Shown here: in pieces, positions 1-64,000 of the stretch
How positions within the stretch are numbered: position 1 is the first letter of the stretch
How the letters are laid out: every line of letters begins with the position of its first letter
From: a bacterium
GTDB taxonomy: Archaea > Nanobdellota > Nanobdellia > Pacearchaeales > GW2011-AR1
Length of the DNA stretch: 64,000 nucleotides
Assembly: GCA_036787775.1 (NCBI GenBank)
Contig: DAIQOR010000001.1
Location: forward strand, 30,521 to 94,520
Direction: 5' to 3'
The notes under the pieces: generated by a model
Databases searched by the model: none
What the model was told of the DNA's origin: nothing
What the model saw: only the letters and a program-made list of their open reading frames with translations
Program-made: the position numbers and the translations under genes

Positions 1-25
1 TAAAATATCTTTTTTCTAAATTTAT

Positions 26-1180
26 ATGAAAATAGCCCACATAAATATGTTTTATCTTCCGACTTTTGGAGGGGTTGAAAAAGTGATGCAAGAGCTTGCA
101 GAACGTCAAGTAAAAGAGGGGCACGAAGTTCATGTCTATTGTTGTGATTCAGATAAATATAAAAGAATTGAGAAAAAAGAAGAAACAATAAACGGGGTGA
201 AAATACACCGGTTGCCCTACTGGATGAGGCTATCTTTAAACACATTTGTTTGGCCCTCTCTTTTATGGAGAGTAAAAGAAAAATTTGACATTTTACACAC
301 GCATGTGTCAGGCCACGATTATGTTTTATTTGCAGGAATCTTAGCAAAATTACAAAGTGCCAAACATGTTCACACAACGCATTGCCCCTGGACAGATTCA
401 TCATTTCGTCCAAAAATTTTAAGGCCTTTCATTTTTTTGAATGATTTATTTTTTAATAAATTGTCATTTAAATTAACAGATAAAATTTTTTCAATTACAC
501 CTTGGGAAGTTCCAATTTTAAAAAAATATTGCGAAGAAGAAAAAATAAAAGTTATTCCGAATGGCATGGATGAAATTCTTTTTAAAAAAATAAAAAATAA
601 TAATTTTAGAAAAAGAAACAAAATTACAGAAAAATATTTAGTTTTATTTTTTGGAAGATTAAATCCCACAAAAGGTCCAGAAAAGTTAGTACAGGTAGCA
701 ATTAATATTTCTAAAAAAAGAAAGGACATAGCTTTTGTGTGGGTCGGTCCAGATGAAGGCAAAGCAGAAGAAGTAAAAAGTTTAATTAAATCTCATAAAA
801 ATATGAAATATCTTGGGCCAATTCTGGGAAAGGAAAACATAGCCGAGATGTATCAATCCGCAAATGTTTATGTTCTTCCGAGTTACAGGGAAGGGTTACC
901 TTTAACATTATTCGAAGCGATGGCCTCTGGGCTCCCAATAGTTGCTTCTCCAGTAAATGGAATTCCTTATGAAATGAAAGAACCAGATAATGGATTTTTT
1001 GCTGAATACGGAAATCTTAAAGAACTCGAAAAAAATATTTTAAAAATTTTAGATAACCCCCAATTAGCAAAAAAAATATCCACAAAAAACATCCAAAAAT
1101 CTAAGCAATATTCTTGGGATTTAATTTCAAAAAATTACTTAAATGAATATAAAAACTTAAAAACGAAATTAAAGAGGTAA
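26..1180 (+). CDS. Glycosyltransferase family 4 (GT-B, retaining)
   Basis: C-terminal GT4 signature EGLPLTLFEAMASGLPIVAS (E-x7-E motif), 384 aa; first gene of glycosylation locus. Confidence 0.75.
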   Translation: MKIAHINMFYLPTFGGVEKVMQELAERQVKEGHEVHVYCCDSDKYKRIEKKEETINGVKIHRLPYWMRLSLNTFVWPSLLWRVKEKFDILHTHVSGHDYVLFAGILAKLQSAKHVHTTHCPWTDSSFRPKILRPFIFLNDLFFNKLSFKLTDKIFSITPWEVPILKKYCEEEKIKVIPNGMDEILFKKIKNNNFRKRNKITEKYLVLFFGRLNPTKGPEKLVQVAINISKKRKDIAFVWVGPDEGKAEEVKSLIKSHKNMKYLGPILGKENIAEMYQSANVYVLPSYREGLPLTLFEAMASGLPIVASPVNGIPYEMKEPDNGFFAEYGNLKELEKNILKILDNPQLAKKISTKNIQKSKQYSWDLISKNYLNEYKNLKTKLKR

Positions 1181-1184
1181 CTCT

Positions 1185-2726
1185 ATGAAAATAACGCTAA
1201 TTTCTACTTCCACTTTTCCCTCAGACCAAGGAATAAGAACAATCTCTGCAGTTTTGAAAAGAGAAAGTCATGAAGTAAAAATAATCTTCATGACTTTAGG
1301 CGAAGACTATTCCAGAAACTATTACGAAAAAGAATTATTACAACTTGAGAGATTATGCACGGGGAGCGATTTAATTGGGATAAATGCTTTTGCTTCGACA
1401 TCCGAAAGGGCAAAAAAAATAATAAAATTTCTAAAAAGCAAAATTCCAATTCCAATTATTTATGGAGGAGTACATCCAACACTTTTTCCAGAGAAATGCA
1501 TCGAGTTTGCAGATATGGTCTGCGTAGGAGAAGGGGAGGAAGCAATTATAGAATTAGTTAATGCTCTTGAAAAAGGAAAATCCATAAGTGAAATAAAAAA
1601 TATTTGGTCCAAAGAAAAAAGGGGGAAAATAATAACAAATACAGTTAGGAATTTATTGGATGAAATTGACAAATTACCTCTTCCAGATTATGATTTAGAA
1701 GATCATTATATCCTAAAAAATCAATCAATAAGGAAATTTAAAGAATCAGATTTAGTTGGACAAGTTTTATTTTTAACCGGAAGAGGTTGTCCTTATGGAT
1801 GCGATTATTGTAGCAATAGTTGTTTCAATGAACTTTACAAAGGAAAAAGAAAAAAAATACTCAGATTACATTCACCAAAATATATTATCGAAGGAATTTT
1901 ATATTTCAAAAAAAAGTTCAAGACATTAGGGTATTTTGATATTCGGGATGATACTTTTTCCATGAGACCCTTAGAAAACATAAAAGAATTTTGTAAACTT
2001 TACAAAGAAAGGGTAAACATGAGATTCAAATGTTTAGGAGACCCACACACTATCGACGACGAAAAAATAAAATTATTAGTAGATACAGGATGTACAGATA
2101 TAATCATTGGAATTCAAGGAAGTGAAAAAACAAACAAAGAAATTTATCATAGGAATCAAACAGATAGCGATGTTTTAAGGTCGGCAAAAATTTTACACAA
2201 ATATAAAGATAAGCTTGCAGTGATGTATGATATTATTGCATGTAACCCCTATGATAAGCCAGAATACATTTTAGATTTAATTGATTTAGTAAGAAAAATT
2301 CCCAAACCTTATTTTTTATCCGTCAATAATTTGGTTTTTTTCCCCGGTTCAGCTTTGTATAATCGTGCAAAAAGAGATGGATTGATAAAAACAGAAAAAG
2401 ATGCAGCATACCAATTAAATTATTGGGATAGAGCAAAGCACATAAAATTAAAAGGTAATAATGTTTATCTAAATTTAATTTTGAATTTAATGAGAGGAGC
2501 TGCTAAAGAAAATAGAATTGGTTTTTTACCTAATTTTTTGATGGATTGGGCATTGAAACCAGAAAGGGTTAAGTATCATCTTAAGCACCCAGCATTTTCA
2601 TATTTAGTTCTTTCAATTATTGAAATATATGATAATTTAAGAGAAAGAATATTAAAACCAATTTTTAGAGCTTTACCATTAAGTTTCAAAATATGGCATG
2701 ATAAAGTTAGATACCATTTCAAATAA
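1185..2726 (+). CDS. Cobalamin(B12)-binding domain radical SAM protein
   Basis: N-terminal B12-binding-like Rossmann segment followed by radical SAM CxxxCxxC (GCPYGCDYCSNS); 513 aa. Confidence 0.7.
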   Translation: MKITLISTSTFPSDQGIRTISAVLKRESHEVKIIFMTLGEDYSRNYYEKELLQLERLCTGSDLIGINAFASTSERAKKIIKFLKSKIPIPIIYGGVHPTLFPEKCIEFADMVCVGEGEEAIIELVNALEKGKSISEIKNIWSKEKRGKIITNTVRNLLDEIDKLPLPDYDLEDHYILKNQSIRKFKESDLVGQVLFLTGRGCPYGCDYCSNSCFNELYKGKRKKILRLHSPKYIIEGILYFKKKFKTLGYFDIRDDTFSMRPLENIKEFCKLYKERVNMRFKCLGDPHTIDDEKIKLLVDTGCTDIIIGIQGSEKTNKEIYHRNQTDSDVLRSAKILHKYKDKLAVMYDIIACNPYDKPEYILDLIDLVRKIPKPYFLSVNNLVFFPGSALYNRAKRDGLIKTEKDAAYQLNYWDRAKHIKLKGNNVYLNLILNLMRGAAKENRIGFLPNFLMDWALKPERVKYHLKHPAFSYLVLSIIEIYDNLRERILKPIFRALPLSFKIWHDKVRYHFK

Positions 2727-3417
2727 TTCTTTCAAAATATTCAGTCACATCCTCAACACCTGCCCAATGAAACCCTGCCTGCCTCAATTTACAAGCTAAA
2801 CAAAATCCACAATGTTTTTCCTTTCCAACATAACAACTAAAAGTTTTTTTAAAATCAACACCTAATTTTTTACCTATCAAAATAATATCTTCTTTATCTT
2901 TTTTTATCAGCGGAGCTTTTATTTCAAAATTCCCCGAACAACCAATCTTCGCAAGGCGATTTATTTCTCGAACAAATTCTTTTGTTGTGTCTGGATAACT
3001 TTCATCACCTTCGCATTTGAATCCCACAAAAATATCACAGTTTTCCTTATTTTTCACAAATCTCGATTCCGCAAGTGCAAGAGCATAAGTCAAAAAAATC
3101 GTGTTCCGACAAGGCACATAATATTTTTCCGATTCCTCTTTTGTGTCCTTCAAATCTTTTTTACTAAGTTTTTTTATTTCACCTTCTTTATTAATTAATG
3201 AACCCGAGATTTCTCCCAACCAATCCAATTTTATCTCTTCAAATTCAGCCCCAAGATTTTCAGCACAACTTTTTGAACATTTTCTCTCTGAATCCAAGGA
3301 TTTTTGTCCATAATTAAAAAAAAGCACCAAAAGCTCATAACCCGCGTTTTTCGCGAAATAAGCGGTTGTAACGCTATCAATTCCTCCCGAGCACAGAATT
3401 ATTGCCTTCTTCTTCAT
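2719..3417 (-). CDS. queC: 7-cyano-7-deazaguanine synthase QueC (PP-loop ATPase)
   Basis: N-terminal PP-loop ILCSGGIDSVTTAYF and C-terminal Zn-site C-x7-C-x2-C-x2-C (SCYVGKEKHCGFCLAC). Confidence 0.7.
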   Translation of the reverse strand: MKKKAIILCSGGIDSVTTAYFAKNAGYELLVLFFNYGQKSLDSERKCSKSCAENLGAEFEEIKLDWLGEISGSLINKEGEIKKLSKKDLKDTKEESEKYYVPCRNTIFLTYALALAESRFVKNKENCDIFVGFKCEGDESYPDTTKEFVREINRLAKIGCSGNFEIKAPLIKKDKEDIILIGKKLGVDFKKTFSCYVGKEKHCGFCLACKLRQAGFHWAGVEDVTEYFERII

Positions 3418-3466
3418 AGTATTTCATCTCGGCAAACTTTATAAGTTTTAATTATTCTCCCTCTCT

Positions 3467-3661
3467 ATGAAAAAGAAAGCAAGTGAACTAACAAAAGGTG
3501 ATAAAATAAATTTAGCGAATAAGTCTTTTGTAATAAAAGAGTTCGAACTTTCTGAAATCGGAAAACACGGCAAGCGAAAATGTCGTATTGAAGCAGAATC
3601 CGAACAAGGCGAAAAGATAACAATTATCCGTCCGGAAGACTATCCAGTAGAGACCCTATGA
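3467..3661 (+). CDS. eIF-5A-like mini-protein (N-terminal SH3-like domain only; hypusine-loop-like GKHGK)
   Basis: 64 aa; TKGDKINL...SEIGKHGKRKCRIEAE closely parallels the aIF5A in this window (SKTGKHGHAKCRIEAM); stop TGA overlaps start of downstream GT2 (ATGA). Confidence 0.5.
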   Translation: MKKKASELTKGDKINLANKSFVIKEFELSEIGKHGKRKCRIEAESEQGEKITIIRPEDYPVETL

Positions 3662-4563
3662 TTAATATTATAATCACTTCCTACAACGAACCCAAAGCAA
3701 CCCTTCGGGCGGTAAAAACATTTTTAGACCAAAAAATTAAAGAAGATTTCAAAATAATTGTGGTAGACCCTTTCCAAGAAACAGAAGATTTTCTTAAAAA
3801 AAATATTAAAGATAAACGAGTAAACTTTTTTTTAGATCCGGGAGAGGGAAAAAGTTACGCACTAAATTTGTTATTCCAAGAAAATTTTTCTGAAAATAAA
3901 AACGATTTATTTATTCTAACTGATGGAGATGTTTACGTCTCAGAAAATTCCTTAAATGAAATAATAAAAGCATTCAAGGCTAAAGAAGTCGGATGTGTTG
4001 CAGGAAAACCCACAACTCTAGACTCAAAAAAAACAAAATATGGTTTCTGGTCTCACTTCGCGTTTGAAGGAATCCATCAAGCAAGAAAAAAATTATCCGA
4101 AAATAAAAAATTCTTTGAATGCTCGGGATATTTATTTGCCATAAGAAATTCAGTCCTATTTGACTTTCCTTTGGAATCTTCCGAAGATTCAATAATCCCT
4201 TATTTATTTTGGGAAAAAGGTTACAAAATAAAATATGTTCCAGAAGCAGAAGTTTATGTGAAAAATCCAGACAATTGGAAAGATTGGTTAAATCAAAAAG
4301 TAAGGAACATTAAAGGTCACGAAAATTTAAACAAAATCGCTCCCAACATGCCACGAACTAAATCTCTATTTAACGAAATAAAACATGGATGGAATTTTTT
4401 ATTTTTTTATCCAAAGAACATCCAAGAATTATTCTGGACAATTCAATTATACTTCGCAAGGTTATACCTTTATTTCAAAGCCTTCAAAGAATTAAGATTA
4501 AACAAAAAATATTCCGATGGTTGGAGAGAAACCGAAATAAATTCCACAAAACCTTTAGATTAA
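3658..4563 (+). CDS. Glycosyltransferase family 2 (GT-A)
   Basis: IIITSYNEP N-terminus, DxD-like TDGDVYV, 301 aa. Confidence 0.7.
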   Translation: MINIIITSYNEPKATLRAVKTFLDQKIKEDFKIIVVDPFQETEDFLKKNIKDKRVNFFLDPGEGKSYALNLLFQENFSENKNDLFILTDGDVYVSENSLNEIIKAFKAKEVGCVAGKPTTLDSKKTKYGFWSHFAFEGIHQARKKLSENKKFFECSGYLFAIRNSVLFDFPLESSEDSIIPYLFWEKGYKIKYVPEAEVYVKNPDNWKDWLNQKVRNIKGHENLNKIAPNMPRTKSLFNEIKHGWNFLFFYPKNIQELFWTIQLYFARLYLYFKAFKELRLNKKYSDGWRETEINSTKPLD

Positions 4564-4962
4564 TTTTTTTAGCGCTTTTTTTAACTCTTCAACTGACTCA
4601 AAAATTTTCATAGAACCAATTAAAATTGCGCTCAAATATTCAATTGCATTTTCAACCGGCTCGTCAGTTTTTATTCCAAAAGTAGGCACGCCTTTCGCAT
4701 AAGCATAACCAATCTCCCAAGCAGTTCCAGCACCAACATGAAGCCCGTCAAGATTTGCCAAAACGAAATCACAATTTTCAAAACCTTTAATTATATCTCC
4801 TTCGAAAATTTTTTTTACATCTTGAACCTCGCTATATAATCCAACATCTCTATGGGGCAAAAAAGTTTCAAAACCCAAAGATTCGCACAATTCAGCAAGA
4901 ACTTCCAATCGTTCTCTTTCTGTCTTGTTCGTCAATTTTCCCGCAATATACACTTTCTTCAT
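4555..4962 (-). CDS. Nucleoside 2-deoxyribosyltransferase-like protein (PF05014-like)
   Basis: MKKVYIAGKL... and DGLHVGAGTAWEIGYAYAKGVP motif typical of NDT-like Rossmann family; 135 aa. Confidence 0.55.
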   Translation of the reverse strand: MKKVYIAGKLTNKTERERLEVLAELCESLGFETFLPHRDVGLYSEVQDVKKIFEGDIIKGFENCDFVLANLDGLHVGAGTAWEIGYAYAKGVPTFGIKTDEPVENAIEYLSAILIGSMKIFESVEELKKALKKLI

Positions 4963-4995
4963 AAACCTTATATAACGAACCCCGTTTTAAAGTTT

Positions 4996-6357
4996 ATGAA
5001 GCTTGTAATAATTAAATTAGGCGCATTAGGAGATGTAGTCCGAACGCTCCCTTTAGCAAAAGCGCTAAAACAAAAATATCCCGAGGCAGAATTAACCTGG
5101 ATAACAAATCCAAATGCAATCACAATTTTGGAAAATAATCCCCATATAGATAAAATTTATTCTTCAAATGAAGAAATTTCAGAAACATTTGATAAATTAT
5201 ATAATTTTGATATTGATGATGAAGCAACAAATTTATCATCCAATATTGAATCAAAAGAAAAGTTCGGATTTTACAATTCAGACGGATTTGTTTCAGCTTT
5301 TAATTTAGGTGCAGAATATTACCTAAACACACTTTTTGATGATGAACTAAAAAAGGAAAATAAAAAAACTTATCAAGAGATGATGTTTATGGTTGCCGAA
5401 ATTCCTTATAATCAAGAACACGAGACAATTTATTTGACCAAGGAAGAAATAAAATATGGAAAAAAATTTATTCAAGAAAATAAACTTTTTGAAAAGAAAA
5501 TAATCGGAATAAATATTGGAGCTTCCTCAAGGTGGCCATCAAAAAAATTACATGAAGAAAATTTAAAAGAATTAATAAAAAAATTATCTAAACACGAAAA
5601 TCACATAATTCTTTTAGGAGGTCCAAACGAAGTTGAATATCTTGAAACAATTCATAAAGAATTTCAAGAGTTTCCAAATATAATCAAAAATAATCCTTCA
5701 AATTCTCTAAAAGAATTTACCTCAATAATCAATATCTGCGACGAATTAATTTGTGGAGATACTTTAGCACTACATCTTTCAATCGCGCTAAAAAAACCAA
5801 CAATTGGATTATTTTTCTGTACATCTCATTCCGAAGTTGAAGATTATAATCTACTTAAAAAAATAATTTCTCCAAAATTTGATGAATTTTTTCCAGAGAA
5901 GATGGATCAATATGATGAAGAGTTAGTAAAAAGTATTTCCTGCGAGATGATTTTAAATTCATTAAATAAACCTGTTAAAGTAGCAAATGCCATGATAAAA
6001 AATGGAGACAAATTTTTAGTAATCAAAAGAAAAGATGAAGAAATTCATGCAGGGAAATGGATGTTTCCTGGAGGAGTTTTAGAAGATAATGAAAATTTTG
6101 AAGAAGCATTAAAAAGAGAAATAAAAGAAGAAGTTGGTTTAGAAATAAATCAAATAATAAAAGAAATATCAAATTATAAATACCTTCGACCTGACGGAAA
6201 AATTACCCTTGGAAAAAGTTATTTAGTTAATACAGAAGATTTTAATGTTGAAACTAATGGAGAAGTCGAAGATTTTAAATGGGTGACTTTAGAAGAATTC
6301 GAAAAATTAGATTCAATAGAAGGTTTGGCGGAAGAATTATTAGATACTTTTGAATAA
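4996..6357 (+). CDS. GT9 (heptosyltransferase-like) glycosyltransferase fused to C-terminal Nudix hydrolase domain
   Basis: Start moved to internal ATG (MKLVIIKLGALGDVVRTLP = GT9 N-terminal signature); C-terminal Nudix box GGVLEDNENFEEALKREIKEEVGLE (GX5EX7REUXEEXGU). ORF-track start 4852 overlaps the convergent gene. Confidence 0.65.
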   Translation: MKLVIIKLGALGDVVRTLPLAKALKQKYPEAELTWITNPNAITILENNPHIDKIYSSNEEISETFDKLYNFDIDDEATNLSSNIESKEKFGFYNSDGFVSAFNLGAEYYLNTLFDDELKKENKKTYQEMMFMVAEIPYNQEHETIYLTKEEIKYGKKFIQENKLFEKKIIGINIGASSRWPSKKLHEENLKELIKKLSKHENHIILLGGPNEVEYLETIHKEFQEFPNIIKNNPSNSLKEFTSIINICDELICGDTLALHLSIALKKPTIGLFFCTSHSEVEDYNLLKKIISPKFDEFFPEKMDQYDEELVKSISCEMILNSLNKPVKVANAMIKNGDKFLVIKRKDEEIHAGKWMFPGGVLEDNENFEEALKREIKEEVGLEINQIIKEISNYKYLRPDGKITLGKSYLVNTEDFNVETNGEVEDFKWVTLEEFEKLDSIEGLAEELLDTFE

Positions 6358-6391
6358 AAACAAATAAAAACGCTTTTTGGCTAAATTTATT

Positions 6392-7924
6392 ATGGACGAA
6401 ACTCAGAAAGAATTAGAAAATAGAAAAAAGAAAATTCTAAACAAAATTATTCCCTTCATGAAGGAACCACTAAATCTTGCTTTAGTTACAGTTTTATTAT
6501 TCGCATTTGTCTTAAGATTATATTATTTCATAAAAGTAGGAAACCAGCCTCTTTGGTGGGATGAACTTTGTTATGGAAGTTTAGCAAAAAATTTTATAAC
6601 ACACACGTGGGATAGCACAACCTTAATCTTAGGAGAAACGGCAATAAGGCCAGTCCTTTTTCCCTTACTTTGGTCAATTCTTTTAAGAGTCGGAATTCCA
6701 GAAGGAGGAGTAAGATTTTTTTTAGAGTTTATTCCTTCAATTCTTTCTGTATTTTTTGTTTATCTAATTGGCAAAGAAACATTTAATAAAAGGGTAGGGA
6801 TTATATCCGCATTTATTTTTTCAGTTTTATGGATACACTTATTTTATACAGTTAGATTATTAACACATGCCCCCGCACTAGTATTTTTATTTTCCAGCAT
6901 ATATTTGTTTATGAAAGCTACGGAAACAAAATTTAATTTCAATCTTTTCACCATATCATTAATCCTTCTTTCTCTCAGCACATTAATGAGATATCCAAAG
7001 GGAATAATTTTCTTTGTGTATTTATTTATGTTGGTAATAGATAAAAAATTACTATTAAAAAATTTCAAATTTTGGAAAGCGGGCATTTTAGGAATCTCTC
7101 CAATGATCGTGTTTTTTATTTATAATTTTGTAAAATACCAAAATATATTTCCTGCCCTTTTAGGAGGAGGATATCTGGATAAAGGGGGATCCCCCCTTAT
7201 TAAACCGATTGCGTTTAATCTTTTAAATTTTATTCCAGTTTATCTTAAAACAACTTTCTTTATATTTTTCTTAATTGGTTTATTGTTAATTTTATTTGAA
7301 TTAATCACAGGATACAATTTAATACCAAAGATAAAAAAACTGAAAAATAGTCTAATTTTAATTTTAATTTTAATTTTAATTTATTCATTTTTCATATTTT
7401 ATATGCGAGCTGCTGAAGATAGATGGTTATTTCCAACAATTTTACCATTAGCAATTATAACTTCTTTAGGAATTGATTTTGTCTATAATCAAATAAAAAA
7501 ATATAACAAACAAATAGCAGTCTTATGCGTGATTCTTATTTTAGGATTTGGAGCTTATTCGCAATTAACTTTTGCAGATTCGCTGATAAAAGGAAAGCAA
7601 GAAAGTTACCTTCAGATGAGACAGGCATTCGAATGGATAGGTTCTAACACCCCTGAAGATTCAATCATAGCCGGTTTAGGGATAGAACCTTATACTGTTT
7701 ACTATGCAAAAAGAGATTATATCAATCTCCCCCAGAATTATTCGGAAGTTGGAGTGGCTTTGGAGGCAGATTATCTTGTAGCACATCTTTTTGCGGGAAA
7801 TCCTCCAAAATATTTAAGTGAATATCTTTCTGAAAATCAAGATATTTGGCAGCCCTTAAATGCCTGGTTTTTAGATGAAGCAAAAACTCAACCAGCAGTT
7901 ATTTTATATAAAAAGGTTCAATAG
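6392..7924 (+). CDS. GT-C fold membrane glycosyltransferase (ArnT/PMT-like, GT39/GT83-like)
   Basis: About 12 predicted TM helices, first-loop WWDE acidic motif; ORF track starts at TTG 6377, first ATG at 6392. Confidence 0.55.
   Translation: MDETQKELENRKKKILNKIIPFMKEPLNLALVTVLLFAFVLRLYYFIKVGNQPLWWDELCYGSLAKNFITHTWDSTTLILGETAIRPVLFPLLWSILLRVGIPEGGVRFFLEFIPSILSVFFVYLIGKETFNKRVGIISAFIFSVLWIHLFYTVRLLTHAPALVFLFSSIYLFMKATETKFNFNLFTISLILLSLSTLMRYPKGIIFFVYLFMLVIDKKLLLKNFKFWKAGILGISPMIVFFIYNFVKYQNIFPALLGGGYLDKGGSPLIKPIAFNLLNFIPVYLKTTFFIFFLIGLLLILFELITGYNLIPKIKKLKNSLILILILILIYSFFIFYMRAAEDRWLFPTILPLAIITSLGIDFVYNQIKKYNKQIAVLCVILILGFGAYSQLTFADSLIKGKQESYLQMRQAFEWIGSNTPEDSIIAGLGIEPYTVYYAKRDYINLPQNYSEVGVALEADYLVAHLFAGNPPKYLSEYLSENQDIWQPLNAWFLDEAKTQPAVILYKKVQ
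7354..7383 (+). repeat. Tandem hexanucleotide (aatttt)x4-5 inside GT-C gene, encoding (LI)n
   Basis: aattttaattttaattttaattttaattta read directly; in-frame. Confidence 0.8.
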
Positions 7925-7983
7925 GAAAAATATATTCTTTAGAGAACATAAATCTTTATTAATGAAGCTCATATTTTTCAAAT

Positions 7984-9036
7984 ATGAAAGTCTTGATAAC
8001 TGGCGGAGCAGGATTTATAGGAACTAACGCAGCAGAATTTTATGCTTCAAGAGGGGATGAAGTAGTTCTTTTTGATAATTTAAGTAGGAGAGGAAGCGAA
8101 GCAAATTTATCTTATTTAGAAAAAAGTTTAGGAGATAAAATAAATTTCATAGAAGGAGATATTAGAAATAGGTGGGACATTGAACGAGCTATTTGTAATA
8201 ACCGAGATACGGATTTGATTTTACATTTAGCTGCACAAGTCGCGGTAACAACTTCTGTAAATGACCCACGAGAGGATTTTGATATTAATGCTTTAGGAAC
8301 TTTTAATGTTTTGGAAGCCATGAGAAGTTTAAAAAATAAGTGCGGAGCAAGTCCCATTTTTATTTACGCCTCCACAAATAAAGTTTATGGGGGTATGGAA
8401 GATGTCGGAATAATCGAAAAAGATGGGAGATACACATATGAAAATTTACCAGAAGGAATTAACGAAGAAAGAGGTTTGGATTTTCATAGCCCTTATGGAT
8501 GTTCTAAGGGAACAGGTGATCAGTATGTAAGAGATTACTCTAGGATTTATTGTTTAGATACAATTGTAATGAGGCAATCTTGTATTTATGGAGAAAGACA
8601 ATTCGGGGTTGAAGATCAAGGTTGGTTGGCTTGGTTTACAATTGCACAAGCTTTAGGAAAACCAATAACTGTTTATGGGGACGGAAAGCAAGTACGAGAC
8701 GTTTTATGGGTTAATGATTTAATTGATGCTTACGAAAAAGCAAGACAGAATATAGAAAAAACTAAAGGACAAATATATAATCTTGGAGGGGGCCATAAAA
8801 ATCAACTTTCCTTATTAGAATCTTTTAGTTTACTTAAATCTTTATCTGGAAAAGATATTCCTTTAAAGTATGAAGGATGGAGGCCGGGGGACCAGAAAGT
8901 TTGTTTTATGGATATTTCTAAAGCAGAAAACGATTTTAAATGGAAACCCACAATCTCTCCTTCAGAAGGAATGAAAAAATTATATGATTGGGTGAATTCA
9001 AACAAATCCGAGATAGAAAAATATTTCCCAAATTAA
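7984..9036 (+). CDS. NAD-dependent sugar epimerase/dehydratase (extended SDR; CDP-paratose-2-epimerase / UDP-Glc-4-epimerase-like)
   Basis: VLITGGAGFIGTNAAEF Rossmann, YASTNKVYG and catalytic YxxxK-type region (SPYGCSKGTGDQYV). Confidence 0.7.
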   Translation: MKVLITGGAGFIGTNAAEFYASRGDEVVLFDNLSRRGSEANLSYLEKSLGDKINFIEGDIRNRWDIERAICNNRDTDLILHLAAQVAVTTSVNDPREDFDINALGTFNVLEAMRSLKNKCGASPIFIYASTNKVYGGMEDVGIIEKDGRYTYENLPEGINEERGLDFHSPYGCSKGTGDQYVRDYSRIYCLDTIVMRQSCIYGERQFGVEDQGWLAWFTIAQALGKPITVYGDGKQVRDVLWVNDLIDAYEKARQNIEKTKGQIYNLGGGHKNQLSLLESFSLLKSLSGKDIPLKYEGWRPGDQKVCFMDISKAENDFKWKPTISPSEGMKKLYDWVNSNKSEIEKYFPN

Positions 9037-9037
9037 A

Positions 9038-10171
9038 ATGAAAATAATTCTTTTTTATGAGTTTCTTTCTGAACAAGGGGGTCTAGAGCGAGAGATAATT
9101 AATCACGCAACCTTTCTAAAAGAGGAAGGGTATGAGGTTTTAATTTTAACTTGTCATAAAAGTAAAGATATAGAAAAACTTTTACCCTTCGGAGACTTAA
9201 AAATTGAACAAATATCCTCGGTAAAAACTCCTTTTCAAACAATCAATCTCGCCTTATGTTTTTTAGGTTTTAATAAAATTAAAGAATTTAATCCAGATTT
9301 ATTTCTCAGTTATAGTTTTCCATGCAATTTTCTTTTAAGAAAAAAAAGACAGAAAAAAATAAATTATGTGAACCATTTTCCGCATTATCTTTATCTGAAA
9401 GGAAAAGAAAAGTTAGAATGGGCAAATTCTTTTGATAGAAAAGTTTCACTTGTCTTGGAATTTTTTCTGGGAAGATGGTTAAGAAAGAGAGACAAAGAAT
9501 TATTGAAAGAAAATAAATTATTATTTGTAAATAGCGTATTCACTAAGAAAAAAATAGATGAAATTTATCAAGTAAATTCTATTGTGAGTTATCCACCTAT
9601 AGATCCAAGAATAAAGCCAGTAAAATCAAATCTTCAAGAAAAATTTATTTTCTCTTGTGGAAGAATTATTCCCGATAAAAAATATGAGTGGTTAATTGAA
9701 TCTTGCTCTAAGATGAAAAATAAATTGCCCCTTTATCTTGCAGGCCAAGGAGATAAAAATTATATAGGTTCATTAAAAAATTTAGCTAAGAAATATAATG
9801 TTAGATTAAAATTTTTAGGCAAGTTGGATACGATGAAAATAATAAAATATTATTCTTCTGCAGAAGTTTTCGCTTTTTCGACCCCTGGAGAAGATTTTGG
9901 ATTAGTGCCTGCAGAAAGTTTAACTTGCGGAACTCCTTGTGTTGTGTGGGAAGATTCTTCAGGACCAACAGAACAAATTGTTGAAGGAATTAACGGATTT
10001 TTAGCAAAACCATATGATTTACAAAGTTTTGCAAATAAGTTGGATTTAGTCTTAGATAATAAATTTAAAGAAAAAAATAAAAAGAAAATTTTGGATTCTT
10101 CAAAAAAATTTTCGGCAGAAGAAGTAAAGAAAAGTTTTATTAAGGAGGTAAATTTAATTTTTAAAAGATAA
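9038..10171 (+). CDS. Glycosyltransferase family 4
   Basis: C-terminal GEDFGLVPAESLTCGTPCVV GT4 motif; 377 aa. Confidence 0.7.
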   Translation: MKIILFYEFLSEQGGLEREIINHATFLKEEGYEVLILTCHKSKDIEKLLPFGDLKIEQISSVKTPFQTINLALCFLGFNKIKEFNPDLFLSYSFPCNFLLRKKRQKKINYVNHFPHYLYLKGKEKLEWANSFDRKVSLVLEFFLGRWLRKRDKELLKENKLLFVNSVFTKKKIDEIYQVNSIVSYPPIDPRIKPVKSNLQEKFIFSCGRIIPDKKYEWLIESCSKMKNKLPLYLAGQGDKNYIGSLKNLAKKYNVRLKFLGKLDTMKIIKYYSSAEVFAFSTPGEDFGLVPAESLTCGTPCVVWEDSSGPTEQIVEGINGFLAKPYDLQSFANKLDLVLDNKFKEKNKKKILDSSKKFSAEEVKKSFIKEVNLIFKR

Positions 10172-10173
10172 AA

Positions 10174-11184
10174 ATGGAAGAATTAAAAAAATTTTATTCT
10201 GGAAAAAAGGTTCTTGTAACGGGGGGGGCAGGATGTATTGGAAGTTGTTTAGTTGAAAAATTAGATGAATTTGGGGCACAAATATCAATCTTAGATAATA
10301 TGATGAGGGGTCAGGAAGCCGTTAGAAATTTAGAAGGAGTATTAAATTCTACAAGTACTCCTCCAAAGATATTTATCAAAGATATCACAGATGTTTTCCA
10401 AGTAAAGAATATTTTTAAAAAAGAAAATGGGTTTGATATTGTATTCCATTTAGCAGCATTACCTAGCCACAGACTTGCTTTAGAAGATCCAAGAGCTTAC
10501 ATAGAAACAGATGTAATGGGAACCACAAACATTTTGGAGGTTGCGAGATTATCAAAAACTCCAACGGTAGTTTTTGCTTCGTCAAACAAAGTTTATGGAA
10601 AGCAAACGCCCCCATTTAGGGAAGATAAGCCTTGTTTACCAGAAGGTCCTTATGCTTTAGCAAAGTTTCAATCAGAACAAATATGTCAAATGTATTCTAC
10701 TTATTGGGGGTTAAATACTCCTGTCGTAAGATTCCATCATGTTCTTGGACCACGAACTCAACCAGATAGAGAAATTTCTATTTTTACGGAACAAATAATT
10801 AAAGGAGAGACTCCAAAAGTTCATGGGGTTTATGAAGGAGAGATATTTATTTCCTGCGCAGCAGATTACACAGATGTTAATGATGCTGTTGAAGGAGCTT
10901 TAAGAGCTGGAATGATTAAAGGATTTGATACATTTAATTTAGCTACTGGAAAAGTTACAACTGTTGAGGATATTGCAAAAAAGATTATGGTCAAATTAGG
11001 AAAAGATATCCCAATAGAATATAAAAAAATGTTATCTCACGAAACTTTAGTTCATTTATCAGATATTTCAAAAGCAGAAAAGATTCTTGGATGGACTCCA
11101 AAAAGAACGGTTGATGAATCAGTAAGAGATTATGTTGATTGGAGATTAAAATTTGGTAAAAGGCCAGACGCCTTTTATAAATAA
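10174..11184 (+). CDS. NAD-dependent nucleotide-sugar epimerase/dehydratase (extended SDR)
   Basis: VLVTGGAGCIGSCLVEKL Rossmann, ASSNKVYG, YALAK catalytic motif. Confidence 0.7.
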   Translation: MEELKKFYSGKKVLVTGGAGCIGSCLVEKLDEFGAQISILDNMMRGQEAVRNLEGVLNSTSTPPKIFIKDITDVFQVKNIFKKENGFDIVFHLAALPSHRLALEDPRAYIETDVMGTTNILEVARLSKTPTVVFASSNKVYGKQTPPFREDKPCLPEGPYALAKFQSEQICQMYSTYWGLNTPVVRFHHVLGPRTQPDREISIFTEQIIKGETPKVHGVYEGEIFISCAADYTDVNDAVEGALRAGMIKGFDTFNLATGKVTTVEDIAKKIMVKLGKDIPIEYKKMLSHETLVHLSDISKAEKILGWTPKRTVDESVRDYVDWRLKFGKRPDAFYK

Positions 11185-11189
11185 TTAAT

Positions 11190-12581
11190 TTAAACAAAAT
11201 CTATTGTCAAAGCCATTCTTATATCTTCAAAGAACGTTTTTTCTTTAAAACTTTTTTTAAGTCTTTTTAAAATAAAATTAGGATTAAGATAAACTTTTCG
11301 GTAAAATTTTCTAAAATATTTTTCAATTAAAGGCCAAGATAAATTTTCATGATTATAAATTGATGAAGGCGTTGAATAAAATTTAAATTTTTCCCAGTCA
11401 TGCGTTTTAATCAAATTTTTTTTATCCAATTCATTAAACATTTCTGTGGCAGGTAAAGGAATTGTAATACTTATTTTTGCCAGATCCAAATTAAGTTCTT
11501 TTGCAAAATCAATTGTTTGTTGCATTGTTTCTTTAGTTTCTCCCGGAAGTCCAATCATAAAAAATCCCGCAACTTCCAGTTTTGCCTTTTTAGCCAATTT
11601 TACTGAATTTCTAACTTGCTCTAAAGTTATACCTTTTTTAATATTATTCAAAATTTGTTGGTTTCCAGATTCAATTCCAAAATAAACTCGATAACATCCA
11701 GCTCTTTTCATTTTGTCTAATAATTCGAAGTCAACTCTATCCACTCTTATTCCTGTGATTGTACTCCATGCAAGCTTATTCTTTTTTTCAATCAGCAAAT
11801 CACAAATTTTTTTAGCCCGAGTCATATCTGTGGTAAATCCATCATCTGTGAGATGAACTTCTTTAAAACCCATTTTTTCTATCTTGCTAAACTCTTGTGC
11901 CACTCTTTCAGGAGATTTTACTCTAAACGTTCGTCCAAAACAACTTTTATTACAATAGATGCATCCATAAACACAACCTCTGGAAGTTTCAAGCCAGGCC
12001 ACAGGGTTATTTTTTGCAATTGCCGACGGGACTTTATACTTTTGAATTTCATAGAGGAAATGAGCTGGAAAAGGTAATTCATCTAAATCTTTAATAAAAT
12101 CCGCCCGTTTATTTATTTTGATCTCATTCTTGACCCTATATCCAACCCCTTTAATAAAATTTAATTTTTTCCCTTCAACAAGTTCTTGAATCACAAAATC
12201 TCCTTCCCCAATCACAACGATATCTAAAATTGTTTCCTCTAAAACTTTTTCTGGAAAAGAAGAACAATGGGGCCCCCCGCCAACAAGAATTATTTTTTCA
12301 TTAAAATTTTTAACAATCTTTGCAACCCGATTAGCTTCATTAATTAAAGGTGTAACAAAACTAATTCCCACATAATCTGGATTAAATTCTTCTAATAATT
12401 TTGAAAATTTTTTTTCATCATAAAGATTAAAATCAAAAATTTTCACTTGATGTTTTTTTTCAGTTAAACTTCCAGCAATACAGGCAAGACCTAAAGGAGG
12501 TGTGGAAGGAGCAATCCCTTTCAAACTGGTCTTTTCATAAATTTTTTCAAAAGGAAGATTAACTAAAATTATTTTTTTCAT
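11190..12581 (-). CDS. Cobalamin(B12)-binding domain radical SAM protein
   Basis: N-terminal B12-binding-like domain; CxxxCxxC = GCVYGCIYCNKS; 463 aa; paralogous in architecture to 1185..2726. Confidence 0.7.
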   Translation of the reverse strand: MKKIILVNLPFEKIYEKTSLKGIAPSTPPLGLACIAGSLTEKKHQVKIFDFNLYDEKKFSKLLEEFNPDYVGISFVTPLINEANRVAKIVKNFNEKIILVGGGPHCSSFPEKVLEETILDIVVIGEGDFVIQELVEGKKLNFIKGVGYRVKNEIKINKRADFIKDLDELPFPAHFLYEIQKYKVPSAIAKNNPVAWLETSRGCVYGCIYCNKSCFGRTFRVKSPERVAQEFSKIEKMGFKEVHLTDDGFTTDMTRAKKICDLLIEKKNKLAWSTITGIRVDRVDFELLDKMKRAGCYRVYFGIESGNQQILNNIKKGITLEQVRNSVKLAKKAKLEVAGFFMIGLPGETKETMQQTIDFAKELNLDLAKISITIPLPATEMFNELDKKNLIKTHDWEKFKFYSTPSSIYNHENLSWPLIEKYFRKFYRKVYLNPNFILKRLKKSFKEKTFFEDIRMALTIDFV

Positions 12582-13291
12582 TTTTTAATAAAACCGAGCC
12601 GGTGTTTGAAAATTAACCACAACATTCCTAATCCTATTACAAATGTTTTTTTGAAATCTCCCGTAGCTGAAGAAACTCCGACTCTTCTAAGATATCTAAC
12701 AGGAATTTCAATAAATTTAATATTATTTCGGATAACTTGCAACATCATATCTGGATTAAATTCCATCCCAGTAATTGTAAATTTATTTTTAATTTTCTCA
12801 TAAGCTTTCCGATTAATTAATCTATAAGTGCATCCAACATCTGAAAGAAAATTAGTTCCAAACATAAATTCAACCATTTTTGCAACAGCAAAATTTCCCC
12901 ACTTCAAAAACCACCCCATGTTTGCGCCACGACCAATCATAATCGAAGTTGTCCGAGTTCCAAAAACCACGTCAAAATTATCTGAATAAGCCAAAAATTT
13001 CACCACATCATTTGGGTCAAAAGTTCCATCTGGTTCGGACATAATTATCAAATCTCCAGAAGATTCGTACAACGCTCTACGATACCCCCAACCGAACCCT
13101 TGTTTTTTTTCCAAAAAATATTTCGCATTCGTTTTCAAAATCTCTTCTTTCGTGCCTTCACGAGCGTTGTTATCCACAGCAATCACTTCGTCAACATAAC
13201 CTGTTTTAAACAACCCATCAATAAATTCCCTTATGGAATCTTTTTCATTATACGTCGAAAAAACAACCGAAACCTTTTTTCCTTTCCACAT
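12578..13291 (-). CDS. GT2 polyprenyl-phosphate glycosyltransferase (Dpm1/AglD/AglJ-like)
   Basis: VSVVFSTYNEKDSI, VIAVDNNAREGT, 237 aa soluble GT-A typical of dolichol-phosphate sugar synthases. Confidence 0.65.
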   Translation of the reverse strand: MWKGKKVSVVFSTYNEKDSIREFIDGLFKTGYVDEVIAVDNNAREGTKEEILKTNAKYFLEKKQGFGWGYRRALYESSGDLIIMSEPDGTFDPNDVVKFLAYSDNFDVVFGTRTTSIMIGRGANMGWFLKWGNFAVAKMVEFMFGTNFLSDVGCTYRLINRKAYEKIKNKFTITGMEFNPDMMLQVIRNNIKFIEIPVRYLRRVGVSSATGDFKKTFVIGLGMLWLIFKHRLGFIKK

Positions 13292-13313
13292 AAATTATCA
13301 GAACTTTTTAGTT

Positions 13314-14999
13314 TTAAATAGTTAATTGTTCAAGGTTATAGATATAAAATTCCCCAATTTTCACCTCTGGTTCAAATCCCTCAACAGGATAATATTTTAC
13401 AACATATTTAGATTTTTCTAAAGCTTCCTCTTTTGGAATTGGTTCAACTATTCCAGAATAAATTCCGTTTGGCCAAAAAAATGAATCATTCATTTCAGAG
13501 TTTTCAAAACTTTTTTTAAAATATTCAAATAGATATTTTGAAGAAAAATTTAATAAAGGTTTATCATGATCATTAATATAAAATTTTCCCCCAAAATAAT
13601 ATCCAATTGCTTTGGGGCAAATAACAACATCCTCTTCTTGAGTGTGTTCTTGAAGATAAATTCCAACTTCTTTTATATGTGATTCATACATCACATTTTT
13701 TGTAATGAAATAACCAGAATAACTTAAACTCAATAAAACTAAAATTAAAATTAAAGTAGTCCTTCTTTTTCGTTTATCAATAAATAAAACTCCCATAAAA
13801 GGGATTGAAGCAAAAATATTCATTAAAAAATCTGGAAAATTTGTGGCTTTTATTAATCCTGCACTATTGTAAATTGTTGGTTGGGGATTTAATATTAATA
13901 ATAAAATAATTGAGATTAGAAAACAAATAATTACTATCACAATTTCTTTTTTATCCATGTTTATTTTTTTCAAATTTGAATAAATAAACATCCCAATTAA
14001 AATGAATATTGCAGGCAAAATTGTTGCAAAATAACGAGGATATCCAAAAGCTGGACGAGGAACAAGAAAAAAGAAAATTAAAATAACTAAAGAATAAATT
14101 AATAAAATATTAACGAGGTTACTTTTTCTTTTCAAAAAATAAAAGAAGCTCCAACACATCAAAATTACTACCGGAAAGGTCAAAAGCCGAATAAACTGGG
14201 CAATATTCAAAAAGAAACTTCCAAGATAAATTCCAAGGGTTGAAAATTGAGAACCACCAATATTCGCATTATGAATTAAAAATGAAAAGAAATTTCCAGG
14301 CTCAATAAAAATACTATAAATTCCCCAAATAATCACAAACGAAAAAAAAGAAATAAGCCCAATTTTAAAATAATCATAAAAATCCTTCTTAAACTCCTTA
14401 TTAAAAAAATAATATATTCCAATTCCCACATAAATTAAAAAAGCCATTGGATATCTATTTCCAATACTAAAAAGTAAGAAAAAATAAGATAAATAAAAAT
14501 GAAATTTTTTGTGTTCCTGATGATATCTGAGAATTGAGTAAATAAATCCGAAGGTAAAAAACATAGAAAGAATATCGATATCAATAATCACCGAGGAGGA
14601 AAAAACATAATAATTAATCATAAAAAAAGCACAAGAGATTAATCCAATCCACTTTCCTTTTTCTTCACCAATTATTTTATAACAAAATAAATAAATTAAA
14701 AAGGCAGTTAAAATAACAAAAATAAAATTTAGACTTCGAAGGATAATTTCACTCTCGCCAAATCTCATAAGTAAGGATAAAGTCATAATGTAAGTCGGAG
14801 GATGCCACAAAGCAAGTTCTAAAGGCTGTTGTTCTGAATGATAAAACAAAGGATGGCCTGTTTCTATTAATGCAATTGCCGGATTAACAAAATCTGCTTC
14901 CTCCCCCGTAATCTCATTATTTAGAGAAACCACTCGAAAACCAATGCCCAGTAAAATTAAAACTAAACAAAAAATAATTAACAACTTTTTAATATTCAT
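13314..14999 (-). CDS. GT-C fold membrane glycosyltransferase (ArnT/PMT-like) with C-terminal extracytoplasmic domain
   Basis: Many TM helices then about 130-aa soluble tail; 561 aa; adjacent to Dpm1-like GT2 (donor/consumer pairing). Confidence 0.5.
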   Translation of the reverse strand: MNIKKLLIIFCLVLILLGIGFRVVSLNNEITGEEADFVNPAIALIETGHPLFYHSEQQPLELALWHPPTYIMTLSLLMRFGESEIILRSLNFIFVILTAFLIYLFCYKIIGEEKGKWIGLISCAFFMINYYVFSSSVIIDIDILSMFFTFGFIYSILRYHQEHKKFHFYLSYFFLLFSIGNRYPMAFLIYVGIGIYYFFNKEFKKDFYDYFKIGLISFFSFVIIWGIYSIFIEPGNFFSFLIHNANIGGSQFSTLGIYLGSFFLNIAQFIRLLTFPVVILMCWSFFYFLKRKSNLVNILLIYSLVILIFFFLVPRPAFGYPRYFATILPAIFILIGMFIYSNLKKINMDKKEIVIVIICFLISIILLLILNPQPTIYNSAGLIKATNFPDFLMNIFASIPFMGVLFIDKRKRRTTLILILVLLSLSYSGYFITKNVMYESHIKEVGIYLQEHTQEEDVVICPKAIGYYFGGKFYINDHDKPLLNFSSKYLFEYFKKSFENSEMNDSFFWPNGIYSGIVEPIPKEEALEKSKYVVKYYPVEGFEPEVKIGEFYIYNLEQLTI

Positions 15000-15526
15000 T
15001 TTAAAATTTCAATTTCAAACAAAGCTTCTGAACAAGGAAGAATCCAACAAAAAAATCGCTCATAGATTTCCGGATTTAAATTTATTAAAGGATTCATAAA
15101 AATGTTTAAAAATGGAAATGCTAATCTCGTAAAATTTAATTTTTTACTTATTTCTTTAATAAATATTAATTCCTTTGGCTTTTCATAATTTTTGTTGAAT
15201 TTTTGATAATAATCAAAAGTAAAGTATGAAAAGAAAGTTTTGTGAGTAGCGTCTCGATAAGTCACGCCACAACTAAAATGGGGGACACGAATTATCCACT
15301 TAGCATTATCTTTAGAAATTCTCTTCATTTCAAGCAATGTTCTTTCAAAGTCATTTACATGTTCTAAAAAATGCGACGTATAAATCTCATCAAATTCATT
15401 TGCTTTAAATGGCCACGGAAATTTATTTGTATCAAAAACAACATCAACTCCTTTTTGGTCAACGAAATCCAAATTTACATAGCCTTCTTTTATATCTTCC
15501 CCACAGCCCAAATTAAGTTTTTTCAT
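14996..15526 (-). CDS. Class I SAM-dependent methyltransferase (Methyltransf_11-like)
   Basis: LNLGCGEDIKEGYVNLD motif I, 176 aa. Confidence 0.65.
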   Translation of the reverse strand: MKKLNLGCGEDIKEGYVNLDFVDQKGVDVVFDTNKFPWPFKANEFDEIYTSHFLEHVNDFERTLLEMKRISKDNAKWIIRVPHFSCGVTYRDATHKTFFSYFTFDYYQKFNKNYEKPKELIFIKEISKKLNFTRLAFPFLNIFMNPLINLNPEIYERFFCWILPCSEALFEIEILK

Positions 15527-16311
15527 TTTTTATTTACCAATTTATCGCCAATTATTAAAATGAATTTTACAGGTTTTAAAAGTTCTGCGAAAGGAGAATA
15601 TATTAGTCTCAATCTCACTGCCCCCAAAAGCATCTGAAGAGGAGTTCTTGAAGAAAGAATCTTGGACCCTTTATCATCATCCTCCCATTTTGTCGGAATC
15701 TCTTTAATTTTAAATTTATTATTTTTGCAAACAAAAAGCAAATTTATGTCAAACGCCCATTCGGTCAAAACTAATAACGGATGAATTTTTTCTATAACTT
15801 CTCTTTTGAACATTTTTGCCCCACATTGAGTATCCTTTTGTTTAACCAGCCCCATGCTCCGAACAGCAAAATTAAACACCCTGCTCCGAACATACTTTCC
15901 TGTAGAACGAATAACTTCCGAGCCATTTATCCATCTCGAGGCAATAGTCCCGTCGACCCCTTCAATGTGAATTATTAAGTCATAAAAAGCTTCTGGAGCG
16001 GTCGACATATCCGTGTCGACAAACCCAATTAAATCATTATCTCGCTTCAGAGCGTCCTTAAAACCCTCTGTAATTGCAAATCCCTTACCTCCTTGCTCAA
16101 ATTCTAAAAATCTTATCTCTTTGTACGTCTTTTTATATTCTCTAACAACATCCAAGGTCTTATCTGTGCAAGCATTCAAAACAACGAGAATCTCAAAATC
16201 AGTAATTTCTTTAATTTTCTTCTTCTCTTGAAAAAATTCAGAATAAGCTTCCAAAGTTCTACCTATCCGAAACTCTTCGTTATATGCTGGCATAATAATA
16301 CTAATTTTCAT
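15523..16311 (-). CDS. GT2 polyprenyl-phosphate glycosyltransferase (Dpm1-like)
   Basis: ISIIMPAYNEE, VVLNACTDKT, FVDTDMST DxD-like; 262 aa. Confidence 0.65.
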   Translation of the reverse strand: MKISIIMPAYNEEFRIGRTLEAYSEFFQEKKKIKEITDFEILVVLNACTDKTLDVVREYKKTYKEIRFLEFEQGGKGFAITEGFKDALKRDNDLIGFVDTDMSTAPEAFYDLIIHIEGVDGTIASRWINGSEVIRSTGKYVRSRVFNFAVRSMGLVKQKDTQCGAKMFKREVIEKIHPLLVLTEWAFDINLLFVCKNNKFKIKEIPTKWEDDDKGSKILSSRTPLQMLLGAVRLRLIYSPFAELLKPVKFILIIGDKLVNKK

Positions 16312-16315
16312 CCAA

Positions 16316-17542
16316 TTACCTTAATTTCACGAACAAGAAACTGAATATAAACATTATGGTATTAGAGAACATAAAAGCCAAAGTGTATTCTAACACGTTA
16401 CTATGGAAGAAAGAAAGAAGAACAATCTCAATCACCAAGAATATCACAAGGAATTTGCTATATCTCAAATTGTTTGTTGATAGCCCATAGACAAGAACGA
16501 GGTTACTCAAAGATAAAAGACTAAATGCAATTCCAGAATAAACCAGATAAGGTGCCATTTCAAGGTATTGGGCTCCATACAAAATTTTAATTATTAATTC
16601 CGGCAAAAGATAATAAAATAGGGCTACAATAAAACAAACGAAAGAGATAATTAAAAAAGATTTCTTAAAAATATTTAATGAATTTTTATTGTCGTCACTT
16701 TTTTCAGAAGTTAAAGGGAACATTACCTTATTTATTGCCGCAGTTCCGAAAAAGATTATTTTTCCTAACATCGATAAAACTGCATATTGACCAGCAATCT
16801 CTGGAGAAAAAAATCTTTTTGCCAAAAGAATATCTAAACTAAAAATTAAAAGTATGACGGCCATTGTGACAAAATAAGGAACGCTCTGAAAGTAAATTCC
16901 CTTAAATTCTGTCGCTTTTTCGTCTTTATGTAAAACATCTTTATTTGAATAAATAGCAAATATTAAACTTGCCAAAGTTCCCAAAACGGCCCCAATCATC
17001 GCCCCAAAAACTTTGAATCCAAATAGCACGAAAGAAATAGCAAAAAATAATTTTAAAGTGGATTCAATTATCATGTTTCCTCCCAACGCCCCAAATTTTT
17101 TACGTCCCTGCAAAACACCTCTTGCGACGGGATTAGAAAATGTTACGAAAATTAAAAGGTTGGTAACAAAAATTAACCAAAAACTTATTCTTAAATAAAT
17201 TGAAAGAGGTATTGCAATAAGTGCAAGGATTAAAAAAAGAATTCCTGAGATAGAAACGGATTTTTTCAAAGATTTTTTCAATAAATATTTTATTTCGCCA
17301 ATTTTATTTTTAGCATTTAGATTAGAAGTCAATTTGGTGATAAGATTTTGAATCGCTTCAGCAGGAATAGTATAAATATAAACGAGAGACATTAGCACGG
17401 CAAGCACACCATAACATTCAGGCCCCAACATTCGCCCCATTGCAAAATGAAACAAAAAATTCAAAACATTGTAAATGTTCATAGTAATTAATAATACAAT
17501 AGTCCCTTTTCCTAATTCTCCAAAAAAAGATTTCCCAGTCAT
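16316..17542 (-). CDS. Oligosaccharide flippase (MOP superfamily; Wzx/AglR-like polysaccharide biosynthesis protein)
   Basis: 408 aa, about 12 TM, position immediately upstream of GlcNAc-1-P transferase and aglB. Confidence 0.55.
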   Translation of the reverse strand: MTGKSFFGELGKGTIVLLITMNIYNVLNFLFHFAMGRMLGPECYGVLAVLMSLVYIYTIPAEAIQNLITKLTSNLNAKNKIGEIKYLLKKSLKKSVSISGILFLILALIAIPLSIYLRISFWLIFVTNLLIFVTFSNPVARGVLQGRKKFGALGGNMIIESTLKLFFAISFVLFGFKVFGAMIGAVLGTLASLIFAIYSNKDVLHKDEKATEFKGIYFQSVPYFVTMAVILLIFSLDILLAKRFFSPEIAGQYAVLSMLGKIIFFGTAAINKVMFPLTSEKSDDNKNSLNIFKKSFLIISFVCFIVALFYYLLPELIIKILYGAQYLEMAPYLVYSGIAFSLLSLSNLVLVYGLSTNNLRYSKFLVIFLVIEIVLLSFFHSNVLEYTLAFMFSNTIMFIFSFLFVKLR

Positions 17543-17543
17543 T

Positions 17544-18548
17544 TTAACCAGCGTAAATTCCCCCGAAAAGCATTAATCCGACGAGAATAATAATTATTTG
17601 GAACAAATTAACTATATAAACAACTTCTTTTTCATAAACTTTTCCACTCTTTTTAATTTTCTTCAAAACATAAATTGCAATATGTTCTAATCCATAAAAC
17701 TTTTCGTAAGGAACATCCAAAGTTCCGTCTTCTTGAACTTTCCCAAAACTCTGTTTCCTAAGTTTACCTCTTAATTTTAAACCAGTCTCAAGAATATACG
17801 GAATAAAAAAGAACACTGCTATTTTTTCCACATTTCCTAAAATAGCCATGCAAGCAATCAAAGCACCGACGGAATATGTCAAAACATCTCCAGGGAAAAT
17901 TTTTGCAGGGTATTTGTTAAAAACATAAAAAGCCAACAAACAAAAAATCATCACAAGCCCAATTAATGCCAACCAACTATTTCCAGCAATATAATTAACA
18001 AAAGATAGAGCCCCCAATAAAATTATTCCTTGACTTGTTTCAATTCCATTATAGCCTGCAATAAAATTAAATGTTGAAGATGCTCCAACAACTCCAAGAG
18101 GAATTAAAATCAAAGGATACCATAAACCAAACTCGATTCCTATCATACTCGATTCCCCCGCATTTATTACCATCAAGGGTATTGCTGCGAAAATCAAAAG
18201 TAAAATTCTAAATCTTGCTGAAAGCCCACCCTTAACCCATCCAAAAATGTCGTCGACAAATCCAATAAATCCCGCAAGAAAAACAGTCATAAGCAAAGCA
18301 AATATTTGAGTCGTATAAATATCTGTTTTCAAAATAAATGTTTTCAAAGCAATGTAAAGTAATACTCCAAATAAAAATCCAAATAAAACAATTATTCCTC
18401 CAGAACCAGAAACATTTTTCGGATGCCCTTTTTTATTCATATCTTCCCAAATTAATCCAATGTTTTTTGCCTTCTTAATCCACAAAGGTGTAAAAAATAA
18501 AGTAACAAGAAAACTAAATATCAATGAGATTATAAGTAATGATTCCAT
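17544..18548 (-). CDS. UDP-GlcNAc:dolichyl-phosphate GlcNAc-1-phosphate transferase (MraY/WecA/AglH family)
   Basis: Polytopic; conserved FIGFVDDIFG aspartate motif of MraY/WecA family; start set to ATG at 18546-18548 directly abutting aglB stop. Confidence 0.7.
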   Translation of the reverse strand: MESLLIISLIFSFLVTLFFTPLWIKKAKNIGLIWEDMNKKGHPKNVSGSGGIIVLFGFLFGVLLYIALKTFILKTDIYTTQIFALLMTVFLAGFIGFVDDIFGWVKGGLSARFRILLLIFAAIPLMVINAGESSMIGIEFGLWYPLILIPLGVVGASSTFNFIAGYNGIETSQGIILLGALSFVNYIAGNSWLALIGLVMIFCLLAFYVFNKYPAKIFPGDVLTYSVGALIACMAILGNVEKIAVFFFIPYILETGLKLRGKLRKQSFGKVQEDGTLDVPYEKFYGLEHIAIYVLKKIKKSGKVYEKEVVYIVNLFQIIIILVGLMLFGGIYAG

Positions 18549-18549
18549 T

Positions 18550-21306
18550 TTAGAATTTCCAAGGAACATATTTAGATGAGTCTCTATCAAGATATTTCTC
18601 TTTTGTTTTTTCATCCACGGAAAATCCTTCAGGATATTCAATTTCCCAAATTTTTATTGGGCCCCTAATTCCTTGGTAATAAACAAATTCTGGAAGATTC
18701 ATTCCTTGGCTCCTCAAACTAGAAATAATTAAATCTGATTCAACATGAGCAATTTTAAAATTTGGAAAATTATTGAAAGGGTCATTCAAAATATATTTCT
18801 GAACAAGCATACCCCTCATTAATCTTGGGCTTAAGAAAAGAGCCATTCCAATAGGATTTGTTTGCACATTTTGCCCATTAGAACTTATTGAAGGAAAAAT
18901 AAAAATTGTTGCATTTATGCCGGACTTGAAATCATAAAAACCATCATTTGTTGAAACATACCTAACATTCACTTTGTGTTGAACTCCGTTATAAACCATT
19001 ATGACATATGGTTGAAGAGCAGATAACTTTCCATTTTCGTCTTTTTTAGAAGGAACAATTGCTGCTCCGATGCCAGTATTTCCTGAAGGAAGAAAAATTT
19101 CCTTTCCATTTTCTTCAATAATTAAATCTTCATCCAAAGCAATTCCTCCAGAATACACATAAGTAGTTTCTTCTTTTGTTTCATAAGTTTGTTTTTCATC
19201 CAATCCCATTACTCCTATCCAAGAAACTCTATCAAAATCCTCATCAGAACCGATGCTAGAAAAAGCCCCATATTTTCCAATATCTGAAGAGTCAATTAAA
19301 AAATAATTTGCATCATGAGTATACAAAAATTCCAAAGCATCTTTTTGATTGTCTCCTGTCAGAACTAATCTACCCATCCAATAATTCCAGAAAGAAATAG
19401 CATTCCCTCCATCCAAAACTGTTGCCCTTTTACCAATACTTTGCACCCAATATCCATAATCCCACCAGTGCCCAAAAACAGATTCTTGAGGCGTCTCAGT
19501 TCTAACCCAATCCATCGCCTTTTGCCATTGCTGAGTATAACCCGAAGGAATCATATTATATGATTGAGCCTTTATTTGTCCGTAATATGTCCAGAAAATA
19601 AAAATACTCAATAAAATAATTGTAATTGCAAGGATTCCCAAAATTAATCTCTTTGTCTCATTCTTTTCCTTGAAAAAACTTTCCACACTTTCATAATTCA
19701 AATAAGCCAAAAAAATCGGAGCAATAGGTCCCAAAACCATAATCAATCGAACTGCACCTCTTGCACTAAAAATAGAAATTAATAAAACAACAAGTAAAAA
19801 AATATACTCAAATCTTATTTTTTTCAATAATTTTTTATCTTCTTTATTATATCTCAAATAAATCTTTGTTGCCAAATAGAAAAATAATAAAACTGCTCCA
19901 TAATAAACAAATTTACTTATAAAATTCTCTCCATTAAAAATACTTGAACCAGAATATCTTGAGAAAATCATTCCCAACAACACCAACGCAAAAGAACCAG
20001 TTAAAATCCAAGCATCTTTTTTCTTAAGTCTTTTCAACATTTTTTTAAATAGAGCAATTGAACCAATAACAAATGCCCAGAACATTAAAGCGATTCCTCC
20101 AACATGCGGACCAAAACTTGCTTCCCATTCTATAAAGTAAGGTTGCCTATTTTCTGCAACAGTTGTGTTCCATCTTCCAGTAACTGGTTTAAATATTTGC
20201 TGATGGATTGCCTTTGCTTTATCCATAACAAAAGAAGTGTCTACAAAGACTGTTGCAAAAATAATCACTAAAAGAATGGTGAAAATTAAAGAGATAATTT
20301 GTTTTGGAAGTTTTATCTTTTTTAATGTTTCATTTTTTGAAATTTTTGTATTCCATATTAAAAAGTGAATTACCATTATGATTAAAACCAGGAATGCAAT
20401 TCCCATATCAAGCGAAGTTATCATATTTTTTAATTTCATATATGGTTGAATGATAAGAGTTAGAATTGTTGAAATAAGAATCCATATAATATAGACTGTG
20501 TATTGATTTAAGTCAACCTTATTCAAGATGAATGCAATTAAGACGGATATCGCTAAAGGAATATAAATAAACATTACTCCTCCCCAAATCGCTCCCATAA
20601 GGGATGTTGAAATTCCAGTCAACACCCCAAAAAGAACCGCGAATTTAATCTTTTCACTTTTCCATGCTTTTAAAAATAAATAAAATGTTAAGAACATAAA
20701 GAAAAATGCCGCAGATTCTTTTTCAGGAATTCCAGCAATTGTTCGAGATAAAAATACGGGAGTAACAATCATAAAAAAAGTCGAGATTAAAGCAATAATA
20801 TTCGCCTTAGTTTTGCTCTTAGGACTTTTTCTAACAAAAACTTCTCTAACAAAAAGGAAGAAAGAAATTATTGTCAAAGCAAACATAATCACAGGAAACA
20901 ATGCAGCAGAAAATTCAATATTATTTGCAGAATAAAAAAGATTTGTAATTGAGTAAGTCCAAACAATCATTTTTGGGAGAAGCATGGTTTCTTTTGCTGT
21001 TTCAAAACCAAGAGGGGTATTTCTCATCATGTCTATTTTAGCTACAGAACCATTGTCAATAATTTCCCCTGCATATCGTGTAAATAACCATGGATCTAAA
21101 TCTGGTCCGAGTGTCCAATTATTTGTTGTAAAATCCCACAAACCGGGAAATCCGCCGTGATCCTGCATGGGCAAAGTACGAATATAAATTCCCAAAACTA
21201 AAGCAACAATCAACAATCCAATAACCCAAACTTGCTTCTTCTTTAGAAAATCTAAAACCTTCGCTTTTCTTTTTTCCAAATCCTCGAATGTATTTTCTGT
21301 TTCCAT
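18550..21306 (-). CDS. aglB: Archaeal oligosaccharyltransferase AglB (STT3)
   Basis: 918 aa, N-terminal multi-TM domain, diagnostic WWDYGYW motif (HWWDYGYWVQ), C-terminal periplasmic domain. Confidence 0.9.
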   Translation of the reverse strand: METENTFEDLEKRKAKVLDFLKKKQVWVIGLLIVALVLGIYIRTLPMQDHGGFPGLWDFTTNNWTLGPDLDPWLFTRYAGEIIDNGSVAKIDMMRNTPLGFETAKETMLLPKMIVWTYSITNLFYSANNIEFSAALFPVIMFALTIISFFLFVREVFVRKSPKSKTKANIIALISTFFMIVTPVFLSRTIAGIPEKESAAFFFMFLTFYLFLKAWKSEKIKFAVLFGVLTGISTSLMGAIWGGVMFIYIPLAISVLIAFILNKVDLNQYTVYIIWILISTILTLIIQPYMKLKNMITSLDMGIAFLVLIIMVIHFLIWNTKISKNETLKKIKLPKQIISLIFTILLVIIFATVFVDTSFVMDKAKAIHQQIFKPVTGRWNTTVAENRQPYFIEWEASFGPHVGGIALMFWAFVIGSIALFKKMLKRLKKKDAWILTGSFALVLLGMIFSRYSGSSIFNGENFISKFVYYGAVLLFFYLATKIYLRYNKEDKKLLKKIRFEYIFLLVVLLISIFSARGAVRLIMVLGPIAPIFLAYLNYESVESFFKEKNETKRLILGILAITIILLSIFIFWTYYGQIKAQSYNMIPSGYTQQWQKAMDWVRTETPQESVFGHWWDYGYWVQSIGKRATVLDGGNAISFWNYWMGRLVLTGDNQKDALEFLYTHDANYFLIDSSDIGKYGAFSSIGSDEDFDRVSWIGVMGLDEKQTYETKEETTYVYSGGIALDEDLIIEENGKEIFLPSGNTGIGAAIVPSKKDENGKLSALQPYVIMVYNGVQHKVNVRYVSTNDGFYDFKSGINATIFIFPSISSNGQNVQTNPIGMALFLSPRLMRGMLVQKYILNDPFNNFPNFKIAHVESDLIISSLRSQGMNLPEFVYYQGIRGPIKIWEIEYPEGFSVDEKTKEKYLDRDSSKYVPWKF

Positions 21307-21438
21307 TTAATTTAACAATTCATCAGCGTTAAGATCTTTCATAACCATTTCCTTTCCACAATAAGGGCAAGGCTTGTCTCTTCTCTCGACTTCAGAATCA
21401 AATTTATAATTGCAATTTTTACAAACAAATTTCACCAT
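21307..21438 (-). CDS. Small zinc-ribbon protein (43 aa, CxxC...CxxC), not in ORF track
   Basis: Manual translation: MVKFVCKNCNYKFDSEVERRDKPCPYCGKEMVMKDLNADELLN; stop directly abuts aglB start codon (same strand, upstream). Confidence 0.5.
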   Translation of the reverse strand: MVKFVCKNCNYKFDSEVERRDKPCPYCGKEMVMKDLNADELLN

Positions 21439-21475
21439 AGTTTATGTAAATAATATCGATATATAAAGATTTCTT

Positions 21476-22324
21476 TTAAAAAATAAGTGGTGTTAAATAA
21501 ACCTCAATCACCGCAGCAAGGATTAAAATTACCACCGCTATAAACAATAACACAAATGCATTCTCCAAAACCCTCACAAATTTCTTATTTTTAACGCCGT
21601 GTCGAATAACTCCTACCCCAAATATTCCTCCAGCCAAAGCAGTCACAAAATATGCTGTAATTTCCGGAAATCCATGAATCATATATCTTCCAATTCCAAT
21701 AGGAATTTCTCCCAGAGAATAATTTGTAAAAATTCCTATCGCAGCCGCAATCACACTCGCGTTCCAAATTAAAATAAAAATCGCCCCGGCACCAAATATC
21801 AGCGAAAAAATTAAAGTAAAAATCATCACATAAACATTATTTTCCAAAATTGAAAGGAATCTCATTTCTTTACTTGCTCCTCCTGTTATCCCACCAGAGG
21901 TATATTGTGAAACACAACCCTCAACATTTCCAGGACTATTTATTTGACAATAAGTTCCAATCTGAAAGTTCAATAAATTCGAATCTTGCAAAACAATATT
22001 CCAAAACGAAAAAGCAATTATAAATCCAAGGAACAACCACATCAAAGCATAAATCGCATCCTTGTGCATATTCCAAACACTAAAAAATCCCTCGACGAGT
22101 TCGTCTTCTTTTTCTTCCTGTCTAATTAAATAATACATATATGGAAGTGTGAACATTATACAAAAAGCAATCACAATCATTCCTGAAGCTTTTGACAATT
22201 CAGGGTCCGAAGAAAAAAACCAATGCACCAACAACAAAGAAAGCGAAGCATAAACCAGCCCCACAAAAAGCATTTTCCAAGGTCCTTTCTCACTCTCTTT
22301 TGGATTAATTATCATCTCTAACAT
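21476..22324 (-). CDS. DUF95 / SpoIIM-family integral membrane protein
   Basis: C-terminal IHGFPEITAYFVTALAGG resembles the HGifEipAi...aG motif of PF01944; 282 aa with insertion containing Cys/Gly-rich loop. Confidence 0.45.
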   Translation of the reverse strand: MLEMIINPKESEKGPWKMLFVGLVYASLSLLLVHWFFSSDPELSKASGMIVIAFCIMFTLPYMYYLIRQEEKEDELVEGFFSVWNMHKDAIYALMWLFLGFIIAFSFWNIVLQDSNLLNFQIGTYCQINSPGNVEGCVSQYTSGGITGGASKEMRFLSILENNVYVMIFTLIFSLIFGAGAIFILIWNASVIAAAIGIFTNYSLGEIPIGIGRYMIHGFPEITAYFVTALAGGIFGVGVIRHGVKNKKFVRVLENAFVLLFIAVVILILAAVIEVYLTPLIF

Positions 22325-22383
22325 ATTTAAAGAAGAAGAAAAGGATTTTTAAACATTTGTTAACTTATGAACTTGAGGTGTAT

Positions 22384-23205
22384 ATGAAATCATTTTTACA
22401 AAAAAGAAAACAATTTAATTTAATTGCCAGAGATATAAAATCAATTAAAATTCAAGGTGCAAGAAATGTCGCGAAGTCTGCGTTGAAAGCTTATCACTTA
22501 ATTCCGACGGAGAGGTCAAAAAAGAAACTTCTAAAACTTCGTCCGACAGAACCGATGCTTCAAAATGTTTTGGAAAAAGCAACAACCCAACCTTACAAAA
22601 AAGTTTTAGCTCATTTTGACGAAGCTCAAGAAAAAATAAACAAAAATGTTTTCCAATTAATAAATAATCACAACGTTCTTTTCACACACTGTCATTCCAC
22701 AAATGTTATCAACGCTTTAATTTATTCAAAAAAGAAAGGAAAAAAATTCGAAGTTTACAACACCGAAACAAGACCATTATTTCAAGGAAGAAGAACAGCA
22801 AAAGAATTGAAAAGAAATAAAATTAAAGTAACTATGTTTGTAGATTCTGCCCTAGGAATTGCTTTAAGCAAAGAACAGGGAACAAAAAAAGTAAATAAAA
22901 TTTTTCTCGGAGCTGACGCACTAACAAAAAAAGGAGTAATTAATAAGGTGGGTTCAGAAGTAATTGCACAAATCGCAAAAAATCAAAACATTCCATTTTA
23001 TATCGTCGCTGATTCTTGGAAATACACAAACAAAGATTTATCAATTGAACAAAGAGAATTAAATGAAGTTTGGGATAAAGCACTAGAGCACATCAAAATA
23101 AAAAATCCTGCATTCGAATTTGTCGATAAAAAATATATTACTGGAATTGTAACAGAATTAGGAATTATGAAATATGGGGAATTTGTTAAAAAAATAAAAA
23201 GTTAA
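22384..23205 (+). CDS. eIF-2B alpha/beta/delta family protein (candidate ribose-1,5-bisphosphate isomerase)
   Basis: IF-2B fold motifs FTHCHSTNV, IFLGADALTKKGVINKVGS, YIVADSWKY; ORF track starts at TTG 22357, first ATG 22384. Confidence 0.6.
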   Translation: MKSFLQKRKQFNLIARDIKSIKIQGARNVAKSALKAYHLIPTERSKKKLLKLRPTEPMLQNVLEKATTQPYKKVLAHFDEAQEKINKNVFQLINNHNVLFTHCHSTNVINALIYSKKKGKKFEVYNTETRPLFQGRRTAKELKRNKIKVTMFVDSALGIALSKEQGTKKVNKIFLGADALTKKGVINKVGSEVIAQIAKNQNIPFYIVADSWKYTNKDLSIEQRELNEVWDKALEHIKIKNPAFEFVDKKYITGIVTELGIMKYGEFVKKIKS

Positions 23206-23705
23206 CAACACCCACACTCTTCATCTTCGCAAGTACAATCTTCATCTTCACAGCATTTCTCTTCTTTTCCTTCACACTTACAATTTCCACCACAAGCATG
23301 ACCCCCGTTTTCCATTCCTTGAGCATCCATAACTGCTTTCGTCAATTCTTGATTAATATCTTCCATCGCGTTATCCAATTCAATTCTCGCTTTTCCCAAT
23401 CTCCTGAGTTGTTCTTGAATTAATGCCTTTGTTTCATCGATACTTTTCTTAACTAAATTTTTTTCTCCGACATCCACCAACAAATCCTCAGAAATTAATT
23501 TCGCTTTCGCAAAGATCCCTCGACCAATCGGCGCCATAATTTCCTTCCCTTTAGCACCTTTCAATTCATCAAGTCCTAAATTCAAAGAACTCAACTCAAC
23601 AGTCCCTTTCTCCACTGCCTCAAGCTGTTGCTGAATTTGCTGAATCTGTTGCTCAAACATCTGAAACTTTATCATAAGTTCTTGGTTCATTTCCATAATA
23701 TTCAC
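23202..23705 (-). CDS. pfdA: Prefoldin alpha subunit with Cys-rich acidic C-terminal tail
   Basis: Coiled coil - beta hairpin (KEIMAPIGRGIFAKAKLISEDLLVDVG) - coiled coil; tail HACGGNCKCEGKEEKCCEDEDCTCEDEECGCC. Confidence 0.65.
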   Translation of the reverse strand: MNIMEMNQELMIKFQMFEQQIQQIQQQLEAVEKGTVELSSLNLGLDELKGAKGKEIMAPIGRGIFAKAKLISEDLLVDVGEKNLVKKSIDETKALIQEQLRRLGKARIELDNAMEDINQELTKAVMDAQGMENGGHACGGNCKCEGKEEKCCEDEDCTCEDEECGCC

Positions 23706-23732
23706 AAAATTAGTTTACTTTTAAAACTTCCG

Positions 23733-24137
23733 TTAAGCAACATTCAAAACTTTTCTCAGAATAATACTCGAAGCAATCGCCCCGCCGAAATACCACCAGA
23801 ACCAACTTGCAAGCACTTCGGTATAAATTCCCCTTATCCAAGCGAACACGAGAATCAATGGAATAAAAGTATACAACATCGGTTTCATCGAATGTTTCAT
23901 CATCTCCATCGAGCAAGTCATCATTTCTTTCTGAATCTCGCCCTGCTTCTTCAAATCTCCCTTCGCATCTTTAATCTTAATCTGACACGCCTTCTGCACA
24001 GCCTTCAATTCCTTAAGTCTCTTCTGATCCGTAAACTTCTTCGTAACCAGCGTCATAAAAAGCGTAATCAAAAATGCAACTAAAACAACACTCACTTTCG
24101 CATTAACAATCATCCATTCTTTTATTATTTCCAACAT
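23733..24137 (-). CDS. DUF106 family membrane protein (archaeal YidC/Oxa1/EMC3-like insertase candidate)
   Basis: TM1 - basic coiled coil - TM2 - TM3 topology in 134 aa; immediately upstream of secY. Confidence 0.5.
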   Translation of the reverse strand: MLEIIKEWMIVNAKVSVVLVAFLITLFMTLVTKKFTDQKRLKELKAVQKACQIKIKDAKGDLKKQGEIQKEMMTCSMEMMKHSMKPMLYTFIPLILVFAWIRGIYTEVLASWFWWYFGGAIASSIILRKVLNVA

Positions 24138-24233
24138 AAAATAAAAAAGAAAAAATAGTTTTTAAGAGTTTAGTTTTATTCATCCCCCATTTTTCTTCTT
24201 AATTTTCCCAAATTTTAGATTAAAGAATCAAAA

Positions 24234-25688
24234 TTAACCACCCATGAATTTCTTCATAGCAGGATTCATATCTTCTGCGTGTTTCTGTGCAATGCTCTGA
24301 TAGAACTGGAACATAATCATAATTACCAACAGCATCGCTGTTCCTGCAACCAAAGCACCCATCATGTTTGTTATCGACGCCAAGAAACCAATTGCCGCAC
24401 CACCCATAACTGTCAAAGGCATAATGTATCTATCTAAAATACTTTCTAAAATTCTAATGTCTTGTCTGAAACCTGCAACTTGCAATCCCGAAGCCGCAAT
24501 TTTCTGAGCCTGCGCTTTTGAATCCATCCCGGAAGTTTTAACCCAGAACACCGAAAAAATAGCACAGAAAATAATAAAGAAAAGCATGTGAGTAATTCCT
24601 TGAATTAAATAAATCCATAAAAATCCTCCCCGGATTAATAATTCTAAAATATTAGTTGAACCTAACCAAAACGCCATTCCCGAAACTGCTTGCCCGTCGA
24701 CAAAGTGTCCAAAGAAAGTAAAGTAAGAAGCAATTTTCGCACTGCCAGCACAAACCGCGCCTTCAACAGCATTATCTAAACAAGGTGCCGCAACATTTTC
24801 AATAAGCCCACCGAACAATTGCATATTTGCCAAAAGTGCCGAAACTAAAATAACTGGAATAACTGAAGCATAAAAGAAAGACAACGGCCACTTAATTGAG
24901 TAACCTCTTATTCTTCCAAAAGATAAAGGAATTTCAACTTTCAAAGATTGTGCCCAAACAACAGCCAAGAAAATAACAATTGTAGCAAGAATTGCCGCCG
25001 CCGCCGAAACAAATTCAATAGGATATTTATTTATCACCGACTGAATTAAAACTAAAATTTTCCCCGAGCAAGCGGTGTTCTTAAAATCTAACAAACAATT
25101 TCTTCCCTGAGTATCAACAAACTGCAACGCGCTCGTAATAATTCTCCACGAAACTCCCGCACCAATAAATAAACTAACTCCTGAACCGAAACCCCATTTT
25201 TCAGAAAGTTCGTTCATATAAAAAATCGCCAGTCCTCCAAGAATCAACTGACCAATAACTATCCAAGTAAAACCTGGCAACGCTTGAAGACCCTGCATCA
25301 AAACATAAATCATCGCCTCGAACACAATAAAAAAGAAAGTTAATAATTTCTGAAGTCCCCCGAAAAACTTTTTACCCTCGGCAGTGGTGGTGTCAATATT
25401 AATAATTCCAGAACCCGACAGCAACTGCAAAATAATCGAAGCCATTACGATTGGACCAATACCTAAAGAAATTATTGAACCAAAATCTGTTCCAAGAATA
25501 ATCGCAAGATATTCAAACCGACTCAAAGCATTCGCCGACAAACCGAAAAGCGAAACATTCGCCAAAATAAAAAACGCTCCCAACACAATTAAAGTCCATT
25601 TCAACTTCGTGTTAAAGTCAAGTTTTTTCTCACTAGGACTCTTCACTTCCGGAATGTAATTAAATAAATCTCTCAAAGCCATTTTCAA
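24234..25688 (-). CDS. secY: Preprotein translocase subunit SecY
   Basis: 484 aa, 10 TM, archaeal SecY N-terminus MKMALRDLFNYIPEV...; follows L15 in ribosomal cluster. Confidence 0.9.
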   Translation of the reverse strand: MKMALRDLFNYIPEVKSPSEKKLDFNTKLKWTLIVLGAFFILANVSLFGLSANALSRFEYLAIILGTDFGSIISLGIGPIVMASIILQLLSGSGIINIDTTTAEGKKFFGGLQKLLTFFFIVFEAMIYVLMQGLQALPGFTWIVIGQLILGGLAIFYMNELSEKWGFGSGVSLFIGAGVSWRIITSALQFVDTQGRNCLLDFKNTACSGKILVLIQSVINKYPIEFVSAAAAILATIVIFLAVVWAQSLKVEIPLSFGRIRGYSIKWPLSFFYASVIPVILVSALLANMQLFGGLIENVAAPCLDNAVEGAVCAGSAKIASYFTFFGHFVDGQAVSGMAFWLGSTNILELLIRGGFLWIYLIQGITHMLFFIIFCAIFSVFWVKTSGMDSKAQAQKIAASGLQVAGFRQDIRILESILDRYIMPLTVMGGAAIGFLASITNMMGALVAGTAMLLVIMIMFQFYQSIAQKHAEDMNPAMKKFMGG

Positions 25689-25728
25689 TAATTAAAAATA
25701 AGAACGAGTATTTTTAAAGGTTGTTAGT

Positions 25729-26223
25729 TTAAATTCTCCATCCATAAGCAGAATATAAAATAGCTTGAGGTTCGTAAACAAGCCATTCCCTCAATTTTTT
25801 TCCAATCAAAGTTCTTCCTTCCTGATCTTCCGTGTGACCATCAATAACATGATACAATTCATGCTCTAAACTGCAAACACTAGAATTTTTATTGAATTTT
25901 ATCAAATGTGTTTTATTTCCAATTTTTTTGGCTCCATTCCCTCGCTTATTAAACTCTCCTTCTTCAAGGTTATACGTTTCCAAAAATTCTTTCCACTTGT
26001 CAGGCGTATAAAAATAAATTTCAATTTCTAAATCTTTTTCTGCTTTCAAATCCTCTCGGATTCTTTGAGTTTCCGCTATTAATTCAGTTTGACTCCTTAT
26101 TTTTGGAGAACTTTTTGCACAATCTGTAGCAATACTCTTGAGAGTTTTTACATAACATTTTGGACTAGCCAAAATAATTGCCGTAGCAATTCCCCCATAA
26201 ATACATTTTCTAAGTGATACCAT
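25729..26223 (-). CDS. Hypothetical HExxH zincin-like protein
   Basis: SLEHELYHVIDGH (HExxH) near C-terminus, hydrophobic N-terminus; inserted between secY and rpl15. Confidence 0.35.
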   Translation of the reverse strand: MVSLRKCIYGGIATAIILASPKCYVKTLKSIATDCAKSSPKIRSQTELIAETQRIREDLKAEKDLEIEIYFYTPDKWKEFLETYNLEEGEFNKRGNGAKKIGNKTHLIKFNKNSSVCSLEHELYHVIDGHTEDQEGRTLIGKKLREWLVYEPQAILYSAYGWRI

Positions 26224-26290
26224 GCCTTTACCGCAACTTTTTACTTATTTAAATCTTTCTATATGTAACTATTTTTTAGAGATAACAGAA

Positions 26291-27721
26291 TTATATTTCA
26301 ACTGCATTCCTATCCACTTTTTTCCTTACAACACCATTTTCATCTTTACAAACTTCGCAACCATGAGAAGTATATTTATGAAGTAATGGACAATTGCCTG
26401 GTCCAGAAACGTCCTTTATTGCAAAAGTTTCTTGATGATAACAACAAGAAAATCCTTTTTCACATTCATTAATTGAAAGATAATCATAAGCTTCTTCAAT
26501 AGGTTCTCCAAGAGCAATATAATCGCCCCTTAACAATTTTCTATAGTAGTATCTTACATTCGGTAAGAAAGTTGAATCTCCTGTAAGAACCAATTTATTT
26601 CCTTCTGGAGTATTAACTTCTATGCTCCCCCCAGTTTCTCCAGATTTTTTTTTCTGAGTAAAAAGAGAATTATACTTTGGTTTTGCTCCAAGCACCCCAA
26701 TCCCAAATATTTGCAGTCCTGCATTTGCGGGATCATTCGGATTTTCATAATAAGCATAAATATTAGAAGTCATTCCATCACTAAACGCTCCTCCATTCTC
26801 AATCCTTAATTCAGCTCTAATTTCTTGCCCATCCACATTTCGAGCATCCACATTAACATATTCAGTTACCCCTCCTTTCAAAGGTCTGAATGAAAAATAT
26901 TTCTGATTAGGAATTCTCAAACTATTTTGAAATTCAACTAAAGGGCATTCCAAATCTTCTACTTCGCATCCACTAACAACTGATAAATCTCCTAATGAAA
27001 CATATGTCCCTTCATGTTTTTTTCCATCAAAAAATAAATTAACTCTTTCATTAAAACTTGTAACATCTATTCCCTGTTGAATTTTTTCATATTTTCCTTC
27101 AAAATTTACAACTTCTCGAGGAGCAATATAAACTTGCCCAGATGAGTCAACTCGCACATTCCCATTAATTGGTTCCGCACATTTTTCACAAGTAATTAAC
27201 TGATTAAATAATTCCCCTCCTGCTTGAGGAATGTTTGCAAGTTCCAACGCAACTTCATTTATTGATTGTCCTTTTTCCACAATTACTTGAACTGAAGGTT
27301 TCTTATCTTTTTCATAAACTAATCTCGCACCTTTTGGAACAAAAACTTTTTCTCCCTCAATTACACAAATAGAAGTTTTAGAAGAGACATAATTTGCTTT
27401 AACCACATTAAAACTTTCATCTAATATAAAATTGTTCTCTTCAACACTTATTCCCTCAAAGTTATTTCCAGAAATATCTGAAATTCCATCCGTATTAGCA
27501 AATTCTCCAACTACTGATATCTGGTAATTTCCCCCTTGCTCTGCAATTTTTTCTCCTTCAAAAACATTAATCGTTTCTATATTATTTATCACTCCCGGTT
27601 CAATCCTGATTTTCTCAAGAGAGAATGTTTCGGCCATAACTAAATTGCAAGTCAAGGACAAAAAAAACATTCCAATAATTAGACAAATAATTTTTCTTTT
27701 CATTTTCCGACAAAAATCCAT
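26291..27721 (-). CDS. Secreted hypothetical protein with C-terminal Cys-rich module
   Basis: N-terminal signal/TM (IICLIIGMFFLSLTCNLVMA), 476 aa, C-terminal CEKGFSCCYHQ...GNCPLLHKYTSHGCEVC. Confidence 0.4.
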   Translation of the reverse strand: MDFCRKMKRKIICLIIGMFFLSLTCNLVMAETFSLEKIRIEPGVINNIETINVFEGEKIAEQGGNYQISVVGEFANTDGISDISGNNFEGISVEENNFILDESFNVVKANYVSSKTSICVIEGEKVFVPKGARLVYEKDKKPSVQVIVEKGQSINEVALELANIPQAGGELFNQLITCEKCAEPINGNVRVDSSGQVYIAPREVVNFEGKYEKIQQGIDVTSFNERVNLFFDGKKHEGTYVSLGDLSVVSGCEVEDLECPLVEFQNSLRIPNQKYFSFRPLKGGVTEYVNVDARNVDGQEIRAELRIENGGAFSDGMTSNIYAYYENPNDPANAGLQIFGIGVLGAKPKYNSLFTQKKKSGETGGSIEVNTPEGNKLVLTGDSTFLPNVRYYYRKLLRGDYIALGEPIEEAYDYLSINECEKGFSCCYHQETFAIKDVSGPGNCPLLHKYTSHGCEVCKDENGVVRKKVDRNAVEI

Positions 27722-28413
27722 TTAAATTCTGATTTGGAATCTTCTAAAACAAAAACAATTTCTTCATCATCCTCAAAATTTTCCATATTAAAATCATTTT
27801 CTTCTAATAATTCATTCGAACAAGTCAAGCAATGTCCATACTCATTTGTTGTATCAATCGAAACAATGTTTTCGATAACTTCATACATTTTTCCCATCTT
27901 AATATCAACTTCTGAAGAATATGCTTCTTTTAAATTTGAGGAGGATTCACTACCAATTTTTTTAACGTTTAAATCATAATTTAATTCAGTGGAAACTTTC
28001 AAGTTTTCTATTTCAACATTCACCGAGGGTTGTCGTGAGCTAATTTCTAAATTTTCAAAATTTTCAAAATCTCCGATACAAAGAGAAAAACTTTCCAAAA
28101 TATAATTCGAGATCTCTCCTCCCAAATCTATTTTTGAAGGCAAAAGATTCTGATCTCCAGAATAATAATATGGGAGGCCTTCAGAATTTAAATTTTGTGT
28201 GGAAGGATTTTTTTGCTCACCAAATTCATACATTCCAATTAAACTCGCTTCATCAAAGCAATCTTGAACAAATTCTCTAACACCCTCGACATCTGGTGTA
28301 TAAATTCTATCTTCATTAGATGATTCCCCTCGCAACAAAAAATATCCTCCAACAGCCCCAACTATCACAACAGCAATTATAATAAAAATTGTAACCTGTC
28401 CACTCTTTTTCAT
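27700..28413 (-). CDS. Membrane-anchored hypothetical protein (N-terminal TM, acidic ectodomain)
   Basis: MKKSGQVTIFIIIAVVIVGAVGGYFLL anchor; 22-nt overlap with downstream gene suggests co-transcription. Confidence 0.4.
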   Translation of the reverse strand: MKKSGQVTIFIIIAVVIVGAVGGYFLLRGESSNEDRIYTPDVEGVREFVQDCFDEASLIGMYEFGEQKNPSTQNLNSEGLPYYYSGDQNLLPSKIDLGGEISNYILESFSLCIGDFENFENLEISSRQPSVNVEIENLKVSTELNYDLNVKKIGSESSSNLKEAYSSEVDIKMGKMYEVIENIVSIDTTNEYGHCLTCSNELLEENDFNMENFEDDEEIVFVLEDSKSEFKWIFVGK

Positions 28414-28443
28414 AAATTAAATTAGAATTCACACTATATAAAA

Positions 28444-28953
28444 TTATTTCTTCTTTCTAGCGTGTTTTGGATTTATCACGACGGGAGTTTCAATCACAAA
28501 TTTTTCTTTAACAATTATTTCTCCACCAACTTTCTTTATCTTTTCCATCGCAGATTCAGAAGCTTCAAAAGCAGTTATAAAGAATTTATTTTTAACTTCT
28601 CCAACTCCAAGAATCTTAAAAGAACTCAAATTAATTTCATATTTCTCTCCAACTTTTTTAGCAACGCCTTTCTTAACCAACTTCGCTAAATTCAATTCAA
28701 TAGTTCCAACATTTATTCTATCTCTTTTATCTCTTCTTGTTCCTTTACTTGTGATTCCTTGTTTTCCAAAATATCCATGTCCATATAATTTTGTAACTAA
28801 AGTTTTCTTCTGGTCTGCTCTCTTTCCTGTTCCAGCCATTCCAACTCCACCTTTATGTCCAGACTTTCGCTTGTTCTTTCTCGAACCACTTCCATGAGTT
28901 CCCATATTTTTTCCGTGGAATCTCTTAACTTTTTTTCTCTTCTTAATTTTCAT
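28444..28953 (-). CDS. rpl15: Ribosomal protein uL15
   Basis: Gly/Lys-rich N-term GHKGGVGMAGTGKR, position before secY. Confidence 0.85.
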   Translation of the reverse strand: MKIKKRKKVKRFHGKNMGTHGSGSRKNKRKSGHKGGVGMAGTGKRADQKKTLVTKLYGHGYFGKQGITSKGTRRDKRDRINVGTIELNLAKLVKKGVAKKVGEKYEINLSSFKILGVGEVKNKFFITAFEASESAMEKIKKVGGEIIVKEKFVIETPVVINPKHARKKK

Positions 28954-29315
28954 TATAACATTCTCCTCACTAATTCATTTATTTTATTTTTATTATCTCC
29001 TAAAACTCCTTTTCCAACTCCGAAATGTTTCTTTGTCTCCATTCCCCCTCGAGCAGGATGCAAACCGAAAAAAGGTTTCAACTTTCCATCTTTGTCTTTC
29101 TTTCCTCTTTTTTCGACGAGTTCTTTGTAAGTTTCTTTATCAATTTCTCCGTAAGCAATAAAATCTTTTACGCTTTTTATCATTCCTATTTGTTCAGGGG
29201 TTGGTTTTTCAAAAACAACACAAGCATATTTTTTTCTAAGTCTAAGTCTAAATAAAGTCTCAACGATTTCCTTCTTCAATCCTACTTGACCTCTAATTCG
29301 TATTGCGCAAATCAT
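28953..29315 (-). CDS. rpl30: Ribosomal protein uL30
   Basis: MICAIRIRGQVGL... typical L30/L7e. Confidence 0.85.
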   Translation of the reverse strand: MICAIRIRGQVGLKKEIVETLFRLRLRKKYACVVFEKPTPEQIGMIKSVKDFIAYGEIDKETYKELVEKRGKKDKDGKLKPFFGLHPARGGMETKKHFGVGKGVLGDNKNKINELVRRML

Positions 29316-30148
29316 TTTTTGCCTCCTGATTTAATCTTGTCAGAATCTTTATTTCTCATAGTTGTTTTTTCAAGAGCGTCCATACAAGCTTTAATTAAAT
29401 TGAAAGTAGTTCTTTGCTTTCCAAAAGTTTTACTATAAACATCTTTGATTCCAGCAAGTTTCAAAACTTTTTTCATTTCTCTCGCAACAACTAATCCTGT
29501 TCCCTGTGGAGCTGGAATTAAAGTAACTCTAACACTCCCTGCTTTTCCAGTAACTTCAAATGGAACAGTATGCAATTCTGAACAATCACAATCAAAAGCC
29601 GCGCATCCTCGTTTAACTTTTATCAAATTCAATTTAGCTTTTCGAGTAGCTTTATCTCTTGCTGGCAAAGTTTCTTTAGATTTTCCAACGCCAATACCTA
29701 CGTGCCCATTTTCGTCACCAACAACAGCCATAGTCGAGAAAGTCAAAACATTTCCTTCTTTAGTTTTTCTCTGAGTCTGTCTCCAAGCCCGTCTCTTTCC
29801 ACCACCAAATTTACCTTTAGCTTGACCAATTGATAATAAATCTGCTTTAATAGTTATTAAAGAATCAGAAATTTCTGGTTCAAGAATTCTCATTTTATTA
29901 TCTAAAATATAATCAATGTCCTTAATTTTTCCATCCTTAACATCCTGTCCCAACTTTGTCTTAACTTTCCATCCCGAAACAATTTCCTCTCGAGTGAATT
30001 CTCCTCTTCGATGTCTTCGCTCTTTGTCTCTCTTTTCTTCAAAAGATTCTTCCGCAACCTTTTCCCCGTCTTCAAGAATTTCCTCCGGAATTTCAGCTAG
30101 GTCGTCTTCTTCAATAATTTCCTTTACCATTTTTTCCTTTGCAACCAT
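29312..30148 (-). CDS. rps5: Ribosomal protein uS5 (with acidic N-terminal extension)
   Basis: S5 dsRBD and C-terminal domains (GRRRAWRQT..., VGIGVGKSKE); 278 aa. Confidence 0.85.
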   Translation of the reverse strand: MVAKEKMVKEIIEEDDLAEIPEEILEDGEKVAEESFEEKRDKERRHRRGEFTREEIVSGWKVKTKLGQDVKDGKIKDIDYILDNKMRILEPEISDSLITIKADLLSIGQAKGKFGGGKRRAWRQTQRKTKEGNVLTFSTMAVVGDENGHVGIGVGKSKETLPARDKATRKAKLNLIKVKRGCAAFDCDCSELHTVPFEVTGKAGSVRVTLIPAPQGTGLVVAREMKKVLKLAGIKDVYSKTFGKQRTTFNLIKACMDALEKTTMRNKDSDKIKSGGKK

Positions 30149-30636
30149 TATATTTTCTCCAAGTTTTGTTTAATTGTATTGAATGGAATTTTGTTCTTTA
30201 AATGTTCTCCTTTTATTCGATTTTCTTCTGGAAAACATTCTTCTTTGCAGCTTACATCAATACCGGCGTCAATCAAACCTTTCAAAAACGCGAACACTTT
30301 TGTTTTGTGCAAAGTTTGAATCATTCCGAAATCCACGATAGGACTTTCTTTCTTTTCTTTAAGAAGAATTTTTCCTGCTAAAAATCCAGTTAAATACGAC
30401 GCTGAAACAGATTTCAAACTTCCTTTAGCTTTTTCTGGCCAACCATGTTTCAATAACATCTTTGAACTAAAAGTAAATTCAACTTTATCTTGAGCTTCAT
30501 GACTCAAAACATATTGTGCAGTAGAATATTTGTTAGTTCTTCTAAAAACAAGTCTTGGCCTCTCACTTTTCAAAATTTTCAACCTTCTAAGATAATTAGT
30601 CTTACATTCCCTTCGTCTTCTTTTTACTAATCTCAT
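30148..30636 (-). CDS. rpl18: Ribosomal protein uL18
   Basis: MRLVKRRRRECKTNYLRRLKIL... Confidence 0.85.
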   Translation of the reverse strand: MRLVKRRRRECKTNYLRRLKILKSERPRLVFRRTNKYSTAQYVLSHEAQDKVEFTFSSKMLLKHGWPEKAKGSLKSVSASYLTGFLAGKILLKEKKESPIVDFGMIQTLHKTKVFAFLKGLIDAGIDVSCKEECFPEENRIKGEHLKNKIPFNTIKQNLEKI

Positions 30637-31040
30637 TTGCTTAATCCTCCAATATAATCTTTCAAATTAGCCTTGCTTTTAAACTTCCTGTTTCTAATTC
30701 TCTTACGAATTTCAGTAGATTCTTCCGGAGAAATATTTCCCTGCTTTTTCATTTCAGCAGTATAACTTCTCAATTTTCTTGTCATAATAACATATTCTTG
30801 TTTTCTTTTATTTACTTTTTTCTTAATCTTACCGGTTCCTCTCTTTCTTTTTCTTTTAACAACTTTCTTCCGACCCTTCGGTTCTTTGATTATAATTGCT
30901 CCTTCTGCAGTCAAATCTCGAATATCTTGTTTAGTGATAGCTTCCTTTATTTCGTCAAGTCTCGACTTTAAAAAAACAATTTTCTCTCTTCCAACATCTA
31001 ATGTCCGAGCAGCCAAGGATTTTTTCTTTCCTAAATTCAT
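30633..31040 (-). CDS. rpl19e: Ribosomal protein eL19
   Basis: KSLAARTLDVGREKIVF... L19e signature. Confidence 0.85.
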   Translation of the reverse strand: MNLGKKKSLAARTLDVGREKIVFLKSRLDEIKEAITKQDIRDLTAEGAIIIKEPKGRKKVVKRKRKRGTGKIKKKVNKRKQEYVIMTRKLRSYTAEMKKQGNISPEESTEIRKRIRNRKFKSKANLKDYIGGLSK

Positions 31041-31429
31041 TTTACATTCTCCTTCAAATTTATTTTTTCTAAAAATTTATCGGGATTAATATTATATAAT
31101 TGAATTTTACTTTCTTTTGCTTTCTTCACAATTTCAATTCTTTTCTTATTTCCAACTTTTGCAACAACTCCGATTTGATTTGCTTTTATTTTCAATAAAT
31201 CTTGAATATTCTTAATCATAACTCTCTCCTTGTCCTTTAATTTGTCTCGAACAGCTTTATCACTTCTATAACCAATACTCACACTTACTGGATGCCCTCT
31301 AATCTTTTCCCTCATCTTGTTATCTCTTCCAGTCGGCTTTTTCCATTTCTGCTTTTTCTTTCTTCCTCGTCCCAACTTTGAATGTTTATGCCAAACGTGC
31401 CTCAAAAATTGTTTAATTTTTCTAACCAT
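31037..31429 (-). CDS. rpl32e: Ribosomal protein eL32
   Basis: WHKHSKLGRGRKKKQKWKKPTGRDNKMR L32e signature. Confidence 0.85.
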   Translation of the reverse strand: MVRKIKQFLRHVWHKHSKLGRGRKKKQKWKKPTGRDNKMREKIRGHPVSVSIGYRSDKAVRDKLKDKERVMIKNIQDLLKIKANQIGVVAKVGNKKRIEIVKKAKESKIQLYNINPDKFLEKINLKENVK

Positions 31430-31972
31430 TTACATTTCCTTCCCCGCTTTATTTGTGATATAAATTCCATCTTGGAAAATTCTTTTATCTCTTCCAGTAA
31501 TTCGAGTAACTTTTTCCAAATTTGCCGAAGCTTGCCCAGCAAGTTCTTTATTTACGGAAGTTATGGTAATTATCTCTTTATTCATTTTTATGTCCACTCC
31601 CGACGGCATTCTCACTGATCTAGGAACTTTTTCTCCTAAAAAGTTTTTAACAATTGCCTGATTTCCTTTAAACTCAACTGTAAACGGAAAATGACTATGA
31701 CAAATTTTTAAAGTGTATTCAAATTTTTCCTGAACACCTTTAATCATATTATTAATGTGTGCAAAAATTGAATTCATCATTTTTTTCTCTGCTTTGGTAG
31801 ATCTTTTATTTCCAAAAATAAGTTTATTTCCTTTCTTTTCAAAACTCAATCGAGCCACATTAAATCTTTTTTTCAATTCACCTTGAGGACCTTTAATTGT
31901 CAACAAGCCTTCATCAATAGTCGCTTCAATTCCCGAAGGAATTTCAATTTCTTGGAATAATTCCTTTTTCAT
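31430..31972 (-). CDS. rpl6: Ribosomal protein uL6
   Basis: Two-domain L6; start set to internal ATG (MKKELFQ) 1 nt overlapping rps8 stop; ORF-track start 31996 overlaps rps8. Confidence 0.8.
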   Translation of the reverse strand: MKKELFQEIEIPSGIEATIDEGLLTIKGPQGELKKRFNVARLSFEKKGNKLIFGNKRSTKAEKKMMNSIFAHINNMIKGVQEKFEYTLKICHSHFPFTVEFKGNQAIVKNFLGEKVPRSVRMPSGVDIKMNKEIITITSVNKELAGQASANLEKVTRITGRDKRIFQDGIYITNKAGKEM

Positions 31973-32352
31973 TAGTAAAAGTACGCAATTAAGCATCCTC
32001 CAATATTTTCTTCTTGAGCTTCTTCGTGAGTCATCAAACCTTTGTTTGTCGAAACAATCACTGTTCCCAAATCTCTTGCTGGCAAATATCTTCTTCGGTA
32101 TTTTTCAATTTGAGATTTATCAACGGTGAATCGAGGTTTTATTGCCTTACATTCAAACAAATCGCCCATTGTAACTTCCACAGATTTTCCTTTAGCATCA
32201 ATCTTATATCGAATTACCGCGCCTTTCTGTTTCATGATTTTCAAAATCTCAATTAATAAGTTGGAAATTATGTTTACCTTAACCGTTTCTTTCCCTGCCT
32301 TCTTGGCATTCCGTATCATATTCAAAGCATCTGCAACTATATCGTGTGACAT
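31972..32352 (-). CDS. rps8: Ribosomal protein uS8
   Basis: MSHDIVADALNMIRNA... Confidence 0.85.
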   Translation of the reverse strand: MSHDIVADALNMIRNAKKAGKETVKVNIISNLLIEILKIMKQKGAVIRYKIDAKGKSVEVTMGDLFECKAIKPRFTVDKSQIEKYRRRYLPARDLGTVIVSTNKGLMTHEEAQEENIGGCLIAYFY

Positions 32353-32375
32353 TTTATTTTTCTCCGTTTTCCATT

Positions 32376-32606
32376 TTAACTATATTTTTGAAAGCCGATT
32401 TCAACTGCAACTTCTCTGAAGCAGTGTCGACATAAATTTAATCCGTATGATTTTATGTGAGCGCCGAATCTTCCGCACCTTTCACATTTTTTTGCAGCAA
32501 TTCCAGTTTTTCTATCTTTTGGTTTGTTATGTTTCAAAAACTTTGCCTTAATCGCTGGTTTAGCATTAAGCTGTTTCAAAAACTTTCTCCAATCGCTTGC
32601 AGTCAT
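32376..32606 (-). CDS. rps14: Ribosomal protein uS14 (zinc-binding type)
   Basis: CERCGRFGAHIKSYGLNLCRHCFRE C4 zinc motif. Confidence 0.85.
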   Translation of the reverse strand: MTASDWRKFLKQLNAKPAIKAKFLKHNKPKDRKTGIAAKKCERCGRFGAHIKSYGLNLCRHCFREVAVEIGFQKYS

Positions 32607-33163
32607 TTTTTAATAAACTTCGTACCGAAGTTTTCCTCCATGAATTTAATAATTTCTTCTCTAGAGATTATTTGCTTTTTAGGAATTCTTCCTTTCTTAA
32701 TTTTTCTTAATCTAACTCTTCTTCCAGCTCTCTTGAAAACAACTGTAACATCAAAACCTCGAATACCAATTTCTCTTTGATATTCTATTCCAGGAATTTC
32801 AATATATTCTTTAATTCCAAAAGAGAAATTATTTTCACTAATTTGTTTTGCTTTCAAAACATTATCAATTGTAACCAACATTTTTTTCAAAAATTCATTA
32901 ATGTCTTTTCGAATTGTAACCACTGCTCCAATTTCAAGACCAGGTCTAACATTTAAAGTTGGAATTCTTCTTTTCGACTTCATCTTCGACGGATTTCTAT
33001 CAGGAACAAGTAATTTCAAAAGTTGAAAACCTTTTTGTAAATCCTCTCCAATTCCCCCTACGCTCAAAACAACTTTCTCTATTCTTATTTCTCTCATCGA
33101 ATTTTCCTTATCCATTTTCATTTTGTTTTTTTCCATTTTACTTTTCTCAATTTTTTTAGTCAT
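32603..33163 (-). CDS. rpl5: Ribosomal protein uL5
   Basis: EIRIEKVVLSVGGIGEDL... L5 signature. Confidence 0.85.
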   Translation of the reverse strand: MTKKIEKSKMEKNKMKMDKENSMREIRIEKVVLSVGGIGEDLQKGFQLLKLLVPDRNPSKMKSKRRIPTLNVRPGLEIGAVVTIRKDINEFLKKMLVTIDNVLKAKQISENNFSFGIKEYIEIPGIEYQREIGIRGFDVTVVFKRAGRRVRLRKIKKGRIPKKQIISREEIIKFMEENFGTKFIKK

Positions 33164-33810
33164 TCTAACACCATCAATTGTTTAATTAAAATATTAACAT
33201 CTTCTTTATCAATCTTCAGTTTAGCCATTTTTCTGTCGACTTTAATTTTATCAATTATTCCCTCCGCTCCAGCATATTTACCCTCGAATGCAAGAACCTT
33301 AGATTTTTCTTTCAAAGGCAAACATTTCTCAATTTTTTTATCTTTCAAATTTACTAAAACTGAATCTCCAACATTACATTTTATGTCCGATAAAAAATTT
33401 CTACCATCACTCAAATTTATCTGAACTTTCTTTCCTCTTAAAGTTTTCTTATCTACAATTTTTGCAACTTTAGTATTGATTTCATTTTCTTTAATTTCAA
33501 CCATTTCAAATTTTCCCTGTTTAGATAATTCTAATCTGTAAGCTTTCTTCGACGGGACTAAAAATAAAGTATCAAAAAGTAACATTGCAGTTCTGTCTTC
33601 TTTTACTAATCTATTATTTAATAAAATAGTTTCACTATGAATTGCCCTTTTCACTTCTTTTCTATTTTGAACAACTTTCAAAATATCCCTCAACACAATT
33701 AAAAGTGGAATACCTTTTTCATCGTTTGAACCTGGCTTAACTACAAATGTTGTACCTTTTCTTTGCAAAGGCCATTTCCGAGATATTTCTTGTCTTTTTA
33801 AGTGAGCCAT
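33160..33810 (-). CDS. rps4e: Ribosomal protein eS4
   Basis: MAHLKRQEISRKWPLQRKGTTFVVKP... S4e. Confidence 0.85.
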   Translation of the reverse strand: MAHLKRQEISRKWPLQRKGTTFVVKPGSNDEKGIPLLIVLRDILKVVQNRKEVKRAIHSETILLNNRLVKEDRTAMLLFDTLFLVPSKKAYRLELSKQGKFEMVEIKENEINTKVAKIVDKKTLRGKKVQINLSDGRNFLSDIKCNVGDSVLVNLKDKKIEKCLPLKEKSKVLAFEGKYAGAEGIIDKIKVDRKMAKLKIDKEDVNILIKQLMVLE

Positions 33811-34247
33811 TATTTCTTGTCCTCCTTATTTTCAGGTTTAACTTCCTTTTTAGGAGTTTCCTTTTTCACTTCTGTTTTCAATTTCTTCGCTCTCTTTTTA
33901 TCATCCAAATACAATTCAATTATTTGTAAATTTGAAGCCTTCAAAGGAACATTAACTTTCGAACCATCCATTTTTTTTATTTGCATTCCTTCAACATAAA
34001 TTTTCGCAAGTTTAGTTTTTACTTCAATAACCTTTCCTTGTTTATTTTTGAATTTTCCTCTCATAATTTTAACCTTGTCACCTTTTCTAACAGAGATAGT
34101 TCTCTTTCCATGTTTTGCTCTCAAATCTTTAGACAAATTAGAACCCAAAGTTTTTCTTTTCAAATGTAACGGAGCCTTCGCTAAATACTTCCTCTGTTTC
34201 CGAGGCTGTTTACTTGCTTTCCATGCTGTTGAAAATTCTTTTTTCAT
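33810..34247 (-). CDS. rpl24: Ribosomal protein uL24 (KOW)
   Basis: KOW motif VRKGDKVKIMRGKFKNKQGKVIEV; start set to internal ATG (MKKEFSTAW) just downstream of rpl14 stop. Confidence 0.8.
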   Translation of the reverse strand: MKKEFSTAWKASKQPRKQRKYLAKAPLHLKRKTLGSNLSKDLRAKHGKRTISVRKGDKVKIMRGKFKNKQGKVIEVKTKLAKIYVEGMQIKKMDGSKVNVPLKASNLQIIELYLDDKKRAKKLKTEVKKETPKKEVKPENKEDKK

Positions 34248-34248
34248 T

Positions 34249-34650
34249 TTAATATACAATTGAAGCAATTTTCGCCACTGTTGGCCATCGCTCCATTACC
34301 TCCCTTGCAATTGGTCCCTTGATTTGAGTCCCTTTTGGGTTACCTTTTTCATCTTTGAGTATTGCTACCGCGTTATCCTCAAACATAACTCTTTCTCCAC
34401 TTAATCTTCTATATGATTTTTTTTGTCGCACAATCACTGCATCAAAAACTTTACCTTTCATATCAGGAATCCCTTTTCGAACACTAACCTTAACCCAGTC
34501 TCCGATTTTTCCACAAACCTGCCGACCTTTCTTTGCCTTAGATCTTTTAACTGAAACTAATCGAACAATCTTCGCACCACTATTGTCTGCCGCAACAAGT
34601 CTTGCCCCAAGATTCAACCCAGGTGTTGTTCTCGCCGAAACTGCTTTCAT
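34249..34650 (-). CDS. rpl14: Ribosomal protein uL14
   Basis: GARLVAADNSGAKIVRLVSV... Confidence 0.85.
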   Translation of the reverse strand: MKAVSARTTPGLNLGARLVAADNSGAKIVRLVSVKRSKAKKGRQVCGKIGDWVKVSVRKGIPDMKGKVFDAVIVRQKKSYRRLSGERVMFEDNAVAILKDEKGNPKGTQIKGPIAREVMERWPTVAKIASIVY

Positions 34651-35000
34651 TCTTTCTTTTCTCCAATTTTATTTATTACGACAAAATGTATAATCTTACT
34701 TAATGGACGACATTCTTGAATTTTTACAGAATCTCCGATATTAATTTGTTTTTCCATACAATCTGGAAGTCGAGCGTGAATCTTTGTTCGAGATTTGGCA
34801 TATCGTTCATATTTTCTTATGTAAATCATTCTTTCAAATTCAATTGTAATTCGTTTATGAAACTTTCTAATAACTTTACCCTCGAAAGTTCTACCTCGAA
34901 CTTTTAAGTTCCCATGAATATGACAATTTCTATCGTTACATTCAGTTCCAACTAAGTTTTCCACTTTGCCTTCTGTTTGTTTCTTTGTTTTTTCTTTCAT
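34647..35000 (-). CDS. rps17: Ribosomal protein uS17
   Basis: GRTFEGKVIRKFHKRITIEFERMIYIRKYERYAKSRTKIHA. Confidence 0.85.
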   Translation of the reverse strand: MKEKTKKQTEGKVENLVGTECNDRNCHIHGNLKVRGRTFEGKVIRKFHKRITIEFERMIYIRKYERYAKSRTKIHARLPDCMEKQINIGDSVKIQECRPLSKIIHFVVINKIGEKKE

Positions 35001-35034
35001 TTTGTTTTTTCTGTGTATGCTCTTTTTCCGCGGT

Positions 35035-35334
35035 TCACTCTTCGATCGATTCCTCGTCGAATCCGTGTTTGATCAGAAGAGATTTTATTCTCTTCGTGTG
35101 ATCCCCTTGTATTTCGATTATGTCGTTCTTGTCAGTTCCTCCGCAAGCCAACTCATTTTTCAGAGCCTTTGCGATTTTCTTGACATCGACGCCTTTGTCG
35201 AATCCACTAACAACAGTAACGATTTTTCCATATCGTTTTTTGTCCGTTGTTATCTTTATCCTCTGTGAACTTTTCACAATCTGTTCACACACACAAGCTT
35301 GACTCGGCAAGCCACATTTTGGACATATTTCCAT
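35035..35334 (-). CDS. Translation initiation factor SUI1 (aIF1) with N-terminal Zn-ribbon
   Basis: MEICPKCGLPSQACVCE then SUI1 fold (KIVTVVSGFDK...ELACGGT). Confidence 0.75.
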   Translation of the reverse strand: MEICPKCGLPSQACVCEQIVKSSQRIKITTDKKRYGKIVTVVSGFDKGVDVKKIAKALKNELACGGTDKNDIIEIQGDHTKRIKSLLIKHGFDEESIEE

Positions 35335-35336
35335 GT

Positions 35337-35534
35337 TTATTTGTTGTTCAACACCTCCTTATCTTCTAAGGTGTTGATTGTATGTATTCTTGCAATTATT
35401 TTTTTGATTTCTTTTATCCTCGAACTTCCACCCTTTCCAGTGTTTCCTTTCGACTTAATTAATTCCATTTTTAATTCCTTTAACTTCTTTTCCCTTTCTG
35501 CTTTATTTATTTTTTTTATTTCAGTTACTTTCAT
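35337..35534 (-). CDS. rpl29: Ribosomal protein uL29
   Basis: 65 aa, EKKLKELKMELIKSK helical L29. Confidence 0.8.
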   Translation of the reverse strand: MKVTEIKKINKAEREKKLKELKMELIKSKGNTGKGGSSRIKEIKKIIARIHTINTLEDKEVLNNK

Positions 35535-36202
35535 TTTTTACTTTTCCTTTTAATTTTTTTAAGCAATTCTTCTGGAGCATCCATATTCAATTTCATTTGT
35601 GCAAGCATCTCGTCGTTAACTTCAATTTTATCAATAAGTTTAACATGAGGGGATAATATGCTAACTTTGATTCCAACAGTTCCAGGTTTTGTTTCTGCTC
35701 GTGCTTGAGCTCTATCAACCAATTTTGCCGGCTCACCAGTTTTTTTCAAATAACCTTGAGCGAATCTCCAAGACTTAGCTCTCGCCCCCGGAAGTTTTCC
35801 ACCTAATCTAATTTCAACTCCCATCGCGCCAGCCTTCATAATCTTTTGAAGAGTTTTGTAAGCAATAACCTTGAACTTCATTGGACCAAATCTTTCTAAT
35901 CCTAAAGCAATTTCATCAGCCATAACTTGGGAATCAAATTCCGGTTCAAGAATTTCATAAATCTCTACATGAGGATTTTCCAATTTAAAATTTGCTTTCA
36001 ACATTTGAGTTAACTCGTTAATTTTTTCTCCGCCTCGTCCAATAACCAAACCCGGTTTATGAGTTGAAATTATTACCTTCTCACCGACGGGAGTGTATTC
36101 AATTTTTACCCGACTAACTTTACCCTTTCCTAAATTTTCTTTGATAGCATTTTTAACTGCGAATTCTTCTTTCTTCAAATCAACAGTTTTTCTTTCTTCC
36201 AT
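35531..36202 (-). CDS. rps3: Ribosomal protein uS3
   Basis: KH domain LVIGRGGEKINELT, 223 aa. Confidence 0.85.
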   Translation of the reverse strand: MEERKTVDLKKEEFAVKNAIKENLGKGKVSRVKIEYTPVGEKVIISTHKPGLVIGRGGEKINELTQMLKANFKLENPHVEIYEILEPEFDSQVMADEIALGLERFGPMKFKVIAYKTLQKIMKAGAMGVEIRLGGKLPGARAKSWRFAQGYLKKTGEPAKLVDRAQARAETKPGTVGIKVSILSPHVKLIDKIEVNDEMLAQMKLNMDAPEELLKKIKRKSKK

Positions 36203-36259
36203 TAAAAATAACCTCCCTGCAATTTTTTAATGTATGAAAATCTTTGATTTAATTCCATT

Positions 36260-36886
36260 TTATTTCTTTTTCTCCATTTTTTTATTAACTATTTTCTTTT
36301 TATCTTTTTTAGGTTTAATCATTTTCTTGTCCATAACTTTCAATCGAATATGAGTTCTTTTTCTTTTTATTCCGCCTTTTCCAAAAGGTCTTTGTGCACG
36401 ATTTGCCGAAGCCTCGACGATAACTGGATTTTCCAAACCGTTCATAACTGCGTTTCCCTTCAATCCTTTCAATAAAACGATAAAATGTTCAGAAGCTCTT
36501 TTCGGGAATCTTCCCGACATCATTCCTTTTCCTTTTCGATGAGGAATTTCGCCTTTCATCGGAACAGCTTTTTTCTTAACAATAACTTGCTCCAAATCTG
36601 AGATAGCAGTTTCAATACTTTTATATTTAAGAAATTTACAAATCGCCATAGCATATTTAGTAGAAACATGAACACTCTGAGCATTAATTAAAGCGTGATC
36701 TTTCTTAACAATTTCTTTTTTGATAATCGGTTTTTTCTTTTCTTCTTTAACTTCAGCATTTTCAATTTTTTCTTCTTTAATTTCTTTCTTCAACGGAGCT
36801 TTCTCAACTTTTTGTTTCGCACTATTTTCTAAAGCTGTACCAACTTTTTTCATTTTCTGTTCTGGGTTATAATTTTTTTCTGTCAT
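36260..36886 (-). CDS. rpl22: Ribosomal protein uL22 with N- and C-terminal Lys/Glu-rich extensions
   Basis: Core AICKFLKYKSIETAISDLEQV...; 208 aa versus typical about 150. Confidence 0.8.
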   Translation of the reverse strand: MTEKNYNPEQKMKKVGTALENSAKQKVEKAPLKKEIKEEKIENAEVKEEKKKPIIKKEIVKKDHALINAQSVHVSTKYAMAICKFLKYKSIETAISDLEQVIVKKKAVPMKGEIPHRKGKGMMSGRFPKRASEHFIVLLKGLKGNAVMNGLENPVIVEASANRAQRPFGKGGIKRKRTHIRLKVMDKKMIKPKKDKKKIVNKKMEKKK

Positions 36887-36888
36887 TT

Positions 36889-37290
36889 TTATTTCTTTGA
36901 TTTAGCACGAGAACCTTTCGTCGCACCAACTCCTGATTTACTATGAATAATTCTTGCCCTCGTCGGAGCGAATTCTCCGAATTTATGACCAAGCATTTCT
37001 CCAACAATTTCTACCGGAACAAATTTATTTCCGTTGTAAATTTGAAATTTCATTCCGACCATTTGTGGAACAACAACTAAATCTCTTTTATGAGTTCGAA
37101 TTACTTTCTTACCTTTAGAAAATTTATCATTTGCTCTGCTCACGAAATTTTCTATCTCTTGGAAATTTCTTAAAATTGTTCTCCGATTTCTTGCAGGAAT
37201 AATTTTTGCAAATTCACGAATACTCATTTCTTGTAATTCCTCGATGGTCTTCCCTTTAAATTTGAATTCTTTTTTCTTGTATTCTTCCAT
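36889..37290 (-). CDS. rps19: Ribosomal protein uS19
   Basis: KFVPVEIVGEMLGHKFGEFAPTR. Confidence 0.85.
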   Translation of the reverse strand: MEEYKKKEFKFKGKTIEELQEMSIREFAKIIPARNRRTILRNFQEIENFVSRANDKFSKGKKVIRTHKRDLVVVPQMVGMKFQIYNGNKFVPVEIVGEMLGHKFGEFAPTRARIIHSKSGVGATKGSRAKSKK

Positions 37291-37291
37291 T

Positions 37292-37987
37292 TTATCGTTT
37301 CTTTCCTGTTCTCTTCGGCCTGATTAATCCAACCTTCGCACCAGGAGGAGCATTCCTCTTAGCAATCTTACTCTTAGGATTCTTACCTCTACCACTTCCG
37401 AAAGGATGGTCGATGGCATTCATCTTAATTGCGGATGTTCTTGGCCATAATTTATTTTTGGACTTTTTAATATAAAATTGTTTTCCTGCTTTAAGTAGTG
37501 GCTTCTCAAATTTCCCTTCTCCAGCACAAACACCAATAATAGCTCGACAAGTACCATTAAATTTCTTTTCTTTTTTCGAAGGCATCATAACAAAGATACT
37601 TTCTCCAACAACTTTGTTCAAAACAGCAAAACTTCCCCCACTCTTTATGAATTTTCCTCCATCGAAAGGTCGAGATTCAATGCAATAAATTTTAGTCTTA
37701 ACTGGAATTTCGTTCAACTTCATAATGTTCCCGTTTTTTATTTCTTTCCCTAATTTTATTGTCTCCCCCTCATACATGTTCTTGAAAGCAGGAATGTAAA
37801 AAATTTCAGTTCCAGATTGCACTTTAGCAAGAGGAGTTGAATGTCCGCCAGAACTCAAAAGCTTAAGCACGTTCATTTCATCTCCAAGTATTCGTGGAAT
37901 TTGAGACTTATGTTTGAAAGCACTTTTTTTAACTTTGTAAGTAGTTGTTCCTCTTCCTCGTCGCTGTTGAATAATTCTCTTTCCCAT
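37292..37987 (-). CDS. rpl2: Ribosomal protein uL2
   Basis: MNAIDHPFGSGRGKNPKSK...; 231 aa. Confidence 0.85.
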   Translation of the reverse strand: MGKRIIQQRRGRGTTTYKVKKSAFKHKSQIPRILGDEMNVLKLLSSGGHSTPLAKVQSGTEIFYIPAFKNMYEGETIKLGKEIKNGNIMKLNEIPVKTKIYCIESRPFDGGKFIKSGGSFAVLNKVVGESIFVMMPSKKEKKFNGTCRAIIGVCAGEGKFEKPLLKAGKQFYIKKSKNKLWPRTSAIKMNAIDHPFGSGRGKNPKSKIAKRNAPPGAKVGLIRPKRTGKKR

Positions 37988-38229
37988 TATATTAACCCTA
38001 ATTTCGTAGCCACGTCAATAGCTGGAAATTCCTTTTTTAATTTAACGTAAACATATTTTTTATTATCCCTAACCAAAGTTCTAAGTTTTTCAATTTTAAT
38101 TTTAAATAAATCTTCAATTTCGTTTTTTATGTCTGTTTTATTTTGTCGTCTATCTAAAACAAAAGTTAAAATATTTTGAGACTCTATCATCATTACAGCT
38201 TTTTCAGTTACGATTGGTTTCATGTTCAT
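37987..38229 (-). CDS. rpl23: Ribosomal protein uL23
   Basis: 80 aa, IVTEKAVMMIESQNILTFVLDRRQNKTDIKNEIE. Confidence 0.8.
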   Translation of the reverse strand: MNMKPIVTEKAVMMIESQNILTFVLDRRQNKTDIKNEIEDLFKIKIEKLRTLVRDNKKYVYVKLKKEFPAIDVATKLGLI

Positions 38230-39026
38230 TTTAATTTCGCCCCCAATTCATTTATTGCATTTTCAGTATAAACTGTCAATCTTCCTAATCCACCATTAGC
38301 CAAATCAACAACGCTCAATTTATCTGAATGAACAATTTCAAAAGAGCCAGATTTTAATTTTTCTTCTTTACCGACGACAATCAAAAGTCCAGCATTAGAT
38401 TTATATTTTCTTCCTCGCAACTTTCCGATTCCTGCTCGAACACTTCTTTTCTTTTCAATAGCTGCGAATAAATCTTTTCCAATAATTTGTTTAATACTTT
38501 CAATAAGTTGCTTAGCTTTTAATCCAGTTAATTTTGAATCCACAATAAATGGAACATTAGTAATTTTAGTTTCATTTAATCGAGCATACCTTTTTGAAAT
38601 TAATTTTCCCTCGGCAGTCGCACTCAAAGCCGAAATAATTGCAATTTTCAATTCTTTTTTATTAATTTTATTTGTGTTAATCATAGAAATTACTTTTGGA
38701 GGATGAGCCCTTCGACCGCCTCGAGTGTTTGGAACTGTCGCACCAACCCAATTAAATTGCGAACCTTTTCTCGATAAAGCTTTTCGAGGAATTCTTGACA
38801 TTCCACGACCATACTGACTTTTCCAAACATGTCTATGATGTTTAATTTTTCCCGAGGCTGAAGCCTGATTTCCTGCAACTGGCGACGGAGCGTAAGGCTG
38901 TATTTGTTTTTTAGCTTCAATAACTTTAGCAACAATATCTTCTCGGATTTTACCAGAAAGAACCTTTGGCTTTTCAATCTCCTTTCCTTTCTGCCCTTTC
39001 AAATCATAAACTTTAATTTTTACCAT
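38226..39026 (-). CDS. rpl4: Ribosomal protein uL4
   Basis: 266 aa, GRGMSRIPRKALSRKGSQFNWVGATVPNTRGGRRAHPPK. Confidence 0.85.
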   Translation of the reverse strand: MVKIKVYDLKGQKGKEIEKPKVLSGKIREDIVAKVIEAKKQIQPYAPSPVAGNQASASGKIKHHRHVWKSQYGRGMSRIPRKALSRKGSQFNWVGATVPNTRGGRRAHPPKVISMINTNKINKKELKIAIISALSATAEGKLISKRYARLNETKITNVPFIVDSKLTGLKAKQLIESIKQIIGKDLFAAIEKKRSVRAGIGKLRGRKYKSNAGLLIVVGKEEKLKSGSFEIVHSDKLSVVDLANGGLGRLTVYTENAINELGAKLK

Positions 39027-39970
39027 TATGCTTTAACTCCTAATAATTCGTAATTTTTCTTTTTAGTTCTTTTAGTTTCTCTCAAAGGAGAAGTAATTAA
39101 CAATTGTCTTTTTGCAACACCTTGAATCGAACCTTTAACAATCATATAATTTGTTTTAACTTCCCCGAAATGTTTCAAAATAGGAATTTGTCCCTCGGAT
39201 TTTCCCATATCGATTATTTTATTGTTGTAAATAACTCTGGTAAACATTCCAAGCTGTCCAGCCATTGGAACTCTAAAAGTTACACGAGCAGGATGCCACG
39301 GACCAAGACTACCAGGCCGTCTAACTCCCTTCTCTGACTTGTGTGCCTTAAGATTAATCCCAAATCTTCTTACAGGACCTTGGAAACCCTTTCCTCTTGT
39401 CAAACCTCTCAAATCAACCAATTCGTCTTTAGCAAAAACATTTGTAACGGAAATTTCTTTATCCAAATTTTCTTTAATAAAATTAAGTTTCTCTTCAATA
39501 GTTCCTTTCAGTCCCAATTCAGATAAATCTGGCTTCTTCCTAAATCCAGTTTGTTTTGCAACAGAATAACAAATAACTCTCAAATCATCATATTCATCTG
39601 ATTTAACATCCTCAATTTTTTTCGAATAAGTTTTCGGAACTTTCACCTTTCTTTTTAATTCCTTGTCAAGTTTTCCCGCGAGAACTTCTTTAGCAACTTT
39701 TCCATCTTTATAGAATCTAACTGAAAAAATCTTCATAGAAGGGCACTCAAGAACGGTAGCAGGGATAATTATTTTTTTACCTTTAGTCATGGAGTTAGCA
39801 GAATTATCCAAAACCTCAACAGAAACCATTCCAGCTTTATAACAAATAAACCCTTTCAAATTTTTTCCAGATTTTATTGCATCCCAGTTCACACTCGGTA
39901 AATGTTTTTCTGCACGTTTACGCGGCCAAAACTGTAAACTTCCTTTTCTTGGTGATTTTCTTGATGGCAT
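39026..39970 (-). CDS. rpl3: Ribosomal protein uL3
   Basis: 314 aa, first gene of cluster; GFQGPVRRFG, W..ARVTFRVPMAGQLG. Confidence 0.85.
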   Translation of the reverse strand: MPSRKSPRKGSLQFWPRKRAEKHLPSVNWDAIKSGKNLKGFICYKAGMVSVEVLDNSANSMTKGKKIIIPATVLECPSMKIFSVRFYKDGKVAKEVLAGKLDKELKRKVKVPKTYSKKIEDVKSDEYDDLRVICYSVAKQTGFRKKPDLSELGLKGTIEEKLNFIKENLDKEISVTNVFAKDELVDLRGLTRGKGFQGPVRRFGINLKAHKSEKGVRRPGSLGPWHPARVTFRVPMAGQLGMFTRVIYNNKIIDMGKSEGQIPILKHFGEVKTNYMIVKGSIQGVAKRQLLITSPLRETKRTKKKNYELLGVKA

Positions 39971-40071
39971 AGTTAATATTTGCGGATATCATTTTAGCCC
40001 TGGAATATGGTATGAAGAAAAAATCGGTTTATAAATTGTTCGGTAGTAATCTAACTCTAAATTTCAGAACT

Positions 40072-40770
40072 CTAAGCCTCAAAAGGAATTTCTTGAATCG
40101 TCTCTTTATCATCAATTTTAGCTTCTCGAACAATCTTTCCTTTTCTTTTAGTCATTTCACGAATCTTAGCAAAATCTTTCTCGTCAGTTTTTGGAATAAC
40201 CATTTCGCTAATAAAATAATGATGAACAATCTCTGCCTTCTTGAAATCCGGCCTCTCAAAAACAAAACTCTGTCCCAACTTAGCATCAGCAGTAATTAAT
40301 TTACAAAAATCTGCTTTAGGATTTTCCCCGTCTTTTCCAGGCTTCCCTGATTTCGGTGCCTTCGGCTTAATTTTCAATTTGTCTTCTCCAACATCAAAAG
40401 TCAAAGCAAAAAAAGTTTTCGGAAATTCGTCAAGCAATTTGATAATCTCGTTCCCACTCATTTCTTTATCAATCAAATATCTTTTAACACCCTGAAATTG
40501 TTTAATCTCTTTAAAATCAATTTTGTCTTTCAAATCCGAGGTCGAAACAATCGCTCCAGTAATATTAGTTTTATCGCTTCCTAATTTCTCCGCCATGTTC
40601 CTAACCAACTCATTAGAAAATTCCGAAGAAGTAACGATTGTAAATTTTCCTTTCGATTGTTTAGCATTAATCACGGCCCTGTCCCGAAACTCCCCTTTAC
40701 TAAATTTGGTGAATTGCGCGTGCACAGAATCGTCAATAACACCTTCAACAATTTTTTTTATGAAATTCAT
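40072..40770 (-). CDS. Hypothetical protein (232 aa), upstream of rpl3
   Basis: No recognisable motif by eye. Confidence 0.3.
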   Translation of the reverse strand: MNFIKKIVEGVIDDSVHAQFTKFSKGEFRDRAVINAKQSKGKFTIVTSSEFSNELVRNMAEKLGSDKTNITGAIVSTSDLKDKIDFKEIKQFQGVKRYLIDKEMSGNEIIKLLDEFPKTFFALTFDVGEDKLKIKPKAPKSGKPGKDGENPKADFCKLITADAKLGQSFVFERPDFKKAEIVHHYFISEMVIPKTDEKDFAKIREMTKRKGKIVREAKIDDKETIQEIPFEA

Positions 40771-40850
40771 AATTTCATTTATTCAATTTTACTTATAAAT
40801 CTTTCTTACAAAACTTTATAAATTTCGATAACTACTTTTCATAAGTGAAA

Positions 40851-41888
40851 ATGGATCAAACATCTTTTAAACAAGTTATGTCGGCAGTGATAATCCTCGG
40901 GTTAGCCACGCTTTCATTTTTTATTATAAGACCAATTCTTCTCGCAATGGTTTATGGAGTAATTCTCGCGTTTGTTTTTATGCCAATATATAATTTTATT
41001 TTCAAAAGAACAAAGATGGAAAATTTCTCGGCGATATTTATTTGCGTAACTTTAATTTTAATTATTTTTCTATCTCTTTGGTTTTTTACCCCAATAGTTC
41101 TTAGTCAGTCGTTAAAATTTTATTCAGCGTCGCAACAAGTAAATTTTATTGAACCTCTGCAAAAAATATTTCCTTCTTTTTTTGCGTCGGAGGAATTCTC
41201 TGCCGAGGTTGGTTCAATTTTAAATTCGTTTGTAGTAAAATCCACAAATTCTCTGGTTAATTCTTTTGCAAATGTAATATTGAACTTTCCAACAATCTGT
41301 TTACAATTATTGGTTGTTTTCGTCACTTTCTTTTTTGTATTACGAGATAAAGAAAAATTAATTGATTACATAAAAAGTTTACTCCCCTACTCAAAAGAGG
41401 TAGAAAATAAAATTTTCCACTATACCAAGGGAATAACTTTCTCAGTTCTTTACGGACAAGTTGTAGTTGGAATATTGCAAGGAGTATTAGTTGGTATAGC
41501 ATTTTTTGTATTTGGAGTGTCAAACGCTTTACTTCTAACCCTCCTCGCAACTTTGGCAGGTATTTTTCCAATTATTGGAACAGCGATAGTTTGGATTCCT
41601 GTCGTAATTTTCCTTTTCCTCGCCGGAGATAGTTTTTCTGCGACAGGAGTAATAATTGTAGGACTAATTTCCTCGAATATTGACAACATCCTAAGACCGA
41701 TGATTGTATCAAAAAGAGTCAATATTTCTTCAGCGGTAATTATGATAGGAATGATTGGCGGTTTCTTCTTATTCGGAATCTTAGGTTTTATTTTAGGTCC
41801 GTTAATATTAGCATATCTTCTAATAATCTTGGAAATTTATCGGGACAAAAAATCTCCAGGAATTTTCATTAATGAAGAGGTGAAGTAA
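40851..41888 (+). CDS. AI-2E family transporter (UPF0118/PerM-like permease)
   Basis: 8 TM architecture and N-terminal pattern typical of PF01594; ORF track begins at GTG 40845, first ATG 40851. Confidence 0.55.
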   Translation: MDQTSFKQVMSAVIILGLATLSFFIIRPILLAMVYGVILAFVFMPIYNFIFKRTKMENFSAIFICVTLILIIFLSLWFFTPIVLSQSLKFYSASQQVNFIEPLQKIFPSFFASEEFSAEVGSILNSFVVKSTNSLVNSFANVILNFPTICLQLLVVFVTFFFVLRDKEKLIDYIKSLLPYSKEVENKIFHYTKGITFSVLYGQVVVGILQGVLVGIAFFVFGVSNALLLTLLATLAGIFPIIGTAIVWIPVVIFLFLAGDSFSATGVIIVGLISSNIDNILRPMIVSKRVNISSAVIMIGMIGGFFLFGILGFILGPLILAYLLIILEIYRDKKSPGIFINEEVK

Positions 41889-41894
41889 TTCTAA

Positions 41895-43370
41895 ATGAAG
41901 CTAAAAGTAAAACTATGGAGGTGGTCGGCAGGAGTTCCAGTAGCTATGCTCAATAGCAAAATAGCCCAGGAAATGGGCGTTCACGCGACAGATAGGATTT
42001 CAATAAAAACCTTTGAAAAAAATTCTATGGAATTTTCCACAGTGGTAGACACGATTGGAGTCTTTGTAAAAAAGAATGAACTCGCAATCTCTTTTGAGAT
42101 AAAAGAAATTTTAGGATTAAGAGAAGGACAAATCGTGGACGTGAACATCGCAGAAACTCCAAGAAGTTTAATTTTCATTAAAGAAAAATTAGATAAAAAA
42201 GAACTTTCCAAAAAAAAGATTTTTGAAATAATTGAAGACATTGTAAATAATTCTTTATCCGAAGCTGAAGTCGCACTTTTTATTTCTGCAATGCACATAC
42301 ATGGAATGAATTTTAAAGAAATAACTTATTTAATTGAGGCAATTTTAAATTCAGGGCAAATGATAAGTTGGGGCAAAAAATTAATTGCGGATAAACATTG
42401 TATTGGAGGAGTTGCAGGAAATCGGACAACGCCAATAGTTGTTTCAATTTGTGCGGCGGCTGGCTTAACAATTCCAAAAACTTCTTCAAGAGCAATAACG
42501 AGTGCTGCCGGAACCGCGGATGTAATGGAAGTAGCGGCCAAAGTAAATTTTAACATGAAAGAAATTAAATCAATAGTAAAAAAAACAAATGCTTGCATCG
42601 TCTGGTGCGGAGGATTAGGAATGGTTCCAGCAGATTCAAAAATAATTAAAATTGAAAAACAACTTAAGATAGACCCAAAAGCACAACTTTTAGCATCGAT
42701 AATGTCCAAAAAACTTTCAGTTGGAAGTAATCATATTTTGATTGATATACCCTACGGAAAAAGTGCCAAATTCGATAAGAAAAAAGCTTTGGAATTAAAA
42801 AAAGATTTTGAGAAGTTAGCAAAATATTTTAAGAAAAAAATGAAAGTTGTTTTAACGGATGGTTCTCAACCAATCGGAAATGGAATTGGCCCACGATTAG
42901 AATTAATTGATGTGATTAAAGTTTTAAATCCAGAAGAAAGCGGACCTTTAGATTTAGAAGAAAAGTCAATTTTTCTCTCCGGACAACTTTTAGAATTAAC
43001 TGGAAAAGCAAAGAAAGGAAAAGGAGAAGAATTGGCGAGGAAGATTCTTGTTTCAGGAAAAGCTTTTGAAAAATTCAAACAAATCATCAAAGCCCAAAAT
43101 GGGAGTTTGAAATTAAAAGAGAACGGCAAATTCAAGAAAGATATATTTGCAAAAAAGAATATGATAATAAAATCCATTCACAATAAAAAAATTAATTCTC
43201 TCGCAAGAGTTGTAGGTTGTCCAGTGGACAAATTCTCTGGAATATATCTCTACAACCACGTTGGAGACAAAGTCAAGAAAGGAGAAAAGCTTCTCACAAT
43301 TTACTCAGAATCCAATGCAAGATTATTGGATGCGGTAAAGTTCTATAATGAAGTCAAGCCAATTAATTAA
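41895..43370 (+). CDS. AMP phosphorylase (thymidine phosphorylase family, archaeal DeoA-like)
   Basis: N-terminal extra domain followed by HCIGGVAGNRTTPIVVSICAAAGLTIPKTSSRAITSAAGTADVMEV (phosphate/ribose site of TP family); 491 aa. Confidence 0.75.
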   Translation: MKLKVKLWRWSAGVPVAMLNSKIAQEMGVHATDRISIKTFEKNSMEFSTVVDTIGVFVKKNELAISFEIKEILGLREGQIVDVNIAETPRSLIFIKEKLDKKELSKKKIFEIIEDIVNNSLSEAEVALFISAMHIHGMNFKEITYLIEAILNSGQMISWGKKLIADKHCIGGVAGNRTTPIVVSICAAAGLTIPKTSSRAITSAAGTADVMEVAAKVNFNMKEIKSIVKKTNACIVWCGGLGMVPADSKIIKIEKQLKIDPKAQLLASIMSKKLSVGSNHILIDIPYGKSAKFDKKKALELKKDFEKLAKYFKKKMKVVLTDGSQPIGNGIGPRLELIDVIKVLNPEESGPLDLEEKSIFLSGQLLELTGKAKKGKGEELARKILVSGKAFEKFKQIIKAQNGSLKLKENGKFKKDIFAKKNMIIKSIHNKKINSLARVVGCPVDKFSGIYLYNHVGDKVKKGEKLLTIYSESNARLLDAVKFYNEVKPIN

Positions 43371-43414
43371 TTCAACACAACTAATTTTTTAAATGAGTGA
43401 TTTTATAATTAAAT

Positions 43415-43684
43415 ATGGAAGAGAGTAATCCAATAAGAAAACTTGTAATTTATTTTAAAAAAAATCTGGAGAAAGGATATACCGAGGAATCTCTGAAAGT
43501 GGCTTTAATGAATCAAGGATATTCAAGGACAATGATAGAGCGAGCGGCTGAACAACTTCACCAAGACCTCGCGAGGACAGCACCAATTCTAAAAGACAAA
43601 CCAATAATCAAACACTACATCATCGACGAAAACGACCAACCAATAACAATTAAGAAACCTTTTTGGAAAAAAGTTTTTGGATAA
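43415..43684 (+). CDS. Hypothetical small protein (89 aa)
   Basis: ORF only. Confidence 0.3.
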   Translation: MEESNPIRKLVIYFKKNLEKGYTEESLKVALMNQGYSRTMIERAAEQLHQDLARTAPILKDKPIIKHYIIDENDQPITIKKPFWKKVFG

Positions 43685-43758
43685 AACGCCCTGTTTTTAG
43701 TTGAATTATAGATGATAACGGCGTTTTTAAAAGCTTCTTTTTTTAAACAATTCAATCA

Positions 43759-44502
43759 TTATCTTTGTTTCTCTATGGGTTTCCAATCTCTCGAACTATA
43801 TTCAAGTATTCCCTCGAGTAGTTTTTGCCTAACATATGCAATTATTCCATGAGATTTAATTCCCCTATCTTGTTTTGTATTTGGTATCTCTCTAAGTTTA
43901 TCTAAGAATTTAGAATACTCTGGAAGAACCACCGATTTTATCTCTGCAAGAATATCTCTGGTTGCTTCTCCATGATGTTTCTCATTCAAATATTTTTTTA
44001 AATCTGTAGTTTTATTATTTAATGTAAGAGTATACCATATACTTTCACGCATTACTGGATTTTTCACCTCACTTAATATCTTTCTAAGCAATATTCTATC
44101 AATTATTATATCCGCATAATCTTTACAATTATTTTCTCTTTGGTATATTCCAATAAGAGAAGTTTCTTTTTGTGTGTATGGAAAATCTGGCGATTTAAGT
44201 AATTCCTGCGTGAATGCTTGATACTCTGGTGAAGATTCCCATTTAGTTCTATATCCTTCATCATCATGATAAAAAGCATTTAACCCATCTAAATCAATAT
44301 TTCTTTTCAGTGCATCTTCTTTATGTTTTTCAACAATAGCTAATACGCTCTCTAATGGTTTATCTGTTTCAATTTTTCCACTATAATCTATTTTTTTTAA
44401 AATTAGGGCTTGAGCTTCTCTTGCTCCCCAAGCATCTTTACGATTCATCCATTCATAAATATCTGCTGAAAGATGTTTGTATGTTTCATCCTCATTTGTC
44501 AT
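43759..44502 (-). CDS. Hypothetical protein (247 aa), downstream gene of two-gene operon
   Basis: ATGA overlap with upstream 137-aa gene; no recognisable motif. Confidence 0.35.
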   Translation of the reverse strand: MTNEDETYKHLSADIYEWMNRKDAWGAREAQALILKKIDYSGKIETDKPLESVLAIVEKHKEDALKRNIDLDGLNAFYHDDEGYRTKWESSPEYQAFTQELLKSPDFPYTQKETSLIGIYQRENNCKDYADIIIDRILLRKILSEVKNPVMRESIWYTLTLNNKTTDLKKYLNEKHHGEATRDILAEIKSVVLPEYSKFLDKLREIPNTKQDRGIKSHGIIAYVRQKLLEGILEYSSRDWKPIEKQR

Positions 44503-44912
44503 TTTTGTTTTTCCTCCTGTGCTCTTACATATCCCCCACTACCACGTCCTTCCCAAAATTGACTTTTATAGAAATATTCGACAGATTCATCTGCCCCTTC
44601 AGGCATAAATGGTACGCTAAGGGGAAGATATTCTCTCTTATATCCTGCCTTGAATCCTTGAAAGTAAGGATCAGAAATCAATACTTGAAAATCCTCTTCC
44701 AAAACACTACCCTTTAGCCCTGAACATGAATAAATTATACATGGGGGTAATCCTGCTTCAAAACAGATTCTTTCCAGTTCAAAATTAGCGGGACCAATCT
44801 CCTTATCATAGCTGAATCGCTCTGCTACAACTCTCTTTCCAATTTCAATATCTTCTTTCAATATTTCTGTTATTTCTTTTGTCATTTTCTTGTTTTTTAT
44901 TTTTATTGTCAA
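44499..44912 (-). CDS. Hypothetical protein (137 aa), upstream gene of two-gene operon
   Basis: Translationally coupled to 43759..44502. Confidence 0.35.
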   Translation of the reverse strand: MTIKIKNKKMTKEITEILKEDIEIGKRVVAERFSYDKEIGPANFELERICFEAGLPPCIIYSCSGLKGSVLEEDFQVLISDPYFQGFKAGYKREYLPLSVPFMPEGADESVEYFYKSQFWEGRGSGGYVRAQEEKQK

Positions 44913-45044
44913 GTTAAATTAACTAATGGCTAATTTGTATTAACTTGTTAATAGTATCAGTTATGGATGGTATTTAATATATTGTGGTGGTTATTACCAC
45001 CAATAAAGTAAAGATTTTTATAGTCAATTTTGTTATGTTTTTGT

Positions 45045-45788
45045 ATGCATGAAGAATTGTTTGGAGAGCTTGGATTGAGTTTAAATGAAGCAAAAGTTTA
45101 CGAAGCCTTATTGCAAATTGGAGAATCATCTGTACAAACTATTTCACTGAAATCAAAAGTTCACAGAAGAAATGTTTATGATTCCTTGAGCAAACTAATG
45201 GAAAAGGGACTTGCTTCAGAGGTGTTTATTAAAGGAGAGAAAAATTTCAAGGCGACAAACCCTGATAGATTGCTGGATTTATTAAAAGAAAAAGAGGAAA
45301 AGATAAGTAAAGTTCTTCCTGATTTAAAATCAAAATATGAATCTGTTGAAGAGAAAGAAGAAGCATATCTTTATAGAGGCATTGAAGGATTCAAGAATTA
45401 TCTTAAGGCAATTCTAGAGACAAAGGAAATAGTTTATTTTATAGGGGCAAAAGCTTTTTGGCTTGATGAGAGATTGCAATATTTTATGCCTCATTTTGAA
45501 AAAGAAAGAAAGAAATTAGGAATAAAATTTATGCATCTATTTGATTACGAGATTAAAAAAGAAAAACTAAAAATATTAAAAATGGTTGGTAAACCTTATA
45601 GATTCTTGCCAAAAGAATACTCTTCCAATACTGCTATTGATATTTTTGGTCCATATGTTGTAACATTTGTAGGAGTAAAACCGGGACAACTTCAAGAAGA
45701 GCCATTAATGTTTGTAATGAAAAGCAGAAAACTTGCTGATGGATACAGAAAGTTTTTTCAATTTATGTGGGATAATTGTAAGGAATGA
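45045..45788 (+). CDS. TrmB-family transcriptional regulator
   Basis: N-terminal wHTH LGLSLNEAKVYEALLQIGESSVQTISLKSKVHRRNVYDSLSKLMEKGLA plus C-terminal TrmB-like domain; first ATG used (ORF-track TTG 45030). Confidence 0.65.
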   Translation: MHEELFGELGLSLNEAKVYEALLQIGESSVQTISLKSKVHRRNVYDSLSKLMEKGLASEVFIKGEKNFKATNPDRLLDLLKEKEEKISKVLPDLKSKYESVEEKEEAYLYRGIEGFKNYLKAILETKEIVYFIGAKAFWLDERLQYFMPHFEKERKKLGIKFMHLFDYEIKKEKLKILKMVGKPYRFLPKEYSSNTAIDIFGPYVVTFVGVKPGQLQEEPLMFVMKSRKLADGYRKFFQFMWDNCKE

Positions 45789-45796
45789 ATTTTTAC

Positions 45797-46279
45797 TCAA
45801 TCAAGCCCATACATCTTCTCAAATTCCCCTCTTATCTTTGTTATTTCTTCAAGGGTTATTGTATTAATCTTATTTTTTATTTCCAGAATAAATTCTCTAA
45901 GTTTTGTAATGTCAACATCTACTTTTTTATTCTTCAGGTAATATTGATTATCTATTCTCAAATCTTTATCTTTAGATAATATTTTTGTGAAGCCCTTAGG
46001 AACAATTCCTCTTCCTTCAAGAAATCCACAAACTCCAATTGTGCAGTCATGTATCTCACATTTAATTCCTAACTTTTGAAGAAGAGCATAAATCACAAAA
46101 TACTCGCAGTAATATTTTGTTGTTGCCAGCCACATATTTGACTTGCCTTTTATATCCTGTAAAATCATCAAGGTTTCTTCAGAACTTTTGATATAATCAT
46201 TTGCCAAATTTTCATTGGGTTTGACAATTTTTATCCCGTTCTTTTGTTGACAGCACCACTTTAATTTTTCAGCATCCAT
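45797..46279 (-). CDS. HEPN-domain protein (putative toxin partner of MNT)
   Basis: Helical 160-aa protein immediately downstream of and overlapping (19 nt) a minimal nucleotidyltransferase gene; canonical Rx4-6H not evident. Confidence 0.45.
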   Translation of the reverse strand: MDAEKLKWCCQQKNGIKIVKPNENLANDYIKSSEETLMILQDIKGKSNMWLATTKYYCEYFVIYALLQKLGIKCEIHDCTIGVCGFLEGRGIVPKGFTKILSKDKDLRIDNQYYLKNKKVDVDITKLREFILEIKNKINTITLEEITKIRGEFEKMYGLD

Positions 46280-46818
46280 TTTATAATTTCTTCAGAGTTC
46301 TGAACTATTAAATGTTTATTTATTATTTCTTCTTTTAGAGTTTCGCTTATGTCCGATAAGCTCTTTAAATTGATAATATGAAATTTAACTCCAAACTTTT
46401 TTTCAAATTCTTTTACACTTTTTGAGCTTATCTTACCCTCAAGAATAACATCAATATCATTTGCCTTTTTTGTTCCTTCTACTGAAGATCCAAAAATTAA
46501 GATTTTTCCCGAAGCTTCTCCAAGAAAATAAACTATCTCCTTCATCAGCAAATCCTTATGGATTACTTTAGCTAATCTTTCTTTCTCAATCCAAGTGAGA
46601 TAAACAATTATGCTTGGATTTTTTAATTGGAGTTTATACATGGTCATTCTACCCTTGATTTGCTTGGTAACTAATCCCTGCTTTTCAAACTCATTAAGAT
46701 ATTTTCTAACTGTTGCATGAGGTTTATTTAACTCTCGAGATATTTCAGCCAAATGCTTAGATTCTTTCTGATAAAGCAATGGTTCTAAAAATGACCATTT
46801 GGATATATTCTTGACCAT
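46261..46818 (-). CDS. wHTH-fused minimal nucleotidyltransferase (MNT/MntA-like antitoxin)
   Basis: N-terminal HTH (HLAEISRELNKPHATVRKYL) + NTase motif ILIFGSSVEGTKKANDIDVIL (GS...DxD). Confidence 0.6.
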   Translation of the reverse strand: MVKNISKWSFLEPLLYQKESKHLAEISRELNKPHATVRKYLNEFEKQGLVTKQIKGRMTMYKLQLKNPSIIVYLTWIEKERLAKVIHKDLLMKEIVYFLGEASGKILIFGSSVEGTKKANDIDVILEGKISSKSVKEFEKKFGVKFHIINLKSLSDISETLKEEIINKHLIVQNSEEIIKWMLKN

Positions 46819-47065
46819 ATTGTTATAATTGTAATAATAGTTTTTAAATGCTTTGTTTTTGAAAAAAACGTACTAGAGTAGAGGCGTACAATAGAAAGTT
46901 CGACGCCCTCATCGCCCCCGCCAGTCTCACAACCTTATTTTGATTTCTCAAATTTACTTCAACTTTTAGATATTGCATAAAATCAGATAGCTCGGTCGAA
47001 CTAATAAAAATAATCTTGGAATTTTGTTAAGACTCTTGGAGTAATTGGATTTACAATCCAATAAA

Positions 47066-47145
47066 CGCCCCCGGCAGGAGTCGAACCTGCGAGCCACAAG
47101 GGCCCGGATCTCAAGTCCGGTGCAATACCGTTATGCGACGGAGGC
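47066..47145 (-). tRNA. tRNA-Ser (anticodon UGA), class II with long variable arm, G73 discriminator, no encoded CCA
   Basis: Folded by hand: acceptor GCCUCCG/CGGGGGC, anticodon stem CCGGA/UCCGG with loop CUUGAGA, variable hairpin GCC-CUUGU-GGC, T-arm GCAGG-UUCGACU-CCUGC. Confidence 0.75.
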
Positions 47146-47167
47146 GTAATTACTAAATAAATCTAAT

Positions 47168-47177
47168 ACTTTTAAAT
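47168..47177 (-). promoter_or_regulatory. Candidate TATA box (TTTAAAAG) about 27 nt upstream of tRNA-Ser
   Basis: AT-rich box at archaeal promoter spacing; weak in AT-rich background. Confidence 0.3.
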
Positions 47178-47235
47178 CTAACTTTTTTAAAACAATCACA
47201 ACAATTCTTAAAAAACATCTCAAATAATAAACTTC

Positions 47236-47538
47236 ATGCCAGAGTTAAGATATGGAGAAACTTATAACGCAAACATAACTCGAAGAAGAGAAAGAAAAGA
47301 TGTTAGTTCAAATAGAAAAATACTTTACATAGGTTCAATACAGAAAAAGAGAATGCATTTACGCTGGGGCTATTATACTTATTTTCATCAAGGAAAACCT
47401 GTCCTAAGAAAATTTAACAGTCAAAAATATAATTTTTCCAAAGAAGAGCAATTAATTATAAAAGAATCTCGTTCGGTTTCAACAAATAGATATGAAAAAG
47501 AATATCTCGAAAATATTTTACTAAAACACGGATTTTAA
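47236..47538 (+). CDS. Hypothetical basic protein (100 aa)
   Basis: ORF only. Confidence 0.3.
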   Translation: MPELRYGETYNANITRRRERKDVSSNRKILYIGSIQKKRMHLRWGYYTYFHQGKPVLRKFNSQKYNFSKEEQLIIKESRSVSTNRYEKEYLENILLKHGF

Positions 47539-47592
47539 TCCTTTTTAAAACAACACAACAATTTTTAAAAACTTCAATTTCTTAAATTCAGC

Positions 47593-48198
47593 ATGTCAAA
47601 AAAGATACCTATAATAATAGAAGATGCTGTAAGATATTCTTTAATTGATGACCATTTTTCTTGTGAAGTTTCAAAACGTCCTTTCCAATACAGAAAAGGA
47701 GAAATAGGATTAATTGATCCCGAGATTGTAGATTTTTATTCCAATCTCAAAGAAAATCTAAGAAAGTGCAAACCATCAAGAAAATCAATTTTTAACTTAG
47801 CAGGATTTCCTTCTTCCCACCAAGTAGTTCATAGAATGGAATGGGGATTAGGTTCAATTTTTTATCATTCTTCCCCCGATAAAATTCCAATCCTCGTCTA
47901 TGAAGAATCTTTTCCAAGGGGTTTGAGAACTTTAAGTTATTTATTAATAAATTTAAGAGAAGGGGAATTCAGAGATTTAACAGATTCTGAAAAAAGAAAA
48001 AATTCAAAATTAATTCAGGCACTAAAAACGTGGGAATATCATCACGATGGAGTTCAGGATTTAGCAATGGAAAATGCTCGAGCAGAAATATCTGAAGCAG
48101 AAATTTCAGTCAGAAAAGATTTATTGGAATCTTTCAAAAGATTTGAGGAAAATAGATGGCTTTCTTTTGAGCATGGAAAAAAAATAATAGTGGATTAA
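47593..48198 (+). CDS. Hypothetical protein (201 aa)
   Basis: ORF only. Confidence 0.3.
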   Translation: MSKKIPIIIEDAVRYSLIDDHFSCEVSKRPFQYRKGEIGLIDPEIVDFYSNLKENLRKCKPSRKSIFNLAGFPSSHQVVHRMEWGLGSIFYHSSPDKIPILVYEESFPRGLRTLSYLLINLREGEFRDLTDSEKRKNSKLIQALKTWEYHHDGVQDLAMENARAEISEAEISVRKDLLESFKRFEENRWLSFEHGKKIIVD

Positions 48199-50135
48199 CG
48201 CTTTCCAAAACAATCCAAAACCCGAGTATCGGGGCTCAACAATTCAACTTTATCATCTTTACTCCTAAGTCCACGATAAACTTTTTGTAACAATTCTCTT
48301 CGTGCTTTATCTTTGTAAAAACTCCAATAATGCTGTGGCTTTGTCTTCATCAAAATTTTCCAAAACGCATCCTGCACATTCGGATTAGGATATTTCGTAA
48401 ACACAATACTATTACACTGCTCACCCGGAAAATCCATACCCCGCGACGCCCGAGTCGAAAACAAAACAGTACGATTTCCCGACTTAAATTCCTCAATAAG
48501 ATTTCCCGTTTTATCTTCCGATTGAATTTCCCTCAGTTTCTCACGACTCATTAATTTATTCAATTTAAATTCCCTAATCTCATCCTGCGTCGGCAAATCA
48601 ATAAACGCATTAACATGAACCAACGTCGGACGCTTCGCAACTTCAACGCACTCATTCAAGGTCTTCAAGTAATCTTCCCGAGTAAAATTCCCACTCGAAA
48701 AATTCGCATACTTACAATCCATCTCCGAACCAACTTTTTTAACAATTATATTTCCCTGATCCTGTGTTTCAGCTTCAATCATTTTAAATTTAGTCAATCC
48801 AAAAATATTCCTCAAGACCTCCTCTGAATGAATCGTCCCCGACATCAAAACAATAACTTTATTTTTATCAACCATATCCTTAAATCTTTTTTCAAGATTA
48901 GTTGTAACAATGCTAGCAATCAAATTATTTTCACGCTTCTCAAAAGTCACATAAGAATCCGCAAAAAATCCCTCAAAAATTCGAGCAGTTTCAATAACCT
49001 CTGCCAGATAATTCTCGTCGTCAATTTCAAATAAATTATCTTTCGCCTTCAAAATTTTTTGCAACAAATCAAAAATACTCGTAGTTTTCAAAGGGAGAAT
49101 TTCATTATTGTCCAAGGATTTCTGAATCCTTTCGTCTCTTTTTATTTGCTTCAAATATTCCTGCAATTCGTCCACAACCTCGTAAGTTTCCTTACTAACT
49201 CCCAAAACATGAATCAAAGAATTCTGTAGTCTATCAATATTCAAAGTTCGCTGATTCGAAAAACTATCCAAAAACTCGTCGCACTCGTCGATAATCTCCA
49301 CCTCCGTAAGTGGTTTTCTTCCCAACGCAGATTCAAGTTTATATTTCATAGAATTAAAAACAATTATATCCGAATCAATAAACGAATGAAATTGGTCATA
49401 AAAAGCACAACCTTTTTTTCTCTGATAAAACACAAAATTCGCCCCACCCATTCCAACATAAGTTTTTTTCTTTGTTTCCTCAAAACCTTTTCCCAAATCA
49501 AATTTCTCTGGAAGCACCGGACACCAATAAGGACAAACGCTCGCCACAGGAATTCTTTTCACGTCGCTGATTTCATCATAATTTCTCATATCCACATTTT
49601 TATTTTGCTTCAAATAACTTTTCAAACGATTCCAATTTTTCTCTCTTATTTCAATTTTACACGGAATATTTTGATTGTTCGCAGAAATGTCGTCGCCAAT
49701 CATACTCATCACCTCATCTTTTTTGTCCGCAAAAATATCACTTAAGCGAGAATTAATTTCTTTCTTAAAGACCGGCACAGCATTTTTATTATCTTCTAGG
49801 AATTTACACTTGTGATTGCCTCTCCCAGTTATGACGCTAATATTTAACTTACTTCCGTCGTCCTTCAACAAATATTTACTATCTTCACTTCCATAATCTT
49901 TTTTATATTGTTCTTGCAAATTTCTTATGGGCACCACTACAGAGGTTTTTCCCAACTTCCGCCCAATGTTCAAAGCAATCGCACTTTTTCCAGTTCCACA
50001 AACTCCGTGAATAAAAATTATTTTTTCTCCTTCTTTAATCGCGTCTAAAACTTCTTTCACAACTTCCTCCTGAGATTTCCCACTAGAAAAAACAAGCGGC
50101 TTCAAAAATTCGTTATCTTTATATAAATTCCACAT
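48195..50135 (-). CDS. XPD/Rad3-family (DinG-like) SF2 DNA helicase with putative FeS-cluster cysteines
   Basis: Walker A HGVCGTGKS; Cys cluster (HKCKF, IPCKIE, VCPYWCP); DEAH-like IIDECDEF; VLMSGTI (XPD motif III-like); C-terminal STRASRGMDFPGEQCNSIVFTKYPNP (Helicase_C_2). Confidence 0.55.
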   Translation of the reverse strand: MWNLYKDNEFLKPLVFSSGKSQEEVVKEVLDAIKEGEKIIFIHGVCGTGKSAIALNIGRKLGKTSVVVPIRNLQEQYKKDYGSEDSKYLLKDDGSKLNISVITGRGNHKCKFLEDNKNAVPVFKKEINSRLSDIFADKKDEVMSMIGDDISANNQNIPCKIEIREKNWNRLKSYLKQNKNVDMRNYDEISDVKRIPVASVCPYWCPVLPEKFDLGKGFEETKKKTYVGMGGANFVFYQRKKGCAFYDQFHSFIDSDIIVFNSMKYKLESALGRKPLTEVEIIDECDEFLDSFSNQRTLNIDRLQNSLIHVLGVSKETYEVVDELQEYLKQIKRDERIQKSLDNNEILPLKTTSIFDLLQKILKAKDNLFEIDDENYLAEVIETARIFEGFFADSYVTFEKRENNLIASIVTTNLEKRFKDMVDKNKVIVLMSGTIHSEEVLRNIFGLTKFKMIEAETQDQGNIIVKKVGSEMDCKYANFSSGNFTREDYLKTLNECVEVAKRPTLVHVNAFIDLPTQDEIREFKLNKLMSREKLREIQSEDKTGNLIEEFKSGNRTVLFSTRASRGMDFPGEQCNSIVFTKYPNPNVQDAFWKILMKTKPQHYWSFYKDKARRELLQKVYRGLRSKDDKVELLSPDTRVLDCFGKR

Positions 50136-50260
50136 CTTTTCAATTAGAACACGAACTCCAAAATTTCTTCAGTTATAAAGATTTTGTAATTAATTTTCTA
50201 AAAATTTTAAACCCCAGTTAGAACTATAGAAGCAAGAACTTGGGCACTCATCAAATCAAT

Positions 50261-50545
50261 TTAACCAAAGAGTGCACCAAGTCCTTCAGCAGCAGCAGCT
50301 TTAGGCTCTTCTTTTGGCTTTTCTTCTTTCTTAACTTCTTTAGCAACTCCAACAGGAGCAGCCACAGCCAAACTAGCGCTTTCTAATTCGCTAGCGATAT
50401 CAACGCCTTTCAAACTAGCAATAAGAGACTTAATCTTCGATTCGTCTATCTCAGCACCAGCAGCCGCAAGCACACTTTTCAAACTAGCTTCATTAATCGC
50501 TTTTTCAAGCTTATGCAACAATAGTGCAGCGTATACGTTTTCCAT
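50261..50545 (-). CDS. rpl12: Ribosomal stalk protein P1 (aP1/L12e)
   Basis: Ala-rich hinge, C-terminal EEPKAAAAEGLGALFG. Confidence 0.85.
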   Translation of the reverse strand: MENVYAALLLHKLEKAINEASLKSVLAAAGAEIDESKIKSLIASLKGVDIASELESASLAVAAPVGVAKEVKKEEKPKEEPKAAAAEGLGALFG

Positions 50546-50597
50546 TTATTTTTCCTCTCCTGATTTTATTACAAGAGTATGATTATTATTTTCCATT

Positions 50598-51488
50598 TTA
50601 TCCAAACAGACTAGCAAGACCCGCACCCGCGTCCGCTTTCGGTTCCCCCTTTACTTTTTGCTTAACTTCTTCTTTCACAACAACAGCCTCGGCAACTGGT
50701 TCAGGTTCCCCAGTCCAAATTCTGTTAACCTTTGTTCCATGAGCGTTTGCCTTACCAAGCAAGTGTTTGATTGTGTCCTTCGAAGCATAACCAACATTCA
50801 CCGCGAAAGGCAAAGCTTTCCCATAAGCCGACTTCAAATTTGCAACGGCCTCTTCAGGATTAATTTTAATATTCATATAGAATTTACCTTCTTTAGTATC
50901 AAATGAACTCAAGGGAGTAAATCCAATAGAGAAAGGTTTAATGTCCAACTTTGCCATCAAGTCCGAAGCTTTCTGGGAAATTTTCGCGCCCTCTTTAACA
51001 ATAACTTTTGATTTTGCAATATTAATTTTTCCCTTCTCGATTTTTATTTCAATTCCCAAAGCTCCCAACTCACTAATTGCAGGACCAGGAACTAAATCAG
51101 TAGGACCCTCGGAAACTTCAATATCGTAAGGAGCAATTTGCCCCGGCTTAGCCTTTGCAGGAATTTTACTTTTCAATAATTCTCCAGCCAAATCAAAACT
51201 ATCCAAGTCAGAAAATAAAATCGCACTGTCTGCTTTAATCTGATCTTTCAATTTCTCAAATTCTTTAGTTCCAGATTCATCAATCGCCCTAAAAATTAAA
51301 TTCTTTTTTGGAACTTTAACAATTGCCTTTCCTCTTAATTTTTTACCAATTTCCTGAAACTGCGACGCTGGAAGGTCTTTTATAGAAGCAATTAAAATTG
51401 TAGCTTTACTTTTTATCAAATTTTTCAAAACTTTTACTGAATTAATTTTTCTTTCTGGAATATCTTTTACAACTTTTTTAGTGTTCAT
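50598..51488 (-). CDS. rplP0: Ribosomal protein uL10 (P0)
   Basis: 296 aa, C-terminal GAGLASLFG stalk motif. Confidence 0.85.
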   Translation of the reverse strand: MNTKKVVKDIPERKINSVKVLKNLIKSKATILIASIKDLPASQFQEIGKKLRGKAIVKVPKKNLIFRAIDESGTKEFEKLKDQIKADSAILFSDLDSFDLAGELLKSKIPAKAKPGQIAPYDIEVSEGPTDLVPGPAISELGALGIEIKIEKGKINIAKSKVIVKEGAKISQKASDLMAKLDIKPFSIGFTPLSSFDTKEGKFYMNIKINPEEAVANLKSAYGKALPFAVNVGYASKDTIKHLLGKANAHGTKVNRIWTGEPEPVAEAVVVKEEVKQKVKGEPKADAGAGLASLFG

Positions 51489-52114
51489 TTTAATATAATC
51501 TTTTGAGGTTTAGTCATAGTGAATTTCAATTCAATGTTCTTGATATTCTCTTTTTCTCGAGGAAGAACTTTCACAAGATTATTATAAACAGCCAGAACAT
51601 TTTCAATAATTTCAGAATCTTTCATGCTCTGTTTTGCAATCGCAACTTTAATACTCGGCTCCTTAACTTTAATTTTAATATTAGTAGCAATCTTAGTTTT
51701 CAATTCTTCAATAGTTTTATCATCGACATTAATTATAATTCCTAATTGTGGCGACGGCATTTTTCCAGCGGGACCCAAAATCTTACCGAAAGTTGTCGCA
51801 ACCTTCGGCATCACACTTGCCTGTGCAATAAAGAAATCAAATTTCCTAACAAATTTTTTAATAACTTTTTTATCATTATATTTCTTGAACTGGTCTGGAG
51901 TAATAGTCTCAATATCTTTACGAGCAACTTCCAAAAAAGCACCGATTACTTTCTTTTTCATTTTATGCGGAACAGTAATAAAAAGATTCAAAGGAGTTTT
52001 CTTAACATTAAATTTTTGCAAATTAATCATTAAGTCAACCGTCTGGTCAAACTTTCTTTCCTTGCCTTTTCGCAATTCATTCAAAGCGTTTTGTAATTCT
52101 TCTCTTAGTTCCAT
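51485..52114 (-). CDS. rpl1: Ribosomal protein uL1
   Basis: 209 aa, ...FGKILGPAGKMPSPQLGII... Confidence 0.85.
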   Translation of the reverse strand: MELREELQNALNELRKGKERKFDQTVDLMINLQKFNVKKTPLNLFITVPHKMKKKVIGAFLEVARKDIETITPDQFKKYNDKKVIKKFVRKFDFFIAQASVMPKVATTFGKILGPAGKMPSPQLGIIINVDDKTIEELKTKIATNIKIKVKEPSIKVAIAKQSMKDSEIIENVLAVYNNLVKVLPREKENIKNIELKFTMTKPQKIILK

Positions 52115-52413
52115 TTTATTTTAATCTCCCACATAACGCGCCACGAGCATAGATTTTATCTCGCAACGATGTGGTTCTATCGATTGATTTCTCAAGATGA
52201 GTTGGGTTTATAAAAGTTTGTTTTGGGTACATGGTTAAGTTAAAGGTTGTAAAATCAAAAAATGGAAAGGAATTTAAAGAATAAAAAACAAAATACTAAT
52301 ATGAAAAAGAGGTTGGTTTGTGAGAATAAGGTTTTTTATACAAAAATTAATAAATGCCGAAATATTAATAAATCTATAATTTCGTTGTATTTATACAATG
52401 GAGGAACTTTACT

Positions 52414-52653
52414 ATGAAATTAAGTCAGATAACTTTTAACGAAGAATCAAAACCAGATATTCTTGAACTTTTTGGAAAAACTATTGATGAAGAAGGTTAT
52501 ATTGTTGAAATTGAAAATGTTGAACAAAGAGTATTAACTCCAAAAGGAGAAGAGATACATATTTCTGAATGGGCCGGAGTTATGAAAGGTTCTGAAGCAT
52601 TTGTAAAATCAGATACATTTTCTTTAATGGAAATAGCAAAGAAAATAGAGTGA
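52414..52653 (+). CDS. Hypothetical small protein (79 aa)
   Basis: GGAGGA SD-like 8 nt upstream; stop overlaps GTG of next ORF. Confidence 0.3.
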   Translation: MKLSQITFNEESKPDILELFGKTIDEEGYIVEIENVEQRVLTPKGEEIHISEWAGVMKGSEAFVKSDTFSLMEIAKKIE

Positions 52654-53468
52654 TTATTCTTGACAAATTAAGAACTTTGTTTGAAGGAAAATTTGGAGAC
52701 CTTTTCGCTAATAATACAATAAAACTTTTTGATTTTTCTAAAAATATTAGTAATATATTAGAATTAAAAGATGGGCAAAAATTAAGTTTAGATGTTAGTA
52801 AAGCAACCCCTGAAGAAAAGAAACAAATTAAAAAAGAAATAATTGATGTAATTGTTCAGAATCAAGATGAAACATTCTTTTTAGATAAATCAGAACAAAA
52901 AACTAATCAAATAAAAAGAAACTTGCCAATTAACACCGACGAAGAATTATTAAAGTTTTATAAAGATAAATTAAATCCAGAGATGTTTAAATCATTAGAA
53001 ACATCGATGGTTGTTAGAAATTCTTGGAAAAAAGGAGAAGATATATCTGAATTAAAAAGAGATATTGCTTGGAAATATCCCTCTTTTGGAAATAATCTTT
53101 GTAATTTAGTTACAAGAAATTATTTTGAGGAATATTTTAAAGAATTATATGAGAAGATGTTAGAGCAAGATGATTTTAGCATTATTAATTATCAACAAGA
53201 GGTTGAGAGAATTGTTGAATCATTGCCTTATATGGTTTTTATTAATAGACATAAATCTTACGAAGAATTTAGTGGAGAAGTTAAATTTAAGATTGATAGG
53301 TTAAAAAAATATGGAACCGAGAAACTAAAAATACACGCACTTGGGAAAGATAATGTGGATAAATCATTAAAGATAATTGAGGAATACAAAAATGACGAAA
53401 CAATAACTATTGAAAAAAGAATAAATCACTCAAAAACTATCATCACCGCTATTTTTAGATTTAGGTAA
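52650..53468 (+). CDS. Hypothetical protein (272 aa; GTG start overlapping upstream stop)
   Basis: ORF only. Confidence 0.3.
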   Translation: MIILDKLRTLFEGKFGDLFANNTIKLFDFSKNISNILELKDGQKLSLDVSKATPEEKKQIKKEIIDVIVQNQDETFFLDKSEQKTNQIKRNLPINTDEELLKFYKDKLNPEMFKSLETSMVVRNSWKKGEDISELKRDIAWKYPSFGNNLCNLVTRNYFEEYFKELYEKMLEQDDFSIINYQQEVERIVESLPYMVFINRHKSYEEFSGEVKFKIDRLKKYGTEKLKIHALGKDNVDKSLKIIEEYKNDETITIEKRINHSKTIITAIFRFR

Positions 53469-53659
53469 ATTGATTAACTCCGATAATTTATTTTGGGAAT
53501 TTAATTTATCTTCTACATAGAAATTCCCTTTGTATCTTTTATTCGATTTGCTAACTTTTCTCCTCTAAGAAATCCACACGCGATTTCTGAGCCCCCACAT
53601 TTTTCTTAGTTTTTTAGCAAAGTTTAAAATATCTTAAATCTTAATTGAGGAAGAACAAA

Positions 53660-54280
53660 ATGAATCTAAAACAATTTTATTCAAAAAATAAGGTGATAAT
53701 CCTTATTAGTGCAGGTGTTTTAGGATTTTTTGTTTTGATTTTTCTTTCAATTATTGGAAGCATTTTGATTGTTTCAAATTCTCTTAATTACGAAGACACT
53801 AGCGAGAAATTTCCTGAAGAGATTTTTAAAACTTCTCCCAGCGAGAATAAAATAACCGCGCTCCCAACTTCTTCTCTCCAAAGAATAGAGGAAATTGTTG
53901 GAGATGTTGGGAGGTATGAGGTTATAGTTTTTGATTCAAGTGGAAATTTTGCAACGGAAGATTCAATACCTTATGAGATTATTGTTAATGGGGGATTCAG
54001 CCAATTTAATAATTGTTTTCAAGCAAAAGAAGAGTTATATGAAGTCATGAAAAATTTATATTCAGACGAGATGTTGAAGGGAAAAATTTCAAGAGTTTTA
54101 TTTACAGCCCCAAATTATTTAAGAGCAAGTGCTGGCTATGAAGATGTTAAAGATTTTACTTGGGATTATGGAATTTCAAATTATTGGAAAGTTACTTTAC
54201 AATATAAAAATTATGAAGATGAGTCTGGAACTTTGTCTAAAAGAACTTGGGGAAAGCAAATAGATTCAACCTGCGATTAA
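53660..54280 (+). CDS. Hypothetical membrane-anchored protein (N-terminal TM, about 206 aa)
   Basis: VIILISAGVLGFFVLIFLSIIGSILIV anchor; first ATG 53660 (ORF track TTG 53645), GAGGAAG SD-like upstream. Confidence 0.35.
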   Translation: MNLKQFYSKNKVIILISAGVLGFFVLIFLSIIGSILIVSNSLNYEDTSEKFPEEIFKTSPSENKITALPTSSLQRIEEIVGDVGRYEVIVFDSSGNFATEDSIPYEIIVNGGFSQFNNCFQAKEELYEVMKNLYSDEMLKGKISRVLFTAPNYLRASAGYEDVKDFTWDYGISNYWKVTLQYKNYEDESGTLSKRTWGKQIDSTCD

Positions 54281-54347
54281 TTCTTTTCCAAAAACACAAG
54301 CAATTTCCCACAACAATCCTTAAAAATAATCTTTTGTTCTTTCCATC

Positions 54348-54698
54348 ATGGAATTAATTTGTTTAATCTCTTCAGACACAGAAACATGGCCACAAATCTC
54401 TGGACTCATGACGCATGGAGTGTGGGACAAAGTCGTCCTTGTCGGAGACGAATCAGGAAAACAATTTCAACACGAAAGACCTTTTCAATTCATCCAAGTT
54501 GACACAACTAAAAAAATAAAAGAACTAAGAGAAGAATTCACGCAAAAACTAAAAGGCAAATTTGAAGGGATGGAAGTAGCCTGTTCAATCGCATCAGGCA
54601 CGGGAAAAGAGCACATGGCACTAATCTCGGCAATAATAAATCTCCCAATGGGAATCCGATTCGCCGCACTAACAAAAGAAGGAATTTTAGATTTGTAA
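54348..54698 (+). CDS. Hypothetical protein (116 aa)
   Basis: ORF only. Confidence 0.3.
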   Translation: MELICLISSDTETWPQISGLMTHGVWDKVVLVGDESGKQFQHERPFQFIQVDTTKKIKELREEFTQKLKGKFEGMEVACSIASGTGKEHMALISAIINLPMGIRFAALTKEGILDL

Positions 54699-54699
54699 G

Positions 54700-55014
54700 A
54701 TGGATATAAGTGAAATAGAAAGGAAAATAAAAGAGTTTAAAGCAAAAGGTCTTGAATGGAATGTGGGTTATTCAGAATGGAGAGGTGAATGAGGGAGAAT
54801 TATTTATTATATAGAAGAGCAAGTAAAATTACCTTCTGGAGAATGGATTAGTAAATATAAGATTAGAGAATATTTTGAAAAAAATAAATTAGAATTCGGA
54901 AATACAAAACAAATAGAGTATCTTTTAGCATTAGAATTTTTCGATTTAGTCGAATTTTTTCCTTCCAATTATCCTGCAGGATTAAGTGCGGAATATGTTG
55001 ATTTACTTAGTTAA
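54700..55014 (+). pseudogene. 105-codon reading frame interrupted by a single in-frame TGA at 54790-54792 (pseudogene or recoding candidate)
   Basis: ATG at 54700, 30 codons, TGA, then 74 further sense codons with no ATG and no stop until TAA at 55012; not in ORF track. Confidence 0.4.
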
Positions 55015-55987
55015 TCTTAATCTTCAATCCCTCTTTCCTCTTTCCCAAAACATAAGCTCGACTTCTTTCGTGCGAATCTAAAATTTTCAAACCAGTCTCT
55101 TTAGCCAACTTTTTAACAAACTCCAACATCTCTTTATCTGTGGGCATTTTATCATAACCCAATCTCTCCCGAGCAAACCCAACGGACATAAATCCTTTTA
55201 TTTCAACAAAAAGTGGTTTAGCTTTTCCAATCATCTCAGAATATTCTTTAACATGCTCATCATTCATATTCAAATCTCTAACAAGATTCATCCTAAATAC
55301 CGTTCGACACTTTAAACCAGACATAATTTTCAAACTCTCATTCAACTTCGCCCACGCATCCTTAAACTCGCTTCTATGAAATTCGTTATACAATTTCTCA
55401 TTCGGAGCATTAACAGAAATATACAACTGCGTCGGCAACTGATTCTTCTTCACCAACTCTTTCAACTTCTCAGGATAAAGCCCATTAGTAACCAAAAAAG
55501 AAGTCTTCCCTCTTTTTCTCAGTTCCTCAATTAATCCTCCAATATTTTCATAAAGCGTCGGCTCACCACTCAAACTAATCGCAAACTGCATCGGCTCCTG
55601 TGCCTCCAAATATTTCTTCTGGTTCGCCCGACTCATCTGCTTTTTCTTACTTCGCGAATCAATCTTAAACCCTTTCAACAATTTTCTCTGTGCAAGAATA
55701 CAACCATCAATAATCTCCGACGGAGAATCCAACTTCCCTTTTAACTCACTTCCCAAAGTTAATTCAATCGCCCGCCAACAATGCACACATTTATTCGGAC
55801 ACCACATCACCGACGGCGTCATCTGACAGCAAAGATGCGATTTAATTCCATAAAATTTTTCTTTGTAACACACACCCTCATCCTTCAGCGACCTCTTCGT
55901 CCAACGACAAACCTGCACCGCCGAATGTTTTCCAACAATTTCATAATGTTGTTTTTTCAAAACTTTCTTAACTTTTTCAGGAATCAT
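55007..55987 (-). CDS. taw1: tRNA 4-demethylwyosine synthase Taw1 (TYW1-like radical SAM)
   Basis: CPNKCVHCWR radical-SAM cluster motif characteristic of TYW1/Taw1; second Cys cluster (CRWTK..CYKE..CCQ) upstream; 326 aa. Confidence 0.65.
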   Translation of the reverse strand: MIPEKVKKVLKKQHYEIVGKHSAVQVCRWTKRSLKDEGVCYKEKFYGIKSHLCCQMTPSVMWCPNKCVHCWRAIELTLGSELKGKLDSPSEIIDGCILAQRKLLKGFKIDSRSKKKQMSRANQKKYLEAQEPMQFAISLSGEPTLYENIGGLIEELRKRGKTSFLVTNGLYPEKLKELVKKNQLPTQLYISVNAPNEKLYNEFHRSEFKDAWAKLNESLKIMSGLKCRTVFRMNLVRDLNMNDEHVKEYSEMIGKAKPLFVEIKGFMSVGFARERLGYDKMPTDKEMLEFVKKLAKETGLKILDSHERSRAYVLGKRKEGLKIKIN

Positions 55988-56020
55988 AAAAATAAAATAA
56001 TCAAGAACTAATTTAAACCT

Positions 56021-57448
56021 TTAGAAAAAACTCAAAGCCCAAAACACCATCAACACCAACAACAAAAACAAAAACAAATAAGTCATAAACCCAAATACTT
56101 TCTTAGCAAATTTTTCTTTTCCTGTAATTCCCCAAATTGTTAAATAGAAGAACCTTCCTCCGTCGAAAATTCCAACAGGCAACATATTAACCAAAGCAAC
56201 ACTCACACTAATCAAAACAACCCACCAAAGCAAATTATAAATAAACAAACCAACATTCCCAATCTTAGATTGATAATAAACATTACTATCTTTGAAAGAA
56301 GCCATAAGCATGTAAAGTTTCCCTGCAATGCCTGTTCTTGTTTTGTCCGAAAATCCAACTCCTAACCACGCGTAACCTTCCTCGCCAGGATGCTCGGTCA
56401 ATTCAATTTGATATTCCAAATTTTTCTCCCCATCAAAAGTAATTATCTCAACAACATCTCCAGGAGATTTCTGTTCCAACTCATATTTCAAACTTTCAAT
56501 TCCAGTCATAGCAACTCCGTCAATGCTCAATATTGCTCCCTCCAGATTATTTCTCAACGCAGGCGAATCATAAAATAGCATCATATACTCCTCGCTGTTT
56601 TGCCCTTTCAAGAAATCCGTCTCGGCAACAAAATAAAATCCAGAAACTCCAATCTCATTCAAACCTCCATTCATCAAAGCCATCGCTTCAGAATAAGAAG
56701 GATTATCTAACGGAATTCCATTCACCATTGAAATATCTCCAACGCCCACAACTGCATAAGGATAAGTATCAAACACAACACCTGCAGGAGCAAAAGCCAT
56801 AGAAAAGAAAAGCCACAACGTCGCGAAACCAATTATTGCAGTAATCACATTAGCAAAAGTCCCAGCAGACAAAACCGCCAACTGACCAAACTTACTTTTC
56901 TTCGCCATCTGCTCTTCATCTAATTCAACAAAAGCCGCTAAGAACACAGGAAGGAAAAAAGGAAAAAATCCAAAACCAGTTTTCTTTATTCTAACTTTAT
57001 TATAAGCCGCAAAAATTCCGTGAGCAAACTCGTGAGTAATCGCAATCACAGCCAAGATTACAATCCAATAGAAAAAATAAAACGGCGGCAAAAAATTCAA
57101 GTGAAACATTTGCGGAAGATAAGGAATCAACGGCATAATCGGCGGAACTTTCACCGCACTAACCACGTCGGGTCTAAATAAATAAATTTTAATAATTGTG
57201 TAGAAAAAATAAATCATCGTCGCCATAAGGCAATAACCAATTCCAATAGAAACATAACTAAAAAATTTCAAAGTTCGTTTGTATTTATTACCAATATAAT
57301 CAATTAATTTTATTCCCCAACTCGTTTTATACAAAAGCAACCAGCCCTCTTTCTTAATATTCTGCTTACCTCGATATAAAAATATAGAAACGAAAATAGC
57401 AAAAGCTATTAGCAAACCTATGTCATAAAATATAAAACTCATTTTCAC
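56021..57448 (-). CDS. Site-2 protease (M50 family, RseP-like) with PDZ
   Basis: HExxH in TM (ITHEFAHGIF), C-terminal NLLPVGIFDGG (LDG motif), central PDZ-like segment. Confidence 0.75.
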   Translation of the reverse strand: MKMSFIFYDIGLLIAFAIFVSIFLYRGKQNIKKEGWLLLYKTSWGIKLIDYIGNKYKRTLKFFSYVSIGIGYCLMATMIYFFYTIIKIYLFRPDVVSAVKVPPIMPLIPYLPQMFHLNFLPPFYFFYWIVILAVIAITHEFAHGIFAAYNKVRIKKTGFGFFPFFLPVFLAAFVELDEEQMAKKSKFGQLAVLSAGTFANVITAIIGFATLWLFFSMAFAPAGVVFDTYPYAVVGVGDISMVNGIPLDNPSYSEAMALMNGGLNEIGVSGFYFVAETDFLKGQNSEEYMMLFYDSPALRNNLEGAILSIDGVAMTGIESLKYELEQKSPGDVVEIITFDGEKNLEYQIELTEHPGEEGYAWLGVGFSDKTRTGIAGKLYMLMASFKDSNVYYQSKIGNVGLFIYNLLWWVVLISVSVALVNMLPVGIFDGGRFFYLTIWGITGKEKFAKKVFGFMTYLFLFLLLVLMVFWALSFF

Positions 57449-57613
57449 CTATTTTTTCTTCAAGGGTCTAAACGCCTTCTTTCCACATTTTCGGCATTTA
57501 ACTTTTCCTTCAAGAATTTTAAGCGGACGCGATCTAATTTTACTCCGACAATTTTTACAAACGAAAACATTCTTAAACATTCTGTTTATTGCTTCTTGTA
57601 TTCTGGTTGACAT
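57449..57613 (-). CDS. rpl40e: Ribosomal protein eL40 (L40e), 54 aa, not in ORF track
   Basis: Manual translation MSTRIQEAINRMFKNVFVCKNCRSKIRSRPLKILEGKVKCRKCGKKAFRPLKKK; C4 zinc ribbon. Confidence 0.75.
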   Translation of the reverse strand: MSTRIQEAINRMFKNVFVCKNCRSKIRSRPLKILEGKVKCRKCGKKAFRPLKKK

Positions 57614-57652
57614 AATTAGATTAGAAAAAATTATCTTTTAAACCTTTCTCTC

Positions 57653-58045
57653 TTACAATCTTCGCTTAACAATCTTAGTTCCTTCAACATCCCAATATTC
57701 GCAATTTCCACTTTCTTCAAGAGTATCAAAAACTTCTTGCTCCGGAACTAAAATCTCCAAAGTCTCGAAAGTTTCTAAATCCATAACATTCGCTCTCCCT
57801 TCAGTTTTAGAAAGAACTTGGCCTTTTCTCTTATCAACAATTGGAACTTCCAACCTATCGTGCCCAGGAATAACAAAAACTTTTTTAGAACCACTTATCA
57901 ACGGCATAGCCTCGATTCGGCACTTCGCGTGACCATGTTTTCCAGTCTTAGAAACATCCATACTTTTCACAACACAAGGTGTTCCATCAACAATAATATT
58001 TGTGCCCACCTTTGCATCTGTCGCGCTGATAATTTTTAAAACCAT
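57653..58045 (-). CDS. eif5a: Translation initiation factor 5A (aIF-5A)
   Basis: Hypusine loop SKTGKHGHAKCRIE; start set to internal ATG (MVLKIISATDAK). Confidence 0.85.
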   Translation of the reverse strand: MVLKIISATDAKVGTNIIVDGTPCVVKSMDVSKTGKHGHAKCRIEAMPLISGSKKVFVIPGHDRLEVPIVDKRKGQVLSKTEGRANVMDLETFETLEILVPEQEVFDTLEESGNCEYWDVEGTKIVKRRL

Positions 58046-58102
58046 ATATTCTTTAAAAAAGATATGTTTATAAAAGTTTTTGATTACAATTTTGGATAAC
58101 AA

Positions 58103-58774
58103 ATGGCACTAAATAAAAAAGATTTCATTGAAATAGAATTCACAGCGAGGGTAAGAGACACTCAAGAAGTTTTCGATTCAAATATAAAGAAAGATTTAGA
58201 GAACTCAAATTTAGAAACAGACACAAAACCTTTCATTTTTGCATTAGGGGAAAACATGTTTCTAAAAGGTGTAGAAGATTTTTTACTCGGAAAAGAAATT
58301 GGAAAATATAAAATTGACTTGGAACCAGAACAAGCTTTCGGAAAAAGGGATTCAAGATTAGTTCAAATTGTTCCAATGAAAGTTTTCAGACAACAAAATG
58401 TTCGACCAATTCAAGGTGCAATGTTCAACTTCGACGGCAGAATCGCAAAAATACTCTCGGTTTCAGGTGGAAGAGTAATAGTGGACTTCAATAACCCCGT
58501 ATCAGGAAAAGCTGTAACATATGAAGTAAATGTTTTAAGAAAAATAGAAGACCTCAACGAAAAAATAAAATCTTTCATTCAATTCATTTTCCGAAGAGAC
58601 CTAAAATTCGAATTAAAAGAAAAAGAACTAATTCTTGAAGTAGAAAAAGAAATGAGACAATTTGTAGAACTATTCGCGGAAAAATTCAAAGACATATTTG
58701 GAGTTACTATGACTGTAAAAGAAGTTGGAAAAGAAATCAATGAAATTTCCAAAGAAGTTAATTTACCACAATAA
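58103..58774 (+). CDS. FKBP-type peptidyl-prolyl cis-trans isomerase (long archaeal type)
   Basis: FKBP core (DFIEIEFTARV...VFDSN...FIFALGENMFLKGVEDFLLGKEIG, VIVDFNNPVSGKAVTYEVNV) plus C-terminal helical domain. Confidence 0.65.
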   Translation: MALNKKDFIEIEFTARVRDTQEVFDSNIKKDLENSNLETDTKPFIFALGENMFLKGVEDFLLGKEIGKYKIDLEPEQAFGKRDSRLVQIVPMKVFRQQNVRPIQGAMFNFDGRIAKILSVSGGRVIVDFNNPVSGKAVTYEVNVLRKIEDLNEKIKSFIQFIFRRDLKFELKEKELILEVEKEMRQFVELFAEKFKDIFGVTMTVKEVGKEINEISKEVNLPQ

Positions 58775-58870
58775 TCCTTTATTCAAATTGGAACAATTTG
58801 AAGAAACGAAGTTTCGAGTATTATTATGTATCATAATAATCCTTAAAAAGAAAGATGGAGTATTTTTATA

Positions 58871-59992
58871 ATGAATGAGATGTATAGTCAAAGTGGTGAA
58901 GATTCTATGAGAGAATATGATTCAGATGTTTCATCGGACGTTAAAGCAATTGATAGAGAACTTGAAGAACTTCTAAAAAAACAATCCGCAAAAATAAAAG
59001 TTGTAGGTGTTGGTGGAGGAGGAAATAATTCTTTAGGAAGAATGAGGGAGATAGGAATAAAAGGCGGAGAGTTAATCGCAGTAAACACCGACGCCCAAGA
59101 TTTACTTTATACAAACGCGGACCAGAAAATTTTAATCGGAAAAGAATTAACTTCAGGTTTAGGTGCAGGAAGTAATCCCTCTGTAGGTAGAGAGGCAGCA
59201 AAAGAATCAGCTTCTGAAATAAAAAAGAAATTAAACGGAGCCGACATGGTTTTCATAACTTGTGGTTTAGGTGGAGGAACAGGTACAGGAGCCGCGCCAG
59301 AAATAGCAAAGATAGCAAAAAAACAAGGAGCATTAACAATCGGAGTCGTAACATTACCTTTCACAATTGAAGGAAGAAAAAGAATCGAAAACGCAATGGA
59401 AGGTTTAGAAAGAATGGAAGCAAACGTCGACACTTTAATTGTAATTCCCAACGACAAATTATTGGAACTTGCACCAGAATTACCTCTGCACACAGCTTTC
59501 AAAATATCTGACGAGATTTTAACAAACGCAGTAAAAGGAGTCACAGAATTGGTAACAACTCCAGGTTTAGTAAACTTAGATTTTGCAGACATAAGAGCAG
59601 TAATGGTCGACGGAGGAGTTTCTTTAATTGGAATGGGCGAGTCAGATACCGCGAACCGAGCTTTGGACGCAGTAGAAAAAGCAATAGACAATCCTTTATT
59701 AGACGTCGACATTTCAGGAGCAACAGGCGCGTTAGTAAATATTATCGGCGGAGCCGACATGAGCCTTGACGAATGTAAAGTTGTAATGGAAACCGTAGGA
59801 AACAGATTAAGCCCGAACGCAAAAATGATTTGGGGAGCAAAAATTTCTCCAGATATGGAAAAATCAATCAGAGTTTTATTAATTGTTACTGGAGTTAAAA
59901 GTTCTCAAATCCTCGGACACGGAGAATCAATGAAAGACATAAAACATCGCGAAATCGAGGACGAATTGGGAATTGAATTTTTTGAACAATGA
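58871..59992 (+). CDS. ftsZ: Cell division GTPase FtsZ
   Basis: Tubulin signature GVGGGGNN and GLGGGTGTGAAP; 373 aa. Confidence 0.9.
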   Translation: MNEMYSQSGEDSMREYDSDVSSDVKAIDRELEELLKKQSAKIKVVGVGGGGNNSLGRMREIGIKGGELIAVNTDAQDLLYTNADQKILIGKELTSGLGAGSNPSVGREAAKESASEIKKKLNGADMVFITCGLGGGTGTGAAPEIAKIAKKQGALTIGVVTLPFTIEGRKRIENAMEGLERMEANVDTLIVIPNDKLLELAPELPLHTAFKISDEILTNAVKGVTELVTTPGLVNLDFADIRAVMVDGGVSLIGMGESDTANRALDAVEKAIDNPLLDVDISGATGALVNIIGGADMSLDECKVVMETVGNRLSPNAKMIWGAKISPDMEKSIRVLLIVTGVKSSQILGHGESMKDIKHREIEDELGIEFFEQ

Positions 59993-60441
59993 GAATTGAA
60001 AAACAAAATGATTTAGAATTTTTAATAGCATTAGATAATAAATTAATGAAATCAGAATCAGTGAGGGCACCTCAACCGAACATGTCTTCGAGAGTTGTTG
60101 ATAGAATAATTAAATTTAGAGATTATAGAAGAGATGTAGAAATTACAAATGATGAACTCCAAAGAGTTTTCGAAGTTGTTAGACGGAACAATGAATTAAT
60201 TCTCTATCCTCACCACAATAGATTTATGTTTAATCCAATGTATAGTGTTGGAGAAATACTAAACACACTTCCAGGAATGCCCGTCGAAACTGAGACAAGA
60301 TTATCTATTCACGCAAATCAACTTCCACAAGAATATAATTTTAAAAGAATGTCAGAACAATTTATGAATCCAGAAAATTTAAGGAGAGCAGAATTTGCAG
60401 GAATTAAGATTGAGAATAGAGAATCCAAATATTCTTATTAA
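59989..60441 (+). CDS. Hypothetical protein translationally coupled to ftsZ (150 aa)
   Basis: 4-nt ATGA overlap with ftsZ stop. Confidence 0.35.
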   Translation: MRIEKQNDLEFLIALDNKLMKSESVRAPQPNMSSRVVDRIIKFRDYRRDVEITNDELQRVFEVVRRNNELILYPHHNRFMFNPMYSVGEILNTLPGMPVETETRLSIHANQLPQEYNFKRMSEQFMNPENLRRAEFAGIKIENRESKYSY

Positions 60442-60477
60442 CAAATATTTTAAAAACCCCTCATCCATATTAATTCT

Positions 60478-60654
60478 ATGAAAGTTTGGACGTCAACAAA
60501 ATCATTTTTAGTAAAATGCAAAAGAGTGTGGCACATTTTGAAAAAGCCGTCGAGAAAAGAATTTGAGCAAATTACAAAAGTCTCAGCAATCGGAATTTTA
60601 CTTTTGGGTGCCTTCGGTTTCTTAATTTCAATAATTATGAAGATGTTCTTCTAA
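60478..60654 (+). CDS. secE: Protein translocase subunit SecE (Sec61 gamma), 58 aa, not in ORF track
   Basis: Manual translation MKVWTSTKSFLVKCKRVWHILKKPSRKEFEQITKVSAIGILLLGAFGFLISIIMKMFF; amphipathic N-term + single C-terminal TM. Confidence 0.7.
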   Translation: MKVWTSTKSFLVKCKRVWHILKKPSRKEFEQITKVSAIGILLLGAFGFLISIIMKMFF

Positions 60655-61004
60655 GAAGTTTTATATTTATCTAAAATATCTTTAAATGATTCTCTCGTCA
60701 TATATTCTCGTAATGCATTTATAATGGGAAGGATTAATTCCTTTTGGGGAAATTCCTTTCTTTCCATCAAATAAACTATTTCTTCCAAGTCTTCATCAAA
60801 GTTTGGTCCGTGAATGTCCACACTTGCACAAGGAGAAAGTGTATAACCCAACCCGCCTATATCTTCCTGTCGGTAAATATCCCCCATAATTTTTCTCAAA
60901 AGATTTCTTTTTTTAACAACTTCTTTTCGATTCCAGTTTGTAAGCACGCCTAATTCGTCAACAACCAATTTCAAAACAATAGCGCCATTACTAACCATCT
61001 TCAT
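60651..61004 (-). CDS. Hypothetical protein (117 aa)
   Basis: ORF only; convergent 4-nt overlap with secE. Confidence 0.3.
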   Translation of the reverse strand: MKMVSNGAIVLKLVVDELGVLTNWNRKEVVKKRNLLRKIMGDIYRQEDIGGLGYTLSPCASVDIHGPNFDEDLEEIVYLMERKEFPQKELILPIINALREYMTRESFKDILDKYKTS

Positions 61005-61114
61005 TCGAAATAAAACTAATTTATATAATTTTAGATGTTTTCAGATAATTTTATAAACCATCAATTTTAAATAATACTATCTACTTCTTAGATTTTAAGG
61101 GTAGAGCGAACAAG

Positions 61115-61576
61115 ATGATATTTATCATAAAAGTAATAACAAACAAAGAAGAGCGAGCAGTCGACATGATCAGCGAGAGAGCTCAGAAAAAAGGAATAAA
61201 TATTTTTTCAGTTTCACGACCGCACGGACTTCGAGGATACATTCTTTTAGAAGCTGAAGACCGAGACTCGGCAGAAGAAGCAGTTTTCAATTTACCTTAC
61301 ATCAAAGGAATTATCGGAAAGACAATCGCCTACGAAGAAGTTAAAAACATGCTCGAACCTTCTGTTGCTGCAATCTCAATCAAGGAAGGTGACATCGTAG
61401 AATTAATCGCCGAACCTTTTAAAAAGGAGAAAGCAAAAGTAGTAAGAATAGACAAACAAAAAGAAGAAGTTGTTGTGTCTTTATTAGGAGCAGTTGTTCC
61501 ATTACCAGTAACGGTAAAAATCGACAATGTTAAAGTAATCCGAAGAGATGAATTAGGAGACGAAAATGATAATTAA
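61115..61576 (+). CDS. nusG: Transcription elongation factor Spt5 (NusG) NGN+KOW
   Basis: NGN domain then KOW (IKEGDIVELIAEPFKKEKAKVVRI). Confidence 0.8.
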   Translation: MIFIIKVITNKEERAVDMISERAQKKGINIFSVSRPHGLRGYILLEAEDRDSAEEAVFNLPYIKGIIGKTIAYEEVKNMLEPSVAAISIKEGDIVELIAEPFKKEKAKVVRIDKQKEEVVVSLLGAVVPLPVTVKIDNVKVIRRDELGDENDN

Positions 61577-62207
61577 AATTTTAGCAGACGGTGGAAACAT
61601 GGCGCCAGGGCCAGCATTAAGTCAAAAGTTGGGACCAGCAGGAATTCCAATACCGCAAGTTATTCAAAGAGTTAACGAAGCAACAAAAAATTTCAAGGGA
61701 ATGAAAGTTCCAATAGAATTAGATGTAAACCCGTCGACAAAAACATTCGAAGTAAGAGTTTTCTCCCCACCAGTTTCGGAATTAGTAAAAAGCGAATTAA
61801 AAATTACCAAAGGTTCTGGAAGGCAAGGAACTTTTTATGTAGGCAACGCATCAATTGAACAAGTAATATCAGTAGCAAGAATAAAATTACCAAATTTACT
61901 TTGCAACAATTTGAAAACAGCAGTAAAGAACGTCGCTGGAACTTGTCAAAGTTTAGGAGTTTTAGTTGAAAATAAACCTGCGAAAGAAATTGAAGAAGAA
62001 ATAGATTCAGGAAAATACGATAAACAAATAAACGAAGAGATTACAGAAACTCCAGAAGAAAAGAAAAAAGAATTAGAAGAATATTTCACAAAGATTAAAA
62101 CTCAACAGGACAACCTTCTTAAACAAGAACAAGTAGCTAAAAAAGTTGCGGACGAGAAGGCAAGTAAAAAAGCTGAAAAGGTTTCAGCACCTGCTCCAAA
62201 GAAATAG
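61566..62207 (+). CDS. rpl11: Ribosomal protein uL11 with about 70-aa Lys/Glu-rich C-terminal extension
   Basis: ILADGGNMAPGPALSQKLGPAGIPIPQV... L11 N-domain; 213 aa. Confidence 0.85.
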   Translation: MIIKILADGGNMAPGPALSQKLGPAGIPIPQVIQRVNEATKNFKGMKVPIELDVNPSTKTFEVRVFSPPVSELVKSELKITKGSGRQGTFYVGNASIEQVISVARIKLPNLLCNNLKTAVKNVAGTCQSLGVLVENKPAKEIEEEIDSGKYDKQINEEITETPEEKKKELEEYFTKIKTQQDNLLKQEQVAKKVADEKASKKAEKVSAPAPKK

Positions 62208-62217
62208 TTTTATAAAT
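62208..62217 (+). promoter_or_regulatory. Candidate TATA box TTTTATAAAT about 28 nt upstream of tRNA-Pro
   Basis: Position and sequence consistent with archaeal TATA/BRE spacing. Confidence 0.4.
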
Positions 62218-62240
62218 TACTATTGCTCTCTTTTTCATAA

Positions 62241-62313
62241 GGGGATATGGGGTAGCCTGGTAGCCTTTCAGGTTTGGGACCTGACGACCCCGGTTCAAAT
62301 CCGGGTATCCCCA
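62241..62313 (+). tRNA. tRNA-Pro (anticodon UGG)
   Basis: Hand fold: acceptor GGGGAUA/UAUCCCC, D-loop AGCCUGGUA, anticodon stem UCAGG/CCUGA loop UUUGGGA, T-arm CCGGUUCAAAUCCGG; no encoded CCA. Confidence 0.75.
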
Positions 62314-62329
62314 CTTTACATTCGAGAAA

Positions 62330-62548
62330 ATGACAACAAAAACAAAAAAAGCAAAAGCATCAGGAAGATTTGGAGCAAGATACGGTGGAACAGTAAGAGC
62401 AAGATTATCTAAAGTAGAAGAAAAACAAAGAGTAAAACAAAAATGTCCGTTCTGCGAAAGACCTGGAGCAAAAAGAGTTTCAAAAGGAATTTGGGAATGT
62501 TCAAAATGTAATAAAAAATTCGCCTCGAGCGTTTACCATCTAGATTAA
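62330..62548 (+). CDS. rpl37ae: Ribosomal protein eL43 (L37ae), C4 zinc finger
   Basis: CPFCERPGAKRVSKGIWECSKCNKKFA. Confidence 0.85.
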   Translation: MTTKTKKAKASGRFGARYGGTVRARLSKVEEKQRVKQKCPFCERPGAKRVSKGIWECSKCNKKFASSVYHLD

Positions 62549-62549
62549 A

Positions 62550-62687
62550 ATGACAAAATATAAATGTTTCAAATGTGGAAAGCCAATCAAGAACACTGAT
62601 TTGGACAAAAGATTCGTCTGCCCTTTTTGTGGTAGTAAAATTTTCTACAAACCACGAACAAAAGTAAAAATATTAAAGGCAGAGTAA
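62550..62687 (+). CDS. rpoP: DNA-directed RNA polymerase subunit Rpo12 (RpoP), 45 aa, not in ORF track
   Basis: Manual translation MTKYKCFKCGKPIKNTDLDKRFVCPFCGSKIFYKPRTKVKILKAE; CxxC-x15-CxxC; conserved L37ae-RpoP-PfdB neighbourhood. Confidence 0.7.
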   Translation: MTKYKCFKCGKPIKNTDLDKRFVCPFCGSKIFYKPRTKVKILKAE

Positions 62688-62688
62688 A

Positions 62689-63018
62689 ATGGATTCTAAC
62701 AATAATACTTTTCAAGAAATGCAAATGGTAGAACAAAGTTTGCAAAACATTCTTTACCAGAAGCAAGCTTTCCAAATGGAACTTTCTGAAACTGAATCAG
62801 CGTTGACAGAAATTGAAAAATCTGGCGACGAGGTTTTCAAAATTGTTGGACAATTAATGATTAAATCTGACAAAATAAAAATAAAAAAAGAATTAAAAGA
62901 CAAACAAAAAATTATTCAAACAAGATTAAACGCGATGGATTCTCAAGAAAAAACTCTAACTAAAGAGTTGGAAACTTTAAGAAACGAGATATTTAAATCT
63001 CAAACGAAGAAGAAATAA
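62689..63018 (+). CDS. pfdB: Prefoldin beta subunit
   Basis: 109 aa coiled coil - hairpin - coiled coil; conserved location after rpl37ae/rpoP. Confidence 0.7.
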   Translation: MDSNNNTFQEMQMVEQSLQNILYQKQAFQMELSETESALTEIEKSGDEVFKIVGQLMIKSDKIKIKKELKDKQKIIQTRLNAMDSQEKTLTKELETLRNEIFKSQTKKK

Positions 63019-63079
63019 TATTTTAATACATACAATCTAACCCCGAAATCTTTATAAATATACCACATTTAAATTTACC

Positions 63080-63475
63080 ATGGTTTTCGATAAAATAAAA
63101 AAGGCGTTCTCCGATAAAGGAGATAAAGAGTTCACCGAAGAGTACTTGGAGATTGATTTAGGGCACGAAGAAAAAAGCAAAAAAGTTCTTGTAAAATTAT
63201 TCACATTAAAACAATATGATGATGTTAACGAAATTCTTAGTGCTTTAAGAGAAGGTTACACTATCGCAATAGTAGATATTCAAAATTTAAGAAAAAGAGA
63301 TTCAATCGAATTAAAAAGAGCAATTTCTAAAATAAAGAAAACAGCCGACGCTCTTGAAGGAAACATCGCAGGATTCGGCGAGAACACAGTTATAATCACA
63401 CCTTCTTTCGCAAAGATTGAAAAACAAGCTGAAAGGCCTGCAAACGACAGCCGAGACAAGTTCAACACTTACTAA
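63080..63475 (+). CDS. sepF: SepF-like (DUF552) FtsZ-anchoring cell division protein
   Basis: C-terminal SepF-like segment ...DDVNEILSALREGYTIAIVDIQNL...NTVIITPSFAKI; 131 aa; 3 kb from ftsZ. Confidence 0.5.
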   Translation: MVFDKIKKAFSDKGDKEFTEEYLEIDLGHEEKSKKVLVKLFTLKQYDDVNEILSALREGYTIAIVDIQNLRKRDSIELKRAISKIKKTADALEGNIAGFGENTVIITPSFAKIEKQAERPANDSRDKFNTY

Positions 63476-63540
63476 ATTCTAAAAATGGCTTTGCGTATAA
63501 ATTCAGAAATATTTAAATAATCTAAAAATTTATATTAATC

Positions 63541-63732
63541 ATGGCAGAAGTAATCCTCAAAGTAAATGTTCCAGAAGAATTTAAAGAAAAGTTTGAATTA
63601 TCATTGGAGAAAGCTATGAAACAATTTGTTCGAGAACTTGAGTTTGCTATGGCTGACGAAATTTTATCCAAAAGCAAATTAACTGACGAACAAATTAGCA
63701 AGTTAACAGATGGATTAAAATCAAACATCTGA
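63541..63732 (+). CDS. Putative antitoxin (63 aa) upstream of PIN gene
   Basis: Small helical acidic protein 5 nt upstream of PIN-domain ORF. Confidence 0.3.
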   Translation: MAEVILKVNVPEEFKEKFELSLEKAMKQFVRELEFAMADEILSKSKLTDEQISKLTDGLKSNI

Positions 63733-63737
63733 GAAAC

Positions 63738-64000
63738 ATGACAAATAATTCAAAATCATTAATTTTAGATGCGAATATTATTTTTTCCTTCTTTAAAAAA
63801 GATTCAATGAGAAGACAATTAATCAAGAAATTACTAAGGGATAATTATAAATTACTTTCTCCTGATTTTGTTTTAGAAGAAATACTAAATAACAAAGAGA
63901 AAATTAAAAAATTCTCACAAATATCTGAACCAGAATTTGCATTTTTATTTTACTTATTAAATAAAGAAATAATTACTCTCCCAAAATCTTCATATTCTAA
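63738..64000 (+). CDS. PIN-domain (VapC-like) protein, partial (runs off window end)
   Basis: N-terminal LILDANIIFSFF with conserved Asp typical of PIN. Confidence 0.45.
   Translation, partial: MTNNSKSLILDANIIFSFFKKDSMRRQLIKKLLRDNYKLLSPDFVLEEILNNKEKIKKFSQISEPEFAFLFYLLNKEIITLPKSSYS

Follow-up and report, generated by a model that had tools for sequence, protein, structure and literature searches.

A candidate two-gene surface module between the L15 and SecY genes of a pacearchaeal genome

Class III signal proteins, and especially the EppA-processed Epd pilins of Methanococcus maripaludis (PF04021, Class_IIIsignal/DUF361), are among the closest described counterparts of the small anchored protein discussed here. 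In the EppA-substrate pilins, a short leader with a final Gly comes before a Gln at +1 and a Glu at +5 (PMC3875500). Genes for class III signal proteins may stand alone outside the main pilus loci (PMC4858521), some members are large and not pilin-sized, and TFF system 1 has been reported in DPANN archaea (bioRxiv 10.64898/2026.04.22.720090). A related layout is found in pairs of a minor pilin or anchor with a large adhesin, such as the PilY1-like adhesins beside pilins and the archaeal subsystem 4A/4B adhesins. Further points of comparison are zincins with an HExxH motif and a downstream Glu, among them the Bacteroidetes 'substrate import-associated zinc metallohydrolase lipoprotein' (PDB 9urd) and the uncharacterised protein 4l7a. 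At the level of gene order, the locus can be set beside the variable islets found at conserved junctions, which are integration or recombination hot spots between core genes.

Little is known of how Pacearchaeota and other uncultivated DPANN archaea attach to and exploit their hosts, and annotation is missing for most of the proteins they secrete. Here, we analyzed a 64,000-nucleotide stretch of a Pacearchaeales genome (the window; GenBank assembly GCA_036787775.1, contig DAIQOR010000001.1, positions 30,521 to 94,520) in which three genes, termed p237, p470 and p164 after the lengths of their products, separate L15 from SecY. In our preferred reading, to which we assign a probability of roughly 55%, p237 and p470 would represent one copy of a two-gene surface module that is widespread in Pacearchaeota/Woesearchaeota-type DPANN, carries its own promoter, lies at a boundary with recurrent accessory genes, and may serve surface display or host interaction.

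Gene order between L15 and SecY

On the minus strand of the window, the genes follow each other in the order L30, L15, p237, p470, p164 and SecY. L30 (28953-29315) was assigned by Pfam and NCBIfam. The rpl15 gene (28444..28953; Pfam PF00828, E 2.2e-10), which is probably the last gene of a long r-protein operon, forms the upstream boundary of the cassette, and secY (24234..25682, or with a TTG start at 25688; Pfam PF00344, E 1.5e-54) forms the downstream boundary. SecY also matches NCBIfam NF006341 over the cut-off with 309.6 bits. The L15-SecY gap amounts to 2.7 kb and holds p237 (27700..28413), p470 (26291..27703) and p164 (25729..26223), all on the minus strand. This order confirms the three same-strand genes proposed in the initial annotation, and secY does not directly follow rpl15 as it does in the spc-type arrangement.

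The middle gene had been taken to encode 476 amino acids (extending to 27721) and to overlap p237 by 22 nt. Its likely start is the ATG at 27703 (MKRKIICLII...), giving a protein of 470 amino acids, which is also the length in the public gene call. With this start the overlap shrinks to the 4 nt of an ATGA (27700-27703).

None of the three proteins has a family match in Pfam or NCBIfam, and scans of these proteins, their homologs and the partner proteins (the products of the large genes that follow p237-family genes) against Pfam, NCBIfam, PHROGs and PADLOC returned nothing usable. More specifically, there was no PADLOC match for the cassette proteins, and the one marginal PHROG match was confined to a signal peptide. 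Sequence, profile and fold searches of the PDB gave no assignment for p237, p470 or p164, and the literature search for described L15-SecY insertions yielded nothing relevant.

The anchor protein, its coupled partner and the HExxH protein

The p237 gene (27700..28413, minus strand) belongs to a large uncharacterised DPANN family, with eight homologs in the database and at least 233 metagenomic relatives. Its product has a pI of 4.15 and a single N-terminal hydrophobic helix, which bears out its earlier description as an N-terminally anchored acidic protein. AF2 gave a confident model, in which one TM helix leads into a globular alpha/beta domain that is predicted to be extracytoplasmic, with a low-confidence break at residues 28-35 between the two. 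Four Cys are conserved across the family.

The N-terminus of the family is almost invariant, (K/R)-G|Q-V-T-I-F-I-I, and resembles a class III signal peptide. In p237 it reads MKKSG|QVTIFIIIAVVIVGAVGGYFLL, a short basic leader running into a hydrophobic stretch of some 20 residues, with the class-III-signal-like motif KKSG|QVTIFII at residues 2-12 (28378..28410, minus strand). The pattern [GAS]Q[VLI]T[ILVM]F occurs within the first 80 residues in 97 of 98 family sequences. The Gln at +1 is invariant, and +5 is an invariant Phe, not Glu.

It is a tentative possibility, and on balance a doubtful one, that p237 is a true type IV pilin-like subunit, cleaved at G5|Q6 by a prepilin peptidase and assembled into an Epd-like (TFF system 1) pilus, with the partner as a pilus-associated tip adhesin or effector. 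The basic leader ending in G, A or S, the +1 Gln and the hydrophobic stretch of about 20 residues, found in 97/98 members, are what such a subunit would carry, and the EppA-substrate features (PMC3875500) are matched except at +5. The presence of TFF system 1 in DPANN (bioRxiv 10.64898/2026.04.22.720090) and the existence of stand-alone class III genes (PMC4858521) also speak for a pilin. The Phe at +5 speaks against it; Glu is likewise missing from this position in Sulfolobus and Haloferax pilins. Furthermore, the Pfam class III and pilin models matched none of 12 p237-family members, even at E 10, and NCBIfam gave no pilin or class III match for p237. The modeled structure also departs from the canonical pilin fold, in which a continuous N-terminal helix packs on a beta-sheet: the low-confidence break at residues 28-35 separates the helix of p237 from its globular domain, and fold searches with the model found no convincing neighbour, the best matches being generic NTF2-like alpha/beta rolls. 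Finally, pilus machinery genes were not seen nearby: a crude search for pilus ATPase and peptidase motifs around the cassettes found none, the T2SSE-type ATPase Walker motif being missing from the 64-kb window and from the DNA within some 7 kb of every fetched cassette.

The preferred reading, a membrane anchor paired with a secreted protein, draws on what lies directly downstream of p237. Of 80 p237-family genes, 58 have a large ORF (250-1961 aa) next to them downstream on the same strand, and most of the remainder lie at contig ends. The commonest arrangement of the two genes is an ATGA overlap (24/58), and a 1-nt spacer separates them in another 14 of the 58. The window pair displays the ATGA overlap, the signal peptide and the match to the partner HMM that mark this two-gene module. 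When the 121 ORFs of the window were searched with an HMM built from seven partner proteins, p470 excluded, p470 scored 27.5 bits (E 8.6e-9) and the runner-up 4.2 bits. An exhaustive phmmer search with p470 over 1.84 billion representatives returned just four weak relatives, covering residues 8-303, the same range over which p470 can be aligned with the partner proteins P0010-P0013; the word-indexed homolog search found only p470 itself. We conclude from these alignments that p470 is a divergent member of a fast-evolving family of predicted secreted partners, and from the ATGA overlap that it is translationally coupled to p237. Gene coupling also points to a physical interaction, in which p237 may bind its partner.

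A predicted Sec-type signal peptide of p470 (MKRKIICLIIGMFFLSLTCNLVMA|ET; 27632..27703, minus strand) is apparent in the hydrophobicity profile and has equivalents at the N-termini of partners at other loci. The C-terminal stretch at residues 414-452 (26348..26464, minus strand) contains six Cys and appears lineage-specific, having no counterpart in the partner alignments. The signal peptide and Cys-rich C-terminus of the initial annotation thus stand, and only the length of 476 amino acids has to be revised. The AF2 model of p470 is of low confidence (pLDDT 44), its best part being residues 90-260, which score about 65-80 and form beta strands, so that the protein is probably beta-rich; a fold search with so poor a model was meaningless. 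The pair resembles the pilin-adhesin pairs in that a small N-terminally anchored protein lies directly upstream of a large, fast-evolving secreted one, but neither sequence nor fold comparisons revealed a similarity to PilY1 or any known adhesin, and the cassette loci lack ATPase and platform genes.

The window encodes AglB/STT3, and the partner proteins are depleted about threefold in N-x-S/T sequons, with 153 present against 438 expected (ratio 0.35; control motifs gave 0.89-1.17 and cytoplasmic-like proteins 0.93). This strong avoidance suggests selection on an exported product.

The third gene, p164 (25729..26223, minus strand), is predicted to encode a small exported protein. The HExxH motif announced for it is present, as HELYH at residues 121-125, within HELYHVIDGH (residues 121-130; 25834..25863, minus strand). 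A homolog lies between the partner gene and SecY in the metagenome locus L126 (BLASTP E 2e-20, full-length alignment at 27% identity), and p164-type genes were found in the window and in L126 alone. H121, E122, H125 and H130 are identical in this homolog (HELGHIKGNH), as are E151, P152 and A154; the HExxH motif is therefore conserved together with the His five residues further on, and both candidates for a third zinc ligand, H130 and E151, are kept. The N-terminal hydrophobic segment is weak in p164 and clearly signal-like in the L126 protein. The word-indexed homolog search returned nothing for p164, whose cluster representative is an 82-aa fragment, and no entry of Pfam, NCBIfam or the PDB matched it.

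Several partners carry a C-terminal HExxH domain of their own, with the motif FRHE(S/T)AH, fused to the protein and not encoded separately (P0010-P0013 and the partners in L011 and L099). Two collinear motifs of this fused domain, FRHE(S/T)AH and G-x-V-R-P-Y-G-x-S-x-x-EDIAT, have likenesses in 4l7a, HHEFAH and GFVTPYAGSKPSEDIAE, although the matches of the domain to 9urd and 4l7a are not significant (E 0.21 and 0.28) and p470 has no such domain. The HELYH of p164 is likewise followed by a conserved EPxA, and its relation to the fused domain is no more than suggestive. An origin of p164 as a split-off HExxH domain of a partner was considered; the link is weak, with a non-significant BLASTP result, an hhalign probability of 13.6% and a pairwise E of 0.002, and can serve only as a lead. 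From its conserved motifs, p164 is a candidate zincin.

Promoter elements and variability of the junction

A TTTATATA box (28435..28442, minus strand) begins 1 nt past the L15 stop and spans -29 to -22 from the p237 ATG, where it is predicted to act as the promoter of a leaderless p237-p470 transcript. Across 89 distinct upstream regions of p237-family genes, this 8-mer (with at most one mismatch) starts exactly at -29 in 41, and at any other position in 0-3. Scanning the window genes by sequence and position revealed a predicted promoter of p164 itself, TTTAAATA, at -30 to -23 from its ATG (26246..26253, minus strand). SecY is preceded by a BRE/TATA-like element, AACCTTTAAAAA (25711..25722, minus strand), lying at -36 from the ATG at 25682 or -30 from the TTG at 25688. 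Relatives in which SecY stands apart from L15 (L016, L022, L044, L053, L059, L067, L080 and others) keep this element at about -29/-30, and it is missing where L15 abuts SecY. The positions agree with a calibration in the window, where the first genes of other units have their TATA at -29/-30; no promoter-like TATA precedes any r-protein gene in 28444-39970. The 30-nt spacer between L15 and p237 contains no terminator-like T-run.

Given the promoter-like elements of p237, p164 and SecY, L15 probably closes the r-protein operon, and the cassette would consist of separate units at the operon boundary. Read-through from L15 into the cassette is possible. The earlier argument that the genes must be strongly and constitutively expressed by virtue of sitting inside the most highly expressed operon is thereby weakened, as p237, p164 and SecY have TATA-like elements of their own and the internal r-protein genes have none.

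Among 73 related species-level genomes, 45 have the SecY start no more than 50 nt from the L15 stop; the distance is 50-150 nt in a further 10, 150-700 nt in 12 and over 2 kb in 5. The junction, described as invariant beforehand, is tight (at most 150 nt) in 55 of these 73, but elsewhere holds the cassette or other accessory genes. The insertion is not unique to the window genome: the same cassette sits between L15 and SecY in at least four other lineages (L016, L053, L080/L162, L112 and L126). Other cargo at the site comprises MazE-PIN and Fic in L022, PemK and an AsnC-type regulator in L067, and small ORFs elsewhere. This variety of accessory genes makes L15-SecY a recurrent landing spot and not an invariant junction. 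Most copies of the cassette are located away from L15-SecY. No known function was found for the genes, so that they did not turn out to be known housekeeping genes shared at this site by many unrelated archaea, the case that would have overturned the initial interpretation, which is supported in part. NJ trees built for SecY and for the p237 domain speak against a single origin of all junction copies by placing them in several separate groups; the branches are long and the trees are not decisive.

Could the cassette instead consist of lineage-specific housekeeping accessories of export or envelope biogenesis, kept by secY as co-workers of the translocon and ancestrally part of the operon? Its occurrence at L15-SecY in at least five lineages would fit, as would the copies just downstream of SecY and a DUF106 (YidC-like) gene in L011 and L151. 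Moreover, in three metagenome loci fetched by p237 alone (L112, L126 and L162) L15 lies immediately upstream, far above the random-neighbour expectation in a genome of several hundred genes, and the full synteny from L15 to SpoIIM is common to the window and L126. Nevertheless, we consider this explanation improbable: the junction lacks the cassette in about 90% of relatives, most copies occupy other places, such as between PolD subunit genes (L007) or among murein-hydrolase-type genes (L008), two modules are often present per locus, and the cassette has a predicted promoter of its own. Unlike core machinery, it also evolves far faster than SecY or L15, with identities of 29-54% for p237 and 21-49% for the partner against 72-83% for SecY.

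A recently acquired selfish or neutral islet in a permissive intergenic site, of no particular benefit to the cell, would account for the toxin-antitoxin and Fic genes found at the same site in other genomes, for the predicted promoter that the cassette brings along, and for its patchy distribution on the SecY tree. The hallmarks of such an origin are missing, and we regard it as unlikely. There is no integrase or recombinase in or beside the cassette, tRNAs are distant (at 47 kb and 62 kb), flanking repeats are just short and of low identity, and the GC content of 0.30-0.33 is like that of the surroundings. With no repeats, integrase or composition anomaly to support it, the mobile-element reading was rejected. 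Furthermore, the three-gene layout is kept between the window and L126 at only 27-31% protein identity, which argues for long retention under selection, and the strong sequon avoidance is likewise at odds with a dispensable islet. The site itself resembles the variable islets at conserved junctions in that differing cargo (the surface cassette, MazE-PIN, Fic, PemK, regulators and small ORFs) occupies one junction, and differs from them by having no integrase, tRNA or repeats and by its place at the end of a universal, normally tight r-protein operon.

That some of the three ORFs are not genes at all, being chance ORFs in AT-rich DNA or pseudogenes, is suggested by the lack of any database family and the near-orphan status of p164 and p470 in word-indexed searches, and is refuted by conservation, namely the hundreds of p237 homologs, the independent family HMM that matches p470, the full-length, syntenic p164 homolog with its motifs kept, and the identical calls of all three ORFs on many contigs. 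Judged by this conservation, p237, p470 and p164 are genuine genes.

A proposed surface complex and its meaning for DPANN biology

The initial annotation had put the three proteins forward as surface or host-interaction candidates. All three look extracytoplasmic, judging by the signal anchor, the Sec-type signal peptide and the conserved cysteines, which agrees with this proposal, and fast evolution fits it, while anchoring, protease activity and the host-interaction role are properties that we infer. In the surface-module reading that we prefer, p237 would be small, acidic and fixed in the membrane through its N-terminal helix, which bears a class-III-signal-like motif, and the translationally coupled partner would be secreted by means of its Sec signal peptide, with no membrane anchor of its own. 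p237 may then tether or present the secreted partner on the cell surface in a 1:1 stoichiometry, the HExxH protein may process either that partner or a target exposed by the host cell, and the complex of p237 and its partner would serve attachment to, or interaction with, another cell.

A bolder extension, which we hold only tentatively and think rather unlikely as a whole, is that p237 and its partner, together with a fused or separate HExxH enzyme, form a previously undescribed, DPANN-specific surface apparatus. Here, the effector or adhesin for attaching to or attacking hosts would diversify rapidly, be deliberately left unglycosylated and be displayed by a class-III-type anchor, and one orthologous copy would be kept by secY for joint production with the translocon.

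For genome biology, the junction appears to be, in this clade, an operon boundary that accepts accessory genes, so that even the universal r-protein operon is not immune to change at its end. This variability matters for synteny-based annotation and for the use of the locus as a phylogenetic marker block. For the organisms themselves, the module has a recognizable signature, made up of the diagnostic anchor motif, a coupled fast-evolving secreted partner, an optional candidate zincin, a conserved predicted leaderless promoter and the avoidance of N-glycosylation sites. These features provide testable candidates for surface or host-interaction factors, as well as simple sequence signatures by which such factors may be found in other genomes.

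Gene order at the L15-SecY junction

A long run of ribosomal-protein genes on the minus strand of the window ends with L30 (28953-29315) and then L15 (28444-28953). Three ORFs of the same strand separate L15 from SecY (24234-25682/25688, minus), and they encode p237 (237 aa, 27700-28413), p470 (26291-27721, or 476 aa, from the first ATG; 26291-27703 from the ATG at 27703) and p164 (164 aa, 25729-26223). L30, L15 and SecY were identified by both Pfam and NCBIfam, and the same searches returned zero family matches for p237, p470 and p164. The gene order bears out the initial annotation in placing three genes between rpl15 and secY. The 22-nt overlap it had given for p237 and the middle gene is corrected to 4 nt, as the most likely start codon of the middle gene is the ATG at 27703 (MKRKIICLII...), forming an ATGA overlap with the p237 stop. 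The 237-, 470- and 164-aa gene calls are identical across many Rifle aquifer contigs of a Pacearchaeota-type DPANN archaeon. The N-terminal hydrophobic segment of p164 is only weak.

Downstream of SecY lie genes for a DUF106/EMC3-type (YidC-like) protein, prefoldin alpha, an IF-2B family protein, a SpoIIM-like protein and AglB/STT3. In many archaea, adk is located between secY and the DUF106/EMC3-type gene; in the window, secY is followed by no adenylate kinase gene, and the DUF106/EMC3-type gene comes next instead (23733-25682). The C-terminus of prefoldin alpha (23202-23705, minus) is an acidic, Cys- and His-rich tail, with 10 Cys in the last 40 residues, a tail present in only 5 of 60 relatives, including L126 (11575-12069) and also the listed loci L081, L068 and L062. 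The window also contains a large gene cluster for glycosylation and the cell envelope (1-21306), which lies a few kb beyond secY on the downstream side and appears, as judged by N-terminal sequence, to include several glycosyltransferase- and epimerase-type genes; Pfam records in it are limited to a Glycos_transf_4 gene and the 918-aa AglB/STT3 (18550-21306).

The p237 family and its coupled partners

A word-indexed search returned eight homologs of p237, and a metagenome scan with the family alignment raised the number of relatives to at least 233. In the alignment, the invariant N-terminal motif K..(G/A/S)-Q-V/L-T-I/L-F-I-I precedes a hydrophobic helix, and the motif is present in 97 of 98 members. 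The family also has four conserved cysteines, including one CxxC. In p237, this near-invariant CxxC (C-L-T-C, residues 195-198, 27821-27832) lies at the N-terminal end of a predicted helix, and its modeled geometry recalls thiol-disulfide oxidoreductase active sites; no thioredoxin-like fold was among the p237 fold matches.

EppA substrates of Methanococcus carry a class III signal peptide with a leader ending in Gly and Gln at +1 (PMC3875500). The p237 N-terminus resembles these peptides in its small-residue leader end followed by Gln, but differs from these substrates (PMC3875500) in having Phe at +5. Pilin HMMs did not match the p237 family, the p237 structure model is not that of a canonical pilin, and a crude motif scan found no pilus ATPase motif near any cassette, that is, any p237-type gene with its coupled downstream gene. 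For these reasons, pilin-likeness is kept as a rival reading rather than as membership, and a true pilus subunit plus adhesin seems unlikely.

In the fetched loci L007, L008 and L010, as in most metagenome loci, a large ORF on the same strand comes after the p237-type gene; its product, the partner, is 250-1961 aa long and begins with a Sec-type signal peptide. Among the 58 cases with sufficient sequence, the two genes share an ATGA overlap in 24 and are separated by a single nucleotide in 14, and many loci carry two modules. A long p237-family form (about 610-650 aa) with the same N-terminal motif was observed in L131, L135-L137, L140-L145, L154, L156, L163, L167 and others, paired with giant downstream proteins of about 1900-1960 aa, whose Pfam matches are all sub-threshold (e.g. 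GH2 sugar-binding domain, E 0.003).

Direct searches with p470 across 5.8 billion clusters recovered only itself, and an exhaustive phmmer search of 1.84 billion representatives gave only four weak relatives (E 1e-5 to 7e-4, residues 8-303). Run against 121 window ORFs, an HMM built on seven partner proteins, with p470 left out, nevertheless ranked p470 first at 27.5 bits (E 8.6e-9), the runner-up reaching 4.2 bits. This score, together with shared aligned blocks such as G-N-x-F-E-N-I, LDE-x-G-x-I-x-KA-x-F and FFDGKKHEG-x-YVS, marks p470 as a divergent member of the partner family, conserved in its N-terminal ~300 residues and lineage-specific in its Cys-rich C-terminal stretch. AF2 modeled p470 poorly (pLDDT 44), with moderate confidence only for beta strands in residues 90-260, and a fold search with this model returned nothing informative.

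In 57 distinct partner proteins (52 kaa) from L007-L170 and the window, N-x-S/T sequons are specifically depleted, about threefold (153 observed vs 438 expected, ratio 0.35, >20 SD), and 20 of the 57 are sequon-free. Observed/expected ratios in the same proteins are 0.89 for the reverse motif S/T-x-N, 0.90 for N-x-A/G, 1.17 for D-x-S/T and 1.14 for Q-x-S/T, while N-x-S/T reaches 0.80 in the short forms of the p237 family, 0.77 in other signal or anchor proteins of the same loci and 0.93 in proteins without TM segments. Both p470 (0 vs 3.5 expected) and p237 (0 vs 2.5) lack sequons. Together with AglB/STT3 in the window, the depletion argues that the partners meet the oligosaccharyltransferase, and hence are exported, with their glycosylation selected against.

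The p164-type gene is missing from nearly all loci. In L126, a metagenome locus, the order is L15, p237 homolog, 379-aa partner (ATGA overlap), 171-aa gene and SecY, with the same downstream genes as in the window. A full-length alignment relates the 171-aa protein to p164 (E 2e-20, 27% identity), and both keep HExxHxxxxH, an E-P-x-A further downstream and an N-terminus resembling a signal peptide; no further p164 homolog was found among the fetched loci. The motif FRHE(S/T)AH occurs in the C-terminal domain of four partner proteins that align with p470 (P0010-P0013) and of the L011 and L099 partners, and G-x-V-R-P-Y-G-x-S-x-x-EDIAT in P0010-P0013 and the L099 partner. A profile of this domain matched PDB 4l7a weakly, in two collinear motifs (E 0.21), and, again weakly, 9urd, a Bacteroidetes zinc metallohydrolase lipoprotein (E 0.28), and its profile-profile match to p164 was collinear and weak (probability 13.6%, pairwise E 0.002). 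The repeated link between the module and an HExxH unit, fused or separate, is suggestive, with the two forms as possible homologs at most.

Promoter-like elements and the junction across relatives

Among 89 distinct p237-family upstream regions, 41 have the element TTTATATA (at most one mismatch) with its first base exactly at -29 from the ATG, compared with 0-3 at other positions. In the window, the exact 8-mer lies at -29 of p237 (28435-28442), its first base one after the L15 stop. Genes that seem to open a unit in the window, including the SpoIIM-like and DUF106 genes, have a TATA-like box at -29/-30, and p164 has TTTAAATA at -30; no such box precedes any ribosomal-protein gene from 39970 to 28444. 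SecY has the upstream element AACCTTTAAAAA at 25711-25722, at an equivalent position in L011-L090; it is found at about -29/-30 in relatives with SecY detached from L15 and is absent where L15 abuts SecY. Within the clade, SecY therefore appears to alternate between co-transcription and its own promoter. We infer that L15 is the last gene of the ribosomal-protein operon and that the p237-p470 pair, p164 and SecY form separate, largely leaderless units, with read-through from L15 possible. The argument for strong expression from a position inside the operon therefore finds no support as stated.

Of 80 SecY loci fetched from related species-level genomes, 73 have L15 and SecY co-oriented on a single contig. 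Between L15 stop and SecY start, the gap is ≤50 nt in 45 genomes, 50-150 nt in 10, 150-700 nt in 12 and 2.2-3.4 kb in 5, so that the premise of a normally tight junction holds within the clade and large insertions are rare (about 7%). The proposed check for the same insertion in relatives found, at the junctions of L016, L053 and L080, a p237 homolog and, encoded directly after it, a large protein with a signal peptide, with additional small secreted ORFs in L016 and L053. The L022 junction (6012-7957) holds a MazE/AbrB-type antitoxin, a PIN toxin and a Fic protein, the L067 junction (5510-7976) a PemK/MazF toxin and an AsnC-type regulator, and medium-sized gaps are occupied by unrelated small ORFs. 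Accessory genes have thus landed repeatedly at this junction within the clade. Junction ORFs of L071 (6798-7178) and L028 (459-845) encode 126-128-aa proteins with a HEKAH motif, and that of L031 (7455-7964) a 169-aa protein whose N-terminus (MDKKGFLLAEETLKMIIAVIG) is similar to a bacterial-type pilin signal; none of these has a Pfam assignment.

In L011, whose SecY is the most similar (82-83% identity), the p237/partner pair is found not at the junction but downstream of SecY and DUF106. In L007 (JAUXAD010000001.1, 3792-11874), the pair splits a second set of housekeeping genes, with the PolD small-subunit and HD genes on one side and the gene for the PolD large subunit (DP2) on the other, and with SecY ~65-70 kb away on the same contig (L030). 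In L008 (1-12789), the cassette neighbors genes for a 2342-aa SLT (lytic transglycosylase) protein, an Amidase_3 protein and a protein with a faint PG_binding_1 match, a peptidoglycan-targeting gene content on a DPANN-type contig.

Between cassette-bearing genomes, the flanks share 72-83% (SecY) and 60-70% (L15) identity, and local alignments give 29-54% for p237 and 21-49% for the partner. Neighbor-joining trees, not decisive given their long branches, place junction copies in at least four separate places (SecY) or in three groups intermixed with non-junction copies (p237 domain). The window and L126 have in common the three-gene layout, the whole neighborhood and the Cys-rich prefoldin alpha tail, and their cassettes are therefore probably orthologous and old. 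That genes lying beside SecY serve as Sec-linked housekeeping accessories is improbable. A selfish islet, at a site that also receives toxin-type genes, is likewise very doubtful; the window cassette shows neither an integrase nor a tRNA, and flanking repeats and a shift in composition are absent as well. Spurious ORFs were refuted.

A candidate surface module

In the best-supported reading, the cassette is a surface module. The p237 protein, anchored in the membrane and perhaps processed in the manner of a class III substrate, would be made in a fixed ratio with a secreted, anchorless, fast-diversifying partner, which it would tether or present, and an HExxH enzyme would be supplied in cis or in trans. 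The module would be under its own promoter and in this genome sits at the L15/SecY operon boundary. For an episymbiont-type lineage, the module may plausibly act in contacts with a host or between cells.

No description of the cassette protein families was found in Pfam, NCBIfam, PDB or the searched literature. An anchor and secreted-protein cassette at a variable site is already familiar; the N-terminal motif, the gene coupling, the promoter, the sequon avoidance and the recurrent L15-SecY location are new. With a function that is proposed rather than proven, the module is a good lead for DPANN surface biology.

Follow-up and report, generated by a model that had tools for sequence, protein, structure and literature searches.

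Five of the six small genes that lie between an AMP phosphorylase gene and tRNA-Ser(UGA) make up a lineage-specific insertion next to the serine tRNA, at a site prone to rearrangement. The insertion was found in a 64,000-nt stretch of DNA (the window) from a DPANN archaeon with a tiny genome, and the hotspot is set in genomes of the Pacearchaeota/Woesearchaeota type. It carries two regulator-plus-cargo modules of largely known kinds and is not a recognisable integrated mobile element. The interval is probably the lineage-specific fill of a recombination-prone tRNA-Ser(UGA) hotspot by two independent, self-regulated, two-part modules; the hotspot would extend from orf89 to an XPD-like helicase gene, both of them conserved anchors.

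Conserved synteny and the position of the insertion

The usual gene order, shared by about 110 relatives, is permease, AMP phosphorylase, orf89, tRNA-Ser, a variable gap and, 3' of that gap, the XPD-like helicase. In the window an extra 3.4 kb with five genes is found between orf89 and the 3' end of the tRNA (Table 1). All six ORFs were recovered where the original prediction had placed them, and its view that these genes are foreign to their housekeeping surroundings holds for five, which are accessory. The sixth, orf89, had been counted as a member of the islet and must be removed from it: AMP phosphorylase is present in 119 of 119 relatives' loci, and orf89 directly follows it in 108 of them with 39-66% identity (tblastn). 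Because the order AMP phosphorylase-orf89-tRNA-Ser recurs in about 110 relatives, orf89 is assigned to the core.

Table 1. Features of the interval and its conserved flanks, in window coordinates
Feature	Position	Strand	Basis or remark
AMP phosphorylase, left conserved anchor, outside the insertion	41895..43370	+	Pfam Glycos_trans_3N, Glycos_transf_3, PYNP_C
orf89, small core protein	43415..43684	+	tblastn, relatives' loci
orf247, all-helical protein, cargo gene	43759..44502	-	tiny family
orf137/128, putative orphan ORF	44499..44885	-	alternative TTG start at 44912; overlaps orf247 start
Candidate TrmB operator, perfect palindrome TGGTGGT-tatt-ACCACCA	44985..45002	.	divergent promoter region
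TrmB-family winged-helix regulator, 247 aa	45045..45788	+	PF01978; alternative TTG start at 45030
orf160, HEPN-fold protein of AF0298/UPF0332 (HEPN-T) type, predicted RNase toxin partner	45797..46279	-	
wHTH-fused minimal nucleotidyltransferase (MNT), predicted antitoxin/autorepressor	46261..46818	-	
MNT promoter/operator-like region	46819..46857	-	TATA-like box and TTGTTA...TAACAA inverted repeat at start codon
GC-rich intergenic patch	46872..46935	.	GC up to 0.60 in 50-nt windows
tRNA-Ser(UGA), hotspot landmark	47065-47146	-	ARAGORN; Rfam 54.8 bits
orf100, 5' side of tRNA	47236..47538	+	lineage-specific
orf201	47593..48198	+	lineage-specific, hyper-divergent between strains
XPD/Rad3-like helicase, right conserved anchor	48195..50135	-	Pfam Helicase_C_2, ResIII

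Neither orf247, orf137 nor the TrmB gene has a counterpart in any of the roughly 119 relatives' loci, and the MNT/HEPN pair recurs at the locus in one other lineage only (L032), where it occupies a different junction; the islet is therefore not conserved in all relatives. The tRNA, proposed as the edge of the islet, does not bound the variable DNA, since orf100 and orf201 beyond it are just as lineage-specific: neither was matched in any relative's locus, and orf201 has no family match in Pfam, NCBIfam, PADLOC or PHROGs. Between the window and strain L060, orf201 differs at 47 nucleotide and 25 amino-acid positions, whereas their five-gene islets are the same. Assemblies break inside orf100, two contigs (L062, L065) and an NCBI MAG contig all ending at position 47531.

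A search for an islet-free strain of the same species found none, every same-species contig having the genes. Presence/absence polymorphism is thus seen among relatives and not within the species, and the insertion event is inferred only from relatives with at most about 73% AMP phosphorylase identity. The universal presence within the species, together with the core-like composition of the genes, would also agree with a history in which all five were ancestral at the locus and were lost from the sampled relatives, DPANN genomes being streamlined and prone to lose genes. Such a history, however, needs loss in essentially all of some 110 relatives' loci across the tree; moreover, orf247 and orf137 are almost without homologs anywhere, the L032 pair is at a different junction, and the gaps of relatives contain different genes and not remnants of these. 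Ancestral loss is close to refuted, and gain of the five genes in this lineage is the reading pursued below.

The tRNA-Ser(UGA) hotspot

As had been predicted, the islet adjoins the 3' end of tRNA-Ser(UGA), which is encoded on the minus strand with its 3' end towards the islet. Among relatives the tRNA adjoins orf89 in 47 of 80 evaluable cases, in either orientation, with a spacing of 7-204 bp (median 64). The gaps of relatives are occupied by unrelated cargo (CAP, GNAT, DedA/VTT, BacA, an amidohydrolase, a PIN+AbrB pair), which may be on one or the other side of the tRNA; at 23 loci there are insertions between AMP phosphorylase and orf89 as well. Between close sister lineages with collinear flanks the tRNA cassette itself is inverted, and these flips are repeated.

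A GC-rich hairpin had been proposed at about 46880-46935, between the islet and the tRNA. The GC-richness is real (57% against a background of 32%), but the hairpin is not significant, the folding z-scores against shuffled sequences being +0.68 and +0.77. The patch has no match in Rfam and is kept only within the species.

Evidence for and against an integrated element

The position of the islet suggested an integrated element, and a decayed virus, plasmid or integrative element in the tRNA-Ser 3' end, having lost its integrase and att repeats, could account for DNA that abuts this end and is missing from relatives. Mobile elements typically carry modules of toxin-antitoxin (TA) type. Of the 65 ORFs in the window orf247 is lowest in GC3, and its homologs elsewhere occur near a Y1 transposase, ParE, Barstar and MNT/HepT. 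The GC-rich patch also matches the tRNA acceptor 3' strand at 11 of 12 positions, a correspondence that is within chance.

Traces of integration are nevertheless lacking where they were sought. The absence of an integrase, already remarked upon in the original prediction, was confirmed for about 10 kb on either side in the precomputed Pfam annotation; integrase or recombinase domains were likewise absent from the six ORFs and from orf100 and orf201 (Pfam, NCBIfam, PHROGs), and no integrase was found among the 19 larger gap ORFs scanned, which came from 11 of the 17 gaps examined in relatives. The 22-nt 3' end of the tRNA, for which a direct repeat was expected, occurs once in the 64 kb when up to three mismatches are allowed, and the best local alignment of tRNA to islet is at chance level (score 19 against a null of 18.3 +/- 2.0). 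Four of the five genes are core-like in base composition and codon usage; GC in the islet is 0.29-0.32 as in the rest of the window, the codon-usage distance is within the distribution of the window, and inside the islet only orf247 deviates. Viral contigs and PHROGs yielded no relatives. Furthermore, in other genomes the two modules are found apart, and the cargo of relatives is on both sides of the tRNA. The islet as an integrated element was thus not borne out, and its derivation from a decayed one is quite unlikely; the filling of a hotspot with separate modules fits these observations better.

Module A, an MNT/HEPN pair

The overlap between the HEPN and nucleotidyltransferase genes was confirmed and measures 19 nt, with the MNT gene upstream, an arrangement that recurs in L032, L073 and L074, where the surroundings are unrelated. 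Identification of the first gene product as a wHTH-fused nucleotidyltransferase is supported by sub-threshold wHTH and NTP_transf_2 matches (the latter 17.4 bits against a Pfam cut-off of 21) and by an IFGS-x9-DID motif, invariant in four MNT homologs, that fits the catalytic motif hG[GS]-x9-13-Dh[DE]h. The protein also matches the PADLOC model PDC-M05A (PDLC04368; E 8e-8, 30.4 bits, no curated PADLOC cut-off); the alignment pairs residues 15-135 with positions 23-141 of the 201-position profile and covers both the wHTH and the NTase region. For orf160 the HEPN assignment was upheld only after additional work, because the protein has no match in Pfam, NCBIfam or PADLOC (the last at E <= 0.1); it does possess the four-helix up-down HEPN fold. 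In its family H77 (in EIHDCT), R108, Y113 and Y114 are invariant, the last three within the motif L-R108-I-D-N-Q-Y113-Y114. The canonical Rx4-6H is absent, no His being found 4-6 residues after the Arg in 32 of 32 aligned members.

Module A is probably an MNT-HEPN toxin-antitoxin or candidate defence pair of the PDC-M05 type. The orf160 protein would act as an RNase with an alternative active site formed by H77 with R108, and MNT would neutralise it through binding, and probably through AMPylation of one of the conserved tyrosines Y113 and Y114. These two residues are the sole hint in the sequence of a possible (oligo)AMPylation of orf160. The wHTH domain, in turn, may repress the operon by binding an inverted repeat that overlaps the promoter. 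Both the TATA-like box and the inverted repeat upstream of MNT are conserved features. Over 39 bp the promoter region has 85% identity with that of L032, and in the upstream regions of four loci there are 21 invariant columns, mostly within the final 40 nt. In the window the operator-like inverted repeat is degenerate.

The orf160 family is conserved to a degree that is unusual for a selfish TA module and that could mean a domesticated role. Mean column identity in the family is 67%, and the best 120 matches have 57-74% identity; between the window and L032 the two proteins of the pair are 66% and 57% identical, at least as much as AMP phosphorylase (55%) and the permease (47%), which are housekeeping neighbours. 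A regulatory pair under purifying selection in DPANN, engaged for instance in RNA binding or nucleotidyl transfer, would account for this conservation, for the missing canonical catalytic His and for the L073 copy, which is next to purine-synthesis genes. An unusually conserved DPANN-specific MNT-HEPN fusion in housekeeping contexts has been described (Makarova et al. 2019; PMC6393860) and also counts in favour of domestication. On the other hand, the invariance of H77 and R108 is that expected of an active AF0298-type site, and gene order, overlap and an autoregulatory-looking promoter are classic TA features. The location of the pair also differs between genomes, the L074 copy adjoining an AAA_5/reverse-transcriptase cluster. 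Domestication is on balance unlikely, and a TA-like or defence-candidate module is preferred.

Module B, a TrmB regulator with orf247

The TrmB-family assignment was confirmed, PF01978 passing its Pfam cut-off (53.7 bits against 25.6, E 1.8e-14). The similarity is limited to the N-terminal part: no Pfam match extends past residue 78 and no sugar-binding effector domain was detected, the NCBIfam equivalogs, whose cut-offs are 500-650 bits, give scores of 16-31 bits, and matches to the PDB sequences of MJ223, TrmB and TrmBL2 cover residues 6-121 only. The cargo gene, orf247, belongs to a family with only eight representative clusters among 1.84 billion proteins and has no relative in Pfam, the PDB or PHROGs. 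It is coupled to putative orf137, as predicted, by a 4-nt overlap (ATGA). Codon-position GC in orf137 is coding-like; the ORF matches only itself among 5.8 billion sequences and is absent upstream of the orf247 homologs in L068 and L077.

The regulator gene is transcribed divergently from orf137-orf247, and the association of orf247 with the regulator is conserved. The orf247 homologs P0122 (40% identity) and P0124 (46%) are always divergent from a TrmB ortholog, and TrmB orthologs with 66-73% identity adjoin orf247 homologs in two further independent lineages besides the window. Within the window the divergent-promoter palindrome has a single occurrence, against an expectation of 0, and among 157 fetched loci it is confined to TrmB/orf247 intergenic regions. 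Its GGTGGT-N4-ACCACC form is kept in L068 and L067, with a one-mismatch variant in L077, and the paralog's version of the candidate operator reads GGTGTC-tttt-GACACC. A dimer of the regulator would bind this palindrome, immediately 5' of the TATA-like box of its own gene, and may so control both the TrmB gene itself and the cargo gene orf247.

In three independent lineages the TrmB/orf247 cassette is within 2.5 kb of a TA pair, namely MNT/HEPN in the window, MNT/HepT in L067 and ParE in L077. A more novel proposal would make the cassette an undescribed mobile DPANN module, possibly with a defence or toxin effector, and would attribute the repeated in-place inversion of the tRNA-Ser cassette, with its turnover of cargo to either side, to an unrecognised recombination mechanism at this tRNA gene in DPANN; taken jointly, these claims are improbable.

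Comparison with known systems

The closest counterpart of orf160 is found among the AF0298-type HEPN-T proteins (UPF0332), in which the Arg is kept, the motif His is absent and a second conserved His is N-terminal to the motif (PMC3710099). The invariant H77/R108/Y113/Y114 pattern fits this alternative-His description. The match to the structure 2HSB is weak (19% identity, profile E 0.13), with EIHDCT opposite KTHRGT and LRIDNQY opposite LREESDY in the profile alignment, and no Pfam HEPN model detects orf160. Further differences are an additional 35 or so residues, with a helix and a strand added at the N-terminus and a helix at the C-terminus, and the DNQYYLKN sequence that is invariant in the orf160 family.

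To call the pair type VII TA-like, as the original description did, is a reasonable analogy, but orf160 is without the canonical Rx4-6H histidine. Antitoxin-first order with overlap and the MNT catalytic motif are shared with HepT/MntA (Shewanella SO_3165/3166; Aphanizomenon HEPN/MNT). In contrast, orf160 is without Rx4HxY, having Tyr at the His position, and falls outside the HepT-type (DUF86/PF01934) toxins, whereas MNT has an N-terminal wHTH domain and scores only 14.7 bits on the NCBIfam MntA equivalog (cut-off 60). PDC-M05, a candidate defence system enriched in archaea that consists of an NTase and a HEPN protein (PMC12988326), has the same two-gene architecture; its M05A model is matched by MNT, whereas its M05B HEPN partner models are not matched by orf160 at E <= 0.1.

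The regulator of module B resembles TrmB, TrmBL1 and TrmBL2 in its N-terminal TrmB wHTH and in the candidate palindrome beside a TATA-like box, and its length is like that of TrmBL2. Its C-terminal half, unlike that of TrmB and TrmBL1, has no detectable similarity to a sugar-binding domain, and the candidate operator GGTGGT-N4-ACCACC is unlike the motif of TACT-N3-AGTA type used by TrmB in Thermococcales.

With tRNA-adjacent islands the locus shares accessory genes at a tRNA 3' end, their absence from relatives and a module of TA type. It differs from them in being without an integrase, an att duplication or a compositional signature, in that cargo flanks the tRNA on each side, and in a tRNA cassette that inverts between sister lineages. 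The locus is best described as an ordinary plasticity hotspot.

Hotspot organization of the locus

The interval between the AMP phosphorylase gene and tRNA-Ser(UGA) is a lineage-specific fill, by two small modules that are independent and largely of known kinds, of a locus that behaves as a general, tRNA-associated plasticity hotspot. The six open reading frames of the original prediction (orf89, orf247, orf137, a TrmB-family regulator gene, orf160 and the gene for a wHTH-fused minimal nucleotidyltransferase, MNT) are all present as it described them. Searches of Pfam, NCBIfam, PADLOC and PHROGs gave no significant match for orf160, orf247, orf137 and orf89, or for orf100 and orf201, which lie beyond the tRNA. 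The window has a GC content of about 32%, and the records of relatives agree with the NCBI names for the same proteins that its source is of the Pacearchaeota/Woesearchaeota DPANN type.

The locus was compared with relatives using AMP phosphorylase as anchor, in 56 reference-genome loci (39 archaeal relatives) and 80 metagenome loci, some of them duplicated between the two collections, and every window protein as well as the tRNAs was mapped onto the fetched loci. The order kept in relatives is AI-2E-type permease, AMP phosphorylase, orf89, tRNA-Ser(UGA), a variable gap and an XPD-like helicase. Because orf89 directly follows the phosphorylase gene in 108 of 119 loci, it is a core gene, and the accessory status originally proposed for all six genes stands for the other five, which are lineage-specific, and falls for orf89. 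The distance from orf89 to the tRNA is 7-204 bp (median 64) in 47 of 80 evaluable loci, a count that is a lower bound if tRNA-Ser was missed in gaps of the L017 and L020 type; in the window it is 3.38 kb, with five genes inside. The gap ORFs of these two loci are spurious translations of tRNA-like, GC-rich sequence in which ARAGORN reports no tRNA, and a tRNA-Ser that ARAGORN misses, for example one bearing an intron, may lie there.

No counterpart of orf247, orf137, the TrmB gene, orf100 or orf201 was found at the locus of any relative, and accessory status should also cover these last two, which lie beyond the tRNA. The MNT/orf160 pair is at the locus in one other lineage only (L032, the same organism as L132), where it sits between AMP phosphorylase and orf89 together with a large multi-pass membrane protein and a 311-aa protein that has no Pfam match. 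Genome and metagenome scans for a closer relative yielded none above about 73% AMP phosphorylase identity, and exact-protein look-ups with orf89 and MNT, seeking an islet-free strain, returned only islet-bearing contigs.

Across relatives, the gap that separates orf89 or the tRNA from the helicase measures between about 190 bp and over 5 kb, and its cargo is unrelated: a CAP-domain protein, a GNAT acetyltransferase, two DedA/VTT proteins, BacA, an amidohydrolase, a carotenoid-synthase-like membrane protein, a PIN plus AbrB-like pair and unknowns. The side of the tRNA on which cargo lies differs by lineage, being 3' in some and 5' in others. A second insertion site separates AMP phosphorylase from orf89, where 0.3-4.3 kb is found in 23 of 108 loci and at most 200 bp in the other 85. 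No recombinase was found among the relatives' gap ORFs that were scanned. In L024 the PIN-domain protein and its candidate AbrB/MraZ-like antitoxin lie 5' of the tRNA together with several small unknown ORFs, and a 168-aa hotspot ORF of L008 has a weak, sub-threshold match to the anti-CBASS Acb1 family (E 9e-5, 22.7 bits against a cut-off of 27).

Coordinates of features in the window and in the loci of relatives
Feature	Position	Strand	Remark
Islet genes	43371-47150		AMP phosphorylase to tRNA-Ser(UGA)
GC-rich windows	38692-39348
GC-rich patch	46872-46935		between MNT gene and tRNA-Ser
tRNA-Ser(UGA)	47065-47146	minus	3' end towards islet
orf100	47236-47538	plus	beyond tRNA
orf201	47593-48198	plus	beyond tRNA
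XPD-like helicase	48195-50135	minus	right anchor
Inverted tRNA-Ser segments	L086:3250-3337 vs L100:2858-2945
Inverted tRNA-Ser segments	L115:3644-3730 vs L019:11969-12055
AMP phosphorylase-orf89 insertions	L032:3673-7866, L093, L094, L113, L124		examples
Spurious gap ORFs	L017:11971-12165, L020:9808-10045
PIN and candidate AbrB/MraZ-like genes	L024:13836-14442
168-aa hotspot ORF	L008:1990-2496
TrmB paralog pair	L077:595-5783
TrmB/orf247-type locus	L067:1093-7818
MNT/orf160-type locus	L074:1-6477

The integrated-element reading

The position of the genes beside the 3' end of a tRNA had been taken as the signature of an integrated element. Every hallmark tested (integrase, tRNA repeat, composition, viral relatives) is absent, and nothing in the evidence speaks for one integrated element. 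As originally stated, there is no integrase on record, be it in the ORFs themselves or up to about 10 kb away. A pattern search for the tRNA 3' end, allowing up to 3 mismatches, found the tRNA itself as its sole match in the 64-kb window, and the direct repeat expected of such an element is thus missing. The best Smith-Waterman alignment of the tRNA with the islet on both strands, an 11/12 match inside the GC-rich patch, has a score of 19, which is at chance level given a mean of 18.3 for shuffled sequences, and general repeat finding gave low-complexity AT-rich families only. Composition is likewise unremarkable: islet GC is the same as elsewhere and codon usage is mostly core-like, the TrmB gene, orf160, the MNT gene and orf137 falling inside the distribution of the 65 window ORFs. 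The only outliers are orf247, which has the lowest GC3 of the 65, and orf201, at the 3rd percentile. A viral origin was rejected, three viral-contig scans (with three of the proteins) and PHROGs all being negative.

Variation within the species and the GC-rich patch

The islet is carried by all same-species contigs read. Strain L060 is identical to the window in the five islet genes. The orf100-orf201 tract (47236-48198) is hyper-divergent, the two strains differing at 59 positions there and at about 6 in the remaining 10 kb or so; orf201 shows 47 nucleotide and 25 amino-acid differences with no stop codon. The NCBI MAG contig ends at 47531, within orf100, as do several assemblies. An extra 155 bp in contig L059 was rejected as an insertion, being a scaffold gap of 100 Ns.

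The GC-rich hairpin that had been placed between the islet and the tRNA is real as a compositional feature, conserved within the species only; as a hairpin it does not hold, since folding on both strands is no better than that of shuffles. A structured RNA was rejected on the same folding result, on the lack of an Rfam match at gathering or permissive thresholds and on its not being conserved in relatives; no C/D-box pattern is evident by eye. The patch matches the tRNA acceptor strand at 8/8 positions and cannot form a T-arm; possibly it is a decayed tRNA 3' fragment. Elsewhere in the window, three 50-nt stretches of 60-62% GC are clustered, and Rfam at gathering thresholds finds two tRNAs only in the whole window.

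Inversion of the tRNA-Ser cassette

The tRNA-Ser gene is in the plus orientation at 34 loci and in the minus orientation at 13, and the minus state is scattered over the AMP phosphorylase tree. In two sister pairs a tRNA segment of about 88 bp is inverted in place and about 99% identical, between flanks that are collinear and 80-89% identical; in one pair, L086 and L100, a promoter-like box travels with the inverted segment. From these pairs and the scattered minus state it follows that the tRNA-Ser cassette has been inverted repeatedly. Such recurrent inversion provides a concrete handle on accessory-gene exchange in streamlined, integrase-poor DPANN genomes.

A TrmB regulator-cargo module with a candidate operator

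One module consists of the TrmB-family regulator and orf137-orf247. The regulator assignment is sound, with a wHTH domain above the Pfam threshold in a protein of 247/252 aa. Its partner orf247 is rare: a set of 5.8 billion clustered proteins yields two matches, and one of 1.84 billion yields 8 representative clusters. A 247-aa TrmB ortholog is transcribed divergently from each of the two homologs looked up (P0122, on contigs L067-L072; P0124, on L077). Identity to the window copy is 66-73% for the regulators and only 40-46% for the cargo genes. The divergent intergenic regions have GGTGGT-N4-ACCACC in common, just upstream of a TATA-like box, and cannot be aligned outside it. This palindrome occurs once in the window, against 0 expected, and among 157 loci it is found at TrmB/orf247 intergenic sites only; a variant built in the same way lies at another TrmB paralog of L077, beside an unrelated 238-aa gene. 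The comparative evidence is thus good that the palindrome is a candidate operator, which would control regulator and cargo. No homolog of the putative gene orf137 was found by database search, and it is missing from the other TrmB/orf247 cassettes.

For orf247, a two-sequence AF2 model is poor (pLDDT 58) and its Foldseek matches are meaningless (E > 0.7, TM < 0.25), and a 7-sequence profile has no PDB or Pfam relative. Toxin-antitoxin or immunity genes are found close to the cassette in both other lineages. L067 has a Barstar-family gene and a separate pair of MNT plus HepT (PF01934); its TrmB gene appears disrupted, with a tblastn match split in two and a gene call of 201 aa versus 247. In L077 two TrmB paralogs of 35% mutual identity stand side by side, each with its own palindrome variant and divergent from different cargo (the 238-aa protein and P0124), and are adjoined by a ParE-like toxin pair and a Y1 (IS200/IS605-type) transposase. 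A tiny regulator-plus-cargo cassette is thereby defined, with a clear, testable candidate operator.

A predicted MNT-HEPN module

The second module pairs MNT with orf160. The 185-aa MNT protein has sub-threshold Pfam matches to wHTH and NTP_transf_2, an invariant IFGS-x9-DID motif C-terminal to the wHTH domain, and a match to PADLOC PDC-M05A (E 8e-8). Sequence models from Pfam, NCBIfam and PADLOC all failed to detect HEPN in orf160, and structure alone resolved the fold: the AF2 model is confident (pLDDT 93.6) and its top Foldseek matches are nearly all HEPN proteins (best E 3e-3), bearing out the original HEPN call. The family counts over 960 members, for the most part from DPANN metagenomes, that are named hypothetical in databases or UPF0332 at JGI. 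In a 32-member alignment EIH77DCT and LR108IDNQY113Y114LKN are invariant, and no His is found 4-6 residues after Arg108. The sole PDB match of the family profile is AF0298/2HSB (E 0.13), with which both motifs align. In the AF0298-type subfamily the His of Rx4-6H is missing, and an alternative active site may be formed by a conserved His that lies N-terminal; a conserved Tyr was suggested as the nucleotidylation target of MNT (Anantharaman et al., PMC3710099). That the orf160 family is an AF0298-type HEPN partner of wHTH-fused nucleotidyltransferases is a well-supported structural assignment.

Order and overlap of the two genes are kept in L032, L073 and L074, in unrelated neighbourhoods. The regions upstream of MNT have in common a TATA-like box and a TTGTTA...TAACAA inverted repeat abutting the start codon, the window copy of the repeat being degenerate. 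A sigma-70 promoter scan gave 17 sites against 17.3 expected and is uninformative for an archaeon. On the motifs, the structure, the retained order and overlap, the upstream repeat and the PDC-M05 match, we read the module as an autoregulated MNT-HEPN toxin-antitoxin or defence-candidate pair of putative enzymology. A domesticated role is a possible alternative in view of the high conservation of the orf160 family and of a DPANN MNT-HEPN fusion conserved in housekeeping contexts (Makarova et al., PMC6393860). In L074 the pair adjoins a gene cluster that encodes an AAA_5 ATPase, a reverse transcriptase (RVT_1) and several unknown proteins, surroundings that may be a defence-island context.

These results overturn nothing in current understanding. 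They correct the picture of the locus, in that an apparent single tRNA-flanked islet is a hotspot with independent small modules and one of its six genes is core. In addition, a large unannotated DPANN family gains a structural assignment and is tied to PDC-M05, an archaea-enriched NTase plus HEPN candidate system not yet validated (PMC12988326).

What the first reader, a model, noticed from the sequence alone, without database searches (positions are those of the whole stretch)
54700..55014. A 105-codon coding-like frame containing one in-frame TGA
ATG at 54700 opens 30 codons, MDISEIERKIKEFKAKGLEWNVGYSEWRGE. A TGA follows, then 74 more sense codons in the same frame, GRIIYYIEEQVKLPSGEW...AGLSAEYVDLLS. 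That second stretch has no ATG and no stop until TAA at 55012. In this AT-rich genome a 74-codon stop-free stretch arises by chance with probability of roughly 0.002. So this is probably one gene interrupted by a stop. The cause could be a recent nonsense mutation (pseudogene), a sequencing error, selenocysteine, or programmed read-through. TGA clearly acts as a stop elsewhere, for example in the ATGA overlaps at 3658 and 52414, so this is not genome-wide recoding. Both halves contain an EW motif.
Basis: seen in the sequence. Interest (0 to 1): 0.6.

Follow-up and report, generated by a model that had tools for sequence, protein, structure and literature searches.

The report
Small archaeal gene broken by TGA
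A small, fast-evolving gene of unknown function in a groundwater Pacearchaeota-type archaeon carries a real premature TGA stop at codon 31, and it is most likely an ordinary, recently inactivated dispensable gene, not selenocysteine, recoding or an assembly error.

Summary
ATG 54700, in-frame TGA 54790-54792 and TAA 55012-55014 bracket 30 + 73 sense codons. Both halves belong to one gene. A Pacearchaeota orthologue (P0003, 118 aa, 47% identity, same gene neighbourhood) and three distant homologues read through the position as single ORFs. An AlphaFold model places the stop in a beta-hairpin loop of one compact domain.

The TGA is not an assembly error: 16 full-length contigs plus one partial contig, from many groundwater samples and several assemblers, carry the identical gene with TGA. 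The database proteins that show 'W' there are gene-caller artefacts (table 4 on short contigs).

TGA is a normal stop in this genome (19 of 72 long ORFs). I found no SECIS-like element, no stable downstream structure and no tRNA-Sec in the window, and homologues have Asp or a gap there, not Cys.

A co-occurring sister haplotype lacks the whole ORF (318 nt absent). In six more distant relatives the same slot is empty, holds unrelated genes, or (L026) holds only a marginal homologue. No intact allele was seen.

Best reading: a young nonsense allele of a dispensable accessory gene (about 0.68). The downstream part shows no decay, so leaky or functional UGA read-through cannot be excluded (about 0.15). 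Ordinary; low interest.

The parts
54700..54789 (+). N-terminal 30 codons of the interrupted gene (helix 3-15 and strand 19-26 of the model; holds the family motif K-G-L-E-W)
   Evidence: homology to P0003 and P0005-7; model; called as a 30-aa protein (P0004) in public catalogues
54790..54792 (+). In-frame TGA (codon 31), followed by G. It lies in the variable linker, a hairpin loop, of the family
   Evidence: identical in 16 full-length contigs and one partial contig; aligns with Asp or a gap in homologues; loop 27-33 in the model
54793..55014 (+). 73 further sense codons plus TAA. This is the best-conserved part of the family (LPSGE...FEKNKLEFGN.KQIEYLLAL.FF). It has no in-frame ATG/GTG/TTG and no second lesion
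54699..55016 (.). 318-nt segment (G + whole ORF + TC) that is absent from a co-occurring sister haplotype and replaced there by TTTT
   Evidence: L031-L034
54348..54698 (+). Conserved 116-aa hypothetical gene immediately upstream (stop TAA, 1 nt, then ATG 54700). It is the likely operon partner and is present in all relatives
55007..55987 (-). Convergent TYW1 (4-demethylwyosine synthase). Its 3' end overlaps the interrupted gene by 8 nt. I used it as the anchor to find related loci

Best explanation
This is a genuine small protein-coding gene. It belongs to a rare, fast-evolving, uncharacterised family that sits downstream of a conserved 116-aa gene in Pacearchaeota-type DPANN archaea. In this groundwater population it carries a premature TGA at codon 31. 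Termination at that TGA would yield a 30-residue fragment, one helix plus one strand of a single-domain protein. The remaining 73 codons have no start codon of their own, so the allele is most likely null or strongly hypomorphic: a young pseudogene of a dispensable accessory gene. Shown: the stop is real, TGA is a normal stop here, the ancestral gene was uninterrupted, and the gene is dispensable in close and more distant relatives. Inferred: that no useful amount of full-length protein is made, and that the mutation is recent. The likeliest single step is TGG to TGA, a G-to-A change that fits the local E-W-R-G-E-*-G-R repeat, but the ancestral codon cannot be determined.
For: (1) Both halves are one gene. 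P0003 (118 aa, 47% identity) is an uninterrupted ORF in the same slot between the 116-aa gene and TYW1. P0005-7 (122-145 aa) also span the position.
(2) The model (pLDDT 79.7) puts codon 31 in the loop of a beta-hairpin whose two strands come from the two halves, so neither half is a domain on its own.
(3) TGA is a standard stop: 19 of 72 long ORFs end in it. These include rpl1, which at 209 aa matches its orthologues in five relatives (211 aa in L026).
(4) The stop is real. 16 full-length contigs and 1 partial contig from many samples and assemblers are 100% identical including the TGA. The 'W' in P0001 and P0002 is a table-4 gene call ('translates_to_query: no').
(5) The gene is dispensable. 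A sister haplotype found in some of the same assemblies (L031-L034; 96% identity in the 116-aa protein) lacks exactly the ORF. Among six relatives with 79-83% identical TYW1, the slot is empty (L023, L030), holds unrelated genes (L024, L028, L029), or holds a barely recognisable homologue (L026).
(6) No intact allele was found in either protein collection.
(7) No recoding signals were found. The downstream fold has z = 0.35, Rfam gave nothing, the archaeal SECIS descriptor had 0 matches, there is no tRNA-Sec in the window, and there is no in-frame ATG/GTG/TTG after the stop.
Against: The 73 codons after the TGA show no decay at all. There is no second stop or frameshift, and no deviation at family-conserved columns (0 of 7 identical columns, 0 of 21 similar-group columns), the fewest of any member. 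The TGA allele is the only allele of the gene seen. It occurs on at least two, possibly three, recombinant backgrounds (window type, L010-12, and perhaps L005). Both facts fit a very recent mutation, but they fit equally well a gene still under selection because some full-length protein is made. About 8% of random substitutions in the C-terminal part create a stop, so the lack of a second lesion only bounds neutral divergence to below roughly 14-20%. All contigs probably come from one aquifer population, and some may be re-assemblies of the same reads, so 'fixed' means fixed locally.
Confidence: 0.68

Rival explanations
1. Leaky or programmed UGA read-through without selenocysteine. A near-cognate tRNA (for example Trp, Cys or Arg) decodes the TGA in a fraction of ribosomes, so the cell makes both a 30-aa peptide and the full 104-aa protein, and the gene stays under selection.
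For: The downstream 73 codons are fully intact and the most consensus-like of the family. The TGA allele is the only one seen and sits on several recombinant backgrounds. From general knowledge, UGA is the leakiest stop codon.
Against: No orthologue or homologue shares the stop. There is no stable structure after the stop (z = 0.35) and no Rfam element. The +4 base is G, shared with 3 of 19 genuine TGA stops in the window, so the context is not distinctive. Co-occurring strains do without the gene altogether. In archaea, demonstrated stop read-through is limited to Sec and Pyl (review PMC8211752).
Confidence: 0.15
2. The gene is split. The 30-aa N-terminal peptide and a C-terminal protein are made separately, with the second made by termination-reinitiation at a non-canonical start (ATT 54799 or 54802, or ATA 54811). 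The two pieces reassemble across the hairpin.
For: A purine-rich, Shine-Dalgarno-like run GGAGAGGTGA (54781-54790) and GAGGGAG (54791-54797) lie 11-16 nt before the ATT codons. About one third of genes in the window have such 4-mers at -15 to -10. The break falls in a loop between two paired strands.
Against: There is no ATG, GTG or TTG in frame. From general knowledge, ATT and ATA starts are very rare and weak in prokaryotes. The purine run also simply encodes W-R-G-E-*-G-R. No homologue is split.
Confidence: 0.06
3. The 30-residue N-terminal peptide is now the functional product (gene truncation with a retained function), and the rest is dead sequence.
For: The N-terminal part holds a family-conserved motif (K-G-L/F/Y). 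It keeps its start codon directly after the 116-aa gene, so it should still be translated.
Against: The best-conserved part of the family is downstream of the stop (37/73 against 11/29 identical to P0003). In the model the N-terminal strand needs its partner strand 34-43. The sister haplotype lacks the peptide too.
Confidence: 0.05
4. The TGA encodes selenocysteine.
For: Only the in-frame TGA itself.
Against: Homologues have Asp or a gap at the position, not Cys, and it lies in a variable loop. There is no match to the archaeal SECIS descriptor within 600 nt downstream, no Rfam hit and no tRNA-Sec in the 64 kb. Sec use in archaea is known only from Methanococcales, Methanopyrus and Asgard lineages (PMC11227280).
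Confidence: 0.01
5. The TGA is a sequencing or assembly error in this window.
For: None. Database proteins with W at the position look like support at first sight.
Against: The DNA behind those proteins has TGA. 16 full-length contigs and 1 partial contig from different samples and assemblers (MEGAHIT, SPAdes, JGI, Logan) agree base for base.
Confidence: 0.02

Closest known systems
Nonsense-mutation pseudogenes of accessory genes in prokaryotic populations
   Same: There is a single premature standard stop in an otherwise intact ORF. Orthologues are uninterrupted. The gene is absent from sister strains and relatives. It lies in a variable gene slot.
   Different: No second lesion or relaxed-constraint signal is visible yet, and no intact allele was found for comparison, so its age and its complete loss of function are inferred.
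Archaeal selenoprotein genes (Methanococcales, Methanopyrus, Asgard)
   Same: An in-frame UGA inside a conserved ORF in a genome where UGA otherwise terminates.
   Different: There is no Cys in homologues at the site, no SECIS-like element and no tRNA-Sec in the window. The lineage is not known to use Sec, and the family is not a redox enzyme family.
Gene-caller table-4 (TGA = Trp) mis-calls on short metagenomic contigs
   Same: P0001 and P0002 in public catalogues show W exactly where the DNA has TGA.
   Different: This is an annotation artefact and not a property of the organism. The organism uses TGA as a stop.
Programmed stop-codon read-through (for example the Q-beta A1 protein or viral gag-pol UGA/UAG read-through)
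   Same: An in-frame leaky-type stop (UGA) is followed by a long conserved open frame.
   Different: There is no conserved stop in relatives, no stimulatory context or structure, and no precedent for Sec/Pyl-independent programmed read-through in archaea (PMC8211752).

Membership tests
Nonsense pseudogene of a real gene | Homologues elsewhere are uninterrupted ORFs that cover both sides of the stop | tested here: met
   P0003 and P0005-7; same gene neighbourhood in L006
Nonsense pseudogene of a real gene | The interrupting codon is an ordinary terminator in this genome | tested here: met
   19 of 72 long ORFs end in TGA; rpl1 ends in TGA at the orthologous length of 209 aa
Nonsense pseudogene of a real gene | The gene is dispensable in close relatives | tested here: met
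   The ORF is absent from sister haplotype L031-L034. The slot is empty or holds unrelated genes in L023, L024, L028, L029 and L030, and holds only a marginal homologue in L026
Nonsense pseudogene of a real gene | Relaxed constraint or further lesions downstream of the stop | tested here: not met
   No second stop or frameshift and 0 deviations at conserved columns. This is compatible only with a recent event
Selenoprotein gene (archaeal) | The UGA aligns with Cys or Sec in homologues | tested here: not met
   Asp or a gap in a variable loop
Selenoprotein gene (archaeal) | A SECIS element downstream or in the 3' UTR | tested here: not met
   0 matches to the GAA_A descriptor in 54793-55400; no Rfam hit; fold z = 0.35
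Selenoprotein gene (archaeal) | tRNA-Sec, EFSec, PSTK, SepSecS and SelD in the genome | not testable with these tools
   Only 64 kb is available, with no tRNA-Sec in it. The literature restricts archaeal Sec use to other lineages
TGA-reassigned genetic code (table 4 or 25) | TGA occurs inside conserved genes genome-wide and is not used as a terminator | tested here: not met
   TGA ends 19 of 72 ORFs, and no other interrupted gene was found in the window
Programmed stop-codon read-through | The stop codon is conserved at the same position in diverged orthologues | tested here: not met
   No homologue has it. All TGA-bearing contigs are 100% identical copies of one allele
Programmed stop-codon read-through | A stimulatory 3' context or RNA structure | tested here: not met
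   z = 0.35. The +4 base G is also found at genuine stops
Programmed stop-codon read-through | Purifying selection on the codons after the stop since the stop arose | tested here: inconclusive
   There is no sequence variation within the allele. Conserved columns are intact, but this does not separate a recent mutation from ongoing selection
Split gene (two translated ORFs) | The downstream part has its own start codon and ribosome-binding site | tested here: not met
   No in-frame ATG/GTG/TTG. There are only SD-like purine runs followed by ATT and ATA codons

The most novel reading that the evidence does not exclude
The TGA is kept on purpose. A Sec- and Pyl-independent UGA read-through in a DPANN archaeon would produce a small amount of the full 104-aa protein alongside a 30-aa peptide, which would explain why the downstream 73 codons are flawless and why no sense allele exists in the population.
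Probability: 0.12. Interest if true: 0.6.

Novelty: new member of a known kind. Interest (0 to 1): 0.15.

Why it matters
It matters mostly as a clean negative. An in-frame TGA that looks like possible recoding turns out to be an ordinary nonsense allele of a dispensable accessory gene. There are two practical lessons. First, public protein catalogues contain 'full-length' versions of this protein with Trp at the stop only because a gene caller switched to table 4 on short contigs, so a protein-level search alone would wrongly suggest a sense-codon allele or an assembly error. Second, the locus shows gene loss caught in action in a reduced DPANN genome: one haplotype carries a nonsense allele and the sister haplotype carries a clean deletion. 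If read-through were shown, it would be the first Sec/Pyl-independent example in archaea.

Tried and rejected
- Pfam, NCBIfam, PHROGs and PADLOC scans of the protein and its neighbours gave no family for the target.
- A word-index search with P0003 found only itself.
- The exhaustive HMM search found only six proteins.
- I looked for a closer orthologue through TYW1 neighbours with 79-94% identity. The 94% variant (L010-12) is a recombinant whose gene region is identical to the window, so it gives no independent information. The 79-83% relatives have other content, or at most a marginal homologue, in the slot.
- dN/dS could not be computed. The only good orthologue is saturated (47% amino-acid identity), and all TGA-bearing copies are identical.
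- The out-of-frame ATG at 54789 (an ATGA overlap with the stop) opens only 20 codons unrelated to the family, so I rejected it as a restart (read).
The single-sequence model was too weak to search with (pLDDT 59).

Full report
**Observation.** ATG at 54700 opens 30 sense codons, followed by TGA at 54790-54792. The same frame then stays open until TAA at 55012-55014.

- The second stretch has 73 sense codons, not 74.
- From the window's composition (32% GC; stop probability 0.071 per random codon), a stop-free run of that length has a chance of about 0.004.
- The second stretch has no in-frame ATG, GTG or TTG.

**Genome background.** The window is a compact, AT-rich archaeal segment carrying rpl1, rpl10, aIF5A, TYW1, an M50 peptidase, FtsZ and a ribosomal-protein operon. 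Its closest named relatives are Candidatus Pacearchaeota MAGs.

- TGA terminates 19 of 72 long ORFs.
- One of these is rpl1. At 209 aa it matches the length of its orthologues in five related loci (211 aa in a sixth, L026).
- A six-frame scan for other pairs of open stretches joined by a single stop found only shadow ORFs opposite ribosomal-protein genes.
- So TGA is an ordinary stop here, and this is the only interrupted gene in the 64 kb.

**One gene or two?** It is one gene.

- The word-index search returned P0003, a 118-aa hypothetical protein of a Pacearchaeota MAG. It is 47% identical over residues 3-102 and is an uninterrupted ORF.
- P0003 lies in the same place as the window gene: immediately after a conserved 116-aa gene and convergent with TYW1.
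- An exhaustive HMM search of 1.84 billion representatives added only three distant homologues (P0005-7, 122-145 aa, 29-36% identity). All are single ORFs across the position.
- The TGA falls in a linker that varies in length and sequence between the K-G-L/F/Y motif and the Y-I...L-P-S-G-E motif. P0003 has Asp there.
- An AlphaFold2 model (pLDDT 79.7) gives helix 3-15, strand 19-26, loop 27-33, strand 34-43, strand 49-51 and helices 52-61 and 69-84. The stop therefore sits in the loop of a hairpin whose strands come from the two halves of a single domain.
- No family, solved structure or fold match gives a function.

**Is the TGA real?** Two database proteins (P0001, 104 aa; P0002) are identical to the window protein but have W at position 31. 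At face value this would suggest a TGG allele or an assembly error in the window. The DNA says otherwise.

- All five contigs behind those proteins have TGA. The look-up itself reports that the genes do not translate to the query under table 11.
- The W therefore comes from a gene caller choosing a TGA = Trp table on short contigs.
- Using the neighbouring TYW1 as an anchor, I retrieved further contigs of the same population. In total, 16 contigs carry the full 315 nt at 100% identity, and one partial contig carries the first 169 nt, all with TGA.
- They come from many groundwater samples and from MEGAHIT, SPAdes, JGI and Logan assemblies.
- Caveat: these are probably one aquifer population, and some may be re-assemblies of the same reads.

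**Comparative evidence on dispensability.** The cluster of the 116-aa neighbour contains a 96%-identical variant (P0133). Its contigs (L031-L034) include assemblies that also yielded TGA-bearing contigs (for example ERZ4902915, coverage 34 against 44). These contigs lack the gene.

- Window positions 54699-55016 (318 nt = G + the whole ORF + TC) are replaced by TTTT, so the 116-aa gene abuts TYW1 directly.
- The flanks of this gene-less haplotype differ from the window by 6.7% on the left (34 nucleotide but only 5 amino-acid differences in the 116-aa gene) and by 12% on the right up to 55169. Beyond that they are identical.
- A second mosaic (L010-12) is identical to the window up to 55180 and about 13% divergent beyond.
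- The population therefore recombines and holds two states at this slot: the gene with TGA, or no gene. No intact allele was seen anywhere.
- In six more distant relatives (TYW1 79-83% identical), the slot between the 116-aa gene and TYW1 is empty (L023, L030), holds unrelated ORFs (L024, L028, L029), or holds a barely recognisable 85-aa homologue (L026).
- The gene is thus a fast-turnover accessory gene that close relatives do without.

**Recoding signals.** I found none.

- There is no tRNA-Sec in the window.
- Rfam gave no hit at gathering or permissive thresholds.
- The 100 nt from the stop onward folds no better than shuffles (z = 0.35).
- A descriptor for the archaeal SECIS (helix, GAA, helix, loop, A bulge; taken from PMC11227280) has no match in 54793-55400.
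- Sec use in archaea is reported only for Methanococcales, Methanopyrus and Asgard lineages.
- Demonstrated archaeal stop read-through is limited to Sec and Pyl (PMC8211752).
- The base after the stop is G, as at 3 of 19 genuine TGA stops.

**What keeps the alternatives alive.** The 73 codons after the stop are flawless.

- At columns where the other four family members agree, the window sequence never deviates (0 of 7 identical columns, 0 of 21 similar-group columns). This is the fewest of any member.
- About 8% of random substitutions there would create a stop. The lack of a second lesion therefore only says that less than roughly 14-20% neutral divergence has accumulated.
- That fits a recent mutation. 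It fits equally well a gene that is still selected because some ribosomes read through the UGA.
- A Shine-Dalgarno-like purine run (GGAGAGGTGA, GAGGGAG) precedes in-frame ATT codons at 54799 and 54802. About a third of genes here have such motifs at -15 to -10. A termination-reinitiation split gene is therefore conceivable, but it would need a non-canonical start, and no homologue is split.

| Reading | Probability |
|---|---|
| Young nonsense allele of a dispensable accessory gene, now null or strongly hypomorphic (a sister haplotype has deleted the gene outright) | about 0.68 |
| Leaky or functional UGA read-through | about 0.15 |
| Non-canonical re-initiation (split gene) | about 0.06 |
| A functional 30-aa peptide | about 0.05 |
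| Assembly or sequencing error | about 0.02 |
| Selenocysteine | about 0.01 |

This is an ordinary kind of event and the interest is low.

Noticed in passing
window 52120-55016; L006 7380-8357; L032 183-2120: The stretch between rpl1 and TYW1 is a variable island of hypothetical genes. The window has 79-, 272-, 211- and 116-aa genes plus the interrupted gene. L006 has 90-, 116- and 118-aa genes. L032 has 155- and 99-aa genes on the other strand in place of the 79/272-aa pair. Only the 116-aa protein is kept everywhere.
   Followed up: partly
window 54348-54698 (+): The 116-aa protein is strongly conserved across Pacearchaeota-type relatives (66-96% identity, 58 invariant columns) but has no Pfam, NCBIfam or PDB relative. 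A weak single-sequence model shows an alternating strand/helix (Rossmann-like) pattern, and PADLOC gives only an insignificant CARF hint (E = 0.025).
   Followed up: partly
L001-L005 (public contigs); proteins P0001, P0002: Public protein catalogues hold 'full-length' versions of this protein with Trp at the TGA because the gene caller used a TGA = Trp table on short contigs. JGI record L003 carries both the 30-aa and the 104-aa call for the same start.
   Followed up: yes
window 55170-55180 (inside TYW1): Two different mosaic haplotypes change state at almost the same point. L031-34 differ from the window up to 55169 and are identical afterwards. L010-12 are identical up to 55180 and about 13% divergent afterwards. 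This suggests recombination tracts ending at a shared breakpoint.
   Followed up: partly
L005 3-229 (window 54642-54868): This low-coverage, chimeric 514-nt contig joins the sister-type 3' end of the 116-aa gene (5 differences, all synonymous) to the TGA-bearing gene. It may be a third recombinant background, or it may be an assembly chimera.
   Followed up: partly
window 3470-3661 (+): A 64-codon ORF resembles the N-terminal (KOW) domain of aIF5A, including a G-K-H-G motif (Pfam IF5A-like_N, E = 8e-4, below threshold). It ends in an ATGA overlap with a family-2 glycosyltransferase gene (3658-4563). The regular aIF5A is at 57653-58102.
   Followed up: partly
window 55007-55014: The interrupted gene and the convergent TYW1 overlap by 8 nt at their 3' ends. 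In the gene-less haplotype TYW1 is 2 codons longer (328 aa) and instead overlaps the end of the 116-aa gene by 12 nt.
   Followed up: yes
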